Of a stretch of 54,846 bases of DNA, positions 1 through 54,846 are shown in pieces. The position numbers and the translations under genes are program-made. The DNA comes from a virus. Lineage: Duplodnaviria > Caudoviricetes. The notes beneath the pieces are model-generated. The model worked only from the letters and a program-made list of their open reading frames with translations, did not search any database and had not been told where the DNA came from. The first letter of the stretch is position 1. Every line of letters starts with the position of its first letter. The stretch covers positions 1 through 54,846 of IMG/VR virus record IMGVR_UViG_3300044667_000164. One strand, 5' to 3'.

Positions 1-255
1 CGGACCGTCATGGCGCACCGATCAAGATACGATCGAGCAAGCCATCCATCAGGTGACCGCCGCCGCTTACATCACAATTGTTGAGCGCAGACAGAAGCCA
101 ATGACTTTCCCCGTCTCCGACAGCGAGGAGGACGATCGCATTAAAGCATTTCTAGCCGCCATTGATGCCTTCACCGCCGGGGCGGATTCATAGCCTGCTG
201 CATGGTGCTGGTGATCTTGGTCGCCATCGCGGCCTATATGATAGGCTCGTGAGCC

Positions 256-561
256 ATGGAAGAACTGGCCCTGCGTCCGACCGAAATCAACGAGACACGC
301 TATAAGCACGACTATTGCGTTGTCTGGAAATCGGAAATCTATGGCGAGCGTCACGCCGGCCGAATCAGGCTGGCCACCGAGCGGGAATGGGCTGGCGAAG
401 TGTGGGAATTCAGCCTGCAGCCGATAATTGCCGTACCGGCCTACGGTAACGGCTCAGCCCCGACCTTGAAGGAAGCTCAGCAGAAGTTTCGCGCTGCCTT
501 TGAGCGGTTCTGCCGCGATGATGCGGGCGACCTCGGCAAGGCCTTCCCGCGCCGTGTCTGA
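256..561 (+). CDS. Hypothetical protein
   Basis: ATG ORF of 101 aa with protein-like composition, overlapping the next ORF. Confidence 0.6.
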   Translation: MEELALRPTEINETRYKHDYCVVWKSEIYGERHAGRIRLATEREWAGEVWEFSLQPIIAVPAYGNGSAPTLKEAQQKFRAAFERFCRDDAGDLGKAFPRRV

Positions 562-829
562 TAACTGGGACGCCACGTTCATCCCGGCCATTCCGCTGCC
601 CTCCGGAGGCCAGCTGGTGACGTTCCGCGACGCCGGCCACTACATCGACAAGCTTCCGAAACGCCATCAGGCGGACCCGCTCTGGCAGCGCGCGGTCAAG
701 GAATTGCTGTTGGCCGCAACCGATCAGGTCGCGTGGGAGTTCTTCGCCCGGCTCTCGATCATGAAGGCGCTGTATCGCGACAGGCCGGCGACTCCGGTGC
801 TGACGGTCAACAGAAGGCGACGCCGATGA
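554..829 (+). CDS. Conserved-looking alphaproteobacterial hypothetical protein
   Basis: GTG at 554 overlaps the previous stop; W..F..PIPLP.G..LVTFRDAG.YI..LP pattern recalled from Bradyrhizobium-like hypotheticals. Confidence 0.6.
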   Translation: MSDNWDATFIPAIPLPSGGQLVTFRDAGHYIDKLPKRHQADPLWQRAVKELLLAATDQVAWEFFARLSIMKALYRDRPATPVLTVNRRRRR

Positions 830-870
830 GCGATGATCGCGTCATCCGCCGACGCTCGGCGCCCCCCTGA

Positions 871-907
871 AACAAAAAAAGCCCCGCGAGAAAGCTCGCG
901 GGGCTTT
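871..907 (-). terminator. Rho-independent terminator (possibly bidirectional)
   Basis: Stem AAAGCCCCGCGAG (878-890), loop AAAG, CTCGCGGGGCTTT (895-907); U-tract on the minus strand. Confidence 0.85.
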
Positions 908-969
908 GAGTTGAGGGAGGAAACGCCCAAGGAGGGCAGCGATAGCGCGAAGCGCTACCGCCTCGTGTC
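871..969 (-). ncRNA. Probable alphaproteobacterial sRNA (BjrC1505-like), 3' part; 5' part lies at ~3519-3545 on the far side of the IS
   Basis: Minus strand reads GCGGTAGCGCTTCGCGCTATCGCTGCCCTCCTTGGGCGTTTCCTCCCT then the terminator: stem-loops with anti-SD-like CCUCC motifs. Family name is from memory. Confidence 0.55.
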
Positions 970-1009
970 GGGAATTATCACCTTGACGTAGTAGACTACA
1001 TTACGTAGT

Positions 1010-1966
1010 ATGCTTGACATGAGTGATCTTTCAAACCCAATTTTCCAAGACGAAACCAAAGCGCGCGAATGGCTTGAGGCGAGACTATGGTCCAACGGAC
1101 CGGTTTGCCCCAAGTGCGGCACCATCGGTGAGGCGACGCTTATGCTAGGCGCGTCGCACCGTCCCGGTCTGTACCAGTGCAATGCATGCCGCGAGCCGTT
1201 CACCGTAACGGTCAACACCTTGTACGAGCGCAGCCATGTGCCGCTCAACAAGTGGCTCGCCGCTACACATTTGATGATGGCCTCAAAGAAGGGAATTTCA
1301 GCCCTTCAAATTGGCCGCATGCTCGGGCTCTCGAAAAAGACTGCATGGTTCCTTTGCCATCGCATTCGCGAATCTCTCCGCGAGACGAATATTGAGCCGT
1401 TTGGCGGGAACGGAAAGACCGTTGAATTTGACGAAACCTTCATTGGCGGGAAGGAAAAGAACAAACACGCCGGCAAACGCAACAAGCGCAATATCGGCGG
1501 CGCTGGAAAAGAGGCTGTCTTTGCCTTAGTCGAGCGTGGCGGTCGCGTTCGCTCACATCATGTTCCAGATGTCTCGGCAAGAACGTTACGACCCATCTTA
1601 GAAGCTCAAATCAAGGATGAAACCAAGACGATGAGTGATGACGGCGGCGCACGCGTCGGCCATGGTCGTCCGCATCATCAATCGGTGAACCACAGCATTG
1701 GCGAATACGTTCGCGGCGACGCACATACAAATACGATTGAGGGCTATTTCTCAATCATGAAGCGCGGCATCATTGGAACGTATCACCACGTCAGCCAGCA
1801 ACACCTGAAGCGATATCTCGCGGAATTTGACTACAGATATAACGAACGCGAGGGACTTGGCGTTTCTGACGCGAAGCGAATGGAAAAATCCGTTCAGGGT
1901 ATCGTTGGAAAGCGAATGACGTATCGGGCCACTGGTCGCAGAGAAGAGGACCAAAATTTCGCGTAA
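1010..1966 (+). CDS. IS1595-family DDE transposase
   Basis: Zn ribbon CPKC...CNAC, HTH, DETFIGG, SDD, HTNTIEG, YLAEFDYRYN motifs. Confidence 0.95.
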   Translation: MLDMSDLSNPIFQDETKAREWLEARLWSNGPVCPKCGTIGEATLMLGASHRPGLYQCNACREPFTVTVNTLYERSHVPLNKWLAATHLMMASKKGISALQIGRMLGLSKKTAWFLCHRIRESLRETNIEPFGGNGKTVEFDETFIGGKEKNKHAGKRNKRNIGGAGKEAVFALVERGGRVRSHHVPDVSARTLRPILEAQIKDETKTMSDDGGARVGHGRPHHQSVNHSIGEYVRGDAHTNTIEGYFSIMKRGIIGTYHHVSQQHLKRYLAEFDYRYNEREGLGVSDAKRMEKSVQGIVGKRMTYRATGRREEDQNFA

Positions 1967-2010
1967 ATCATGGGGGCTCTGGAGCGATCCAGCGCAACTT
2001 CCGTTCTCGT

Positions 2011-2172
2011 TTATCGACGAGAACTGAGCGGTTTCTTTTTCTTGCGACGCGCCTTCGCTGGCGCTGGCTTGTTTGCCGAGCGCGTATGAAGAGCTACATC
2101 AACCGCGCGCTCAAATCGTTGCCAAGCGTCCGGTCGCTCATCATTTTCAATCTGTTGTTTCTTGGGGGGCAC
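2011..2172 (-). CDS. Small basic 53-aa protein inside the IS (not in ORF track)
   Basis: GTG..TAA: MPPKKQQIENDERPDAWQRFERAVDVALHTRSANKPAPAKARRKKKKPLSSRR; follows the 260-aa gene. Confidence 0.55.
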   Translation of the reverse strand: MPPKKQQIENDERPDAWQRFERAVDVALHTRSANKPAPAKARRKKKKPLSSRR

Positions 2173-2180
2173 GTCGCTTC

Positions 2181-2963
2181 CTAGTTTAGCACCGCTGTGC
2201 GGCCAAGCACTTCCCGTTCGATGCGCTGAATTGCTGCCTTCTGATCACCCTCAAATATAGGCATTGCAGTGAGCCTATTTGAAGCGCGCGTTCGCATTTT
2301 TTTGGAGACAGAACCGTCCTTCTCCAACAGAGCAATTACTGAGCAAGATAGATGGGCCTCATAAGAGAGCGCCATCTGCACGACTACAGCCTCAAGGACG
2401 CGCTGTTCCGACATTGCAAGGAACACGGCGACGGGCTCTCGCGAGCCGGATTGAATGATCATATCCGCTGGAAACTCGATACCTGGCGCTATCGTTTCGT
2501 TCTCACGAATGACGGCCCTCTTATCGAGTGCGGCATGGATGGCCTTCTTTGCATCTTCGCGGAAGGTGCTCGCGGCACGCTCAGGTGTCAAAAGGATGAG
2601 GTCTTGCAGGCGAAGCAAAAGTGCGACGAATTTGAGGGCCGCAGCAGGAATCTCGTCACTACTCAAGTGCAGCGTCGATAGCTCTCCGCTCTCGTCGTTA
2701 TATTGTGCGCCATACTCAGTCAGCAACGAGTTGAAGGCTTCTCGTCGGGTGTCTGTATCTAGGTCGATTCCCTCTGCTTCAATCGTCGGGATGGTGTTGC
2801 CGTCATCCTCGATGCGGTAACGACCAAGCGGATCGGGCCCGACGACGTAAAAGCCGACCGGCTCGCTATCCGAAAACGAAAATGAGGTGCTTGCCGCGAG
2901 GCCAGCAGGCACTTCGCGGACCTGAAGTTGATCGCAGAATGCTTTGCAGAGCTCTTGTTTCAA
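2181..2963 (-). CDS. DUF1828-like protein (IS passenger)
   Basis: F.FSDSEPVGFYV...YRIEDDG.T N-terminal pattern typical of DUF1828; C-terminal FPADMII may be restriction-nuclease-like. Confidence 0.7.
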   Translation of the reverse strand: MKQELCKAFCDQLQVREVPAGLAASTSFSFSDSEPVGFYVVGPDPLGRYRIEDDGNTIPTIEAEGIDLDTDTRREAFNSLLTEYGAQYNDESGELSTLHLSSDEIPAAALKFVALLLRLQDLILLTPERAASTFREDAKKAIHAALDKRAVIRENETIAPGIEFPADMIIQSGSREPVAVFLAMSEQRVLEAVVVQMALSYEAHLSCSVIALLEKDGSVSKKMRTRASNRLTAMPIFEGDQKAAIQRIEREVLGRTAVLN

Positions 2964-3460
2964 AACAGATTACCTTGACCACCTTCCGTCTTGTCCAGAC
3001 GGAAGAACTTTCTCGCGATGTCTAACGCGTCACCATCATTTGCCGCCCTGAAATCGCGACGGCGATGAGTCGTCCGCGGACTTGGGAAGCGCTTATGCAT
3101 GCCACCACGCATAGACCCGGCGGGCAGAGCATCAACGTCACCGCACCCGCCATGCTTATGCCAGCCGGGGTGCGTTCCGTGAAATTCCAATGATGCGATG
3201 ACTGTCATGTCACGATTCCGCTCGACTGCTAGCACGGCGGCGTACTGTTCTTTGGCAGCATTGTATCGAATCAAGACGCGGCACGTCTCCCCGAGAGCGG
3301 AGAATTGGATAACGCGCCATTTATACGCGGTACCGACGCGATAGGATCGGTTACGACGTTTTGATAGCGGGAATGCGCCCGGCGGCATGTTCCCCGTCTG
3401 CCACTTGCCCCAGTCCGAAACGACCTTGGCGGCCGAACGGATTTGCTGACCCCGCAACAT
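2960..3460 (-). CDS. Hypothetical protein (IS passenger) with EFHGTHPGWHKH motif
   Basis: 166-aa ORF with a 4-bp overlap into the DUF1828-like gene. Confidence 0.75.
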   Translation of the reverse strand: MLRGQQIRSAAKVVSDWGKWQTGNMPPGAFPLSKRRNRSYRVGTAYKWRVIQFSALGETCRVLIRYNAAKEQYAAVLAVERNRDMTVIASLEFHGTHPGWHKHGGCGDVDALPAGSMRGGMHKRFPSPRTTHRRRDFRAANDGDALDIARKFFRLDKTEGGQGNLF

Positions 3461-3568
3461 GGCATGATGCTACCATGGGTAGCCGGTACTACGTCAAGGT
3501 GATAATTCCCCTCGTGTCGGGGCTCGCGCCCCAACCTCGTCAGCCGGCGAGCCGGCCAATTGCTGGAT

Positions 3569-4003
3569 TCATGTTCCGGGCCCCGGCAGGAAGCAGGTGA
3601 TGTGGCCGTTCCAGATCCACACCATCGCAAAGCCGAGCCGGTTCGGTTCGGTGATGATCTTGTCGCGGTCGACCGTCATCCACACCCTGTCGATCCGCAC
3701 CGAATAAGAGCCATCGGCTTCGCCGCGCCAGTCGACGTCGTCGACCCTGTGGCCGTCGGCGTCTTCGCAGCAGCTCATGCCATTAGGCGCGCGCAAATGG
3801 CTCACCCACGCGCGGAGCGGTGACGCGGCGAAGCGGCCATCGACGTCATGCGCATTGGCCGCAAGCGCGACGAAGGTCGCAATGGCGGCGGCGAGCGCGA
3901 GCGGCAGCACGATCCGCCAGCGGACTTCAAGCACGACATAAAGGAGAAGCACCACGGCCGCATAGGCGCAGGCCGCGAAGCCGAGCAGCGCGATCCCCAT
4001 CAA
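3569..4003 (-). CDS. Membrane-anchored/exported Cys-containing phage protein
   Basis: Two N-terminal hydrophobic segments; SCC..ADG and C-terminal CFLPG. Confidence 0.7.
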   Translation of the reverse strand: MMGIALLGFAACAYAAVVLLLYVVLEVRWRIVLPLALAAAIATFVALAANAHDVDGRFAASPLRAWVSHLRAPNGMSCCEDADGHRVDDVDWRGEADGSYSVRIDRVWMTVDRDKIITEPNRLGFAMVWIWNGHITCFLPGPGT

Positions 4004-4010
4004 AAGCCTC

Positions 4011-4403
4011 TCAGCCGCCGAACTTGATCGAGATGAAATGCTGGACCAGCCAGGTCGCGCCGGTCTCGATCAGTTTGCCGATCGCGAGCAGCGCGATCAG
4101 CCCGATGCTCGCGAGCGCGGTCAGCCGCGCGCGCGAGCCGAGCGCGGCCGCGAGCTGTGGCTGCACCGACAACACGTGCGCGTCGAATTTCTTGATCAGC
4201 GCCTCGAGCGTCTTCGACAGATCGCCGATCGCGCGGCTGGTGGCATCGTTCTGCCTCTCGACCTGCCGGATCGCGCTCTGATTGTCGTCATGGCGCTTTT
4301 CCGACAGCCTGCGGTCTTCCTCGGCGCGGCGCTCCAGCGCCTTCACGCTGGTCTTGATCTCGCCGATCGTCAGACTGAGGTCGTCGATCTCGTGAGAGGG
4401 CAT
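4011..4403 (-). CDS. Coiled-coil protein with C-terminal TM helix (lysis module, holin/antiholin-like)
   Basis: Coiled-coil N-terminus, TM LTALASIGLIALLAIG; position in lysis module. Confidence 0.6.
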   Translation of the reverse strand: MPSHEIDDLSLTIGEIKTSVKALERRAEEDRRLSEKRHDDNQSAIRQVERQNDATSRAIGDLSKTLEALIKKFDAHVLSVQPQLAAALGSRARLTALASIGLIALLAIGKLIETGATWLVQHFISIKFGG

Positions 4404-4424
4404 GGCTGGCTCGCAACCTTGGAC

Positions 4425-4868
4425 CTAGCGATGAGGATAACGCTTGCGGTGACGATGATGATGCGATTTGACGCCGTGACGTCCGGCCCAGCCTCCAATC
4501 TGGAAATGCCCGCTGTCGCCATGACGCCATTGCGCGCCCGATACTGCCCCGCAGCCGTTCGCGATTGCGATCTCGTTCGCCGGCATCTTCGGCCGCGTCA
4601 CGTTGCGGGCGAGCTGGTTGATGTCGAGCGCGAGGCCCTTCGGATGCAGCGAATGCGGCACGCTGCCGTGCTTGCGGTAGCCGCCCATGAAACGAACGGA
4701 ATAGCCCTCGGCCTCGAGGCGATCGATCACGCACTGGAAGGCCGCGACCGCCGCATCAGCGACGTGCGCGATGGCGCCGGCGCGCGCACGGACGGTTCCC
4801 GCGCGAGCGCTCGCGGCGGGCGCGCCGAGCAGCACGCCCGCCAACACAAGACGCAGCAGCATTGCCAA
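4425..4868 (-). CDS. M15-family Zn metallopeptidase with signal peptide (peptidoglycan hydrolase)
   Basis: GGYR, SLHPKGLALDIN (SxHxxxxAxD) and DSGHFQ motifs; signal peptide. Confidence 0.8.
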   Translation of the reverse strand: MAMLLRLVLAGVLLGAPAASARAGTVRARAGAIAHVADAAVAAFQCVIDRLEAEGYSVRFMGGYRKHGSVPHSLHPKGLALDINQLARNVTRPKMPANEIAIANGCGAVSGAQWRHGDSGHFQIGGWAGRHGVKSHHHRHRKRYPHR

Positions 4869-5264
4869 TCAGCGATGATGCGTCAGGCGCTTCTTCGCGC
4901 TCAGCTGCAGCTGCGGCGTCACCATGTGGCCGGTGACCAGCACGCCGTTGACGTTGAGCGCCACCTCGCCGCCGACCTGATAGGTTGCCTTCAGGCCGGC
5001 CTGCTGGGCCTTGAGCGAGGCGCAGATCGAATCCGCTAGCTGCTTCGCCGTCGCCGCGATCGGCGCCGCCGTGGGCACTGCGGCGTTGGCGATCAGGGTG
5101 CCGATGGTTGCGACCGTCGGTTCGAACGCGCAGGTCGCGATCGCGTCCTGGATCACCTGGTCCTCGATCGCGGCGATCTTGTCCGGCGTCAGGCCGCCGA
5201 GTGTCGAGCAGCCGCCGAGCGCAACGCTTGCGAGACTGCACAGTGTAATGATCCACGTCCTCAT
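4869..5264 (-). CDS. Lipoprotein (possibly spanin-like)
   Basis: Lipobox LGGC after hydrophobic N-terminus. Confidence 0.7.
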   Translation of the reverse strand: MRTWIITLCSLASVALGGCSTLGGLTPDKIAAIEDQVIQDAIATCAFEPTVATIGTLIANAAVPTAAPIAATAKQLADSICASLKAQQAGLKATYQVGGEVALNVNGVLVTGHMVTPQLQLSAKKRLTHHR

Positions 5265-5266
5265 GG

Positions 5267-5464
5267 CTAACTTCCTTTCGTGTGCTGTTGGATGGAGGGA
5301 TCGGGATGCGGACTTGCGCCCAGGGCAGCGGCGAGCGCGGCGGTCACGACGCGTTCCAGCGCATCGTCCGGCACCATCGAGCCGTAGAACGGCGAATAGT
5401 CATTGATGGCCTTGCGCGCGGCCGCGCACGCGGCCGCGACCTGCGCCGCGGTTGGCGTCACCAT
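5267..5464 (-). CDS. Small hypothetical protein
   Basis: 65-aa ORF packed in the operon. Confidence 0.55.
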   Translation of the reverse strand: MVTPTAAQVAAACAAARKAINDYSPFYGSMVPDDALERVVTAALAAALGASPHPDPSIQQHTKGS

Positions 5465-5491
5465 GGAAGGCTCCTGATTTGATGGGGATTG

Positions 5492-6247
5492 TCAGTGCGA
5501 CAGGCTGTTGAGCGCCGCGCGCAACGCGGTCTCGTCAAAGCCTTCCGGCGAAAGCTTTTTCTCGTTCAGCACTTCGAGCGAGAGGTAGGCGCAGGCCTCG
5601 TCGCAAAACCGCTCGTAGAACGCAGGCGTCATCGCCTGCACTTCGCCCCAGGTCACAACCAGAAAGTGCCCGCAAGCATCGCGCCCGACGCAGGGCACGT
5701 AATGGCCGCCGGCGATCTGCGGGCGGGGCGGCACATCCCAGAGCTCGCCCTTGTCGAACGCCGCCATCGCCTGTTGCGGCAATTGCAAGCCGACGCCGCA
5801 GGCGCCGAACATCCAGCTGGCAAAGGCGAGCTGATCGACGTCGCCGATCTTCAGCGCGACATAGGCATCGATCCTGTGCCGGGCGCCGGTGGCATCGAGC
5901 ACGCCGGTCTTGCGGCGATAGCTCGCCGCCTCTTCCATGTCGGTGCCCTGATCGGTCGCAGGCTTCGCCGGATCGAACCCGGTGACCGCCGCGTAGTCCG
6001 ACAGCACGTCGTGGATCGTAAAACGCGCGCGCGGCTTGCCGCCTTCGAGCGACCACACCATGTGCTCGTGCGCGGCGCCGGCAAAGACGCAGTCGCCATA
6101 CTGGTCGTTCGCCAGCATGTGGAAGTTATCGACCGCCTGCCAGTGGCCGAACACGGCCGGCGGCGCCGGCAGCTTCTTCAGATCGAAGAAGTCACCGAAG
6201 CGAAAGGCGATCGCGTGGCGCGCGGGGCGCTTGCCGAGCTTCAGCAT
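5492..6247 (-). CDS. Papain-like cysteine peptidase
   Basis: NDQYGDCVFAG (catalytic Cys), GGHYVPCVG (His), VVTWG. Confidence 0.75.
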   Translation of the reverse strand: MLKLGKRPARHAIAFRFGDFFDLKKLPAPPAVFGHWQAVDNFHMLANDQYGDCVFAGAAHEHMVWSLEGGKPRARFTIHDVLSDYAAVTGFDPAKPATDQGTDMEEAASYRRKTGVLDATGARHRIDAYVALKIGDVDQLAFASWMFGACGVGLQLPQQAMAAFDKGELWDVPPRPQIAGGHYVPCVGRDACGHFLVVTWGEVQAMTPAFYERFCDEACAYLSLEVLNEKKLSPEGFDETALRAALNSLSH

Positions 6248-6439
6248 TCAAGCCTTCTTCACACCGGCGAGAATGCCGGCAACCAGCGTGCCGATCGAGC
6301 CGATCAGCGTCAGCACGGTCTGCGCCGTGGACGGGTCGTTGAGGAAGGTTTCGAGCGCGCCCTTGCCGAACGCGCCGGCAATGATCGCGGCGATCGACAA
6401 AAACGCGGTCACGGTACCGGGGGTCAGATATTTGGACAT
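6248..6439 (-). CDS. Putative holin (two TM helices)
   Basis: 63 aa, two hydrophobic helices, basic C-terminus, AGGAGG RBS, near endolysin. Confidence 0.6.
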   Translation of the reverse strand: MSKYLTPGTVTAFLSIAAIIAGAFGKGALETFLNDPSTAQTVLTLIGSIGTLVAGILAGVKKA

Positions 6440-6466
6440 GGTGGCCTCCTTTTGAAATCGTGACTT

Positions 6467-6703
6467 TCACAAGCCGAAGCGCGCCAGCGCGCCGAACACG
6501 AACAGCAGCGCCAACCCGCCGACGAGGACGCTGATGACAATCGCGGTCGCGATCATGAATTGCCGGTCGGCACGCTGTCGCTTTGCCCGCGCCTCGGCCT
6601 CGCACGGCGCTTCGCCGCAGCCTTCATAGAGGCACTGCGTGCGATAGAACTCCTTGTGCGGATTGCGGCAGTGCTCGCACCTGTGCATGATCGATCGGGC
6701 CAT
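6467..6703 (-). CDS. Small Cys-rich membrane protein
   Basis: CEHC...C...C...C plus C-terminal TM helix. Confidence 0.5.
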   Translation of the reverse strand: MARSIMHRCEHCRNPHKEFYRTQCLYEGCGEAPCEAEARAKRQRADRQFMIATAIVISVLVGGLALLFVFGALARFGL

Positions 6704-6746
6704 TGTTGTTCAGGCCTCCGCGACCGCACAGTCTTTCGATTGCGGG

Positions 6747-7340
6747 CTACGCGACGGGCTTGGGGCCTGCGCCAATTGGCGCAGGCGCAGCGCCAAAACC
6801 CCGCGCCATGATCAGCTGCACGTCATGGCGGAATTGATCCATGTCGAATGACGGATCATCTTTGCGGCCCTTCGGCAGCGCGTATTCCTTGTGGCCTGCA
6901 CACATCACGGGCGGTGCGCCGATGTGAGCCAGCAGCGCCGCGCAGCCGCGCTTGTAGGAGTCCATCTGCACGCCCGGCCACGGATCGGTGGCATCGCCGA
7001 CGTTCTCGGCCTCGATCCCGATCAGATGCGCGTTGCCGTCGGTGACGCCATGCCAGTTGCCTTTTCCGGCATGCCAGGCCTTTCCCGCGGCGACCACCCA
7101 CCACACCCCGGAACGCGCCAGCGCGAGGTTGCAGAGCGGACCCTTCAGGTCCGGCCGGCCATCGACCAGCACATGCAGGTCGCGGATATCTCCATCGCGC
7201 GGCCCGCAGGTGTGATGACAGAGCACGCCGAGCGGCTTGCCGACATCGCCATGGCCGCGGGTCTGCCAACCGTCGACCGCCTGCACCGCGAGACCGGCGG
7301 CGCGGAGCACGTCGGGAAGAAAGCTCAGGGCATAGGACAT
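6747..7340 (-). CDS. N-acetylmuramoyl-L-alanine amidase (Amidase_2) endolysin
   Basis: VLCHHT, AWHAG, IGIEAEN, GHKE, KDDP motifs. Confidence 0.92.
   Translation of the reverse strand: MSYALSFLPDVLRAAGLAVQAVDGWQTRGHGDVGKPLGVLCHHTCGPRDGDIRDLHVLVDGRPDLKGPLCNLALARSGVWWVVAAGKAWHAGKGNWHGVTDGNAHLIGIEAENVGDATDPWPGVQMDSYKRGCAALLAHIGAPPVMCAGHKEYALPKGRKDDPSFDMDQFRHDVQLIMARGFGAAPAPIGAGPKPVA
6765..6786. repeat. 22-bp perfect palindrome GCCTGCGCCAATTGGCGCAGGC, copy 1
   Basis: Identical copies at 23436-23457 and 44392-44413. Confidence 0.95.
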
Positions 7341-7425
7341 AAGGCGCTCCGCCGCGCAGTTTGTGACAGTTTACCCGGGAGAGTTGCGGTGATAGCTTTT
7401 CGCCCTCTTTGGGGATGTCACCGCC

Positions 7426-8925
7426 TTGATCCTCGACCACCTTGACTGGCGACCGTGGCCGAAAGAGCCGGACACCTGGCTCTACGCGGACATTGCGGAT
7501 GTCGCGCGGCTGGCAAAACATCTGCCGACGGATCGCTTCTGGGTCCGCGAGCTTGACGGTGAGGGATGGGGCGGCTGGCATTTCACCGGCCGACGGGAGG
7601 ACGAATTGCTGGATGTGCTGCAGAAGATATTGAACGGCCGATCGATGCCGGCGTGGCTCAGGTTGCGGGAGGCCGTCGCCACCCAGCCGGAGCCTGAAGT
7701 GATCAAGGAATGCCACCGCAAGGATATCGATAAGGCCTTTCCCAACGATGCCTGGCAGCGCAACTACGCGCTGAACTGGTGGGAAGCGACCCACAAGCTC
7801 GACAAGCTCGAATCCTATCCGTGGCGCGTCACCTTGCCGATCGCCGACCTCTGCAACGCGCGCTGCACGTTCTGCACCTCGTGGCTGTCGGGTCGCAATG
7901 TCATGTCGCCCGATCAACTTGACCGCTATCTCGAGGTGCTGCCGTTCGCTCGAGAGATCGGCATCCAGGGCCACGGCGAGCCCCTCGCGAACCCGCACAT
8001 CGACACGATCCTAGCGAAGATCGGTGAAGCCACCGATCCGCGCGCTGAAAGCTACATCATCACCAACGGCGCGTTCTTTCCGAGGCGCATCGACGCACTC
8101 CTCAAGGCACGCGTGAAGACGTTCAACTTCAGCCTCAACGCCACGACACCCGACGTCCACAACACCGTGATGGGCCTCGGCCCCGATGCGCTCTCGAAAA
8201 TCATCGACGGCATCAAGGACATCATCGCGATCAGAGACTCGGGTCGAGAAAACCGACCGATCCTCGTCACGATCTCGATGGTGCTGAACGCCGACAATAT
8301 CCATCAGGCGGCTGACTTCGTCCGCCTCGGCAATGATCTCGGCGTCACGCGCGTCTATCTCCGCACGCTGATGCCCGTGCCGGGTCCGGTCAGCGGCTTG
8401 AACTATCACCGGCTCTCCCCTTGCCTGCATCCGGAATTCGAGCGCCACGCGGCGGAGGCTCGCGCGGCCATTGCAGCATCAAAAGTCGAGGTCGAGGCCT
8501 TCCCCGAGACGTGGGCGCACGATGCCTTTCCTCCCTCGCAACGCACCTCTGATCTGAGAGTGACGCCGCGCGAGACCGCGCTCGCCGATCCGGACCTGCG
8601 GCAGACCTACAAGGATTTCCGTGCCGCGCTGTCCGGTCATGGCCGCCGGCTGCGGCCATCGGCGCCCGATGGAGAAAGCCCGTATGGACGCAAGGCGCCA
8701 TTTGACTGCAACTTCATCTACCAGCAGCTGATCTCGACCCAGCTGTCGTTCCGCCTCGTGCCATGCTGTTACATGAGCGATGTGCCCGATCATGAACCGC
8801 TGGTCTTTGACGGCACTCGCCCGTTCAGGGACTACTGGAATTCGGAAGCCATGATGAACCTGCGCAGGACTTTGCGTGAGGGGCCGCTCTACAACGAATG
8901 CCGCACCTGCCCGATGCAGGGCTAG
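7426..8925 (+). CDS. Radical SAM protein with C-terminal SPASM/twitch-like domain
   Basis: CNARCTFC (CxxxCxxC), GHGEPL, ITNG; C-terminal C...PCC...WNS...R...CRTC. Confidence 0.9.
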   Translation: MILDHLDWRPWPKEPDTWLYADIADVARLAKHLPTDRFWVRELDGEGWGGWHFTGRREDELLDVLQKILNGRSMPAWLRLREAVATQPEPEVIKECHRKDIDKAFPNDAWQRNYALNWWEATHKLDKLESYPWRVTLPIADLCNARCTFCTSWLSGRNVMSPDQLDRYLEVLPFAREIGIQGHGEPLANPHIDTILAKIGEATDPRAESYIITNGAFFPRRIDALLKARVKTFNFSLNATTPDVHNTVMGLGPDALSKIIDGIKDIIAIRDSGRENRPILVTISMVLNADNIHQAADFVRLGNDLGVTRVYLRTLMPVPGPVSGLNYHRLSPCLHPEFERHAAEARAAIAASKVEVEAFPETWAHDAFPPSQRTSDLRVTPRETALADPDLRQTYKDFRAALSGHGRRLRPSAPDGESPYGRKAPFDCNFIYQQLISTQLSFRLVPCCYMSDVPDHEPLVFDGTRPFRDYWNSEAMMNLRRTLREGPLYNECRTCPMQG

Positions 8926-9353
8926 CTGACCGGCACCATCCAGCCGTGCAGCGCCGCAATCATGTTTTGGTCTTCGTTCGACTGATTGATGAAAGTGCCG
9001 TCGATTACAAAGCCGGCGGGCAGGATGATCGGCGTCACGAAATGCCGCACCGGGCAGTGCTCCGGCAGCGTGTCGATCGAGTTGAATACCGCATAGGACG
9101 AGCGCAGCGCGTTGCCGGCATCGCGGATACACTTCGACTGAAACACCATGTCGGTGACATAGCACCAGAAGCCCTGCGGGACCGTGACCGGGAAATTCCA
9201 CGACGAGGCCGAAGGCGACAGCGCTGACGCGCCGCCGCCCTGGCTGAACGGCACTTCGCCCGGATTGCCGGCGTTGTTGGCGCGACCAACGACGGACTGC
9301 CAGCACGCGATCCGGAAATGGTAGGCGCCTGCAGGCGGCGGTTGCGTGAACAT
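8922..9353 (-). CDS. Hypothetical protein downstream of the tail fibre
   Basis: 143-aa ORF 12 bp after the fibre gene, converging on the rSAM gene. Confidence 0.7.
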   Translation of the reverse strand: MFTQPPPAGAYHFRIACWQSVVGRANNAGNPGEVPFSQGGGASALSPSASSWNFPVTVPQGFWCYVTDMVFQSKCIRDAGNALRSSYAVFNSIDTLPEHCPVRHFVTPIILPAGFVIDGTFINQSNEDQNMIAALHGWMVPVS

Positions 9354-9365
9354 CGCGCTTGCCTC

Positions 9366-10961
9366 TCAGCTATAGAGTTGCAGCACGAGCAGGCCCGAGC
9401 CACCGTTTCCGCCCGGCTGCGCGGCGCCGCCGGCCGAGGTGCCCGCCGGGCCGCCTCCACCTGGCGTGATGCCGGTGTTGTTGTTGCCGGCATTGGTGAT
9501 GGCGCGGGGCTGCGGCGGCCCCCCTTGCGGCGATCCGCCGCCCTGGCCGCCGGAAGCGCCGTCCTGGCCGATCGCGCCGACCATCGCGAGGCCGCCGACC
9601 ACGGTGCCACCGAACGATGCGGTGCCGCCCGACACCTGCACGGCATTCTGGCTGTTGTTGGTGCCGCCACCTCCCTGTCCGCCACCGGCCACGATGTCGG
9701 TGCCGTTGAATGTGGTGTTGCCGCCGTTGCCGCCGGACACGCCCGGCGCCGATCCCGCGATGCCGGCGGCACCGACGACGACGGTATAATTGTTGCCGGG
9801 GGTGACCGGCACGAAGCCGTGCGCGTAGCCGGCACCGCCACCACCGGCTGCTGTTGAGCTTGTCGCCGAGGCGCCGCCGCCGCCACCACCACCGCCCCAG
9901 GCCCGCACGAACACCCAGTTGACGCCGGCAGGCGCGGTAAACGTATAGGTGCCCGGCGTCGCATACGTCACGAGACCGGTCGGCGGCGCGTTCAAGAGCA
10001 CCTTGACTTCCGACAGCAGCATCCGCAGCACGCGAAACGAGGTGCCGTCATAGGCCATGCGATAGAGCGCGCCGGCCTGCAGGTCGCCTGCGATCACGGC
10101 GGCGCCATCGGAGTTGCGCACGATCGCTTTGGCGCCGAGACCGTTGACGTTCAGCGTCGAGGCGCCGGTGTTGGTGTGCGCGATCTTGACCTCGAGTTCG
10201 AGACCAGCCGCATAGGCCGCGACCACCGGAAGTGGCGTGATGACGTAGGTGTTGGCCGCCGAACCTGAGTCCAGCCAGTAGACCCAACTGCCGGCCTGCA
10301 CGCCGGTCGGAATGTTCGGCAAAGGTGCCGGAATGAACGGCGCGCTCGCATACTGCGTGATGTTGCCCGCCGTGATCGTCGCGGCCCCGTTCGCCACCGT
10401 GACCACGAACAGTCCGGTCCAGCCGACATCCGGCGTCGGCGTCGTCTGCGTGCCTGTGGTCGCGGCGACGCCCGCCTTGACCTGCAGCGCGGCGATGCCC
10501 TTGCGCACCGTGTTCTGCGCGGTGCCGGCATTGGCGGGGCCGGCGAACGGCTGTTGCGGGTTCGCCGCGTTGAAATACGGCAGCACGGTCGAGCCTGTGT
10601 CAAGGTCCTGGTACTGCACCTCGACCAGGAAGTTCTGCGAGAAGCCGACAGTGCCCGGCGGGGTGATGCCGAACGTCGTTGGATCCAGCACGATGCCCTG
10701 CTTCAGGATCGTGTGGGTGTCGGTCGACAGCGTCGACCAGGACGACTGCTCGAGGTTTTCGAGCTGGTACACCTCGCCCGCCGTGACCAGCACGTTCAGC
10801 GACGCCGGAGTCGTCGGCGTGCAGGTGAAGCCGTTGACGATCGTGGTCTGACCGAGCACGGCGGCGGCGAGCTTGGCGAGCGCCACCATCGCGTTCTGGC
10901 TCTGCCTGAGCTGATCGGTCTCAAGCACAATCTGACCGGCGTAGACCGTTTGACGATCCAT
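9366..10961 (-). CDS. Tail fibre protein with Gly-rich C-terminal domain
   Basis: MDRQTVYAGQ baseplate-attachment-type N-terminus; NTGASTLNVNGLGAK; TPGTYTFTAPAGV..WGGGGGGG. Confidence 0.85.
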   Translation of the reverse strand: MDRQTVYAGQIVLETDQLRQSQNAMVALAKLAAAVLGQTTIVNGFTCTPTTPASLNVLVTAGEVYQLENLEQSSWSTLSTDTHTILKQGIVLDPTTFGITPPGTVGFSQNFLVEVQYQDLDTGSTVLPYFNAANPQQPFAGPANAGTAQNTVRKGIAALQVKAGVAATTGTQTTPTPDVGWTGLFVVTVANGAATITAGNITQYASAPFIPAPLPNIPTGVQAGSWVYWLDSGSAANTYVITPLPVVAAYAAGLELEVKIAHTNTGASTLNVNGLGAKAIVRNSDGAAVIAGDLQAGALYRMAYDGTSFRVLRMLLSEVKVLLNAPPTGLVTYATPGTYTFTAPAGVNWVFVRAWGGGGGGGGASATSSTAAGGGGAGYAHGFVPVTPGNNYTVVVGAAGIAGSAPGVSGGNGGNTTFNGTDIVAGGGQGGGGTNNSQNAVQVSGGTASFGGTVVGGLAMVGAIGQDGASGGQGGGSPQGGPPQPRAITNAGNNNTGITPGGGGPAGTSAGGAAQPGGNGGSGLLVLQLYS

Positions 10962-11014
10962 TCTAAACGTCCTGACTTTGCGGAGAGGTGAAGGCGCGCG
11001 CGGTCGAAGCGGCG

Positions 11015-11635
11015 CTAACTCGCGTCTTCTTCGATCTCGATCTCGACATCGATCACGCCGCCGGCCGGAATCGCCGCGCCGTTGAAGTTGATGCAGAGGA
11101 AATCCGACGTGCCGCGCAGGATCACCGCCTTGTCCTGACGGGTGGCAAAATCCCAGACCAGGCTTTGCCCCGTCGCGCCGGTGCCCGATGCCGGCATGCC
11201 AAGACGGCCGGCGCCGACGATGCCGGCCGCAGTACCGAGCGTTGTGTAGTTGGCCGTGCCAACCCTGGAGACGACGCCGGTCGCGGCGGCGTCACTCGTG
11301 TCGTGCTGCGCCGGGGTGATCGCCGTCAGCACCGCCGAGCCCAACGTGCCGGCGGTGGACCGCCGCACCAACTGCACCGGCATGTTGCCTTGGGCGGTAG
11401 CAACGCCGGAGAGCTTGATCAGCTTGATCCGGAGCGTGCGCGTCGCCGAACCCTGGATCACAATGACGTCGGTCGGCGTCGCCACCATCGCGGCGGCGAG
11501 CAGACCATAACGGAACGTCGCCTTGCGGTGCTCGGAGGTGCGCACCAGGATCAGACTGCCGTCGGCATCGGCCATCGCCGCGAGCGGCTGGTCGGTCAGC
11601 GTGTCATCGAGCGCGTGGAAATTCGGATTGGTCAT
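11015..11635 (-). CDS. Putative virion structural/fibre-associated protein
   Basis: Beta-rich, lies between baseplate and fibre genes; resembles 27526..28029. Confidence 0.7.
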   Translation of the reverse strand: MTNPNFHALDDTLTDQPLAAMADADGSLILVRTSEHRKATFRYGLLAAAMVATPTDVIVIQGSATRTLRIKLIKLSGVATAQGNMPVQLVRRSTAGTLGSAVLTAITPAQHDTSDAAATGVVSRVGTANYTTLGTAAGIVGAGRLGMPASGTGATGQSLVWDFATRQDKAVILRGTSDFLCINFNGAAIPAGGVIDVEIEIEEDAS

Positions 11636-11644
11636 GCGGCGCCT

Positions 11645-12388
11645 TCAAAGGATCGCGGCGTATTGCGAGTTCGGTTTTGTTGTCAGGAGCGCCGCGCGCT
11701 GTTGCGGCTTCAGCGGCAAAGCGCTTTCCAGCGCGACCCAGGTCTTGATCCCGGCCGCCGCGGTCTGTGCGATCCGGGCATAGATTTCGGCGTCGGTGAT
11801 CGGGCCGGTGATCGCGGTCAGGCTGGCATATTCCGCCGAGCCTATGCCGTAGCCGCCGAGATAGCCGCCATAGCCGTCGACATTCGGGATGCCTTGGGAC
11901 GGCGCCCGCAGCGCGGTGACGAAGAGATTGTTGTTGAACTGCAGCGAGCCGTAGCAGAGCGGGCCCGTACCGTAGCCGCCCATACTCGCGATGCCGTAGC
12001 CGCCGCAATCGCCGGGATTGAACAATTCGATGATCACCGGCGTGCGGCTCGTCAGATCCACCAGCATCTGACTGATCGCGGCGCGGGTCTGCCGCGGCCT
12101 CAAAATTTCCTTTTGGATGCGCGATCGCCACGCGGTGTCGGTCTCGCCCTTGCGCCGCGTGAAGCGTGCACCGAAGAAGTCCCACGCGATCAGATCAAGA
12201 AAGATGCCGGTCGCGGTCGCAATCCGCGCCTGCAGCCGCGCGAACGCGATCAGCGCAAAGCCCCAGGCGGCGCTATCGGACAGTCCGCCGAGCAGCGCGT
12301 CGCGGAGCGGCGCGACCCAGGCAAACCAGCGCCGCGGAATCAGCGCACGGACGCGGGCCGCGATATCGTTGCTGTCGCCGGTCGCCAT
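11645..12388 (-). CDS. Baseplate wedge protein (P2 gpI/Mu gp48-like)
   Basis: ARIATATG.FLDLIAWDFFG..RRKGETD..R.RI; follows baseplate J. Confidence 0.8.
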   Translation of the reverse strand: MATGDSNDIAARVRALIPRRWFAWVAPLRDALLGGLSDSAAWGFALIAFARLQARIATATGIFLDLIAWDFFGARFTRRKGETDTAWRSRIQKEILRPRQTRAAISQMLVDLTSRTPVIIELFNPGDCGGYGIASMGGYGTGPLCYGSLQFNNNLFVTALRAPSQGIPNVDGYGGYLGGYGIGSAEYASLTAITGPITDAEIYARIAQTAAAGIKTWVALESALPLKPQQRAALLTTKPNSQYAAIL

Positions 12389-12392
12389 CGCC

Positions 12393-13619
12393 TCAGCTCA
12401 CGATGATGGTGCCGCTTTTGATGGTCTGGCCCGCCGCCGGCACGAGGTCGGCGGTGCCGGAATTCAGTGAGTAGCCGGTGACATCGGTGACGCCGGGCGA
12501 GGCGTTGAACGCGACCTGGGCGAGCCGCATGTAGGACAGCGTGCCGGAAACCAGCGCGCCGTTCTGCACTTGGCCGAGCCCAAGACCGTTGATGTAGGCG
12601 GTGAGCGCCGCGACCACCTGCGCCACCACGGTCGGATGGTCAAAGCCGCTTGCGGTCGTGATCGTCATGGTGACGTTGGCGGCCAGCGTCGTGGCGGCCA
12701 GCACCGCGACCGGCACGCCCGCGGCCTTGACGCTGAACACCGCCTGCGCCGCCGCAGTCAGCACGGCGTTCGGGATCGCGCCGGAGCCGTCGTCGACATA
12801 GACTGTGAGCTGGGTGAACCCGCCGATGCCGGGCTCCCAGATCTGGTACTGCATGCCGAGCTTAATCGAGACGACGGCGTAGCCGATCGCGCCTTCGGTG
12901 CCCTTGGCAAGCGAGGCGATATAGAGCGGAAAGCGCGCCTTCAGCGCCGGGTCACTTTCGGAATCGGCACCGTTGGTGAACGCCGCCGAATTCACCACGG
13001 TATCGATGCCGGTGATCGGCGCGGTCAGCACTGCGATCGCGCCGACCGCGACATTACCCGACGTACCCGGCACGAGGTTTTGCACCGGCAGATTGATGCT
13101 CGCGACATTGGCCGCGAGCGTGTAGCCGCCGAGGCTTGCGGAATAGGCCGGGTTCGTGGTGTCGACGGTGACCGCGAAGTTCTGCGCGCCGTCGGTGGTC
13201 TGCACCGTCGCGGCATTGTTCGGGCCGGCGTTGGTGATCGCGCCGTTGGAGCCGATCGCGCTTGCGGCCGGAATGAAGCAGGTCGAGGGGCCCGCCGTCT
13301 GGCGGCTGAACGTCACCTGCCCGGTCGAAGCCTGAGCGCCGAGCCGCGGCGACGACACCCCATTCGAGGTCCCGACCGCCGGCATGAAGTCGGCGGTGAA
13401 CGTGTCGGCGTCGACGCCGGTCGAGGTCGCAAGCCTTGTCGCGGTCAGGAGCTGCAACACCAGCGCCTGAAACCACAGGAACACGCCGGCATAGCCTTCC
13501 GCGATCGCCCGCAAGGTCGAGCCGATCGCGAAGTTGACGAGCTTCGAGGCGCGGCCCTGGATGCCGGCGGCGATATCGGAAACGATGGTCGCGAACGATT
13601 TGGTGGGAAGCGTCGGCAT
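12393..13619 (-). CDS. Baseplate J/gp47-family protein
   Basis: GSTLRAIAE, ATGQVTFSR-like, GADSESDPALKARF. Confidence 0.9.
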   Translation of the reverse strand: MPTLPTKSFATIVSDIAAGIQGRASKLVNFAIGSTLRAIAEGYAGVFLWFQALVLQLLTATRLATSTGVDADTFTADFMPAVGTSNGVSSPRLGAQASTGQVTFSRQTAGPSTCFIPAASAIGSNGAITNAGPNNAATVQTTDGAQNFAVTVDTTNPAYSASLGGYTLAANVASINLPVQNLVPGTSGNVAVGAIAVLTAPITGIDTVVNSAAFTNGADSESDPALKARFPLYIASLAKGTEGAIGYAVVSIKLGMQYQIWEPGIGGFTQLTVYVDDGSGAIPNAVLTAAAQAVFSVKAAGVPVAVLAATTLAANVTMTITTASGFDHPTVVAQVVAALTAYINGLGLGQVQNGALVSGTLSYMRLAQVAFNASPGVTDVTGYSLNSGTADLVPAAGQTIKSGTIIVS

Positions 13620-13634
13620 GCTGTTCGATCGGCC

Positions 13635-14003
13635 TCACACCGTGAGCGAGAACGACACCGAGACGCCGCTCACCGCATCGAAATAGGAAATCGCGATGTG
13701 GACCAGACCGGGATTGTTCGGGCTCGCGGTGACGGATAGCTGCGGCGGCGGGTTGGGCGCGACCGAGGCCTCCAGCGCGAGTTGCGACGCCACGATCGCC
13801 TGAATCTCGGGCACGGAGAGCACGCTGCCGACCTTCTGGGGCAGGCCGGCGCCATACTCGGGATGCCAGATGTAGCCCTGCACCGCCGTGAAGAGGCGAC
13901 GCTCGAGACGCTGGCGCACTTCGTTGTCGCCGTCGACCACCAAGAGATCGCCGGTGGCATCGACCGCGAAATCGTCCTGCCATTCGAGCGAGAGGTCGGC
14001 CAT
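13635..14003 (-). CDS. Baseplate wedge protein (gpW/GP46-like)
   Basis: GDLLVVDG..EVRQRL.RRLFT...YIWHPEYGAGL. Confidence 0.8.
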   Translation of the reverse strand: MADLSLEWQDDFAVDATGDLLVVDGDNEVRQRLERRLFTAVQGYIWHPEYGAGLPQKVGSVLSVPEIQAIVASQLALEASVAPNPPPQLSVTASPNNPGLVHIAISYFDAVSGVSVSFSLTV

Positions 14004-14010
14004 GTCGCCC

Positions 14011-14715
14011 TCACGGCGTCTGGAACGGCGGAGTGGAGGCTGCCGAACCCGGTGGTGTCACGGCCGTGCTAGACACGTCGCCGGTGCCGTCCTGCCACAC
14101 TGCTTCCACCGTGGCCTCGATGCCGAGCTTGTTGCCGGCTTTCACCACGACGTTGCCGCTTCCCTTCAGGCCGATGTCGGTGCCGTTGACGATGAACTTC
14201 TTGCACGCGGTCAGGATATTGCCCTGCCCGTCGAGCGTGAACGTCGCACCGTTGCCGTCGGTGATCGCGATCGAGCCATCGTTTTTGAAATAGATCTTCT
14301 GACCGGTGCCGCCCTGGCCACCCTGCGCGGAATCGTCGTCGCCGCCCGAGTTGCGAAACCGCGTCCAGATCACGAGCTCGCCGGATTGCACCGTCGGCGG
14401 CGTATCCTCGTCGGAGTGCACGCGCTGGACGATCTTGCCGGCCTCGAAATCTCCTTCCTGGAAACGGACGATCACCTGGTCGCCGGTCTTGGTGCCGTCG
14501 CCCGGCTGCAGGCCGACCGCGATGCCATAGCCGTCGCCGATGTGGCCGGTCTCGATCGGCAGCCAGCCGGACTCCTGCCCCTCCGGCTGGAAGGTGACCT
14601 TGGCGAGATATTTCTGCGGATCGTAGCTCGTGACGATGCCGTGGCGCTCGGAGTAGCGCGACGCCCACCAGCGTTCGATCACGCCGAGAATGAGGTCCTC
14701 GAGGCTACCCGCCAT
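14011..14715 (-). CDS. Baseplate spike protein (gpV/gp45-like)
   Basis: GIVTSYDP...V...PEG.ESGWLP; GDQVIV.F.EGD. Confidence 0.85.
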   Translation of the reverse strand: MAGSLEDLILGVIERWWASRYSERHGIVTSYDPQKYLAKVTFQPEGQESGWLPIETGHIGDGYGIAVGLQPGDGTKTGDQVIVRFQEGDFEAGKIVQRVHSDEDTPPTVQSGELVIWTRFRNSGGDDDSAQGGQGGTGQKIYFKNDGSIAITDGNGATFTLDGQGNILTACKKFIVNGTDIGLKGSGNVVVKAGNKLGIEATVEAVWQDGTGDVSSTAVTPPGSAASTPPFQTP

Positions 14716-15740
14716 CAGGACGCCTGCCGGCCACTTTTTGCCGCGCGCGCGGTGATGTGGGTGCGATGGCCAGTCATGCCGATGTCGTGCTGCACGTCAT
14801 CGATCTCGTAGGTCTGGTCGAAGAAGCCGGTACCCGAAAGCTTCAATCCCATGCCGGCCGCAACCGTCGGGTCGCCGACCACGGTCGCGCTCACCGTAAG
14901 CTCGTGCCGCGCTTTCTCGGTCGATTGCGAACGCGCGTACTTCTTCGCGTGATCCTCGAGCAGGCTCGGAATGTGATAGCTGTAGTTGACCGGCCCACCA
15001 TTGCCTTCGACGTTCGAGGTGTAGCCGAACACCTGCTTCTTTTTCGGATGCCAGGACTTCACCGTGGTCGCGATGGTCTTGCCGGCCTGGACGTTGCGGT
15101 GGACCTTGAGCTCCAGGCAGTCGGCCGCGATCGGCTGCTTGGTCTGATCGATCGTGATCGTATAGAGGCCCTGCGGGCTACCGAGCGGCACGTAGTGGAA
15201 TTCGCCTTTGGGATCGACCCACCAACGCGCGCCGTCGAGCTGCGCGAGCTTGTGGATCAGGTAGGCGAACGACACGTTGTCGGAGAGGTGGACGAAGTCC
15301 TGCTCGAGCTTCTTGCCGGCGAGCACGGCGCTCGCCGCGACCTCACCCGACAACCCGACGCGGCCGATCAGGTCCTGCACGATCTCGGAAGGCTTCTTGT
15401 TCAGCCATTTCTCCGACGACTTGTTGTCGTGCAGCTTCGCCGACTTGTCGCGGCCGGTGACGCGGATGACGCGGCCGATCCAATCGAAACTGGTCTCGTC
15501 GACCTCGCCGGTGATCAGCGGCGCGGTCACGCCGCCCGTCAAAACCGTGACCACCGCCTCGTTGTCGCCGAGCGTTGCAAGCACTTCCGCCGCGTTCGCA
15601 TAAGACAGCGGGATCGCCGCCGAGAACGACGACGACCGGCGCTTGGCGTTCTGTTGCACGTGGCCGTGCTCGATCGGAAACGTCTCGCCGCTGACGCTCA
15701 GCCACGCGACGTGCGGCCCGGCGCCTGTGGTGATCGCCAT
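14715..15740 (-). CDS. Baseplate hub protein (gpD/gp44-like)
   Basis: ITGEVDE...IRVTGRDKSAKL; VVGDPTVAAG; position. Confidence 0.8.
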   Translation of the reverse strand: MAITTGAGPHVAWLSVSGETFPIEHGHVQQNAKRRSSSFSAAIPLSYANAAEVLATLGDNEAVVTVLTGGVTAPLITGEVDETSFDWIGRVIRVTGRDKSAKLHDNKSSEKWLNKKPSEIVQDLIGRVGLSGEVAASAVLAGKKLEQDFVHLSDNVSFAYLIHKLAQLDGARWWVDPKGEFHYVPLGSPQGLYTITIDQTKQPIAADCLELKVHRNVQAGKTIATTVKSWHPKKKQVFGYTSNVEGNGGPVNYSYHIPSLLEDHAKKYARSQSTEKARHELTVSATVVGDPTVAAGMGLKLSGTGFFDQTYEIDDVQHDIGMTGHRTHITARAAKSGRQAS

Positions 15741-15744
15741 GCGC

Positions 15745-15966
15745 TCATAATCCGAGAATGCCGCTCTGCGGGCCCGACGGCGGCACCGGCGGAATCAGGA
15801 TGGTCTGCAGGCCCGTGATCCACGGATCGATCAAGCCGTTCAATCGCGCGAGCGCGACCCACTGCAGGGGATCGCCGGTCTCGCGCATCGCGATCTCGAA
15901 CAGCGTCGTCGCCGAAGCGCGGACGGTCTTCGCCGGCACCGTCGCTGCGACAAAACCCGATGTCAT
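15745..15966 (-). CDS. LysM/gpX-like tail protein
   Basis: TLFEIA..ETGDPLQW..LA.LNGL.DPWI. Confidence 0.8.
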   Translation of the reverse strand: MTSGFVAATVPAKTVRASATTLFEIAMRETGDPLQWVALARLNGLIDPWITGLQTILIPPVPPSGPQSGILGL

Positions 15967-16277
15967 GACGGCACCTGGTTGATGTTGGAGGTGGCGCGGC
16001 CGACCACGCCGCGCATCAGCGCGAGATTGCGCGCATCATCGGCTGCGGTGGACACCGACAGCAGCCCCGTCGCGATGCTCGGCGCGTCGGCCGGCGCCAC
16101 CCAGCTATCCAGCAGCGACGGCGCGACAAGCGCGGCCTGGATGGCATTGACGAGGTTTGCTGCATTTAGCTTGATCGCGGTCAGCGTCGCGTGATCGGTT
16201 TGACTCAAAGGTTCAGCGGCCTGGACCTGCAATTGCAGGCTCTGCAGGCTTGCGGTGATCGCCGGATCGATCGCCAT
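15963..16277 (-). CDS. Hypothetical tail protein
   Basis: Overlapping ORF within the tail operon. Confidence 0.7.
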   Translation of the reverse strand: MAIDPAITASLQSLQLQVQAAEPLSQTDHATLTAIKLNAANLVNAIQAALVAPSLLDSWVAPADAPSIATGLLSVSTAADDARNLALMRGVVGRATSNINQVPS

Positions 16278-16283
16278 CGTTCC

Positions 16284-16769
16284 TCACACCGGCGCGATGC
16301 CGGCGGCGAGCTGCTCGGCCGGCGTGAGGCCACCCGCACCTGCTGCGGCGGAAAGATCGCTGCCGACCAGTGAGTCCAGCGAGGAGGTCTGTGGCGTCAG
16401 CGGCCCCTGCGCCGGGTTCTGATAGACCGTGCAGCAGATTTCGTAATCGACCCAGGTCGGCAACCGCTTCACGCGGTAGATGAAATTCGCCACGATCACG
16501 AGGCGGAATTGACCGCCCCAGGTCAGCGCCTGGACCTGCCCTGCGGCGCGCATCGCATCGAGCGCCAGCGCGTTGGCGTAGGCTTGATCGGAGAATAAGG
16601 TGCCGCGCCAACTGATATCGGCGTCGTCCGGTCCGAGCGTGTCGATCACCCGCGAGCCGCCGGGCAATTTGTGCACCACCATCGCCTGATTGCCGCCGCC
16701 CATCATCTCTGCGGGCGTCGAAAAATCATCGAAGGCGATGCCGCCGAGCGTCAGCACATCGAACGGCAT
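16284..16769 (-). CDS. Tail tube initiator (gpU-like)
   Basis: GGNQAMVVHKLPGGSRVIDTLGPDD.DISWRG; follows tape measure. Confidence 0.8.
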   Translation of the reverse strand: MPFDVLTLGGIAFDDFSTPAEMMGGGNQAMVVHKLPGGSRVIDTLGPDDADISWRGTLFSDQAYANALALDAMRAAGQVQALTWGGQFRLVIVANFIYRVKRLPTWVDYEICCTVYQNPAQGPLTPQTSSLDSLVGSDLSAAAGAGGLTPAEQLAAGIAPV

Positions 16770-16775
16770 GGCGTC

Positions 16776-18668
16776 TTACTTGCTCGGGAAGTTGTGGTCG
16801 CCGGAATAATACTGGTTGACGCCATCGGCGGCGGCGGCGCCGGTTGCAAAGGTGTAGTACGACTGCAGCACGTCGCTCATCGCCTGCGCCAGGGTGCGGC
16901 CGTCGATGTTGAGCGAGAGCGAGATCGGCGGCATCGCGCCGGCCGCAAGCGCACGGGTCACATCGCCGGCCTTCTGGACACTGGCGTCCTTGGAATCGAG
17001 CTTCGCCGCCTGCTCGCGGTAATACTGCTCGGCAACGCCGTAGACGCCGCCCGCGACGCCGCCGATGATGGCGCCGCCAGCCATGCCGACCGGACCGCCA
17101 AATGCGCCGATCGCAGCCCCGCCCGCGACGCCGGCCAGCGTCCCTTCCATCACCCGCGCCCCGACCTGACCGGTCTTCGCGCCCGGCAGGATGTCGCGGA
17201 TGCTTTCCAGCAGGCCCTTGAAGTCGTGTAGCGCGGAATTGACCGACGGCAGCACGGTCTTGCCGATCTCCATCATGGTGATGTTGAAATCGGCCATCGC
17301 CGTGCGCGCCTGCTGCACGGTCGAGCCCTGCTGGTAAGCCTCGACGAAGCCGCCATAGCGGTTCTTGAACTCTGGTGAGTTCATCTCGGCCGACAGCGCC
17401 TTGATCTGCTCGCGCACCGCGGGATCGGTCAGCAGCGCAAGACCGCCCGAGCCTTGCGCGCCGAACAGCTTGCGTTCGACGCCGGCGCGCTCCGACAATG
17501 GGATCATCTTGTCGAGATTGCTGCCGGCAATCTCCAATAGCTTGAAGATATCCGGCCGGCCGCCGGTAAACCACAACGGCTTGTCGTTCTGGTCGAGCAG
17601 CCCGAGCCGGCGCAACAGTTCGTCGTGATGCTCGGCCTTCTTCTCGCTCTCGAAGATTGCAGTGCCCGGCATCGCCCGCAGCGCCATTTCGCGGAGCCAC
17701 GTGCCGGACTTGGTCGAGGTCGCGCCGGCCCGCGTCAGCGCCGTGCCGAGCAGCAGCGACTGCATCGGATCAATCTCGAGCGAGGACTGCAGGATCGGCA
17801 CGGCATAGCCTGCCGCGCGCTCGATCGACGACAGCGAGGACGGGTTCGCGGTCGACAGAAACGCGAACGCCGGCGCAAGCTTCTTGATCGCCTCCGGATC
17901 GTACTGCTTGGTCATGTGGGCGAGGCCGATCAGGGCCTTCATCGATTCTTCCGGGCTCGAGCCCTTCAGGCGCGCCTCGATGGTGGCAGCCCGCAGCATC
18001 TCCGGCAGCACGTCGAGCCCGCCGCCCGGCGTGCCCTGGAACATGCGGATTTCCTGCTTGGCGGATTCGGCGATGTCGTGCAGCGAGTAACCGGACTCGC
18101 CCATCGCGTCCTGCAGGATCTTCCGAAACCGCCCGCGGTTGGAATCGTTCTGCTGCAGCCCGGAATGGTAGATCAGCTGGAAGACCGCGTCCTCCATCTC
18201 CGCGGCCTGATAGACGCCATAGCCGAGCAGGCCGGCGCCGGCGATCGCACCACCGCCGAGGCGCAGATGCGAGCCGCCCGGAATTGGCAGGCCGGTATAC
18301 AGATGCGCATTGGGTCCCGACGGCATGAAGCCCGGCGCATGCCGCCCACCGCCACCACGGCCGCCACCGACGCCGCCATTGACGAGAGCCGGTGACGGCA
18401 GCCGTGCCCGTGCGCTGGCCTGACCGAGTGCGAGCCGCGCGGCCGACGCGTTCTTCGCGACATTGCCCCAGGCGGTGGCGAGCGCCTCGGTCTCGCCGAT
18501 CGCCGCCGGCAGGCCCGGCGTGAGGCCCTTGCCGAGCAGCGCGAGGTTGCCGCGCGCCTTCTCGATCATCGCGTTGAGCTCGCGGATCTGCTTCAAGATC
18601 CGCGTCAGCGTCGGCGACGCCTCGTTGATGATTTTGAAGACGGCGCCGACTTCAAAGGCGGTGATCAT
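16776..18668 (-). CDS. Tail tape measure protein
   Basis: 630-aa helical Ala/Gly-rich protein in the canonical position; AGATSTKSGTWLR core. Confidence 0.85.
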   Translation of the reverse strand: MITAFEVGAVFKIINEASPTLTRILKQIRELNAMIEKARGNLALLGKGLTPGLPAAIGETEALATAWGNVAKNASAARLALGQASARARLPSPALVNGGVGGGRGGGGRHAPGFMPSGPNAHLYTGLPIPGGSHLRLGGGAIAGAGLLGYGVYQAAEMEDAVFQLIYHSGLQQNDSNRGRFRKILQDAMGESGYSLHDIAESAKQEIRMFQGTPGGGLDVLPEMLRAATIEARLKGSSPEESMKALIGLAHMTKQYDPEAIKKLAPAFAFLSTANPSSLSSIERAAGYAVPILQSSLEIDPMQSLLLGTALTRAGATSTKSGTWLREMALRAMPGTAIFESEKKAEHHDELLRRLGLLDQNDKPLWFTGGRPDIFKLLEIAGSNLDKMIPLSERAGVERKLFGAQGSGGLALLTDPAVREQIKALSAEMNSPEFKNRYGGFVEAYQQGSTVQQARTAMADFNITMMEIGKTVLPSVNSALHDFKGLLESIRDILPGAKTGQVGARVMEGTLAGVAGGAAIGAFGGPVGMAGGAIIGGVAGGVYGVAEQYYREQAAKLDSKDASVQKAGDVTRALAAGAMPPISLSLNIDGRTLAQAMSDVLQSYYTFATGAAAADGVNQYYSGDHNFPSK

Positions 18669-18676
18669 CGCGCCTC

Positions 18677-19120
18677 CTATTTCAACGCCGGCGGCTGGCC
18701 GCTGAGCAGCGCGACCGCGACATGACCGAACACGTCAGCGGCATAGGGCAGCGCGTTCTGCATCGCCTTGGTGACGACGGGACGTGGCGGCATCCGCGAG
18801 GTGCCCATCTCCTGGTACAGCGCCTTTTTTTCCGGCGAGCCGACCACGACAGCGAGTTCGCTCGCCACCAGTTCCTTGGCGTAGGATTCCGCCATCTCCC
18901 CGGTCCGCCTCAACGGGGACGGCACCGGAAACCCCTGCGCTTCCTTGTCGCGCAACGTGGATTCCGCAAGCGGCGCCCAGCCCGGCTGGTATTCGCCCGG
19001 ATAGTGCGCGGCGAGCGTCTGAGCGAGCGTGCCGACCTTGTCGAGGCCGATCTCGAGCCGCGGCACCACCTCGCGCAAGGAGCGCGACAGCACGGCCTCG
19101 AGTTCTGTCAGCGTCATCAT
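18677..19120 (-). CDS. HK97 gp10-like/virion morphogenesis protein
   Basis: WAPLAEST, PLRRTG, YQEMGTSRMPPRP. Confidence 0.8.
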   Translation of the reverse strand: MMTLTELEAVLSRSLREVVPRLEIGLDKVGTLAQTLAAHYPGEYQPGWAPLAESTLRDKEAQGFPVPSPLRRTGEMAESYAKELVASELAVVVGSPEKKALYQEMGTSRMPPRPVVTKAMQNALPYAADVFGHVAVALLSGQPPALK

Positions 19121-19286
19121 GATCGCTTGACCCAGGTCATCTTGTCCCAGTCGAACACGTTGCCGCCGTCGTTCTCGCCGCGGGCGATGATCCAGGCGAG
19201 CACGAAATCATCCGGCGCCGAAAACGCCACGTCGAACGGAAGATCGCCACAGGCCGCGACCCGCAACTTGAATGCGGGCCGCTGGC

Positions 19287-19646
19287 TCAGTTTTTTGCGG
19301 CTTCGAGCTCCGCCTTGTCGTCGGGAGTGAGCTTCTTCAGCGCTTCGCCGGCGGCCGCAATGCCGTGAAAGTCGAGTTGCTGGATCACGAACTCGATGTC
19401 GCGTTCGGAACTGGGGAACGCGATCGGGGTTGCGTCGATCCGGATGACCGCCGAGACCAGGGTGGCCAGGTCCATCGTCACGGCATTGCCGGCGGACGCT
19501 CCCAGCACCTTGCTCAGGCGATAGAATTCCAGCGCGTTCAGCCGCTTGACGCGGATGACGCGCCCGGTCGAATCAGTCGCGATGGCCTCGTTAACCGTGT
19601 TGGCAACCATCTCGGTGGCAGTTTCTGCCGGTTTCGCCTCGCTCAT
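19287..19646 (-). CDS. Tail assembly chaperone (gpG-like); -1 frameshift product extends to 19117
   Basis: ATG at 19646 with AGGA RBS; ends GCA AAA AAC TGA (A_AAA_AAC slippery heptamer); -1 frame encodes LPFDVAFS...LAWIIARGE..G..FDWDKMTW. Confidence 0.85.
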   Translation of the reverse strand: MSEAKPAETATEMVANTVNEAIATDSTGRVIRVKRLNALEFYRLSKVLGASAGNAVTMDLATLVSAVIRIDATPIAFPSSERDIEFVIQQLDFHGIAAAGEALKKLTPDDKAELEAAKN

Positions 19647-19687
19647 ATCGGTCCTATACTGGTCGCCGCTTCGAGGGTGACCTGACA

Positions 19688-20200
19688 ATGGCAACATTCA
19701 TCTACGTGATTTCCGGCGAGCACGGCCGCCAGAAGATCGGTGTCACCGACAACCCGCGCGGCCGGCTCGGCAACCTGCAGACCGGCTCGCCCTACCCGTT
19801 GTCGTTCGCGTTCGTCGGGGCGACCGACGACGATGCCGCCGGTGCCATCGAGGTCGAGGCGCATTTCATGCTGAGCGCGCACCGCGCTTCCGGTGAGTGG
19901 TTCGTGGTGCCGCCGGATGTCGCGATCACCGCGGTGATGGCCGCGGCGCACCGGCTCGGCTATCGGCTGACGCCGGTCGACCCGAACGCCGCGATGGCGC
20001 CACGCGTCTCTCTCGTCCGCGCGCCGCTGCCGCCGTGGGCCGGCTGGACCGCGCTTGCGCTGGCACTCGCTGTGTTCTTCGCGATCCTTGCCGGCACCGA
20101 TCATGTCCTGACGGCGCTGATCGGCGAACTCTTGTCGCTCGCCTTGATCCTGCCGCTGATGCGGCGCGTCGCGGCCTTCACCGGCGACGCCTTGAGCTAA
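19688..20200 (+). CDS. GIY-YIG (T5orf172/MUG113-like) nuclease with two C-terminal TM helices
   Basis: FIYVI, KIGVTDNPRGRLGNLQTGSP, E..AH..L...R..GEWF; two hydrophobic segments. Confidence 0.85.
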   Translation: MATFIYVISGEHGRQKIGVTDNPRGRLGNLQTGSPYPLSFAFVGATDDDAAGAIEVEAHFMLSAHRASGEWFVVPPDVAITAVMAAAHRLGYRLTPVDPNAAMAPRVSLVRAPLPPWAGWTALALALAVFFAILAGTDHVLTALIGELLSLALILPLMRRVAAFTGDALS

Positions 20201-20958
20201 GGCACCATCGTCTGCGGATCGAACGTCGCTTCGGCCGCGCTCGGATGGCTCCCCGCGAACGCCGCCTTGCGGCGGGCTACTTCGCGGCCCCAGCCCGCTT
20301 CAAAACTCTCGTGCGACTGTGGCCCATGCATCCCCGGATAGGGATTGCCGCCGACATTGGTCATGGCGCCGCGGGTATAGAAGCCGAGTCCCTGCTGATG
20401 CATCATGTAGAGCTCGGCGTCGGTCGGATCGCGCCCGTAATGCCGTTTGAACTGGGCGCGGTTGGCCTCGAACATCCGCGCCGCGGCGAACGCGTTGTCG
20501 CGCGCCGCATAGATGTTGCCGCCGGCGCCGAACCGCTCCCACTCGCTGCGGCCGATCTGGTAGAGCCCCTTGTACTGGGTGGACCGGTGCGCGTTCGAGG
20601 ACGGATTCATGCCGCTCTCGATCGAGGCGATCGCGCGCATCGTGTTCGGATCGAGATGATGCGCCCGCGCCGCGTCCACGACCGCCTGGTCGACCTCGGC
20701 CGAGCCCTGGCGCACGGGGCGGCCACCGCTGCCGGTGTAAATCTCGCCGCGTGGCGCGTGGCCAGACGACGCGCCCGGCGCCGGCGCATGGTGACGGATG
20801 CGCGGCGACCCCATCTCGCCCGCTTCGCGCTCGGACGCGCGGCCTTGCGGAACGTAACCGTCGAGGTCTGGCATGACCGGATCGAGCACTGCCTCGCCTT
20901 GCGTCCACGACACGACGCCAACGGGGCGGCCGTCGACGGTGATGACGCCGATCTGCAT
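20197..20958 (-). CDS. Lytic transglycosylase (SLT-like)
   Basis: AIASIESGMNP, YKGLYQI, ELYMMHQQG; likely ATG at 20958. Confidence 0.85.
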   Translation of the reverse strand: MQIGVITVDGRPVGVVSWTQGEAVLDPVMPDLDGYVPQGRASEREAGEMGSPRIRHHAPAPGASSGHAPRGEIYTGSGGRPVRQGSAEVDQAVVDAARAHHLDPNTMRAIASIESGMNPSSNAHRSTQYKGLYQIGRSEWERFGAGGNIYAARDNAFAAARMFEANRAQFKRHYGRDPTDAELYMMHQQGLGFYTRGAMTNVGGNPYPGMHGPQSHESFEAGWGREVARRKAAFAGSHPSAAEATFDPQTMVP

Positions 20959-20968
20959 GACTATGATT

Positions 20969-21406
20969 TTACGCGATCTGGACCTTGCTGCTGGCGTAGC
21001 CTTCGAGCGCGAGCGTGACCACGGCATCGCGCGCGATCTTGCCGTGGTCGGTCAGGAAGATCACCATCTTGGTGTACTGGTACCGGCGGATCGAACCGTC
21101 GGGGTTGACGATGGTCTGCTGCAGAAAGCCGGGCTTCTGCACCTTGCCCTGGTTGAAGTTCTGCGCCGCCGCCACCATGAAATCTTCGAGGTCGCTGCCG
21201 GTGCGCGTGATGGTGAAGTCGATCTTGAAGCCGTCCGCCACATAGCCGTAGCGCGGATCGTCATTGTAGGGCATCGACTTGATGTCGTGCTTCAAGGCCA
21301 CGATGTTGACGTTCTGCACATCGCCGAGATTGAGCAGCGCGCCCGACGTGCCGTCGAAGTAGTTGAGCGAATAGTCGACGCCGACATTCATGCCGTTAAC
21401 GGGCAT
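20969..21406 (-). CDS. Tail tube protein
   Basis: 145 aa immediately after the sheath; MPVNGMNVG.DYS, NPDGS.RRYQY. Confidence 0.75.
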   Translation of the reverse strand: MPVNGMNVGVDYSLNYFDGTSGALLNLGDVQNVNIVALKHDIKSMPYNDDPRYGYVADGFKIDFTITRTGSDLEDFMVAAAQNFNQGKVQKPGFLQQTIVNPDGSIRRYQYTKMVIFLTDHGKIARDAVVTLALEGYASSKVQIA

Positions 21407-21447
21407 CGCGGTCTCCTCAATCGATGAAGGATGGTGATGTCAGGTCG

Positions 21448-23400
21448 TCAGATCGACGAGTTCACGGCTTGCGCGAACTGGGTCGGACTCGGCACCGTGT
21501 TCTGCACCGAGACCGTGACATTGCCGCCGCCCTGGAACTTGACCACGAAATACCGGATCACGTTCAGGTAACGGACCTGCCAATAGAGGAAGAGGTAACC
21601 CAGCGCCTGCAGGTTCGGCGGGTTGTTGGTGAGATCGCATTGCACGAGCCACGGCGTGTCGATCATGCCCTGGCCGTTGATACCGAGACCGACCTGCGGC
21701 GAAGCAAGCTGCGCCGAGAAGCCATCGAACAGCGCCTTCGCCTTCGCGCGGGTCTGATCGTTCGGCTGAATCGACTGCAGCTGGCCGATCAGCAAACCGG
21801 CCGCCTTGGACTGCGCGGCGCGGATCAGAAAGTTCGTCATCCGCGTGTATTCGATGCCGTTCGCCGCCGTGTTGGACGACGTGTTGCGGCCGGTTGCAAA
21901 CGAGAAGTAGTAGCCGCCCGGCGACTGCTGCGGGCCGAGAATGACGTCGATGCCGCCCTGGTTGATCAGCGACAATTCGGCGTCGGAATAGGTCTGGCCG
22001 AGTGTGGTGCGCTGGGTCGCAGAGATCCCCTGCAAGGGCTTGTTCAACGGCGACTGCTGCGGCGACAGGTTGCCGAGGATGCCGATCTGGTAGGCACTCG
22101 GATTGATCAGCCGCGACACGCCGTTGTAGCTGTCATAGAACGTCGGCCAGTCGCCGAGCGCCAGCCACCCCCACGGTGAATCGCTTGCCGAGTTGATTCG
22201 GGTCGCGAGCGCATTCGCGATGGTGTCGCCCGATACCGTCGCAAAGCACGGCGTCATGGCTTCCGACAGGCCGAACGAGATGATCGCGGCGTTGTTCGCG
22301 GCGTTCGACAGATCGCACAGGGTAAAGCCGTCGCAGCGCGAGTTGCGCAGGACGTACAGGCCCTTGCGCGGCACGATGTCCTGCCCCATCAGCGTCGCGT
22401 CGGTGACGCCCGAAGCGCCGTCGGTGCCGCCACTCAGCGTCACCGGGCTCGACAGCGTCGGCACCGCGGTCGAGGTCAGCGCGGTCGCCACCACGACCTG
22501 CGAGGACGCATGGAATGCGTTGCCGTTGTTGATGACATTGGCGAGGTTGGTCCAGAACACCTGCCAGGTGCCGCTTCCGCCGGAAAGCGTCGCGCCCGAC
22601 AGCGTGATCGCGGTCGACGATTTCGCGAGCGTCAGGGCGTTGCCGGCGGAGCCGGCCTGCGCGCCGGCATTGACGGTCTGGTTCGCGGCGATCGTCAGCA
22701 CCGAGCCGAACAGGCTGTAGGAGCATTTGACGAGACCGGTATCCGCGCTGGTCGTCAGCAGCGTCATCAGGTTCGCAAGCGTGGCGGCAAGCGTCGCGCC
22801 GATATTGACCTGCAACCCGGTGGCGCCGGAAGCAACGAAGGTGACCGCCGAGCCCGCAATCGTCAGCGTGTCATTCGCGCTCGGATTGGCAGAGAACGTC
22901 GCGGTGCCCTGTGCCGGGATCGGCCCCAGCACGTTGTTGAACTGCTCCGGCACGAGCCCCGGGAACGCGACCACGCCCATATAGGAATTGGCCTGGCTGC
23001 CGTTCTGGATCGAAAACTTGATCTGGTTACCGAGCGTGCCGGAATATTTGCCGGTCAGCGTCAGCGCGCTCTGGATGGTCGCGCTCGCCGCAAGATCGGT
23101 GCCGTCCGACACCCGCACGCAGTAGAAGCCGATCGCGCCGCCGACCTGGCTCGCGGCCGACACGTAGGACGACATGTCGTAGGTGCGGATGACAGGCGGG
23201 CCGATATTGATCGCAGCGTCCGACGGCTTCGAGATCGGAATCAACGCATTGAGCGGCCCCCAGCTCGCGACACCGACCAGTCCCTCGATGTTGGTCGGCG
23301 TGCCGAGCAGGATCGGAGTCGGCAGTATGACATCGCCATAGACCCCCGCCACGGTGAGCGCGGCAAGGTTCTGTTGACCATCCAGAAAGACCGACGGCAT
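21448..23400 (-). CDS. Tail sheath protein
   Basis: [30 protein letters not shown]; internal insertion domain. Confidence 0.88.
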
Positions 23401-23435
23401 GGGCTTCTCGCTCCAGGTGGGGAATCAACGTTCTG

Positions 23436-23468
23436 GCCTGCGCCAATTGGCGCAGGCGAAGGCTGGAT
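23436..23468. repeat. 22-bp palindrome copy 2 plus 11-bp extension GAAGGCTGGAT shared (inverted) with copy 3
   Basis: Direct sequence match to 44381-44413. Confidence 0.95.
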
Positions 23469-23494
23469 CGCAGGCTTTCGCGGTGGTGCAGCCG

Positions 23495-23662
23495 TCAGGC
23501 GTCGTGCTGCGCGTCCTGCTTTGGCGCCTCGTCCGGCGCCGCGATCCGCACGAAATGATGGTCGCGATTGACCAGCAAGGCTTTGACCTCATCGGCATCT
23601 GTGACCAGCTGGCCCTTCTCATAGGCGCCGAACGGATGCACGCAGATCAGGTGATAGGGCAT
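23495..23662 (-). CDS. Small 55-aa protein upstream of the sheath (not in ORF track)
   Basis: GAGG RBS; MPYHLICVHPFGAYEKGQLVTDADEVKALL... Confidence 0.65.
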   Translation of the reverse strand: MPYHLICVHPFGAYEKGQLVTDADEVKALLVNRDHHFVRIAAPDEAPKQDAQHDA

Positions 23663-23682
23663 GAGGCCACCTCTCGTTGTCC

Positions 23683-24558
23683 TTAAGCGATCGCGATAGC
23701 ACGGGTCGCGTTGGTCTGATCGAGGATCGACGTTTCGGTCGCAGTGATGACGTAGCCGGTGAACTGCTCAACGGTCGCGTACTCGACGTCGTAGACGAGA
23801 TCGCGCCGATAGATCGTCTGGCTCTGCTGCTCGTCGAGCACGTTGGTGCGGCTATAGATGACGAGCGCCTGCGAGGTGTCCGGCATCGCGACCTTGGTGG
23901 TCTGTTTCAGCGCGTTGTCGATTGCGGCCGCAAGCGCAGAGCGCACGCTGTGGGTCGGCGCCCACACCGTCACCATCACCGCATGCTTCTGGCGATGGGT
24001 GACCTTGCCGAGGACTGCGGTCGCGCCCTGCCGGACCACGAGATACGCCTGCGCCGGGATCGTCAGCGTCGTCGCGTCCGATGTCGCCGACGGATAGTCG
24101 CCCTGGGCTTGCGCAGCGAGCGCCGCGAGCAGCGCCTGCGTGGTCGCGCCGGACGCGGAATAGACATGCGCGTTGTCGGCGACGACCGTCAGATACTCGC
24201 CGGCGAGCGGCTGGCCGGTGATGGTGACGACGTTGCCTGCGAGTGAGAACGCGAGCCCGTAAGCCGGCGGCGTGATGGTGTAGGTTTCGTCGAGGATCTG
24301 ATAGACCGCAACGCCCGTGCCGTGCAGCGGAAACACCGAGACATTGGCGACGACCCCGCCCGGCCGCGCCACCGGTTTCGGCGGCGTCCCCGCGAGCATC
24401 TGGCCCGCCATGTCGCGGTCGAGCTGGTCCGGATTCGGCCAGCCCTCATAAATCCGGCAATCGACGGCGGCGACCGATGGCTGCGCGGTGCCGTTCGGAT
24501 AAACCGCACTGGCTGCGGCCTGCGCCAGATAGGCGGTGACATCCGACAGATCGGCCAT
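23683..24558 (-). CDS. Tail completion/neck protein
   Basis: MADLSDV...YPNGT...YEGWP; position. Confidence 0.75.
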   Translation of the reverse strand: MADLSDVTAYLAQAAASAVYPNGTAQPSVAAVDCRIYEGWPNPDQLDRDMAGQMLAGTPPKPVARPGGVVANVSVFPLHGTGVAVYQILDETYTITPPAYGLAFSLAGNVVTITGQPLAGEYLTVVADNAHVYSASGATTQALLAALAAQAQGDYPSATSDATTLTIPAQAYLVVRQGATAVLGKVTHRQKHAVMVTVWAPTHSVRSALAAAIDNALKQTTKVAMPDTSQALVIYSRTNVLDEQQSQTIYRRDLVYDVEYATVEQFTGYVITATETSILDQTNATRAIAIA

Positions 24559-24561
24559 GGG

Positions 24562-24939
24562 TCACGCCTCAAGCCGGATGCAGACCAGCGCATAGCCTAA
24601 GATATTCCAGTAGGCCTGGCCGACCTCGTAGCGGTAGCCTTCGTCGTCGACGATGATGTCGCGGTCGCGCACCGCGCCCTTCGGCAAGGCGGACAGCGGG
24701 ATGTAGATGCGCCAGGTCGGCGCGAACACCGCATCCTGCGGCAGCGCGGTGTCGCGCTTGCGCCCGGTCTGCGCCGCCTGGATCGAGGCCGGGATGTTGG
24801 CGTAGAGCACCGTCTCGCCGGCGCTGCCTGAGCCCTGCTCGGCGCCGGAGTAGGCGGCAAGACCGATCGTGTCATCGGCTGTGCCGGCGTTCGATTTGAC
24901 CCGATGCACGGCGACCAGGCGCGCGTAGATCGACACCAT
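24562..24939 (-). CDS. Head-tail adaptor/stopper-like protein
   Basis: Beta-rich; RDRDIIVDDEGYRYEV; position. Confidence 0.7.
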   Translation of the reverse strand: MVSIYARLVAVHRVKSNAGTADDTIGLAAYSGAEQGSGSAGETVLYANIPASIQAAQTGRKRDTALPQDAVFAPTWRIYIPLSALPKGAVRDRDIIVDDEGYRYEVGQAYWNILGYALVCIRLEA

Positions 24940-24943
24940 CGTT

Positions 24944-27484
24944 TCAGCTCGGCTGGCCGATCACCTGGTGCACCCAGCCGATCAGGGTCTGGTTGTCCGA
25001 GGTGCGGATCGTCGCGGTGATCCGGATCACGCCGGGCAAAAGGCCCTGCCACTGCTGCAGCACGGCCGCATTGGTGATGCCGCTGCCGCCTTGCGCGACC
25101 GCTGCGGTGCCGATCGAGGCGCCACCGACCGGCGTCGCGAACGGACTGCCGGTGGGCGGCTGGTCATTCGAGATCACGACCGAGACGATCGCGGCGATCG
25201 TCACGCCCGGTGGCAGCCATGCGGCAAAATCCACCGCGCCGGTGATGGTCTCCCCGACATCCATCTGCGACAGGTCGGGACCTTGCGGCATCGGCAACCC
25301 AAGGGTGGAAGCAAGCAGGCGCAGGGGAAGCGCACCGCCGAACGCGCGCTGCGAGGCTTGTGAAAAGAACAGCCGCCCGAGGACCGGCGCAACGAAGCGC
25401 GGATCGACGAACAGGCGCGACAGCCCGATCACAAGGCTGGCACGCTGCGGTGTTAAAGCGGCGGCAGCCGAAGTCCGAAGCGGGTTCGGCCAGTAGTAGG
25501 ACGGCACCTGTCCCGCCGCGCCGAACAGCTGATCGAGGCCGTTCAACAGCATCGGCCGCTGGATGCTCAGCCGGTCATTGAGACCGACGCGCAGAAGCGG
25601 GTTCGGCCAGTCCCATTGTGCAAACGGCGGCGGCTGAACGAAAAGCGCCAGCGGCGCGCCGATGCCGAGCGGCTGTTGCCGGCCCGGCACCACTGGATTC
25701 GGCCAAAGGTACTGCGCGAAGGGCTGCGACAGCAGCGCCGGTGCGTTGGTTGCGAGCGTGCCGTCGCCTGACCACCATCCCCGGCGCGGATTCGGCCACG
25801 CATACTGCGCAAACGGTTGCGGCGCGACGCTTGGCGCAAGTAGAGCGAACGCAACAGGCGACGGCGGCGGCCACAACGGACGCGACGGGTTCGGCCATGC
25901 GAAGGCCGGGACCTGTCCCGGCGCGCCGTAGACCGTATCCTGCCCGATCAGCTGCAGCTGCGCAGCGCGGACGAAGCCGCGCAGTTCGAAAGCGAGCGGG
26001 CGAAGAAGCGGGTTCGGCCAGTCGTCCTGATTGAACGGGACCGCCTGCGGCACCAGTGGCAGTGCAAGCGTGGTGCCCTGGTTCTGCGCCTGCGGTCGGC
26101 TCGGCAGCCGCGCCGGATTTGGAAAATCGTATCCCGGGACCTCACCGGGCGCGCCGAACAACCGATCCTGACCGATCAATTGGATGTCGGTCGGCTTGAC
26201 GTGCGACTTCAGGCTGGCCGCGATCCGCGGCGGAAACGGGTTCGGCCAGTCATCCTGGTTGAACGGCGGAAGTGGGACGAGCAGCAGCGCGGGATTGATC
26301 GGCTGCTGCGACGCATCCTGCACCCGCCGGACCACGGGCATCGGCCAGGAATAGGCCGGCACTTCACCGGGGCTCCCGTAGACGCGATCCTGGCCGAGAA
26401 TCTGGACGCCGGAGCCATCGACAAAGCTGCGCAGCTCAACCGGATAGGCTTTTGGAGTCGGGTTCGGCCAGTCGTAGGTTTTGGTTTCGCCCGGCGCGCC
26501 GAACAACTGATCCTGGCCGATCAGCTGGACTTCGGCGGCATTGAAGAAATTGCGCAGCTCCGGCGCGTAAGCGAGCCTCAGAGGATCGGGCAGGATCGGC
26601 GGCACGAACGGCGCCGCGACCGCCTGGGTATAGGTGATGACGATGAGGCCTTGCGCACCGGCCCCGCCGCGGCGGCCGCCCGCGCCACCGCCATAGAGAC
26701 CCGCGGCCGGCGCCGTGCCAGTCGAGGACGAGCCGCCCGCGCCACCGCCAGAGCCGTGCGAGGCATCGAACTCGGTGCCATTGCCGCCGGCGCCGCCCTG
26801 CGACACGCCGGTCGAGGAGACACCGCCGCCGCCACCGCCATTGGTGCCGGCGACACCCGGATCGCCCGCCGCGCCGCCGCCGGTGCCGGCATTGTTGTTG
26901 CCGCCAGCGCCGCCGACGGGACCCGGCGCACCGTTGCCGCCCGCCGACCCGCCGCCATTGCCGCCACCGCCACCGGCGCCCTCGCCGGCCGTGGTGCCGG
27001 CCGCGCCGCCATTGCCGCCCGCGCCGAGCGGACCTGCCGCGCCGCCACCGCCGCCGGAATCACCGCCGGAGGTGCCATTGCCACCGGCACCGCCGGAGAA
27101 CTTCGTGGTGCCGACGGAGCTCGCCGCAGCGCCGCCCGCGCCGCCTGTCTGGGTGGCATTGACCCGGCCGCCCTGCGCAGCGCAGGACTGAGCCGAGCCG
27201 TTGGTGACGGCATTGGCGAGCGAGGTGGCATTCCACCAGGTGGCGCCACCGTTCGCGCCACCCGCGCCGGTACCGATGCCGACGTTGATGACAGTGACGC
27301 CCGCGATCAGCGGCGTCGTGGTCGTCGTGATCTTGGAATAGGCGCCGCCACCGCCGCCGCCGGTGCCGGCGCCGGCGACATTGCCGCCGCCGGCACCGAT
27401 GCATTCGACCGAGACCAGCGCGCCGAAGTCAGCCGGCACCGTCCACGTCGTGCCCGACGTGAGAAAGACGGTTACGGTTGCCAT
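24944..27484 (-). CDS. Gly-rich fibre-like protein with WPNP repeats and C-terminal adaptor-like domain
   Basis: TSGTTWTVPA..VECIGAGGG Gly-rich domain; 8 WPNP motifs; C-terminal ETI...VDFAAWL. Confidence 0.8.
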   Translation of the reverse strand: MATVTVFLTSGTTWTVPADFGALVSVECIGAGGGNVAGAGTGGGGGGAYSKITTTTTPLIAGVTVINVGIGTGAGGANGGATWWNATSLANAVTNGSAQSCAAQGGRVNATQTGGAGGAAASSVGTTKFSGGAGGNGTSGGDSGGGGGAAGPLGAGGNGGAAGTTAGEGAGGGGGNGGGSAGGNGAPGPVGGAGGNNNAGTGGGAAGDPGVAGTNGGGGGGVSSTGVSQGGAGGNGTEFDASHGSGGGAGGSSSTGTAPAAGLYGGGAGGRRGGAGAQGLIVITYTQAVAAPFVPPILPDPLRLAYAPELRNFFNAAEVQLIGQDQLFGAPGETKTYDWPNPTPKAYPVELRSFVDGSGVQILGQDRVYGSPGEVPAYSWPMPVVRRVQDASQQPINPALLLVPLPPFNQDDWPNPFPPRIAASLKSHVKPTDIQLIGQDRLFGAPGEVPGYDFPNPARLPSRPQAQNQGTTLALPLVPQAVPFNQDDWPNPLLRPLAFELRGFVRAAQLQLIGQDTVYGAPGQVPAFAWPNPSRPLWPPPSPVAFALLAPSVAPQPFAQYAWPNPRRGWWSGDGTLATNAPALLSQPFAQYLWPNPVVPGRQQPLGIGAPLALFVQPPPFAQWDWPNPLLRVGLNDRLSIQRPMLLNGLDQLFGAAGQVPSYYWPNPLRTSAAAALTPQRASLVIGLSRLFVDPRFVAPVLGRLFFSQASQRAFGGALPLRLLASTLGLPMPQGPDLSQMDVGETITGAVDFAAWLPPGVTIAAIVSVVISNDQPPTGSPFATPVGGASIGTAAVAQGGSGITNAAVLQQWQGLLPGVIRITATIRTSDNQTLIGWVHQVIGQPS

Positions 27485-27525
27485 CGGCCCTCCACCCGCC
27501 GCGTCACGGCGGGCTCATCACCCGG

Positions 27526-28029
27526 CTAGAGCGGCTCGTAGATCATGTGGGCGCCGAGCGCGCCCGGCGTGCCACCGGTGAAGGCCGACAGCGAGACCTC
27601 GCCGAGCGAAGCGGTATTGCCGATGATGGAAATCTCTTCGCCGGGGGCCGCGAGCCAGCGCACGATGCCGCCAAAGGCGTTGAACGACAGGTTCAACAGA
27701 TGCGCCGTGGCCGAGCGCTGCGGCTTCGTGGTGTTGGTGTTGCCGGTCAACGGGGGTGCTGCGAGCGCCGCGGTCGAGGCATCGAGCGGCGTGTCGGTTT
27801 GACCGGTGCCGAGCGAGTTGGTCGCAGCCACCGTGGAGTCGCGCGACAGCAGCATGTTGGTCGGCGACGACGCGCCGGCCTGGCCTCCCAGAAAGACTTC
27901 GAGGATGTTGACACGCTGGGTGCCCGAACCGCCCTGCACCAGCGCCGGATAAGTGCCATCCGCGAGATTCGTGGTATCGGCGGTCGCCGTCGGCGTGATC
28001 GTCGTGATCGAGACTGAGCGCTTGGCCAT
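27526..28029 (-). CDS. Putative virion structural protein
   Basis: Thr/Ala/Gly-rich, AGGAG RBS; resembles 11015..11635. Confidence 0.75.
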   Translation of the reverse strand: MAKRSVSITTITPTATADTTNLADGTYPALVQGGSGTQRVNILEVFLGGQAGASSPTNMLLSRDSTVAATNSLGTGQTDTPLDASTAALAAPPLTGNTNTTKPQRSATAHLLNLSFNAFGGIVRWLAAPGEEISIIGNTASLGEVSLSAFTGGTPGALGAHMIYEPL

Positions 28030-28045
28030 GATGCTCTCCTAGCAA

Positions 28046-28387
28046 TCAGAGGATGAGGGACGGTCGCGACAAGGCCTGATCGACCTCATCCATGACCTGC
28101 TTGAAGGTCTTGCAGGCGCCGCCCATCGCGACGCGACGCGCTTCACATTCGTCACAGATGTAGTGGTCGCACTTCGGGCAGTACGCGCGCTCACGTGTCC
28201 GCAGCGGATTGACGATAACGACGCGCTGACAATGCGAGCAGGTGATGGTCGGGGCCTCGAAGGTGCGGCCGGCCGCAACCGGCGGCGCGTTGCCGTTGCC
28301 AGTCGCGATCTCGCGCGCAACGCCCGGCGCCGCCGAGTGGTCGACCAGCAGATAGCCTTCGAGCGCGCGCTTCGAGAACAGCGACAT
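28046..28387 (-). CDS. Zinc-finger protein
   Basis: CSHC...CPKCDHYICDEC...C. Confidence 0.75.
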   Translation of the reverse strand: MSLFSKRALEGYLLVDHSAAPGVAREIATGNGNAPPVAAGRTFEAPTITCSHCQRVVIVNPLRTRERAYCPKCDHYICDECEARRVAMGGACKTFKQVMDEVDQALSRPSLIL

Positions 28388-28397
28388 GCTTCACCCT

Positions 28398-29309
28398 TCA
28401 GAACACGGTCTTGGCCTTGTAAGGATCGAGCAGCGTGCGGGTATCGTCGTCGATCACGCTCGCCATGAAGCGCTGGATCCGGGTGTCGCCGGCGGCGATC
28501 AGGTTGATCGCGCCGCCGAACTGCGAACTCTGCAGGATGCCGCCTGCGATATTGACCGTGGCACGGATGATCGGGTCGGGCAGTTGGCCTGCCAGAAAGC
28601 CCGCGATGTACTTGATGCGAACATCCGAATAGTAGGCCATCAGCATGCCGGCCGGCACCCAGAGCTCGGACGTTGCGTTCGACCACGAGCACTGCTGGGT
28701 CGGGATCGGTATCCACTGCGGCGGCCCGCCGAAGGTCTGCACCGCCGCGAGCAGGTTCATTTCCTGGTAGAGGCCACCGACCTGGTCGGAGCGACGGCCA
28801 TAGGCGTAGCGGCCGAGCAGCGATAGCACGTTGACGATCGGCCCCTCAGACACGCGGACGATCGAGCGCTTTGACGGCGCGTTGCGATCCTCCGCCAGCA
28901 CGAGGCCGCGCTGCGCTGACGCACCGGAATTGTGGGCAAACTGAACGTTGGTGAAGGTGAGCTGGTTCGGCGCGGTTGCCGCCGTCACCGTGACCGCTTC
29001 GCGCGCGGCGGGATTGGCTGCATCCAGCACCAGCACGTCGCCGACCATGTCGGGCCGCACGAACTGTTGCGTGACGGTCGCCGCGACATTGCTGCCGGGC
29101 GCGATCGAAGTCTGCAGCGTCAGTGTCAGGTCCGGCTGGGCGGCGACCATCGCGCACGGGTTGCCGTTGGCGTCGAGCTCGTAGACGAGGCCCTTCGGTC
29201 GCTTCAGGTAGACGTCGACCAGCGCGGAGGCCTGCGCCGCGAGCCCGTTGGGCAGCGGCGACGGCAGGCCAAAGCCATCGGTGACGCCGGCGAGATAGTT
29301 CGATCCCAT
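28398..29309 (-). CDS. Head-tail connector/neck protein
   Basis: AS.LVD.YL.RP, VRIKYIAGF...LPDPI..AT, LLDPYK. Confidence 0.75.
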   Translation of the reverse strand: MGSNYLAGVTDGFGLPSPLPNGLAAQASALVDVYLKRPKGLVYELDANGNPCAMVAAQPDLTLTLQTSIAPGSNVAATVTQQFVRPDMVGDVLVLDAANPAAREAVTVTAATAPNQLTFTNVQFAHNSGASAQRGLVLAEDRNAPSKRSIVRVSEGPIVNVLSLLGRYAYGRRSDQVGGLYQEMNLLAAVQTFGGPPQWIPIPTQQCSWSNATSELWVPAGMLMAYYSDVRIKYIAGFLAGQLPDPIIRATVNIAGGILQSSQFGGAINLIAAGDTRIQRFMASVIDDDTRTLLDPYKAKTVF

Positions 29310-29313
29310 CGGT

Positions 29314-29721
29314 TCACGAGGCGTTCAACAGCAGCGCGAAATTCGACAGCGTCGCGGTCGAGGCGCCGGTATTCGTGATCTTCAGCATGAAGCTCTGGAA
29401 CGGCAGATTGTCGGCGCCGGCATTGACGACGGCCGGCGTGCCGCCGGTGATGGCAGTGGAGAGCGGCGCGCCCTGCGCAACCTGCCCCGCCGCGTCGATA
29501 TAGCGCTGGATCGAAATCTGGCCGTTCTGAGTCGAGGTGACCGCGGCGGCAATCATCTTGAAGCCATCAGCCGGCAGCACGGGCGAGGTATAGTTGCCGG
29601 ACGCCGCAATGGTCGCGGGCAGCGCCAGCTCGCCGGCCGTAGACAGATCGGCCTGCGCGATCGGACCCTGCGCGACCGGCTCCCAGTATTGCGTGTTGAT
29701 CTCGTTCGAGACGCGGGGCAT
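29314..29721 (-). CDS. Putative head decoration/structural protein
   Basis: Beta-rich ORF in the head module. Confidence 0.65.
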   Translation of the reverse strand: MPRVSNEINTQYWEPVAQGPIAQADLSTAGELALPATIAASGNYTSPVLPADGFKMIAAAVTSTQNGQISIQRYIDAAGQVAQGAPLSTAITGGTPAVVNAGADNLPFQSFMLKITNTGASTATLSNFALLLNAS

Positions 29722-29727
29722 CAGCTC

Positions 29728-29982
29728 TCATCCCACGAGAAAGTGGTGCGGCAGGATCAGCGTCGTCTTCGAGGCCAGGCCGTGCGCGAGCAGATAGCGG
29801 CCGATATTGTCCGGTACCTCGGCGCGACCATAGGTGAACTCGACCTGCATCTCACGCGGCTCATTGGTTTCGGTCACCCACTCGGCGGGCATCTCGGCGC
29901 CTTCGAGGTGACGCGCCGGACAGATCGCGAGCACGAACGATTTCTGCGCGCGCGCCTTTTCGCCAGTGGCGTACACGATCAT
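29728..29982 (-). CDS. Small head-module protein
   Basis: V.F.YGRAEVPDNIGRYL; directly after the capsid gene. Confidence 0.7.
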   Translation of the reverse strand: MIVYATGEKARAQKSFVLAICPARHLEGAEMPAEWVTETNEPREMQVEFTYGRAEVPDNIGRYLLAHGLASKTTLILPHHFLVG

Positions 29983-30018
29983 GACGCCTCATCCTTGCAC
30001 AAGGATCAAGCAGAACGG

Positions 30019-30044
30019 CAGCCCGCGCCTCTTGGCGCGGGCTG
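30019..30044 (-). terminator. Hairpin after the major capsid gene (terminator or stabiliser)
   Basis: CAGCCCGCGCC-TCTT-GGCGCGGGCTG; weak U-tract. Confidence 0.55.
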
Positions 30045-30067
30045 ATCTCAGCATTCAGATGCGTGTT

Positions 30068-31078
30068 CTAAGGCCGCACCACCTGCACGAGGCGATGGGC
30101 ATAGCCCGCGCCCTTGGCGATCAGGGCATCGAACATCACCGCGACGTACTGGCCCTGCAACCCGGACAGCAGGCCGAGCTGGAACAGGCGCGGCTGCAGA
30201 TTGCCGTCACCGCCGTGGATCACCGGCATCTCGATGTCCTTCTCGGTGACGATCACGGCGTAATAGCCCTTCATGCCGGTCGGTACCGCCGAGAAGCCGT
30301 AGGCCGCGGTCCCCGCCGCGGTCTGCGCCGCCGCGAGGAACGGATCGACGATCAGCGGGATCGGCCCGACCTGGGTCTGTAGCGTGCGCACGACGACGCC
30401 GGCGGTGACCTCGACCTTGTCGAAGGTCAGTTGCGCCGCCTTGGCCTCGCGGTCGATGTAGTCGCCGAGGATCGGGTCGATGTAGATCGCGGTCGGCTTG
30501 ATCACGTAGGTGGTGTTGGCCGCCATCTGCGCGACCTGGGCTTTCAGGCCGTCGATGATGGAGGCGCCCTGCGCGACCTGACCGGTGGTCGTGATCTGCG
30601 TGAGCAGCGAGACGTACTGCGTCGTGGTCGGCGAGGTCAGCGAGGTATCGGTGCCCGTCCAGACCGAAGTGGCCGACAGCACGATGATCGAGTTGACGAT
30701 ATCCTCGATATCCTTCGCCTCGACGTAGGCGAACTGGCCCTGCTGCCGGGTGACATCGACATCGAACAGCGAGAGGTTGGTCTGGTTGACCAGCGCCTTG
30801 ATCATCGCCGAGCGTTCGACGCGGGTCGGACCGGTCGCCGTCGGGCTGATGTTGCGCGGGTCCGTGAAGGCCGCACTCGCGATCGCGGTCTGCTCGAAAT
30901 AGCGATGCGGGTGACCGGTGGCCGGCCGGCGATCGACCCGCTGCAGGAAGACCGAGTTGCGGCGGATGATATCGTAGATCTCGTTCTCGTACTTGTTGAT
31001 CTCGATCGCGCCGTTGCCGAGGAAGTCGGCCGCAGCCTGCATGGTGTCGGTGAAACGGGCCGCCTGGATCTGGCTCAT
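30068..31078 (-). CDS. Major capsid protein
   Basis: 336 aa from ATG at 31078, after protease/scaffold; ATGHPHRYFEQ; HK97-fold-like size. Confidence 0.85.
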   Translation of the reverse strand: MSQIQAARFTDTMQAAADFLGNGAIEINKYENEIYDIIRRNSVFLQRVDRRPATGHPHRYFEQTAIASAAFTDPRNISPTATGPTRVERSAMIKALVNQTNLSLFDVDVTRQQGQFAYVEAKDIEDIVNSIIVLSATSVWTGTDTSLTSPTTTQYVSLLTQITTTGQVAQGASIIDGLKAQVAQMAANTTYVIKPTAIYIDPILGDYIDREAKAAQLTFDKVEVTAGVVVRTLQTQVGPIPLIVDPFLAAAQTAAGTAAYGFSAVPTGMKGYYAVIVTEKDIEMPVIHGGDGNLQPRLFQLGLLSGLQGQYVAVMFDALIAKGAGYAHRLVQVVRP

Positions 31079-31109
31079 GATGGGTCTCTGTCCTTTCCCG
31101 TTTCTTTCG

Positions 31110-32516
31110 TTACAGCGCGCCGACGCGGCTGAGCTCATTCTTGAGCGTGAGCCGCTGCGTCAGGCTGAGGTTGGCGGCCTTCAGCGCGTCATCGACCTTG
31201 GCAATCGACAGTTTGGTTTCGCCCTCCGGCAGGCTCAGATTGGCCTTGGCGAGCAACGTCGTGATCGCAGGCGACAGCGTCTTGCGCTCCGGCGCCACCG
31301 TCTCCTTGCGCGCCGCGGCCTTCAGATCGGCGATCTGGGTGTTGGCGCTCTTGAGCTGCTCGGTGAGCGGTGCGGTCGCGGCCTCCACGGCCTTCTTGAC
31401 GGCCGCCTCGACATCCACATCGCCCGGCTTCGCCGCTGCGCTATAGGGATAGTCGTGATCACGGAAGATGTGCGGCACGCGGCCGATCGCGGCCTCAGCG
31501 CGCATCGCAGATGCCATCCGCCGCAGCACATGGACGTGGCCGGAGCTCGCGGCGCAGCCGATGCCGTCGCCTTCCATCGCGGCGGCAACCTGCTCCAGCG
31601 ATTTGGCGTGCGGCTCGACCTTGCCGATCGTCACGCGATTGGCTTCCAGCTTGTCGCTCGCGTCCTTCGCTTCGGCCTCGATCTTGTCCAGCCGATCGGT
31701 GACCGGCTTCAAGGCGCTGGTCAGGCTTTCGCCGAGCAGCGCCTGCAGTTCCTCTTTCGTCATATCAAGCTCCTGGGCAGCGTTGGCTGCGAGCGAGGTG
31801 GTCTGATAGGCGGCCTTGTCCTTGCGCAGGATCGCGGCGCCGGTGAACGCCAGCTCGGTTATCGTGAGCACGTCGGCGGCCGGGTCGGAGACGACGATCC
31901 GTTGCGCTTCGAACGAGAAGCCCAGCACGGCCTGCGTCGCCTTGATGGTCGCGGCGATCTCGGGGAAATCGGCGGCGTAGATGAAGCCCTCGACCACGAT
32001 CGCGTTGCCCTCGATCTGGGCGGACGTGATCAGGCCGATCTTGGCCTGGGTGTCATGGCCGTCGAACGCCGGGGTAAAATCGACGGCCATGCCGAGCAGC
32101 GAGGCGAGCGCGTTGGCGGCCGCCTCCGAAGTCACGACGATGCGACGCCCCCCGGAGCCTCCGGGCGGCTCGTCGCTCATCTCGTCAAGGCGCACGAGCA
32201 CACCGGAGAACGGCATCTTGTTGGGATGGCCGTCGTCCGGCGCGATGTTCAGCGCCATGGCGTCGAGGCGCAGCGCCCTCACCTTGTGCCAGTCGGCCGT
32301 GTCGAGACCGAGCTCGTGTGCGCGCTTGAGGATGCGTTGCCGCGCCGCCGAGCGTTCCTGCGGGGTCAGCCCCTGGGTGCGGTCGACCATGTCCCAGGCG
32401 AGCCGCGTATGGCGCTCGTCGTGGATCGGCAGCTTGCGCTTGCCGGGCACCGCGAAGTGCTCGCCCGGCAGGGCGTCGCGGGCTTTCTTGTCAAGCTTGT
32501 CGGCCGCGAGTGGCAT
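31110..32516 (-). CDS. Prohead protease/scaffold with N-terminal DUF6582-like domain
   Basis: RDALP..HFAVPGKRKLPIHD..H.RLAW N-terminus; protease-like FDGH, LGFSFE, FTGAAIL; coiled-coil C-terminus. Confidence 0.8.
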   Translation of the reverse strand: MPLAADKLDKKARDALPGEHFAVPGKRKLPIHDERHTRLAWDMVDRTQGLTPQERSAARQRILKRAHELGLDTADWHKVRALRLDAMALNIAPDDGHPNKMPFSGVLVRLDEMSDEPPGGSGGRRIVVTSEAAANALASLLGMAVDFTPAFDGHDTQAKIGLITSAQIEGNAIVVEGFIYAADFPEIAATIKATQAVLGFSFEAQRIVVSDPAADVLTITELAFTGAAILRKDKAAYQTTSLAANAAQELDMTKEELQALLGESLTSALKPVTDRLDKIEAEAKDASDKLEANRVTIGKVEPHAKSLEQVAAAMEGDGIGCAASSGHVHVLRRMASAMRAEAAIGRVPHIFRDHDYPYSAAAKPGDVDVEAAVKKAVEAATAPLTEQLKSANTQIADLKAAARKETVAPERKTLSPAITTLLAKANLSLPEGETKLSIAKVDDALKAANLSLTQRLTLKNELSRVGAL

Positions 32517-32520
32517 CGGC

Positions 32521-32760
32521 TCAGATATCCTTCAACAGCCGCGCAAGCTGGCCTGTGAGCGCAGCACTGGCGGAGGCGTCGATCGCGCGCGGCAGCGCGT
32601 TGCGCAGCTCCTCGAGCCGCTGGATCGCGCTCTCGAGATGACCGGCTTCGACAAAGCGCCCGGCAAGCGACAGCGCGCGCGCCTCGCGCTTCATTTGCGC
32701 CGCGAGTGCACTCGGCATCCGATCGGCGCGGGCGGCGGCATGAGCAAGGCGCTGGGCCAT
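32521..32760 (-). CDS. Hypothetical protein
   Basis: Helical ORF packed in the operon. Confidence 0.6.
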   Translation of the reverse strand: MAQRLAHAAARADRMPSALAAQMKREARALSLAGRFVEAGHLESAIQRLEELRNALPRAIDASASAALTGQLARLLKDI

Positions 32761-32768
32761 CGATCACC

Positions 32769-33137
32769 TCACGCCCGATCGGTGTTCTGCCAAGATGCCT
32801 GTGGCTCGCCATCGGGCGAAGCCGGCAAAGGGCCGCCATTGGTTCCCTTGAGGCTGGTGATCAGGCTATCGACATCGGCGAGCGCCTGATCGGCGGCATC
32901 GAGTTCCTTGTGCGCAGAGGCGAAGCTTTCAGAGCTATGCCCTTCCGTCGCGTCGATCCGCTTCAGCAATTTGTCGGCGCGGTCATCGAGCGCGTGGTTG
33001 AGCTTCGCCATGGCCGGCGCGATGCTGCGCAGTTTCGGATTCATCGGTGGCCGCCTCAGCATTTTGATTTCGTAGATCAGCCGCTCGCGCTGCAGCCGGG
33101 CATGCCAGATCAGGACCGCCGCACAGAGCCGATCCAC
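32769..33137 (-). CDS. Hypothetical coiled-coil protein (start may be ATG 33044)
   Basis: ORF packed in the operon. Confidence 0.55.
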   Translation of the reverse strand: MDRLCAAVLIWHARLQRERLIYEIKMLRRPPMNPKLRSIAPAMAKLNHALDDRADKLLKRIDATEGHSSESFASAHKELDAADQALADVDSLITSLKGTNGGPLPASPDGEPQASWQNTDRA

Positions 33138-33138
33138 G

Positions 33139-33702
33139 TCAGCGCACAGCGACGCGCACGCTCAGTGTCGTCGCCTGATAGCGACCGGTCGCCGTCACGG
33201 CGGCCCGCAACTGATTGCCGAGCACCCCGTCATTGACGCCTTCGACCGCAAGCGGCGCATAGGCCGTGATCTTTTTCGACAGCAGACCTTCGAGGTTGCA
33301 GTGCTTGACGACCGAGGCCTTGGCGAAGTCGAAGCGCGCGATATCGCGCCAGGTGACACCGTCATCGAACGTCGTCTGCACGATCGCGCCGACCACGCCG
33401 GCGCCGGCGCCATAGGCAAAACTCGCTTCGATCGTGATCGCGGTCAGTCCATCGAGACCGCTGCGCACGGGCCCGATCGCATTGTCATCACCGGTGATCG
33501 GTTGGTCCAATAGCGTAAACACACTCGCCCGACGCGGAGCAAGGGTCGCAGCCTTCGCAGGCGAGGCGGGCAGCGCCGCTGCGATCGTCGCCAGCGTGGT
33601 GCGGAGCTCGGCGAACTGCTGGTTGGCGGTCACGCTGAGCCCGTTGAGATCGACACCGCCAGCGCTGGCGTGCCGCAGCGCCGCGGCGTCAAAGCCGTCC
33701 AT
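33139..33702 (-). CDS. Putative structural protein
   Basis: VQTTFDDGVTWRDIARFDF; beta-sandwich-like. Confidence 0.7.
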   Translation of the reverse strand: MDGFDAAALRHASAGGVDLNGLSVTANQQFAELRTTLATIAAALPASPAKAATLAPRRASVFTLLDQPITGDDNAIGPVRSGLDGLTAITIEASFAYGAGAGVVGAIVQTTFDDGVTWRDIARFDFAKASVVKHCNLEGLLSKKITAYAPLAVEGVNDGVLGNQLRAAVTATGRYQATTLSVRVAVR

Positions 33703-33707
33703 GTGAG

Positions 33708-34013
33708 TTAGCCGAGGACCACCACGTCGAACGTGCTGGCGGCGAGCGTGTTGGCCGCAAGCCGCGGCGTCAGCACGACGTTGAAGCCATTCGCGGTCTT
33801 GCCCGAGACGTAAGCCGTCGCGTCCTGGTTCGGTTGCACCAGCACGGTGTAGCTCGGCGGCAACGGCTCGGCGAAGGTCACCGCGGTGGTGACGGATTGA
33901 CCCGCGCCGCCGCCGGCGAGATTGGCGAGGCCGATCTGCACGCCGACGATCAGGCGATCGGTGAACGCCTGGCTCGAGCCGTCAAGTTGCGCAACGGTGT
34001 GCTTCTGCAGCAT
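33708..34013 (-). CDS. Small beta-rich structural protein
   Basis: ATG at 34013, 4 bp after portal stop; VTF..PLP.SY.V.V...KTANGF.V pattern. Confidence 0.7.
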   Translation of the reverse strand: MLQKHTVAQLDGSSQAFTDRLIVGVQIGLANLAGGGAGQSVTTAVTFAEPLPPSYTVLVQPNQDATAYVSGKTANGFNVVLTPRLAANTLAASTFDVVVLG

Positions 34014-34017
34014 GATA

Positions 34018-35379
34018 TCAAGCGTCCTTCTCGCGCTTCGGCTTCGCCGCGTCGTTCGACGCCGGCAGATCGGGGTCATCAACTTGGGCTGCGCCGCGCG
34101 CCGCCTGCTTGGCGATCTCGACATCGGCGGCGAGCATGTCGGAAAACGGATTGTCGCTTTTCGCGATGCCGCGCCGCTCGCGGTACTCGTTCGGCGTCAG
34201 CGCGTTGTTTTCGTATTCGAGCCTGTAGGTCTCGGCGAGCGCCTTCTCGTCTTCCTGCTCAATGCCGAGGAACTGAAACTGCAGCTGCGAAAAGCCGAGC
34301 TTGCCGTGCAGCGCCTCGCGCGTCAGATGCGAGGCGATCAGATGCGCGTAGGGCTTGATGGTCGCGGCGCGATCGCGATCCTGCGCGGTCTCCGACGTGT
34401 TGCGGTTGACATCGCGCTCGATGCCGAGGTTTTGCGGCGAGAGATCGAAGGCGGTCGCGATCTCGCGGATCAGGAACTCCTGGTATTTCAGGTAGAGACC
34501 GCCGTCGCCTTCGGGATAGAACCGCAGCACCGAGGGCCCGCGGGCCTTGCCGTCGGAGCGATGGTCGCCCATCGCCCAGATCGGCATGTTGCCCTGACCC
34601 TCGACCTCGTTCCGCCAGTATTGCCGGAACGACTGCAGCATTTCCGTGCTCGCGCCCTCGCCGAGATCGAGCCCGATCGACGGCCGCGCATTGGTCGCGA
34701 CATTGCCGGCGAATTCGCCGACGCCGAGCGCGCGCGACACCGAGTTGAACGCAATCTCAAGCGGGCCGAGGCCGAACGGCGTCGCCGAACTCGGATTCGG
34801 GCGGATATAGATCAACTCGTCGTTGCGCAGCATGACCTGCTGGCCGAAGCCATTGCCGACGAAGTTGCCGTAGCCGACGATCTGGACGTAACGCGCTTCG
34901 TTCCGCCCCCCAGCCCAGCCCGGGAAGATCTGGATCGTCAGCCCGTCGACGGGCCACAGCCACAGCGGTCGCAGTTCGTCGCCGGACAGCTGCATCTCGA
35001 CCGCGCCGGCGCCGAGCAGGATGTCTTCGGTGATCTGCTCAAACAGGGTCCGCGCCGAGTCGTCCGTGTTGGGATGATCGATGCAGTACGATGCGATCTC
35101 GATCTGACGCTCGAGCTCGGCGTTGAGCTCGACGCCCTTCAGCGGCACAATCTCCCAGTCGAGCAGCGCGATCGGATTCTTGATCGCGTTGATCGCGCGC
35201 CGCGCATACGGCGTGCGAGCAAAGTAGCGCAGGTTGCGCGGCGTCGGCTTATAGACAATCCGGCGGGTTGCGCCGGTGTTGCCCATCTGCACGAGGTTGG
35301 GAAACGCCACCGTGTCGCGCGGCGGCTCGTGGCGCGGCCGGCCGGGCCTTCGGCCCTTGAAGTAGTCCAGCAGCGCCAT
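34018..35379 (-). CDS. Phage portal protein
   Basis: LWPVDG.TI, GLGPLE, F.LSP..LG, LTPNEYRE..G; follows terL. Confidence 0.92.
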   Translation of the reverse strand: MALLDYFKGRRPGRPRHEPPRDTVAFPNLVQMGNTGATRRIVYKPTPRNLRYFARTPYARRAINAIKNPIALLDWEIVPLKGVELNAELERQIEIASYCIDHPNTDDSARTLFEQITEDILLGAGAVEMQLSGDELRPLWLWPVDGLTIQIFPGWAGGRNEARYVQIVGYGNFVGNGFGQQVMLRNDELIYIRPNPSSATPFGLGPLEIAFNSVSRALGVGEFAGNVATNARPSIGLDLGEGASTEMLQSFRQYWRNEVEGQGNMPIWAMGDHRSDGKARGPSVLRFYPEGDGGLYLKYQEFLIREIATAFDLSPQNLGIERDVNRNTSETAQDRDRAATIKPYAHLIASHLTREALHGKLGFSQLQFQFLGIEQEDEKALAETYRLEYENNALTPNEYRERRGIAKSDNPFSDMLAADVEIAKQAARGAAQVDDPDLPASNDAAKPKREKDA

Positions 35380-35386
35380 GCGAAGC

Positions 35387-36706
35387 CTATCCGAACAACA
35401 GCCGCGGCGCCTGCGCCTCCAGCATCAGGTGGCTTAAGGCCCAGATCAGCGCATCGGCGCGGTCCGGCGAGCGCTCGCCCGAATAGCCCGCCGTGGTGAA
35501 CATGCAGAGCTGGTCTTCGAGGTCGGGCAAGCGCCCGACATGGCGAACCCGGTCGATCTTGTCTTCGTAGAGCGCGGCGATCGGCTCGGCCCGCACGTGC
35601 TTGCCGCGCGATGCGCGCACCTCGACGAAGCGCACCAGTGGGTCCTGGGTGCGGATGGTCTCCTCGACCATGGCCCCGCCGAAATTGAACTCGCCGAGGA
35701 TCGCATCGGCCTGGTGGCGATGATAGGCCTCGACCGCGCGGCGCGCCCAGCCGGCCGGTCCCATCCGGCAAGACAGGTCTTCCAGCACATAGGCGCGGCC
35801 ATCGACGCCGAGCCCGACCACGACGATGCCGATCTCGTCAGATCGCTTATCCTCTTCGCCGCGCGCCCCCGATGGATCGACCGCGACGACGACGCGGGCG
35901 AGCTGCGGCAGGTCGAGCGGGTCGCAGCGGATCGCCGCGAGGCGATCATAGGTCCAGAGCGAATTCTCGACCTCGTCGATGTAAACGCCTTCGTAGAACC
36001 GCTTGCGCTGCCGCTCCGGCAGATGGGTCAGCGATTGCAGATACTCGTCGGTGAGGTTGTCGCGGTTGCCTTCCGGATTGAGAAACATCCGCTGATAGTC
36101 GTCGCCGTTCGTAAGCGGCTCGCGCGACAAAGGATCGCGCTTCTCGCCGAACAGGCGGTTGGTCCAATGGCCGCGCCCGACCGGGTTGAGGTCGTAGTAG
36201 GCGCGCTGCTTCAGATACGGCACGACCTGCGCGAGGCGGGTCAGCACCACCAGCACCGACGCGTAGGGAATCTCGGAACATTCGCAGAGATAGATCGTCG
36301 CGAACTCGCGGCCGAGAATCTTGTCGACGCGTTCCTTGTCGTCGAGGCCGCCGATCCAGAGCTCCGAGTCGTTCGGCAGCAGGAAGTAGCCGTCCTGCCG
36401 CTTCTCGCGGAGCTTGACGCCGGGAAAGCAGCTCTTGAACACCTTCGGCAGGGTGTCGAGCGCGACCGAGGTGCGGGCCGCGTTGGCGCGAAAGCGCAGG
36501 ATCGCGTGCCGGGAGCTCGGCGCCCGCAACGCGCGGATCGCAATCGCGCGCACCAGAAGCGTGGTCTTGCCGCTCCGCGCGCCGCCGACCAGACAGGTAT
36601 GGCGCTGCGGTCCGGCGAGCAGGCTCTGCGCCTGCTCCTGATCGGCAGTGAGCCTAAAGCTTCGCCTCGGTTGGAGTGATGGTGACGAGCGGGAGTGGAC
36701 CTCCAT
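35387..36706 (-). CDS. terL: Terminase large subunit (true start uncertain, see findings)
   Basis: Walker A GGARSGKT, DLNP, nuclease VAVDPS..DEIGI, E.NFGG, SPDRADAL. Confidence 0.93.
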   Translation of the reverse strand: MEVHSRSSPSLQPRRSFRLTADQEQAQSLLAGPQRHTCLVGGARSGKTTLLVRAIAIRALRAPSSRHAILRFRANAARTSVALDTLPKVFKSCFPGVKLREKRQDGYFLLPNDSELWIGGLDDKERVDKILGREFATIYLCECSEIPYASVLVVLTRLAQVVPYLKQRAYYDLNPVGRGHWTNRLFGEKRDPLSREPLTNGDDYQRMFLNPEGNRDNLTDEYLQSLTHLPERQRKRFYEGVYIDEVENSLWTYDRLAAIRCDPLDLPQLARVVVAVDPSGARGEEDKRSDEIGIVVVGLGVDGRAYVLEDLSCRMGPAGWARRAVEAYHRHQADAILGEFNFGGAMVEETIRTQDPLVRFVEVRASRGKHVRAEPIAALYEDKIDRVRHVGRLPDLEDQLCMFTTAGYSGERSPDRADALIWALSHLMLEAQAPRLLFG

Positions 36707-37079
36707 CCGGGCCAGACCCTTCGAATCGTTCTTTCCAGATGCCGGCGATCTTCGCTTTCGCGACCGATGCGCTGACCGCCGCAGCCGGTGCCATCACCTT
36801 CGAGGACAGCGCGAGCCTGCGCGCCTCCTCGAGCTCGAGGAGAATCGAGCCGGCCGAGACCTCGGCGAGGGCGGCGCCGGCGCGCTGCAACTCGGCGACG
36901 CGGACGCGGATGTGCGGATGCTGGCAGAACTTGCGGGCATTCGCCTTGAACGACGATCCGGTCGGATCGTAGCCCGCGATCTCGGCGGCTTCTTCAAACA
37001 GCGTGCGGCCCGCCGTGTGCTTGCCCGCCGCCAGATGCTGTGCCGCGTTCTCCCAGCGCGGATCGCGCAGGGCACCCAT
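36654..37079 (-). CDS. terS: Terminase small subunit
   Basis: L.DPRWE..AQ.LAAG...AGY...NA....HP.I..RV.ELQ; GPDGGPL; upstream of terL. Confidence 0.85.
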   Translation of the reverse strand: MGALRDPRWENAAQHLAAGKHTAGRTLFEEAAEIAGYDPTGSSFKANARKFCQHPHIRVRVAELQRAGAALAEVSAGSILLELEEARRLALSSKVMAPAAAVSASVAKAKIAGIWKERFEGSGPDGGPLPLVTITPTEAKL

Positions 37080-37084
37080 CGTTC

Positions 37085-37330
37085 ACGTCCCGGAAAAAGA
37101 GTCCGTCCGAGTCCACTTGGACTCATTCATGCCACAATCGCGGAAGGCGCGGCACCCCGATCGACATCGGTTCTGAAACGATCGCCTGCGATCGTTGTCA
37201 CGCGACCCCGGAAGGGTACAGCCTCACCGTGATCGACGCGGTCTGACGCTTTCTCAAGAAGGCGCCATCAGTGCTTCGAGCGGTAGCGATGATTCGGGCC
37301 TTGCGGCAAGCACCGCAGGCTGGCGTCCAC
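37085..37330 (-). promoter_or_regulatory. Putative late promoter and structured leader
   Basis: Intergenic region with several hairpins and a U-tract just before terS. Confidence 0.5.
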
Positions 37331-37358
37331 TGTTGTAATATTTCGTGATTGGACTATC

Positions 37359-37377
37359 ATATATCGCTGCGATATAT
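37359..37377 (+). promoter_or_regulatory. Palindromic operator ATATATCGC-T-GCGATATAT in an AT-rich promoter region
   Basis: Perfect 9-bp inverted repeat upstream of the + strand genes. Confidence 0.6.
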
Positions 37378-37450
37378 TCAAATCATCGGCAAGCGAGCTG
37401 ATGACCCCGCGGCTAGGGTGACAGGCCGCCGATCTAAGGAGGATCGACCG

Positions 37451-37666
37451 ATGACCACTCAGAAAGAAATCGCTTCCAGCCTCGATCTCGCTTCCCTCCG
37501 GGCCGGCTCTTATGGCGCCACCAGGAAGCAGGTCTGGTTTCTCGCCGGCCTGATTGCCAAGGCCGGCGAAGAAGCCTCCGGCGTGATCGAGAGCGGCATG
37601 CTGACCTCTCGCAACGCATCGTTCTACATCGGCCGCTATCTCGCCGACCAGAAGAAGGCCGCCTGA
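37451..37666 (+). CDS. Hypothetical protein (moron)
   Basis: AAGGAGG RBS, ATG at 37451. Confidence 0.75.
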   Translation: MTTQKEIASSLDLASLRAGSYGATRKQVWFLAGLIAKAGEEASGVIESGMLTSRNASFYIGRYLADQKKAA

Positions 37667-37669
37667 GCG

Positions 37670-37987
37670 ATGACAACGCCCTTTACCTCAGCCGAATTGA
37701 TTGCCGCCGCCAAGGCTTACATGGCTGCCGAGGCCAAGATCATGACCGAGCGCCCGGACGGGTGGCCGCGCGCGGCTTGGCGTTCCCGCAACGCCGACAA
37801 GCTACCGCCGACCTCGTTTCAGGCGAAGTGCGGGCGCGTCAAATGTCGGCTCGAATTCTCGGCCAACAACGGCAACCCTTATGACCTGTGGGTGTGGGCC
37901 GCGTCAAAGCGCAACAAGCTTTTGCGCCAGATCGACCTGCGAGCACCTGACGCCGACCAGAAGCTTGCCGATTTTGAACGGCTCTGA
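37670..37987 (+). CDS. Hypothetical protein (moron)
   Basis: Starts 3 bp after the previous gene; followed by a terminator. Confidence 0.7.
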   Translation: MTTPFTSAELIAAAKAYMAAEAKIMTERPDGWPRAAWRSRNADKLPPTSFQAKCGRVKCRLEFSANNGNPYDLWVWAASKRNKLLRQIDLRAPDADQKLADFERL

Positions 37988-37995
37988 AACGAGAA

Positions 37996-38023
37996 GGGGC
38001 ATCCCGCAGGATGCCCCATTTTG
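37996..38023 (+). terminator. Rho-independent terminator
   Basis: GGGGCATCC-CGCA-GGATGCCCC-ATTTT. Confidence 0.65.
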
Positions 38024-38131
38024 TGGGCAACCGCAACCCTACAACCCGCGACGAACGTCGGAGCCGAAGGCTATCACGATCGCTCGCAACCGCAACCACT
38101 CTCTAACGCTCATCAGTAGAGCAATAGCCCG

Positions 38132-38332
38132 ATGAAGCTACGCCACGACTGGGAGCACGACAAGCGCGATTTTTCGACATGCCTCAAAGAGTGGGCGCAG
38201 CAGGTCGGATCGCGCCAGCAGGCGGCGGATGAACTCAGGGTGCCGATCAACAGCCTCAACATGTGGTGCGCCGGCCGCACCTGCGAGCGCGAGCAGAGCC
38301 TGCGCAGGCTGATGACGCTAATCCGCGTCTAA
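38132..38332 (+). CDS. Small XRE-like HTH protein
   Basis: LKEW....GSRQQAADELRVPINSLNMWCAGR. Confidence 0.75.
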   Translation: MKLRHDWEHDKRDFSTCLKEWAQQVGSRQQAADELRVPINSLNMWCAGRTCEREQSLRRLMTLIRV

Positions 38333-38952
38333 ACCCGATCGATCTGGTGCTGAAACACTGAGACCGGCGTCTTGCGGCCCATCAGTTCCACCTCCACCAC
38401 GATCCGGCCGCCACGTTCGAGCTTTGCCACCGTGCCTGTCGGCCAGCGGCCGTGCATGTCGTCGGCAAAGCGCACGTGATCACCCGGTACAAAGCGATGC
38501 GCGGCGCCCTTCGGGGATGGCGTGTTCTGCGCCGTCTCGATGCGGCGGATGATGGCGATGTCGTCCTCGCGCAGGAAGAGCGGATCCCCGGAAAACGTGC
38601 GGACGAAATTGATCGCGCCGGTGATGCGCTCGATCAGCCCCTCGAAATCCTCAACCTGCGAACCCGGCGAGAACAGATAGCCCGGCACGATGCCGCACAC
38701 GATCACCTTCGGCACCGCGCGACCGTTCCTCCGTGCGCGGGTTGCGATGATCTTCTCGTAATTCGGCCAGTACGCCCGCACGCCGTTGCGGCGGAAGCTA
38801 TCGACGGCCTCGAGCTCGTGACCGGGCCGCGCCAGCACCATGTACCAGCGGCGATCCTCGGTGGCCGAACCGATTGGCCGGGTATCCATCCCGAGCGCTT
38901 GTTCGCGAACTTCGGCCAGATTGCCGCACGTTTCCCCCATCAGCATTGTCAT
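38329..38952 (-). CDS. NusG-family transcription antiterminator (late regulator)
   Basis: NGN domain (WYMV..RPG.E, PGYLF) plus KOW (F.PGDHVR; VEVELMGRKTPV). Confidence 0.9.
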   Translation of the reverse strand: MTMLMGETCGNLAEVREQALGMDTRPIGSATEDRRWYMVLARPGHELEAVDSFRRNGVRAYWPNYEKIIATRARRNGRAVPKVIVCGIVPGYLFSPGSQVEDFEGLIERITGAINFVRTFSGDPLFLREDDIAIIRRIETAQNTPSPKGAAHRFVPGDHVRFADDMHGRWPTGTVAKLERGGRIVVEVELMGRKTPVSVFQHQIDRV

Positions 38953-40148
38953 CCTCTCGCTTGCTCGCTCAGAAAGGCCTCGTCATCGGCACTCATCAGC
39001 GTCGCCGGCGGCCCCGTCGTGTAGAGCTTGCCGTCGACCGAGGGCGGCCATGGCCAGGGCGCGCGATCGCCGGATTTAAGCGGGCGCCGCGCGACCGCGA
39101 CCGCCTCGCGCAGCAGCGCGTCCCAGGCGCCGGCCTGCTGATGATCGAGCACGATCCAGCCGTCCTTCGGCCCGGCTTCGGCCAGCGCCAGCAACCGCGG
39201 GGTCACCGCTTTGCGGTACGAAATTGCGCCGGCGCGCTTCATCACGCCGTGGAAGAACGACCCCTTGCCGGCCACGTCGTAGAGCACGCCGATCGCCTTG
39301 GCTTCCGTGGAGTCGAGCGGATAGGTTTTCGGGGTGCCCTGCTCGGGCTTGGCCTCAAGCAGCGTCCAGCGCTTTTCGGTCAGGTAGGTCGATCCAGCGG
39401 GAACGCCCTTGCGCCCAAGCCGTTTCAGCCCGTCGAGGAACGGCCCGATGCCCTCCAGCGCCGCCTTCTGCTCGTCATCGCTCAACGCTGCGGCGGCGTA
39501 GGCGACGCGCTGACGGTCATCGAACGGCGCCGACGGCCACCGCGCCTCGAAATCGACGATGAACCTCGCCGTGTGATCCTTCCGCTCGCGCGCGCGCGCA
39601 TCTCTCTCACGTTCAAGAGGGGGTCGTTCTAAGGGGTCGTTCTTGGTGCCCACGTATGGCTGGGCACCCGTGCCCACGTATGGCTGGGCACCCGGGTGCC
39701 CATCTGGCTGGGCACCCTGTGACGCAGTGTCGGCCTCGCCGCGATCGTCATCGCCGTCGTCTGCGGGGGTGCCCACCTGTGGGCACCCCTCCGCTTGCGA
39801 TGCACTTTCCGCATGGCTTTCGCCATCACGAGTCGCTGCCTCCCAGACGTAGTCGTCGCGGTCGAGCCGCACGCGATAGGCATAGCTTGCGCTCGGCTGC
39901 GTCGCCTCATCGACGCTTGTGCCGCGCCGCTTCTTTTCGACCCAACCGGCCTCGATCAGCCGCTCAAGCGAGCGCTGCACCGACGACCGGCCGCAATCGA
40001 GTTCGGCCGCCATCTTGACCTGGCTCCGCGCGCACCAGCCCTGCCGGTCGATGTGACGGCCGAGCAGACAGAGCACCTGCAGGTCGCGGGGCTCGAGGCG
40101 TCGATCGGTGACGGCGCCGGCTGGAATGATCGAGAGTCGAATGCTCAC
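38949..40148 (-). CDS. Replication initiator protein with N-terminal HTH
   Basis: VLC.LG.H.D..GWC..SQ..MA.EL.C.RS.VQR.L..L...GW; internal repeats. Confidence 0.85.
   Translation of the reverse strand: MSIRLSIIPAGAVTDRRLEPRDLQVLCLLGRHIDRQGWCARSQVKMAAELDCGRSSVQRSLERLIEAGWVEKKRRGTSVDEATQPSASYAYRVRLDRDDYVWEAATRDGESHAESASQAEGCPQVGTPADDGDDDRGEADTASQGAQPDGHPGAQPYVGTGAQPYVGTKNDPLERPPLERERDARARERKDHTARFIVDFEARWPSAPFDDRQRVAYAAAALSDDEQKAALEGIGPFLDGLKRLGRKGVPAGSTYLTEKRWTLLEAKPEQGTPKTYPLDSTEAKAIGVLYDVAGKGSFFHGVMKRAGAISYRKAVTPRLLALAEAGPKDGWIVLDHQQAGAWDALLREAVAVARRPLKSGDRAPWPWPPSVDGKLYTTGPPATLMSADDEAFLSEQARG
39646..39789. repeat. Putative origin iterons: three tandem 24-bp units plus one palindrome
   Basis: GTGCCCACGTATGGCTGGGCACCC at 39646 and 39670, variant at 39694; GGGGTGCCCAC-CT-GTGGGCACCCC at 39766. 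Confidence 0.8.
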
Positions 40149-40155
40149 GTTGCGG

Positions 40156-40410
40156 TCACCTCTCCCCCGTGCATTTGAGCGCGGGCCCTTCGCATTGTTC
40201 GCTTGCGCCTTGCGTTCGCCGCCATTCGCGCCAGTGCTGCCCGTCCGGGCCGTGCACGGTGACCTTGACCGCGCCGCAGGTCAGGCAGACCCGCTCGGTC
40301 TGCGGATAGCGGCAGCGCGCCGGATCAGCCGGGGCCGACACCGGCTCGCCGAACAGGTGTTCGCCCTCGCGCAGCGACCGGTGCAGCGGCAGGCTTGCGA
40401 TCTCGCTCAT
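40156..40410 (-). CDS. Small Zn-ribbon-like protein
   Basis: TERVCLTCGAVKVT. Confidence 0.6.
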   Translation of the reverse strand: MSEIASLPLHRSLREGEHLFGEPVSAPADPARCRYPQTERVCLTCGAVKVTVHGPDGQHWREWRRTQGASEQCEGPALKCTGER

Positions 40411-40817
40411 CGCTCCCTCCCGTCATCGTGCGTCGTGGCGAGCCGGTCGAGCGCCGAATATCCGGGCGGCGGATCGCCCAGCACCACCTGGGTCAGGGTG
40501 CGCCTGGTCGCGGCGCGGGCGCGGTGCTCGCGATCGACCAGGAGCTCGGGCGGCGCGCGCTTCGCCTCCAGCGAGCCGAGACCGCGGATCATCGGCGCGC
40601 CGAACGACGGCCCGTGATCCGACAACCGCCGTGCGACCGACCAGGTCTTGCGGTCGATCCGCGCCGCGATGTTGTGGATCACCCGCTCGCGCAAGCCGCG
40701 CGGCGGATCGCTGCCATAGACATCGGAGACCTCGCGCTGCCAGATCTCGGCAGCGAGCGCGATCTGCTCTGCAGTCCATTCCTCGCGCTTGGACTTGACG
40801 ATGACACGATGGGTCAT
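40407..40817 (-). CDS. Hypothetical protein
   Basis: Overlaps both neighbours; C-terminal GDPPPGYSAL. Confidence 0.7.
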   Translation of the reverse strand: MTHRVIVKSKREEWTAEQIALAAEIWQREVSDVYGSDPPRGLRERVIHNIAARIDRKTWSVARRLSDHGPSFGAPMIRGLGSLEAKRAPPELLVDREHRARAATRRTLTQVVLGDPPPGYSALDRLATTHDDGRER

Positions 40818-42640
40818 GTGCGCCCCCTCAGCATGGTCAGCACGCCTTCCATGTGCTGCTTGGCCGCCGCATCGGCATCGCGGCGGTCGTCGTCGCTCTC
40901 GGCCCGATCCGACATCAGACCGGTGAACTGGCTCGCCTTCAGATTGAGCGTCGACATCACGAAAGGATCGGTGCCGAGATCGGTGACGAGATAGTAGGCA
41001 AGCACGCTGTCGCGCTGGCCCATGCGATGCGCGCGGTCTTCCGCCTGGCGATGGATCGCCGGCGACCAGTCCAGTTCCGCGAACACCACGACGCGGGCCC
41101 GCTTCTGCAAGCCGTCAATGCCGGTCGCGGCCCTGAGCGAGATCAGACAGAGGTTGGTCTCGCCATTGGCGAAGGCAGTGACCGCGGCATCTTTTTGCGA
41201 CTTGTCCTGCCGACCGGTGATGCACACCGGCTTGAACTCTTCCAGCGCTTCGAGAACGCCATCGGTGACGGCATGATGGTGCAGGAACACGAGCGTCGGC
41301 TCCTCTGCCTCCATCAGCCCGCGCAGGAAGCCGATCACCGCCGGCAGCTTCGCCATCGCGGTCGCACGGCGCGTCATCTGGATGGCTTCGGCCTCCATCC
41401 GGGCCCGGTCGAACGGACTCTCGATCGCCGCCGCCTCCCTGGCGAGAGCGGCAGCGCGGGTGACAAGATCGGCGAAGATTTCCTTGTCGCCATCGATCGG
41501 CTCGATCACCCTGCGTTTCGCCGGCAGCTCGAGGTTCACCTCTTCCTTACGCCGCCGCAGCATCAGCTTGCGCTCGCGCAGGTACTGGCCAAGCACCTCC
41601 GGATCGGTCACCACCAGCTTGCCGGCGACGTAGCCGCACCAGTCGCGCTCGAAGGACGCGCGCGTGCCGAGCGAGCCGCGACACAGCGCATTCATCACGC
41701 TGTGCATCTCGATGCCGTGGTTGTAGATCGGCGTTCCGGAGAGGCCCGCGACGTTGTCGGCCGCGCGCGCGATCAGCGTGCAGGCCTCGTGCTTGCGCGT
41801 GTTGGGGTGGCGCAGTTCCTGGCATTCGTCGAAGATCACGGTCTTGATGCCGCGTTCGACCAGGAACTCGGCCCATGCGTGCAGCACGAGGTAGTGGACG
41901 ATGTAGACATCCGCCTGCGGCGTCGAATCGAACCGCTTGGCACCGTTCAAAGCGACGACGCGGAGCCCATCGGCTGAGCGGCCCCCGAAATCAGCGCAGC
42001 GCATGAACTCGCCAATCTTGCGCTCCCAGTGCCGCTGGACATGGGGCTGGCAGACGATCACCGCCGGCCACTCGGCAATGCGGTCGAGGAAGGCGAAGGC
42101 CTGCACGGTCTTGCCGAGCCCCATGTCGTCGGCGAGAAGGCCCTTGCGCACCGCGCACAGAAAGGCGACGCCTTCGGTCTGGAACGGCAACAGCTTGCCG
42201 ACGAAGTAGCGGCCAGCGGCGCTCGCCGGCGCGACCGATGACGCGATGTGACGCTCGGCGACCAACTGGCGGTAGAAGCGATCGAACATCGTGCGCGCCG
42301 CTTCGGTCATTCCGTGCGGGAAACGATGCAACAGCAACAACAACTCGTCGAACGAGCCAAGCGTCGCCGGGAACGAGATATGGCTCACGCTCGCATGGCT
42401 TTCCGAGCCGAACAGCTTGCGCGCCATGATCACCGCGTGCGGCGAGCCGGAAATCTTCCAACGCGGCCAGACCGGCGAATTCGGCTCCTCCGGCTCGGTA
42501 TAGTCGAGCACGCCGACGGTCGCGGCCGTTGGCGGTCGCGTCAGCACGGCCGGCAGCAAATCGCTCGCATCGTCTCGCCACGCGAGTTGCTCGGCGGCAA
42601 TCAGGAGGTCATCGTCCGACACAGAGGCAGGTCCGTCCAT
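40814..42640 (-). CDS. SNF2-family helicase/ATPase
   Basis: LADDMGLGKT, DECQ, LSGTP, QAEDRAHRMGQ. Confidence 0.93.
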   Translation of the reverse strand: MDGPASVSDDDLLIAAEQLAWRDDASDLLPAVLTRPPTAATVGVLDYTEPEEPNSPVWPRWKISGSPHAVIMARKLFGSESHASVSHISFPATLGSFDELLLLLHRFPHGMTEAARTMFDRFYRQLVAERHIASSVAPASAAGRYFVGKLLPFQTEGVAFLCAVRKGLLADDMGLGKTVQAFAFLDRIAEWPAVIVCQPHVQRHWERKIGEFMRCADFGGRSADGLRVVALNGAKRFDSTPQADVYIVHYLVLHAWAEFLVERGIKTVIFDECQELRHPNTRKHEACTLIARAADNVAGLSGTPIYNHGIEMHSVMNALCRGSLGTRASFERDWCGYVAGKLVVTDPEVLGQYLRERKLMLRRRKEEVNLELPAKRRVIEPIDGDKEIFADLVTRAAALAREAAAIESPFDRARMEAEAIQMTRRATAMAKLPAVIGFLRGLMEAEEPTLVFLHHHAVTDGVLEALEEFKPVCITGRQDKSQKDAAVTAFANGETNLCLISLRAATGIDGLQKRARVVVFAELDWSPAIHRQAEDRAHRMGQRDSVLAYYLVTDLGTDPFVMSTLNLKASQFTGLMSDRAESDDDRRDADAAAKQHMEGVLTMLRGRT

Positions 42641-42645
42641 GCCCG

Positions 42646-42930
42646 TCAGATCATCCCGAGCGCGTGCAGGTAGGTTTCGAGGATGGTCTCGTGTTCCTGC
42701 CGCTCGTTGGCATCCTGCTTGCGCATCCGGATGATGGTGCGCAACGCCTTCGTGTCGTAGCCGTTGCCCTTGGCCTCGGCATAGATGTCGCGGATGTCTT
42801 CGTTGAGCGTCCGCTTTTCCTCTTCCAGCCGCTCGATCCGCTCGACGATCGATTTGAGCTGATCGCGCGCGAAGCTGGTCGAGGCACGCTCGACCGACGA
42901 CGACTCAATCGTGGCAGTTTCGACCTGCAT
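42646..42930 (-). CDS. gapR: GapR/DUF2312 (UPF0335) nucleoid-associated protein
   Basis: [43 protein letters not shown]...Y..ALGM. Confidence 0.93.
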
Positions 42931-42988
42931 GAGTTTTTCCCCTGCACATGATGGTGATGACGCGGACGCAACAGAACGAAACAATACG

Positions 42989-43309
42989 TCAGCGCGCGAG
43001 CAGCGACGGCGCTTCCGCCGCCTGCTTTTCCTCGTGCGCCTGCAGCATCAGGTCGCCGGCTGCGACCTCGAACACGGGCCCGGCGTTCGAGAACCACTCG
43101 ATCATCTTGGCCAGTACGAGGTAGCGCGCCATCTGGACCGACGGCGCCCGGCGGTACTTCTCGACCGCGCCGTTGACCGGCAGCAGCACGCGATAGATCG
43201 CAGCGGTCCCCTCACGCTCCGGCTCGATCACGCCGACGAGGTGAGTGCCGAGCATCACCTCGATGCGGCCAACCTGATCGATGATGAACGTCGCGGTATC
43301 CGCCGTCAT
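42989..43309 (-). CDS. Hypothetical protein
   Basis: ATG at 43309 overlaps the previous stop. Confidence 0.6.
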
Positions 43310-43500
43310 TTCTGCCGCCTCGGATCGAGTGCCTGCGCGATCAGAATCTCCGCGACATCGGCCTCTGGCAGACACCATTCGCCGGCCCGCGCCTTCAGCC
43401 GTCGCCACGTCAACCGGTCAAGCGCAATGCGCAGCGCCTGGCGCCCGTCATGGGTCGCAAGCGGCTTGTCGGTCGGCAGTGTGAGAATGCGCGCGGTCAT
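43306..43500 (-). CDS. Small hypothetical protein (possible ribbon-helix-helix)
   Basis: LRIALD...RRLKARA.E....ADVAEIL. Confidence 0.55.
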   Translation of the reverse strand: MTARILTLPTDKPLATHDGRQALRIALDRLTWRRLKARAGEWCLPEADVAEILIAQALDPRRQK

Positions 43501-43597
43501 GCGGCAACCTCACGCGCCAAGGGCGAGGCGACGAAGAGCGCCTTGGTCGCGGCGCCGTCGGAGCCCTGATAAATCCGGAAGACATCGGCGAGATCGG

Positions 43598-43933
43598 TCA
43601 CAGCCCAACCTCCTTCAGGAAGGTCTCAAGTCCGACAGGCGCTGCGGGCTCGTTGAAGTAGAGGCGGATCGCTTCCCAGAGTTTCAGTCGACGCGCTTCC
43701 ATCCGTTGTTGGAGCTGGATTATTCGCGCGAGCGGGATGGTTCGCGCTTGGACGCGGCGCTCGACCAGCCGCAACATTCTGCGTTCGCGGCGGTTCAGCC
43801 GTTGATAGTCAGCACGCAACCGCTCCGGCAGCTTGCGCCAGCAGTTGCGGCAAATGATCTCCTCGCCCGGTTCGTACTCGGCCCGCGCGGTGCGGCGACA
43901 ACTCAGGTTGATGCAGGGAAACCGATCGCTCAC
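43598..43933 (-). CDS. Cys-containing hypothetical protein
   Basis: PCINLSCRRT..ICRNCW. Confidence 0.7.
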   Translation of the reverse strand: MSDRFPCINLSCRRTARAEYEPGEEIICRNCWRKLPERLRADYQRLNRRERRMLRLVERRVQARTIPLARIIQLQQRMEARRLKLWEAIRLYFNEPAAPVGLETFLKEVGL

Positions 43934-44793
43934 TCCTCACCCTCCCTCATGTCATCGCCGAGGGGGGGGGGATTGACGGCGTCAAACGCGGCAAGATCGA
44001 ACAGCGGCGGTCCTTCAACGGAAAGTGCCGCTGTGTCATCGGGCTTGCGGGCCACGATCAGCGGCGGATTGCTGGGCCAACCGATCTCGAGTTCGATCGC
44101 GAAGCCCGCAGCGCGCAATTCGTCGACGAGGCAGGCATGCGTTCGCGCATCAGACAGCGCGACGAGCGCCGCACCCGGTTTCAAGGCCGCGATCACCCGG
44201 CGCAGGCTCGCGGCCGCCACGCCCGCCGTCGGCACCATGATGAAGGCGTCGAGCGCCGCGTCCTTCAGCTGCGCGATCGCGTCGGCAAGATTCTCGACGC
44301 GCAATTCCTCGCGCCGCGCGACCGGCTCGCGCCAGGCCAGCGCCTCGGCGGCGCGCAACAGGTCGCTGTCGCCTGCGCCAATCCAGCCTTCGCCTGCGCC
44401 AATTGGCGCAGGCTCCGGTGGACACGTTGGCGCAGGCTCGTTTGTCGGATCGAGTATATCGACCGAAGAAACAACGGACGCGGGCTCAGGTGACGCTATC
44501 GGGCGGGGCTGGGGCGTTGAACCCGAGGCGTCACATCGCAAGGAAGGCGAGCCGGCAGCGCCCACGACTGAAGCGTTGGCCGCCGCCGGCTCTGTCGAGG
44601 CAGCCTTGACGCGGTCGCGATCCGCATCGGGTGCGCATCCGCCGCGTTTGCGTTGCTGCGCCGCCGGGGGACATCCGGCGCGCTGCAAAGCAGCGGCCCC
44701 CTCCTCTGCCTCGATCGGAATATTCGCGGCACCCGCGCGCCGCAGGAACAATGGGATATCGAGACCATCGTCGGTTGTTGCGAGCTCAGCCAC
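43930..44793 (-). CDS. Mosaic protein: FtsZ-tail-like peptide, low-complexity linker, degenerate DNA methyltransferase-like segment
   Basis: GTG at 44793; DDGLDIPLFLRR; LKPGA.LV...RT...AGF.I...I.W...PLIVARKP. Confidence 0.55.
   Translation of the reverse strand: MAELATTDDGLDIPLFLRRAGAANIPIEAEEGAAALQRAGCPPAAQQRKRGGCAPDADRDRVKAASTEPAAANASVVGAAGSPSLRCDASGSTPQPRPIASPEPASVVSSVDILDPTNEPAPTCPPEPAPIGAGEGWIGAGDSDLLRAAEALAWREPVARREELRVENLADAIAQLKDAALDAFIMVPTAGVAAASLRRVIAALKPGAALVALSDARTHACLVDELRAAGFAIELEIGWPSNPPLIVARKPDDTAALSVEGPPLFDLAAFDAVNPPPLGDDMREGEE
44371..44437. repeat. 22-bp palindrome copy 3 (44392-44413) flanked by half-sites
   Basis: Half-sites GCCTGCGCCAAT at 44371 and TTGGCGCAGGC at 44427. 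Confidence 0.9.
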
Positions 44794-46003
44794 GCGACAC
44801 GCCTCCCCAGCGAAAGAGACCTTCGTGGTAGGCCAGCAGGATGAGCGCGACGATGAGTGCAAGGCCGAGCGACTCGTGACCATCGTGCGCGACTTCAGCG
44901 GCGATGATCGCGCCGGAAGCTTCGATCGCGGTCAGCACCGGCCGGATCAAACGATGCCAGTACCACGGCTTCAGCCGCGGCGATGCAGGCTTGGACATCG
45001 CCTGGCTCGGAATGCTCAGGCGCAACTGGTGCGACAGGGCCGCAGCCGATTCCATGTCCATTGTCAGCGTGCATTCACAGGGCAAGCTGAGTTTGCGGTG
45101 TAAGGCGATCGACCGCTCCAGGATATCGGCGAGTTCTGCGATGGAGGCGATCGCGGTCACGAGGCGACCTCCGCGAGAAGCTGATGGTCGACCGCACCCG
45201 GACACGTCGGAACGGGCGAGCCCGGCCGCGCGATCACGACACCCTTATCGACGTACTCGACCCAATGGGCGCCCTCTTCGTGCCGCGTCCGCTTCACGAG
45301 CCCGCAGAGAAAGCAGGCCCGATCAGTGTGCCGCGCGTAGCGATGCGGCTCGCTCCAGGAATGACGCCCGGTCTTATGCATGGCCGGACCGTTCGCTTTC
45401 CGGCGCGGGCGATGGCGCGTCCCAGGTCGGCAAACGCCCCGTCATTTGCTTCAGCGCCAAATTCACCACGGCCTGCATCAGCGCCATGAAGGCTTCTTTG
45501 GCCTCAGGATCGCTCGCGATCGTGACGAACCGGATCGAACCGAGCAGCAGCGCGCCTTCCATGGTGCCGGGCTCGGCGTAGTAGGCGTTCCACATCTCGC
45601 CTTCGTGCCGAAAGGCGATGCGCCCTAGCCCTTTCATTTCGCTCATTGCGGCCTCACCTCCCAAGTCATCGGCTGTCTCCGGGCTTCACCCCGAGCAACC
45701 GCGCCGTCGTCTCGTTGACGAAACTCCCCGGCGTGATCTCGACCATGATGACGCCATCGCCGCGGTCGTAAGTGTTCTCGCCCGGCCTGAAGCCGCTGCG
45801 CTTGGCATCGGCGATCTGCTTCAGTTGATCGTCCGCTTTCATGCTTCGCCTCGCACGATGAGGAGGATCAGCGACGGCAGGCAGGCCGCGGTGACCGCGA
45901 ACGCCATCAGCGCGACGCAGAGCGCGGGATCGTCGCGCGTCACGACCGCGAGGATCGCACCACACAAGAGCAGGATCATGCGGCGCTCGATGGCTGCGGT
46001 CAT
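44786..46003 (-). other. Run of five small, mostly overlapping hypothetical genes (44786-45160, 45157-45381, 45374-45646, 45666-45842, 45839-46003)
   Basis: Stop/start overlaps typical of phage early operons. Confidence 0.6.
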
Positions 46004-46641
46004 CGCGCCCTCCGCGGGATCGAGCGCCGCAGGCTCGGCAGGATCTCGCGGCACAGCCCGAGATAGCTGGCCCGCGCTGCTTCCCAGCCGACCGGACGGA
46101 TCACAGCGGAAAGCGGCGCGATATCCTGGTACGGCGTCCAGTCCGGATGGGGACGGTTGCCCATCAGATCGCGCCATTCGGTCACGAACAGCCGCAAGTC
46201 CCAATGCTTGATTTGGGCCTGCATCTCCGGCGTCGGCGGCCAGGCGAGGCCGGCTGCGACATGGACCGCCACATCGAAGCGATAGGTCAGAAGATCGAAC
46301 GCTTCGAGGATGGTCGAGCCGAGCACGCCGAAGGCTTCCTGGGCGATCGCCGCGATCGCATTCTTCTTCGGCGTGGTGTCGTCCTTCAGAAACGCTTCGT
46401 GCGCGTCGTGCAGCAGGAAATAGCCCGCGAGCTCTTCATCCTTGTCCGACGCAAGGATCGCGGCCGCGCCGAGCGCGCAGTGCTGGGCGACTGAATATTC
46501 CGCCTCCGGCGTCGCGCCATTGTAGCGCTTCTCTTTCGCGAGCTGCTCGGCGATCACGGCGAAGTCGATGTCGCCGACCAGCGGGTTGAGCAGATCGACG
46601 CCGTGGCCGTTGACGAGGGTGAGGATGGTGCGCGCGCTCAT
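46000..46641 (-). CDS. HD-domain phosphohydrolase (YfdR/YfbR-like)
   Basis: RYNG...YSVAQHC, LLHDAHEAF..D..TP.K, D.R...TE.RDLM. Confidence 0.88.
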   Translation of the reverse strand: MSARTILTLVNGHGVDLLNPLVGDIDFAVIAEQLAKEKRYNGATPEAEYSVAQHCALGAAAILASDKDEELAGYFLLHDAHEAFLKDDTTPKKNAIAAIAQEAFGVLGSTILEAFDLLTYRFDVAVHVAAGLAWPPTPEMQAQIKHWDLRLFVTEWRDLMGNRPHPDWTPYQDIAPLSAVIRPVGWEAARASYLGLCREILPSLRRSIPRRAR

Positions 46642-47937
46642 TTATTCCGCCGCCTCGACTTGATCGATCGACAATTCCTGCTGTTTGGTCAGCCGCGCCT
46701 CGTTGCCCCAGCCCTTCCAGTCACCGGGCAGTTCACCGCGGGGAAACAGTTCGACCTTGGGCAGGTCCGGGTAATAGGCGCTGATCAGCTCGCGGAAATA
46801 GGCGGGCTTCGCCGAGTGCGCGGTGCGCGCTTCGGCATGGACCGAGGCTTTCAGCACCGACGGGTCGGGCGCGACCATCTTGCCGCGTGTCGCGATCAAC
46901 AGCGGTTCGTGCTGATTCCTGTTCCAGAACCCGGTGCCCTGGTGCTGCTTGTCCCAGCAGAATTCGGAGACATAGGTGAAGCCGTAGGCCTCGATCAGCC
47001 GCAGGGTTTTGACGAGCCACGGCACCGTGGTCCAGATGAACAGCACCGCATCGTCAGTCGCGAGCTCACCGACCGGGAGCTTGGCGAGCTCCTCTTCCGT
47101 CATCGTCGGATAATGGTTTTCCGTCGAGCGGTCGGAATCGCCGGCATCGAACTTGGTCGGCGGGTCCATGTAGATCACTGGGAACCTGGTCGCGGTCGAC
47201 AGCTCGGTGTTGCCGGCCGCCTGCTTCTTCAGCTTCTCGACGCGCTCCGCGCGCCGCTGTTCGTTCTTCTCCTTCCGGATCGCCTTCGCCTTGGCGAGGA
47301 TCTCGGCCTCGCTCATCGCCGCGACGCCCTTTTGCTCCTCGGCCGGCAACGCCTCGGCAATCTCAGCCGCGGTCGAGACCGCGACCTTGCCCGCTTCCAC
47401 GGCCGCCTTCAGTTCCGGAGCCGCCTTGTCTTCCACGACGGCCGCCCGCTGCACGCTGCGGCGCCCGACGTTGAGCACGTCAGCGGCTTCCGACTGCGAC
47501 ACCAGCGGCTCGGGTTGTGCGACCACTGCGGCGCCTTCGCCCGAGCCGAGCGGCAGCGGTGGCGCGTCCACGGCCGCAGCCTTGCTGAACTGGTTGTCGC
47601 CGATGCGCAGCGTCGCGAGCTTCGCTGCGACCATCGCGCGCTGGCTCTCGGTCAGATGCCGGCGTCGCAGGTTCTTCGCGATCACATAGGCCAGCGCCTC
47701 GCGATCGGTGCCGGCGAAGACCTCGACCCGCACGCCGAGCCCGCGCTTGATGCAGGCCGTGTAGCGGTTGCGACCGTCGAGGACCATCTCGCGGTGCAGC
47801 TTGACGGTCTCGACCTGACCGTTCTGTTCGATGTCGCCGCCGAGCTCAGCGAGCTCCGCCTCGCCCAGCATCGGAAACAGGTTCGCGAGCGGATGGAATT
47901 TCAACGGCGCGTGGCCGGGGCTAAGAACGTCACTCAT
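46642..47937 (-). CDS. ParB-like N-terminal domain fused to MT-A70 adenine methyltransferase
   Basis: HPLANLFP, LDGRNRY.AC, NL.RRHL.ESQR; VIYMDPPT, HYPTM, LFIWT, HSAKP, VELF.R, WGNE. Confidence 0.9.
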   Translation of the reverse strand: MSDVLSPGHAPLKFHPLANLFPMLGEAELAELGGDIEQNGQVETVKLHREMVLDGRNRYTACIKRGLGVRVEVFAGTDREALAYVIAKNLRRRHLTESQRAMVAAKLATLRIGDNQFSKAAAVDAPPLPLGSGEGAAVVAQPEPLVSQSEAADVLNVGRRSVQRAAVVEDKAAPELKAAVEAGKVAVSTAAEIAEALPAEEQKGVAAMSEAEILAKAKAIRKEKNEQRRAERVEKLKKQAAGNTELSTATRFPVIYMDPPTKFDAGDSDRSTENHYPTMTEEELAKLPVGELATDDAVLFIWTTVPWLVKTLRLIEAYGFTYVSEFCWDKQHQGTGFWNRNQHEPLLIATRGKMVAPDPSVLKASVHAEARTAHSAKPAYFRELISAYYPDLPKVELFPRGELPGDWKGWGNEARLTKQQELSIDQVEAAE

Positions 47938-48338
47938 TCAGCGTCTCCCGCCAGGAAGGGACACGCGATCTCGTATTCCTCGTCCGTGATCTTGCGGATC
48001 GCGCAGCGCTCGCCGTCGAAGATTTCGTCGCCGAGCTTCGGCACATGACCGAAGCGCAGGATCAGATGATGCTTGAACTCGGACGGGACAACGCCGCGCT
48101 TTTCCTTGGTGCCCTTGATCCGCAGCTTGCCGGCATCGCCGCCCGACCCCATTAACAACACGAAGCGCTCCGACTTCGCGATCACGATCACCGTCGGAAC
48201 GGTGATGGTCAGGCGCGGCTTGACCCTGGAGCGGTCGAAGCCCCCCCCCAACGGCTTTTCCGCGCGGCGCCGGCCGCATGTAGGAAACGAGCGCGGTCGG
48301 CGGCATGTTGTCCTTCGTCTCGGTCTCGAGGTCGGCAT
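47934..48338 (-). CDS. Hypothetical protein, possibly frameshifted at a G9 tract (48241-48249)
   Basis: Protein-like C-terminal part in one frame and an RBS-preceded N-terminal part in another. Confidence 0.5.
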   Translation of the reverse strand: MPTSRPRRRTTCRRPRSFPTCGRRRAEKPLGGGFDRSRVKPRLTITVPTVIVIAKSERFVLLMGSGGDAGKLRIKGTKEKRGVVPSEFKHHLILRFGHVPKLGDEIFDGERCAIRKITDEEYEIACPFLAGDAE

Positions 48339-48538
48339 CAGCGCGCCCTCCCCCACCTCTTCTGAAAGGCGTCCAGCAAAAACCCGCACCAGGTCGCAAC
48401 CTTCAGCGGCCAGACCAGCAGAACGAACAGTGCAAACACGATGGTGACGGACGGCCGCCGGCCGGCGGCGTACGGGCGCGCGGAGACAATAAAAAAGAGG
48501 CCGCCGATCAGGAGATAGACGAGAAGGCTCGTGATCAT
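48338..48538 (-). CDS. Small membrane protein
   Basis: Two hydrophobic segments. Confidence 0.6.
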   Translation of the reverse strand: MITSLLVYLLIGGLFFIVSARPYAAGRRPSVTIVFALFVLLVWPLKVATWCGFLLDAFQKRWGRAR

Positions 48539-48798
48539 CGCGCCGCCTCCGGCACCGTCGAAGGCTTTGTCCGCGACACGCCGCGCTCTTTTTCGAGGGC
48601 GCGCAGCGCGGGTCCGGGATAGCGCGACTGGTCGATCACGATCAGCCGCTTCAAGGGCACCTCGACGCGCTGGCCGCCGCGCCTATGCACCGCGACCTCT
48701 TCGGTCCTAACGACCTGCCGGACCAGGTGTGGGCGCTTCGGCCTGTAAGCCCTGTTGCGGGTCAGCGCGGCAAAGAAGCGTTCGATCACTTTGAGCAT
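48535..48798 (-). CDS. Basic hypothetical protein
   Basis: ATG ORF overlapping the next gene. Confidence 0.55.
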   Translation of the reverse strand: MLKVIERFFAALTRNRAYRPKRPHLVRQVVRTEEVAVHRRGGQRVEVPLKRLIVIDQSRYPGPALRALEKERGVSRTKPSTVPEAAR

Positions 48799-48875
48799 GA
48801 GAAGAGCGCTCGCTCAGGAGACACCTGAACGCCTGATGGATCGGCGGTTGAAGGGAACGCGGTTACAGGGACTGG

Positions 48876-49175
48876 CTAACGCAACAGAACGCGGGTGATG
48901 CTCAGCTTGGATTTTCCGGCCCGCTTGCCGCGGATCTCATTGATGATGACGAGGATGGCGTCGAAGGACGGCTCGCGCGCCCCTGAAAGCCAGAACTTGG
49001 CCGCGCGCTCGGACACCGCGCAGCGATACGCGAGCTCTGCGGCGGTTTTCTTCGGCCACAGGGCACGCGCGACAACAGCGAAGCGGTTTTCAGAATCGAG
49101 GGAACAACTAGGAACACCTGTTCCCGCGTTGGCTTTTGACGGCGCGGCAAGCGTTCGCTCTGATTCCCCCGCCAT
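48876..49175 (-). CDS. HTH regulator in cII-like position
   Basis: LWPKKTAAELA....VSERAAKFWLSG.REPS. Confidence 0.75.
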   Translation of the reverse strand: MAGESERTLAAPSKANAGTGVPSCSLDSENRFAVVARALWPKKTAAELAYRCAVSERAAKFWLSGAREPSFDAILVIINEIRGKRAGKSKLSITRVLLR

Positions 49176-49219
49176 GACGCAACTCCAACTGACGCAACTC
49201 CAACTGACGCAACTCCAAC
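49175..49219. repeat. Perfect 3 x 15-bp tandem repeat TGACGCAACTCCAAC
   Basis: Copies at 49175, 49190 and 49205. Confidence 0.95.
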
Positions 49220-49342
49220 GAGTCTACGCGACGAACGCAACTGAAGCGCGCCGCTCGCGCGCCGCTGACGAAATGCCTTGCGCACAACCCGCACTTGCGT
49301 GTGTAATCCACCCGTACTCGCGTGAAAGTTTGGGGCTGGGGC

Positions 49343-49600
49343 ATGCGTGGAATTCAGGAGGTGACCCCGATCCTCGATACCTACTGCTCGGGGCTGGGAG
49401 CAATCGAGGATCTGGGTACGACGGTGCGCTTCTATCTTTACGTTCTGCAGGTGTCGGACGCAGGCGTGCAGGAGCGCATCCTGGTCGACAAGATCGTGAT
49501 GCCGAAATCGGCGGTGCCGGATGCCATCCTGCAGGCGATCGCAGCGATCGGCGGCGAGGTCGGCCATGTGCTGACGCTGGCAGGCGAGCTCGTGCATTAG
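49343..49600 (+). CDS. Hypothetical protein
   Basis: 85 aa with protein-like composition, converging on cro. Confidence 0.6.
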   Translation: MRGIQEVTPILDTYCSGLGAIEDLGTTVRFYLYVLQVSDAGVQERILVDKIVMPKSAVPDAILQAIAAIGGEVGHVLTLAGELVH

Positions 49601-49610
49601 GCCCTCTCGC

Positions 49611-49838
49611 TCATCGCACCGCCTCGGTCTCGCGGGCATCATGGTCGGGACCGATCGATAGAAAATCGTTGGCTGTGACAGCACCGCCGGTCTCGCGGAT
49701 GATCGCTTCGGCGACGCGCGGCCGCGGGCAGTATTTGCCCTTGCAGTAATCGGTCACGACGGACGGCTGAACGCCAATGCGCTTGGCGAACTCGAACTTC
49801 CGCATCTTCGTCAGCTTCAACCAGTCTTCGAGCTTCAT
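49611..49838 (-). CDS. Cro-like HTH repressor
   Basis: MKLEDWL.....FAKRIGV..S.V..Y..G...P....I...TGGAVTANDF. Confidence 0.88.
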   Translation of the reverse strand: MKLEDWLKLTKMRKFEFAKRIGVQPSVVTDYCKGKYCPRPRVAEAIIRETGGAVTANDFLSIGPDHDARETEAVR

Positions 49839-49934
49839 CGCGCCCGAATCATTAGCATGAGCGAAATTTCGGTTCAAACGAATATTCAGACTGACGGGCT
49901 TCCGCATGCGGTTCCGCTCCGTAGAATCGCAGCC

Positions 49935-50291
49935 ATGGCGAAGCGTGGACCGCACAAGCCGCGAGCAAAAAAGCCGCCGGCCCAATGGAATAAGAACTTC
50001 ATCAAGGAGTGGCGGATCTTCCGCGGCCTGACTGTGGAACAACTCGCCGAAGCCGCCGCAATGTCCACAGGCAATCTCTCGGCGCTCGAAAATCAGCGGC
50101 AGGGTCACAGCACCCAGGGGCTCGCCAAACTCGCCAAAGCGCTGCGGACCGAGCCCGACAAGCTGCTTCGAATCAACCCGATGGCCGACGACGAGACCGG
50201 CGATTTCTGGTCGCTCTGGGAAATCGCCACCCCGCAGGACCGCGAGACGCTGCGAATCATGGCCGGCCGCCTCGTCGGCACCAAAAAGTGA
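49935..50291 (+). CDS. CI-like XRE repressor (no peptidase S24 domain)
   Basis: FIKEWR..RGLTVEQLAE...MS.GNLS.LEN.R; divergent from cro. Confidence 0.88.
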   Translation: MAKRGPHKPRAKKPPAQWNKNFIKEWRIFRGLTVEQLAEAAAMSTGNLSALENQRQGHSTQGLAKLAKALRTEPDKLLRINPMADDETGDFWSLWEIATPQDRETLRIMAGRLVGTKK

Positions 50292-50644
50292 GACAAGGCG
50301 CTGTCATCGCGCTTTTGACCGCGTGTGCGCTGGTGACCGGGCGCCCGGCACCGGCCCAGATCCCGCCCTCCCCGCTCTACCGCATGACGGCTCGCCTGCC
50401 GGTCTGCCGCAACGCGGCTGACCTTGAACGGTTGCTGACCTATGTCGCCGATCGCGATGTGACGGCCTACAGCAACGCGCTTTTGCCGCTGCTGCTCGCG
50501 CACCAGTGCCGGATGCTCGACAAGGGCCAGGACCTCCATGTCGATCGCGAGGGCGCAGGCGGGGTGCGCTGCGTCCGGATTCAAGGCGAAGCCGACTGCT
50601 GGTGGAGCACAGGGTCCGCGCTCGAAGCCGCCCCCGTTCACTAA
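50288..50644 (+). CDS. Exported Cys-containing protein coupled to the repressor
   Basis: GTGA overlap; signal peptide; four Cys in the mature part. Confidence 0.65.
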   Translation: MRQGAVIALLTACALVTGRPAPAQIPPSPLYRMTARLPVCRNAADLERLLTYVADRDVTAYSNALLPLLLAHQCRMLDKGQDLHVDREGAGGVRCVRIQGEADCWWSTGSALEAAPVH

Positions 50645-50678
50645 CCATCCCCGCCCATCCTGCTGAGACATCGACAGT

Positions 50679-50764
50679 TTCGGCAAAACCGAAAATATTT
50701 TCGGCTTCGCTGGCTTTTCGGTTGTACCGAATATTTGGTTGTGCTAGTGATTGGTTCATCCGAA
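50679..50764. promoter_or_regulatory. Repressor operators TTCGG-N5-CCGAA at a pL-like promoter (further copy at 49868-49882)
   Basis: Exact at 50679 and 50717; variants at 50750 and 49868. Confidence 0.75.
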
Positions 50765-50777
50765 CAAGGAGGCCAGC

Positions 50778-51831
50778 ATGACCTACGATGAAGCCAAGGC
50801 CACCCGCGACCAGATCGAGGCCGAGGTCGTCCGGCTCGCCCGCGTGCTCGGCGCCTTCCCGCGGACCGCGCTCGGCCTCACCCCGGATCACATCAAGGCC
50901 AGCGTCGAGTACCGAACGGCCAAGGCCGCGTTCGATGCCGCGTTCCACCGCCAGCGCGTGTTCAACTTCGCCTTCGTCAAAACCTTCAAACGCGAGATCG
51001 CGGCCGAACGCCGCGCCCGCCGCTTCGCCTGACTGCAATCCCGTCCACCGTCGCCAACGGAGACCACCATGACCGCAACCGTCGCCCAGACCCGCCCCAA
51101 CAACCCGTTCGAGATCGCCCGCCGCAACCTGATCGACTCCTTGAGCACCATGGCGGTGCCGCTGCCGATCGCGAATTTCCCGTATGCGGAAGATTTCGAG
51201 GCGGTCGCCGATCACCTGCGCCAGGCCGCCGCAATTTTCGATGCGTGGCTTCAGGACATCGGCGCCCAGGTCAAGATGAACGCGCCGTGCCGGATCGACG
51301 ACGGTCAGTTCGACTGCGCGTTTTCCGGCGCGATCGCCGGCAACGCCACGTTCGAGACCCAGCGCTGCGCCGAGATCATCCGCGACGAACAACAAGCGAT
51401 GGGGTTCCTGCCGTGATCGCCGCGTTCGGACTCGGACTGATCACCGGTGCCGCGCTTGCGACCTCGATGATTGTCGCCGCCTTGCTGCTGGTCCGCGCCT
51501 ATCGCCGGCAGCATCCGTTCATCCTCGACCTTCCGCATGAGGGCCGGTCATGATCCTCGACATCTCCCACAACGCCACCATGATCCACGGCGCGGTCACG
51601 AGCCTCAACCTCGACCTGTTCGCGCGCGGCATGTTCATCGACCGCCTGCAGGTCGCCGCCGACCGCGGCATGCTGATCGCGCCGGACGGCGCGATCGCCC
51701 GCCAGCTTGCCGACGACGTCAAGACCTTGCGCTTTCTCGCGCTGCAGCTCGAGCAGCGCAGGGCCGCCTTGATCGACAATGCCACCCCGCGCTTTCAGTC
51801 CATTCCTTCGCCAAGGGCGAACGCGCGCTAA
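50778..51831 (+). other. Four small early genes (50778-51032, 51069-51416, 51413-51553, 51550-51831)
   Basis: AAGGAGG RBS before the first; stop/start overlaps. Confidence 0.65.
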
Positions 51832-51894
51832 CCCACGTCACTAGCGGTCACGACCGCCGTCACAACCGGTCGAAACACGAGGGAGACTTTCGCC

Positions 51895-53010
51895 ATGTCA
51901 CTGTTCCAACCGGCCGAGAGCACGTCGGCCTACCTCAAGATGGGGATCATGGGCAAACAAGGCGCCGGCAAGTCGAAGACTGCCGCCAAGGTGGCTATCG
52001 GCCTGATCAAGCATCTGAAGGCGCGCGGCATCGACTATGCGAGCAAACCGGTCGCGTTCTTCGATACCGAGACCGGATCGGACTGGCTGATCCCGGACTT
52101 CGACCAAGCGGGCATCCCGCTTGCCGTCGCCAAGGAGCGCTCGTTTGTGAAGCTGCTCGAGGCGGTGCGCTGGTCGGAAGCGAACGCATCCGCACTGATC
52201 ATCGACTCGATCACCCACCCGTGGCGCGAACTGCTTGAGTCCTACATGAAGAAGAAGCAGCGCTCGTTCCTGCAGATCGACGATTGGGGTTACTTAAAAG
52301 GCGACCACGGTTGGGCGCAGTTCACCGACCTCTATATCAATTCGAAGCTGCATATCATCATGTGCGGTCGCGCCGGCGACGACACCGAGCAATACACCGA
52401 CGAGAACGGCAAGCGCCAGTTCGAAAAAGTCGGAGTCAAGATGAAGACCGAGGGGGAGACCGGGTTCGAGCCGTCGCTGCTGGTCCTGATGGAGCGCGAG
52501 ATGGATTTGCGCACCAATGGTGTCATCCATCGCGCCTACGTGCTGAAGGATCGCTCCGACCTTTTGGACGGCAAGGAGATCGACGATCCGGACTTTAAGG
52601 ATTTTCTGCCACACATCGACCGGCTCAATCTCGGGGGCGCGCATATCGGAGTCCAGGTGACGGGCGATAGCCAGCATATTTTGAAGACCGAAAAACGCGA
52701 CTGGCAGCCGGTGCAGCGCAAGATCGTCATCGACGAAATCCAGACGCTGCTCACCCTCACCTTCCCCTCGCAGTCGGCCGAGGACAAGAAGAACAAGCTG
52801 AAGGCGATCCTGCAGCATTTCGATGCCACCTGGACCGAGATCGAGGAGGTGATGCCGCTGCCTGAGTTGCGCGCCGGCTACGACAGCCTGCACGTCGCGC
52901 TGACCGGCAAGCCGTCGAAGTACGGCACTGCGCTCGCCAAGGATGCCGCGCCACTCGCGATCGACGATCAGATTCCGGACTTCGATCAGAAGGCCGCAGC
53001 CGCGGCGTAA
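51895..53010 (+). CDS. AAA_24/Sak4-like ATPase (recombination)
   Basis: Walker A GKQGAGKS, FFDTE.GS, LIIDSITH.W; acidic tail DDQIPDF. Confidence 0.85.
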   Translation: MSLFQPAESTSAYLKMGIMGKQGAGKSKTAAKVAIGLIKHLKARGIDYASKPVAFFDTETGSDWLIPDFDQAGIPLAVAKERSFVKLLEAVRWSEANASALIIDSITHPWRELLESYMKKKQRSFLQIDDWGYLKGDHGWAQFTDLYINSKLHIIMCGRAGDDTEQYTDENGKRQFEKVGVKMKTEGETGFEPSLLVLMEREMDLRTNGVIHRAYVLKDRSDLLDGKEIDDPDFKDFLPHIDRLNLGGAHIGVQVTGDSQHILKTEKRDWQPVQRKIVIDEIQTLLTLTFPSQSAEDKKNKLKAILQHFDATWTEIEEVMPLPELRAGYDSLHVALTGKPSKYGTALAKDAAPLAIDDQIPDFDQKAAAAA

Positions 53011-53065
53011 CCGAGACTGCGCTTAACGAACCCGTGGCGACGGGTGACGTGGGAGGGGCGACGAC

Positions 53066-53819
53066 ATGAGCGGACTGGTCTTCGTGAGTGTCGTCGCCTT
53101 CTCCCTCGCAGCCGCGCTCTGGCTCGCCTATCGGCTCGGCGTCGAGACCGGCCGCGCCCGGGCCTTCGGCGCCGCCCTCATCCGCATCACCGAACCGAGC
53201 GACCAATGACCTTGCGCATTGCCCTGCCCGCGATCGCCGACATCGAGAGTTTCGTCACCGACGAACTCGACCGGCTCGAAATCGCAGGCGACACCTACGC
53301 CGGTCTCGAGGAGCACGACTGCATCAATCCAGGCGGTCATCTGTTTCTCGCCAGCGGGACCGAAGAGCACTGCCTGCACTGCCGGTGGATCACATGGCGC
53401 AGGTAGATCCCCCACCATTGTTGGAAGGTTTTGAATACTGGCAGTTCGAGCCGAAGCGAGATTTGCAGGCCTACGAGCTGGCCATCCTCGTGAGGGAAAT
53501 GCGCGGCGCTGGATTTGCGCATGGCGGCTTGCTCCAGATTCCAATCGATAAATCACGCGCGCCGCACTGGGACGAGATCAAACGCCATTTCATCCGTTGT
53601 GAGGAGAACACGATGGCCATCAAGTACTATTGCGACGTTTGCCACCATGAGATGGCACCGGGCGAGACGAAGCGGCTTCGCCTCACGCTCGGGAATGTCT
53701 CCGTCGAGATCGTGACGGCCTACAAGGGCGCCTGGAATGGCGGCCACATCTGTCACGGCTGCGTCAGGAGCGCCATCGAATGCGGCGTACCCTATACCGG
53801 TGCGGAGCCCGCAGCATGA
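53066..53819 (+). other. Small early genes (53066-53209 TM; 53206-53406; 53394-53819 with a possible internal start at 53613)
   Basis: Overlapping ORFs with RBSs; CxxC motifs in the last. Confidence 0.55.
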
Positions 53820-54262
53820 TCGCCGATCGCCCGCAGCGCATCGCCTCACCGACAGGTCCCGGGCTGCTGCTGAAGCACACCCATCGCATGGCCGACCGGC
53901 TGCGCCGCCACGACGAGCGCGCGCAGGACCCGCAGTATCTCGCCCTGGTGCGGCAGCTGCCCTGCCTGAAATGCGGCCTCGACCCGTGCGGCACCGCCGC
54001 CCATGTGCGGATGAACTCCGGCCTGTTCAACAAGCGCCAGGCGGTCGGCCGCAAGCCGGCGGACAAGTGGACCGTGCCGCTCTGCGCGGCGTGCCACCTC
54101 AACGACGCGGACAGCCAGCACCGGATCGGCGAACTCGCGTTCTGGCATGGCGTCGGCATCAACCCGTTGCGGGTGTGCGACGCGCTTTACGCGCAGCGCG
54201 GCGACCTCGTCGCGATGCGCGCCGTGATCTTCCAGGCAATCGCAACAAGGGGGCCAGCATGA
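53816..54262 (+). CDS. DUF968-like (HNH-type Zn-binding) protein
   Basis: YL..VRQLPC..CG....AAHVR, G.KP.D.WTVPLC..CH, H..GE..FW. Confidence 0.8.
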   Translation: MIADRPQRIASPTGPGLLLKHTHRMADRLRRHDERAQDPQYLALVRQLPCLKCGLDPCGTAAHVRMNSGLFNKRQAVGRKPADKWTVPLCAACHLNDADSQHRIGELAFWHGVGINPLRVCDALYAQRGDLVAMRAVIFQAIATRGPA

Positions 54263-54537
54263 AGTTCGATCCGGTCAGCAACGCCGACCTCGTGATCTCG
54301 GTCGAGGAGGCGCAACGCCGCAAGGCCACCGTGAAGTCCGATCAGGCGTTCGCGGCGCTGATGATGAAGCAGATCCGGCGCGGCAAGGAAAAGCCGCGCA
54401 TCGGCACCTATGTCGATACCACGCCGATCCGGCCGACGAGCTTCCAGCGCACGGCAGTATTTTCCGGCTGCGGCTCGCCGTCCCAACTGTGCACGGAAAG
54501 CGCGATCTCCGAGGGCGGCGGATCGACCTACAAGTGA
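54259..54537 (+). CDS. Hypothetical protein
   Basis: ATGA overlap; SGCGSPSQLC. Confidence 0.65.
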   Translation: MKFDPVSNADLVISVEEAQRRKATVKSDQAFAALMMKQIRRGKEKPRIGTYVDTTPIRPTSFQRTAVFSGCGSPSQLCTESAISEGGGSTYK

Positions 54538-54698
54538 GAATCGCCAACGCTAGGTTGCGCCAATTGGCGCGGCCTCCTTTTGCAGCGGAGCATGAAGTCC
54601 CCGCACACCTGCTGCGGATGCCGGGTGGCGGAGCCCGAGCGAACGGATCGCCGGCATAGCCGCGCACATTTCGCAAGATGAACAGAACGGGGGAAGCA

Positions 54699-54846
54699 AT
54701 GGCAAAATATGAATTTACCGGTGAGACCAAAGTCCATTTGGGCGTAACGCTGCGCCGCATCCGCGCGGTTACTGCTATCGCCGCAATCGGCGTCGCCGCC
54801 GGCGATCTTGGCGGCTGGATCGAGAAGGAGAGCAATCTTTCGCAGG
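54699..54846 (+). CDS. Phage protein, truncated by the window edge
   Basis: MAKYEFTGETK....TLRRIRA...V.AGDLGGWIEKESNLS, an N-terminus often followed by hexapeptide repeats. Confidence 0.75.
   Translation, partial: MAKYEFTGETKVHLGVTLRRIRAVTAIAAIGVAAGDLGGWIEKESNLSQ

Follow-up and report, generated by a model that had tools for sequence, protein, structure and literature searches.

An IS1595-family element in a soil phage genome carries a gene pair that may form a divergent relative of the PDC-M24 candidate conflict system

The closest described relative of the gene pair reported here is PDC-M24, a candidate in PADLOC-DB 2.0.0 whose first protein, PDC-M24A, is a DUF6978 protein and whose second, PDC-M24B, combines DUF1828 with DUF1829. 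In the canonical pairs, DUF1828-DUF1829 proteins that score 1e-96 to 1e-102 on PDC-M24B are encoded directly after DUF6978/PDC-M24A genes, and the pairs lie beside a type I R-M specificity subunit with PDC-S67 (locus L120), an MmeI-type methylase (L122), a type I S subunit (L123), a Mu F/PBECR2 gene (L121) and an integrase (L124). In phage lambda the order cI-rexA-rexB places exclusion genes, which are expressed in lysogeny, downstream of the repressor. IS1595-family insertion sequences reportedly include elements with passenger genes, namely ISNwi1 and the 'ISNwi1+' group, which Siguier, Gagnevin and Chandler are said to have described in 2009. Phage protection has been demonstrated by experiment for HipAD/DS-6, a HipA-like kinase with a DUF3037-DUF1829 partner, and in the DefensePredictor paper (PMC13092281) the DUF1829 protein is modelled as an antitoxin-like DNA binder. 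For Tn3-family transposons, Lima-Mendez et al. 2020 (PMC7157771) argue that TA pairs are part of the transposition module. The literature found on DUF1828, DUF1829, DUF6978 and PDC-M24 does not treat the pair described below, and no paper naming it as cargo was found in text searches on ISNwi1, ISNha5, ISPna2 or IS1595 defence cargo.

The window analysed here is the whole stretch of 54,846 nt of a tailed-phage record (soil phage; IMGVR_UViG_3300044667_000164). It contains an IS1595-family element of 2,541 bp (970-3510) with three minus-strand cargo genes, here called A, B and C, which are convergent with the transposase. A first-pass annotation had described three minus-strand genes between terminal inverted repeats (TIRs), opposite the transposase, the first two with a 4-bp overlap, and it was accurate: the ORFs are as described, the element is intact, and on the minus strand the TTG of B and the TGA of A overlap in TTGA. 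The features are:

961-972 and 3510-3521: direct repeat D10, 12 nt, containing both duplication copies
962-969, no strand: left target-site duplication, 8 bp, CTCGTGTC (letters read; within D10)
970-993, plus strand: left TIR, GGGAATTATCACCTTGACGTAGTA (pair I1, 24 nt, 100% complementary)
1010-1966, plus strand: DDE transposase, IS1595-family, 318 aa (ORF list and family matches)
1967-2010, no strand: gap between transposase and gene C, where the convergent transcription units meet
2011-2172, minus strand: gene C, 53 aa, GTG start, basic, pI 11.3 (ORF list)
2181-2963, minus strand: gene B, 260 aa, TTG start, acidic (ORF list)
2960-3460, minus strand: gene A, 166 aa, ATG start, basic, beta-strand-rich (ORF list)
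3461-3497, minus strand: putative promoter of an A-B-C operon (letters read and conservation)
3487-3510, minus strand: right TIR (pair I1, 24 nt, 100% complementary to the left TIR)
3511-3518, no strand: right copy of the target-site duplication, CTCGTGTC (letters read; within D10)

The transposase has the DDE domain and the N-terminal zinc ribbon of the IS1595 type (Pfam DDE_Tnp_IS1595, PF12762, 4.3e-35; Zn_ribbon_IS1595, PF12760, 1.6e-9) and matches NCBIfam NF033547 at 8.7e-55 (185.9 bits, cut-off 75); the ATG at 1019 is a possible true start. The ends are likewise of IS1595 type, as the perfect 24-nt TIRs open with GGGAATTAT and are flanked by an 8-bp duplication. GGnnATTAT is the end consensus of the ISNwi1 group in ISfinder. 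The present element is ISNwi1-type: with ISNwi1 and the 'ISNwi1+' elements it shares the zinc-ribbon DDE_Tnp_IS1595 transposase, the short GGnnATTAT TIRs, the 8-bp duplication and additional genes between the ends. With a GC content of 54.5%, against 65% for the window, and a GC3 of 0.59-0.61, where the phage genes have about 0.8-0.9, the element is compositionally foreign to the phage, and it would have been inserted recently, at an intergenic spot of a myovirus-like genome. In each of two runs, both of them possible origins of the window, one contig of 22,552 nt covers 914-7000 with 0 differences. No contig joining 969 to 3519 was found in four runs against 1-7000, where the sides of the listed joints were only 21-25 letters long, and the exact 35-nt pattern of the left flank, as expected of an empty site, had no match in the viral contigs searched.

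Both ends of the element contain promoter-like sequence. The left TIR holds a -35-like TTGACG, and the promoter scan reports a site TTGACG-17-TAGTAT at 983-1011. On the opposite side, the promoter of the A-B-C operon appears to be partly embedded in the right TIR: TTGACG (3497-3492) lies inside the TIR and is followed, after a 19-nt spacer with TG at 3475-3474, by TAGCAT (3472-3467), which leaves 6 nt before the ATG of gene A at 3460. The TTGAC and TGGTA blocks are kept in 12 aligned loci, some of them lacking the transposase. This putative promoter was not reported by the scan, which covers spacers of 16-18 only. Where the two transcription units converge, a small inverted repeat is present (2000-2010/2017-2027, pair I21); no terminator-like site was found by the scan in the gap at 1967-2010, and a terminator-like plus-strand site at 2049-2064 falls within gene C.

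A, B and C are real families, beyond chance, because relatives were found for each: 52 for A at E<=0.001 in a 90%-cluster search and 281 representatives in a profile search, 328 for B, and for C 21 ORFs located directly after B, the window's own included, in an iterated profile search. The co-occurrence of A and B homologues, which had been proposed as a check, is nearly complete: all 24 A-seeded genome loci have B after A, and 77 of the 80 B-seeded loci with at least 150 nt upstream have A before B, in a set that includes near-duplicate metagenome loci (distinct B sequences: 92 of 106). The two proteins co-diverge (Mantel r 0.63 over 18 loci; none of 2000 permutations as high), with A diverging faster than B; in locus L022, for example, identity to the window is 37% for A and 45% for B.

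Structure prediction suggests that A and B form a complex in which the DUF1828 domain of B is the A-binding face. The model reaches an ipSAE of 0.74 (runs 0.73, 0.76, 0.74) against 0.24 for the best control, a mark that 58 of 80 solved complexes attain, as do 2 of 110 mismatched pairs; these counts hold only roughly because our own alignments were used. At least 77% of contacts are common to the runs, with a partner pLDDT of no less than 79; all these values express the confidence of the model. The predicted interface joins B 14-94 with A 32-46, 67-72, 94-98 and 116-129 and includes the invariant residues V18, G37, F38, Y39 and G55 of B and L32, H94-H97 and R124 of A. A pair of short, overlapping genes with complex-forming products, as predicted here, is also a trait of type II TA pairs.

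The relationship to PDC-M24 is carried by gene B. Residues 26-118 match DUF1828 in Pfam (9.8e-14), as had been supposed for the N-terminus of the 260-aa protein, and residues 39-143 only match the PADLOC model of PDC-M24B (PDLC04539, 4e-13). Unlike PDC-M24B, B has no match to Pfam DUF1829, its C-terminal half included; by hhalign, it aligns with DUF1828-DUF1829 proteins over 215 columns that include the DUF1829 part (probability 96.5, E 7.2e-10). On this profile evidence B is a full-length relative of PDC-M24B. The C-terminal half, a divergent DUF1829, has a restriction-endonuclease-like fold with the alpha-beta-beta-beta-alpha-beta core, in line with the possible restriction fold suggested by the first-pass annotation. 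D167 is invariant and stands at the start of strand 2, strand 3 (178-183) contains neither an acidic residue nor Lys, and E/D186-x-R/K188 and E191 sit at the start of the following helix. As a candidate catalytic motif these residues depart from the canonical pattern, and canonical DUF1829 proteins do not share them; a nuclease activity of B is a candidate one. The PD-(D/E)xK nuclease domains of Can2/Card1-type effectors and of 2vld, a repair endonuclease from P. abyssi, serve for comparison; B has neither a CARF nor a SAVED domain, and its strand 3 lacks a canonical (D/E)xK. No sequence similarity to B was found in the PDB. The N domain of B has a pI of 4.2 and the C domain of 8.9.

Protein A is more isolated. 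Its residues 92-103, EFHGTHPGWHKH, had been singled out as a possible metal or nuclease site and carry a conserved Glu/His cluster (E92/H94/H101/H103), for which a nuclease role is a candidate one. Across the wider family of 91 sequences H101 never varies, and conservation is at least 90% at K12, W20, F30, W48, E92, H94, G99, H103, G115 and R124. A has a pI of 10.7 (family median 10.2), a basic charge that fits equally well the alternative, discussed below, in which the roles of the two proteins are reversed. A is without a match in Pfam, NCBIfam, PADLOC or PHROG; searched alone against the PADLOC models it gave none at E<=1, 0 of the 91 family members gave one at E<=0.01, and tblastn against 72,556 plasmid records was likewise negative. 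A structure search returned no clear solved counterpart of its fold and no solved enzyme. If the reading preferred below holds, A would define a new family in which a Glu/His metal-type site is conserved and for which no fold has been solved.

Two assignments of A were tried and rejected. As a DUF6978 protein it fails all sequence tests: DUF6978 (Pfam PF22398) matches neither A nor any of 26 A1 members or 40 distant members, and hhalign against PDC-M24A/DUF6978 gives probabilities of 0.8 and 1.4. The sole lead kept is a resemblance of features and structure in the ESM-Atlas to a cluster with 12% DUF6978-bearing members (cosine 0.91, TM 0.57/0.60), and kinship may lie below sequence detection: A and DUF6978 have equal size and position and a common local pattern D/E-F-x-G...H...HxH, whereas the strongly basic A family contrasts with a median pI of 5.8 for 17 DUF6978 proteins. 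H101-x-H103 is present as in an HUH endonuclease, a reading that was dropped because the family has no conserved Tyr; four PF23343 matches near this motif were weak (E 0.016-0.047, below cut-off), and no Rep or relaxase is among the best 50 structural matches of A. NUMOD4, a motif of homing endonucleases, precedes the A domain in one cluster representative (P0201, 1.3e-8), and this single fusion could be a gene-calling artefact.

The layout of A and B, adjacent, on the same strand, overlapping and with the small protein before one of about 255 aa, is that of PDC-M24; the second protein matches PDC-M24B, the first gives no match to PDC-M24A. Further differences are that the A-B subfamily often has C as a third gene, and that it rides IS1595 elements or follows phage repressors, whereas the five canonical PDC-M24 loci examined are not IS-borne. 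The likeness to HipAD/DS-6 lies in a second gene that joins a partner-binding N-domain to a DUF1829-type domain and is proposed to bind both the first protein and DNA; there, however, a kinase comes first and the N-domain is DUF3037, while in our candidate module a His-cluster beta protein comes first and the N-domain is DUF1828. With the Tn3 TA pairs (PMC7157771) A and B share the state of a small two-gene module of candidate conflict type inside a transposon, near the transposition functions, with a proposed stabilising role; they differ in transposon family, in their unrelated protein families and in a cargo promoter that appears to overlap the TIR.

Association with the insertion sequence is frequent and not obligate. 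Of the 64 loci with at least 1.5 kb of downstream sequence, 31 have a convergent IS1595 transposase within 3.5 kb on that side (9 of 22 seeded with A, 22 of 42 seeded with B), and the layout of the IS-borne loci is fixed: TIR, A, B, (C), antisense transposase, other TIR. Intact A-B pairs without transposase are scattered through a quick tree of B (28 label changes against a shuffled mean of 27.8), and some retain the TIR/promoter block. Cargo and transposase show no co-divergence, with r 0.22 for B (50 of 2000 permutations as high) and r 0.03 for A (803 of 2000). Because the neighbours of the transposase-less genome copies examined are mostly housekeeping genes, the subfamily gives no signal of defence-island enrichment, a check proposed in the first-pass annotation. 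Each of three genomes searched has one A-B copy, and the distribution is patchy.

A deep clade has no IS; its A-B pairs are found in temperate phages, immediately downstream of genes for CI/LexA-like repressors. Rhizobium phage RHph_N28_2 has the order S24 repressor, A homologue (hhalign probability 100, E 5e-40), DUF1828 protein, and the same order is seen in the IMG/VR loci L034 (LexA/CI, E 8e-4), L035 (E 0.003) and, by motif only, L032. The upstream ORF of L032 was rejected as an S24 repressor, with no PDB match and no BLASTP similarity to an annotated repressor; its call rests on a GDSM-type motif seen by eye. In this clade A-B recalls cI-rexA-rexB, being directly downstream of the repressor on the same strand, but it has no sequence relation to lambda RexAB, and the window's copy is IS-borne and outside an immunity region.

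The reading that we prefer, and hold tentatively, is that A and B form a divergent conflict module of the PDC-M24 kind, with exclusion or addiction as candidate function, spread by transposition. The three genes would be read inward as an operon from the promoter partly within the right TIR, and A and B would act together, with B docking through its acidic DUF1828 domain on the basic A across the conserved His loop of A. B would be the DNA-directed effector, either a nuclease or a DNA clamp, with its activity gated by A, and the module would exclude incoming phages or mobile DNA, or punish loss of the element, which would explain how it outlives its transposase. The faster divergence of A and the mostly housekeeping surroundings of the transposase-less copies count against this reading. 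Of the anti-phage or TA module spread by transposition that the first-pass annotation envisaged, the transposition part is supported by the IS-borne state of about half of the loci and the conflict part by the kinship of B to PDC-M24B, the latter weakened by the lack of a PADLOC match for A. If our reading is true, a two-protein conflict module travels routinely on a transposon of only 2.5 kb among phages and the genomes of alpha-, beta- and gammaproteobacteria and survives decay of the transposase; insertion sequences join the known vehicles of defence or addiction systems, and the PDC-M24 candidate acquires another, divergent branch whose first protein is a different one. The repressor-A-B arrangement of the cultured temperate Rhizobium phage would then be a tractable system for testing exclusion.

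The same class of module with the roles reversed is another explanation, which we consider unlikely though of some weight: A would be a basic, metal-dependent effector acting on nucleic acid and B its neutraliser, whose DUF1828 domain caps the His cluster and whose DUF1829-like domain binds DNA for autoregulation or tethering only. The conservation within the 91 A sequences has the look of a metal or active site, A 94-98 falls within the predicted interface, the charges of A and of the N domain of B are opposite, and the DUF1829 partner of DS-6 is modelled as an antitoxin-like DNA binder (PMC13092281). The non-canonical motif of B, absent from canonical DUF1829 proteins, and the NUMOD4 fusion point the same way, the latter with the reservation that it is a single, possibly artefactual case. 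On the other hand, A matches no solved enzyme fold and no family, B is the more conserved partner, and a mere neutraliser would leave the invariant D167 and E191 in a nuclease-like fold unexplained.

Alternatively, the cargo may serve the element itself. That A-B(-C) is a transposition or IS-maintenance accessory, acting on the DNA of the element itself, or at its donor or target site, and not on phages (e.g. in strand processing, regulation of transposition or element retention), agrees with the frequent convergent transposase, the fixed layout, the sharing of a TIR between the putative cargo promoter and the transposase-binding end, the small basic C found mostly in IS-borne loci and the argument made for Tn3 TA pairs (PMC7157771). 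It is nevertheless distinctly improbable: cargo and transposase do not co-diverge, intact pairs without transposase are common across the tree, the deep clade sits in phage immunity regions without IS, and the five canonical PDC-M24 loci examined are not IS-borne. A bolder view, which we regard as a quite unlikely one, makes A-B-C a dedicated retention module of ISNwi1-type elements that enforces their persistence in hosts and phages with a DNA-directed weapon of its own; the genes would be expressed from the same TIR that the transposase binds, and A would be a previously undescribed metal-binding fold, gating or gated by the DUF1828-DUF1829 protein. Such a module would be the protein-based counterpart of the role proposed for the TA pairs of Tn3 transposons. 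It is improbable, finally, that A and B are ordinary passengers with a non-conflict role such as DNA repair or regulation, or neutral hitch-hikers, causing no toxicity, addiction or exclusion, given that the genes are tightly paired and overlapping, patchy and single-copy in the three genomes, repeatedly mobile on IS elements and phages, and kin to a defence-island candidate.

The small basic third protein noted in the first-pass annotation is real, yet it is found in only a subset of loci, mostly IS-borne. C has the conserved motif RPDAWxRFExAVD and no family match above cut-off in Pfam, PADLOC, NCBIfam or PHROG. A second pair in the window, formed by ORFs at 48902-49684 and 49611-50108, was considered as A-B-like and set aside, as it is similar in size alone: its 260-aa member is without family, and its 165-aa member is an HTH_3 protein.

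The phage of the 54,846-bp IMG/VR virus record is tailed and myovirus-like, as indicated by PHROG matches to terminase large subunit, portal, tail sheath, tape measure, baseplate, endolysin, replication initiator and helicase, and it carries an IS1595 element with three cargo genes, here called A, B and C:

962-969 and 3511-3518: 8-bp direct repeat CTCGTGTC flanking the element
970-3510: IS1595 element, 2,541 bp
970-993 and 3487-3510: inverted repeats of the element, 24 nt, perfect
1010-1966, plus strand: transposase, IS1595 family (PF12762 4.3e-35, PF12760 1.6e-9, NF033547 8.7e-55)
2011-2172, minus strand: gene C, 53 aa
2181-2963, minus strand: gene B, 260 aa
2960-3460, minus strand: gene A, 166 aa

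Beyond the transposase the remainder of the element is filled by A, B and C, all on the minus strand, and the letters TTGA are common to the start of B (TTG) and the stop of A (TGA). The GC content of the element is 54.5% compared with 65% for the window, and GC3 is 0.59-0.61 in its genes compared with about 0.8-0.9 in the phage genes; this foreign composition, together with the intact ends and the duplication, points to a recent insertion into the phage. The insertion site is intergenic and adjoins a strong hairpin (878-907), with an ORF of no assigned function (500-829) on one side and the phage's lysis end (endolysin at 6747-7340) on the other. Among the runs holding the sequence, one contig spans 914-7000 with 0 differences and none joins the two element flanks to each other, which bears neither way on excision. 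A second stretch of low GC3 (0.58-0.69) at 48902-51395 encodes an HTH_3 protein (49611-50108) and has two ORFs, of 260 and 363 aa, without a family; it is unrelated to A-B and may be a further island, foreign or regulatory in nature. The phage also encodes a 431-aa protein (46642-47937) that matches a DNA methyltransferase (phrog_359, 2.7e-54) and a ParB-like family (phrog_4715, 6.8e-19).

A and B are one unit. A search of 185,579 species genomes with A gave 24 loci, and in each of them B comes next downstream in the same orientation; among 89 loci seeded with B independently of A (9 viral, 80 metagenomic) an A match lies upstream in 77 of the 80 with at least 150 nt there; the metagenome loci are partly near-copies (distinct B sequences: 92 of 106). 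The first-pass annotation, which read 2011-3460 as a candidate defence or toxin-antitoxin cargo, had taken A and B for a two-component module, and the co-occurrence of their homologues bears it out. The three exceptions are a locus (L032) whose upstream 167-aa ORF has the A-like pattern ...RIEDQ...GLHVHAHC and falls under the HMM threshold, a truncated B (L036) preceded by an ORF that is RusA-like by eye only, and a B (L088) with only 255 nt upstream, without an ORF of at least 70 aa. Divergence in A is correlated with divergence in B (Mantel r 0.63 in 18 non-redundant loci with all three proteins; 0 of 2000 permutations as high).

Structure prediction supports the binding of A to B. The modelled complex reaches an ipSAE of 0.74 (runs 0.73, 0.76, 0.74) compared with 0.24 for the best control. 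In the calibration set 58 of 80 solved complexes attain this mark and 2 of 110 mismatched pairs do; these counts apply only approximately, since the model was run on custom alignments. At least 77% of contacts agree between the runs, and the partner pLDDT is at least 79. In the predicted interface the DUF1828 domain of B (14-94) meets residues 32-46, 67-72, 94-98 and 116-129 of A; the His loop of A is part of the contact, as are V18, G37-F38-Y39 and G55, which are invariant in B. The pI is 10.7 for A (median 10.2 in its close family members), 4.2 for the N domain of B and 8.9 for its C domain.

B, which has 328 relatives, is DUF1828 in its N-terminal part and is matched over its whole length by phrog_5059; it has no NCBIfam match, and its sole PADLOC match is to PDC-M24B (4e-13, residues 39-143), of the candidate defence system PDC-M24. 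Following the lead of an ESM-Atlas result for A, PF22398 (DUF6978) was searched in 301 genomes from the class of one A-bearing genome. It matched in 6 of them, in 5 above the cut-off, and at 4 of those 5 loci the DUF6978 gene is followed by an overlapping gene for a 252-261-aa protein that the B profile recognises (2e-9 to 2e-12). The four DUF6978 proteins score 1.5e-57 to 6.7e-44 on the PDC-M24A model and their partners, which contain DUF1828 and DUF1829, 1.6e-102 to 1.9e-96 on the PDC-M24B model; because of these scores and partner domains, PDC-M24 can be identified as DUF6978 followed by DUF1828-DUF1829.

Canonical PDC-M24 pairs and their neighbours
L120:1928-3249: pair in a Rhodospirillaceae MAG, adjoined by a type I R-M specificity subunit and a PDC-S67 match (1.6e-68), together a small defence cluster
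L121: Mu F/PBECR2 protein
L122: MmeI-type methylase
L123: type I S subunit
L124: integrase

Profile-profile comparison aligns the B family with the PDC-M24B partners over 215 columns (probability 96.5%, E 7.2e-10), and since the alignment runs through the DUF1829 part we regard B as a full-length, divergent PDC-M24B. Among 38 sequences of the C-terminal domain of B, the polar residues D167, E191, E/D214, N229 and R230 are invariant (38/38) and E/D186 (37), R/K188 (36) and K/R215 (36) nearly so; D167 alone aligns with a conserved residue of canonical DUF1829. The earlier guess that this domain has a restriction fold finds support at the level of the fold, and the classical (D/E)xK is absent from its strand 3.

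A has no match in Pfam, PHROGs, PADLOC or NCBIfam. A search of 90% clusters yields 52 relatives at E<=0.001, and a profile built from 26 of these retrieves 281 cluster representatives at the 50% level (209 with E<=1e-10). E92, H94, G95, T96, H97, G99, W100, H101 and C106 are invariant in the 26 close members; across 91 diverse members H101 is still invariant, and conservation is 90% or more for K12, W20, F30, W48, E92, H94, G99, H103, G115 and R124. The His motif, singled out at first sight as a possible metal or nuclease site, forms the core of this conserved E-x-H ... H-x-H cluster. The AF2 model is confident (pLDDT 86.9, pTM 0.84) and predicts a beta meander with one C-terminal helix, in which the hairpin that connects strands 84-93 and 100-105 carries the cluster; it has no clear match among solved structures.

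DUF6978 and A are equal in size and in position within the pair. ESM-Atlas features for A score 0.90-0.91 and 26 of the 30 hits fall in clusters labelled DUF6978, A has a TM of 0.57/0.60 to a cluster with DUF6978 in 12% of its members, and a short motif-level alignment places E92, H97 and H101-x-H103 of A onto D, H and H-x-H of DUF6978. All statistical tests of A against DUF6978 fail, and for this reason A was not filed there. One metagenome representative (P0201, 208 aa) has a NUMOD4 motif (1.3e-8) ahead of an A-family domain that lacks the first 16 profile positions, its alignment beginning at position 17; it may be a true NUMOD4-A fusion or a gene-calling artefact. NUMOD4 occurs in homing endonucleases, and its presence in this one representative is a hint, no more, that A may act on DNA.

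C, doubtful at first, is a real family: a profile iterated over small ORFs after B recovered 21, the window's included, which share the motif RPDAWxRFExAVD and a Lys/Arg-rich tail and, in the case of C itself, give no NCBIfam match. A-B-C as a whole is a real feature.

IS1595 elements with passenger genes are known (ISfinder). Of the 64 loci with at least 1.5 kb downstream, 31 have a convergent IS1595 transposase within 3.5 kb after B (9/22 of those seeded with A, 22/42 of those seeded with B). In the IS-borne loci an ISNwi1-type end (ATTATCACCTTGAC or ATTATATACTTGAC) stands 40-170 nt upstream of A and its complement beyond the transposase; the upstream end is kept with 0-2 mismatches in six loci that lack the transposase (L029, L037, L038, L039, L073, L005). 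An alignment of 12 loci, transposase-less copies among them, shows conservation of TTGAC within the terminal inverted repeat (TIR) and of a TGGTA block some 19 nt beyond it, to within a few bases of the A start; from this we infer that the TIR provides the promoter of the cargo operon and that the leader is very short. A promoter scan reported a matching TTGACG-17-TAGTAT ahead of the transposase at the left element end, and no site at the right end, where the spacer is 19 nt. In the region 983-1021 the left promoter-like site ends at 1011 and overlaps the first transposase ATG (1010); translation may in fact begin at the ATG of 1019, with a leaderless or near-leaderless transcript mirroring the layout of the other end.

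Judged by their divergence, cargo and transposase are not co-inherited. Mantel r is 0.22 for B and transposase (50 of 2000 permutations as high) and 0.03 for A and transposase (803 of 2000). L022, L025, L068 and L079 share about 70% identity with the window in the transposase, only 28-40% in A and only 43-45% in B, and the closest B to the window's (85%, in L037) is without a transposase. The label "transposase present" needs 28 changes on a quick maximum-likelihood tree (92 B sequences) compared with a shuffled mean of 27.8, and is therefore entirely unclustered. Transposase-less genome copies have mostly housekeeping neighbours (tRNA synthetase, anthranilate synthase, glutamine synthetase, cytochrome bd, mraZ/mraW); a few lie in mobile contexts (integrase with Zot; integrase with excisionase-like HTH and DUF5906). 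The simplest reading is that A-B persists as a core and that the transposases beside it have been lost or replaced repeatedly.

A second, older setting of the pair is without IS: it is found in the clade that branches deepest in the B tree (L027, L116, L032, L034, L035). In its viral contigs L032, L034 and L035, of temperate phages, a gene of about 230-245 aa lies directly ahead of A-B; that of L034 matches the C-terminal domains of LexA and lambda CI (E 8e-4 to 9e-3), that of L035 an annotated S24 repressor (E 0.003), and that of L032 is repressor-like only by a motif seen by eye. The cultured, temperate Rhizobium phage RHph_N28_2 (locus L126; MN988516.1, 42323-44358) likewise has A-B directly downstream of its CI/LexA-like S24 repressor gene: in the GenBank annotation an S24 peptidase/repressor is followed by a hypothetical protein and this by a "DUF1828 domain-containing protein"; the hypothetical protein is an A homologue (hhalign probability 100, E 5e-40), and its gene overlaps the DUF1828 gene by 4 bp. 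In lambda cI-rexAB the same position holds exclusion genes expressed in lysogeny, and A-B of the deep clade has this post-repressor position in common with them; by analogy, it is the best contextual hint that A-B may act in phage exclusion.

We tentatively put first a PDC-M24-like conflict module. A and B would form a complex through DUF1828, the restriction-endonuclease-like domain of B would be a DNA-directed effector gated by A, and the outcome would be exclusion of invading DNA or addiction to the element. Reversed roles, with A as a metal-dependent toxin and B as a HipAD-like neutraliser and DNA binder, are rather unlikely when taken alone and have nearly as much in their favour: the conservation in A is active-site-like, its charge fits, its His loop would be capped in the predicted complex, and the motif of B is non-canonical. 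That A-B is a passenger outside any conflict seems improbable, and quite improbable is an accessory to transposition or retention, a reading weakened by the lack of co-divergence between cargo and transposase and by the IS-free contexts of A-B.

PDC-M24 already exists as a PADLOC candidate. What appears to be new is a divergent PDC-M24-type branch, whose first protein was unrecognised and which often includes a third gene, its recurrent carriage by ISNwi1-type elements with a putative TIR-embedded promoter, and its ability to outlive the transposase and to occur also in phage immunity regions. In the library searched we found no paper on DUF1828/DUF6978 pairs or PDC-M24, which supplementary tables (e.g. 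PMC13092281) and ISfinder could change.

Some related loci deserve mention. The IS1595 element at L025:5923-10204 holds A, B, a C-like ORF and a 593-aa N6_N4 DNA methyltransferase (7362-9143); the methyltransferase gene has the orientation of the cargo and lies within the TIRs, after C and before the transposase. At L107:5992-8077 the A-B-C cargo is followed by two matches to IS1595 transposases, one on each strand, which suggests nested or tandem elements. In a sponge-associated Rhodospirillaceae MAG a mazE/mazF (PemK) pair (L009:5376-5965) lies just outside an A-B-bearing IS1595 element. In Nevskia soli (L023) A-B has no IS1595 ends; it is flanked instead by inverted repeats (5785-5865 and 7326-7411) that measure about 80 nt and fall into four blocks, possibly another kind of mobile or recombination structure.
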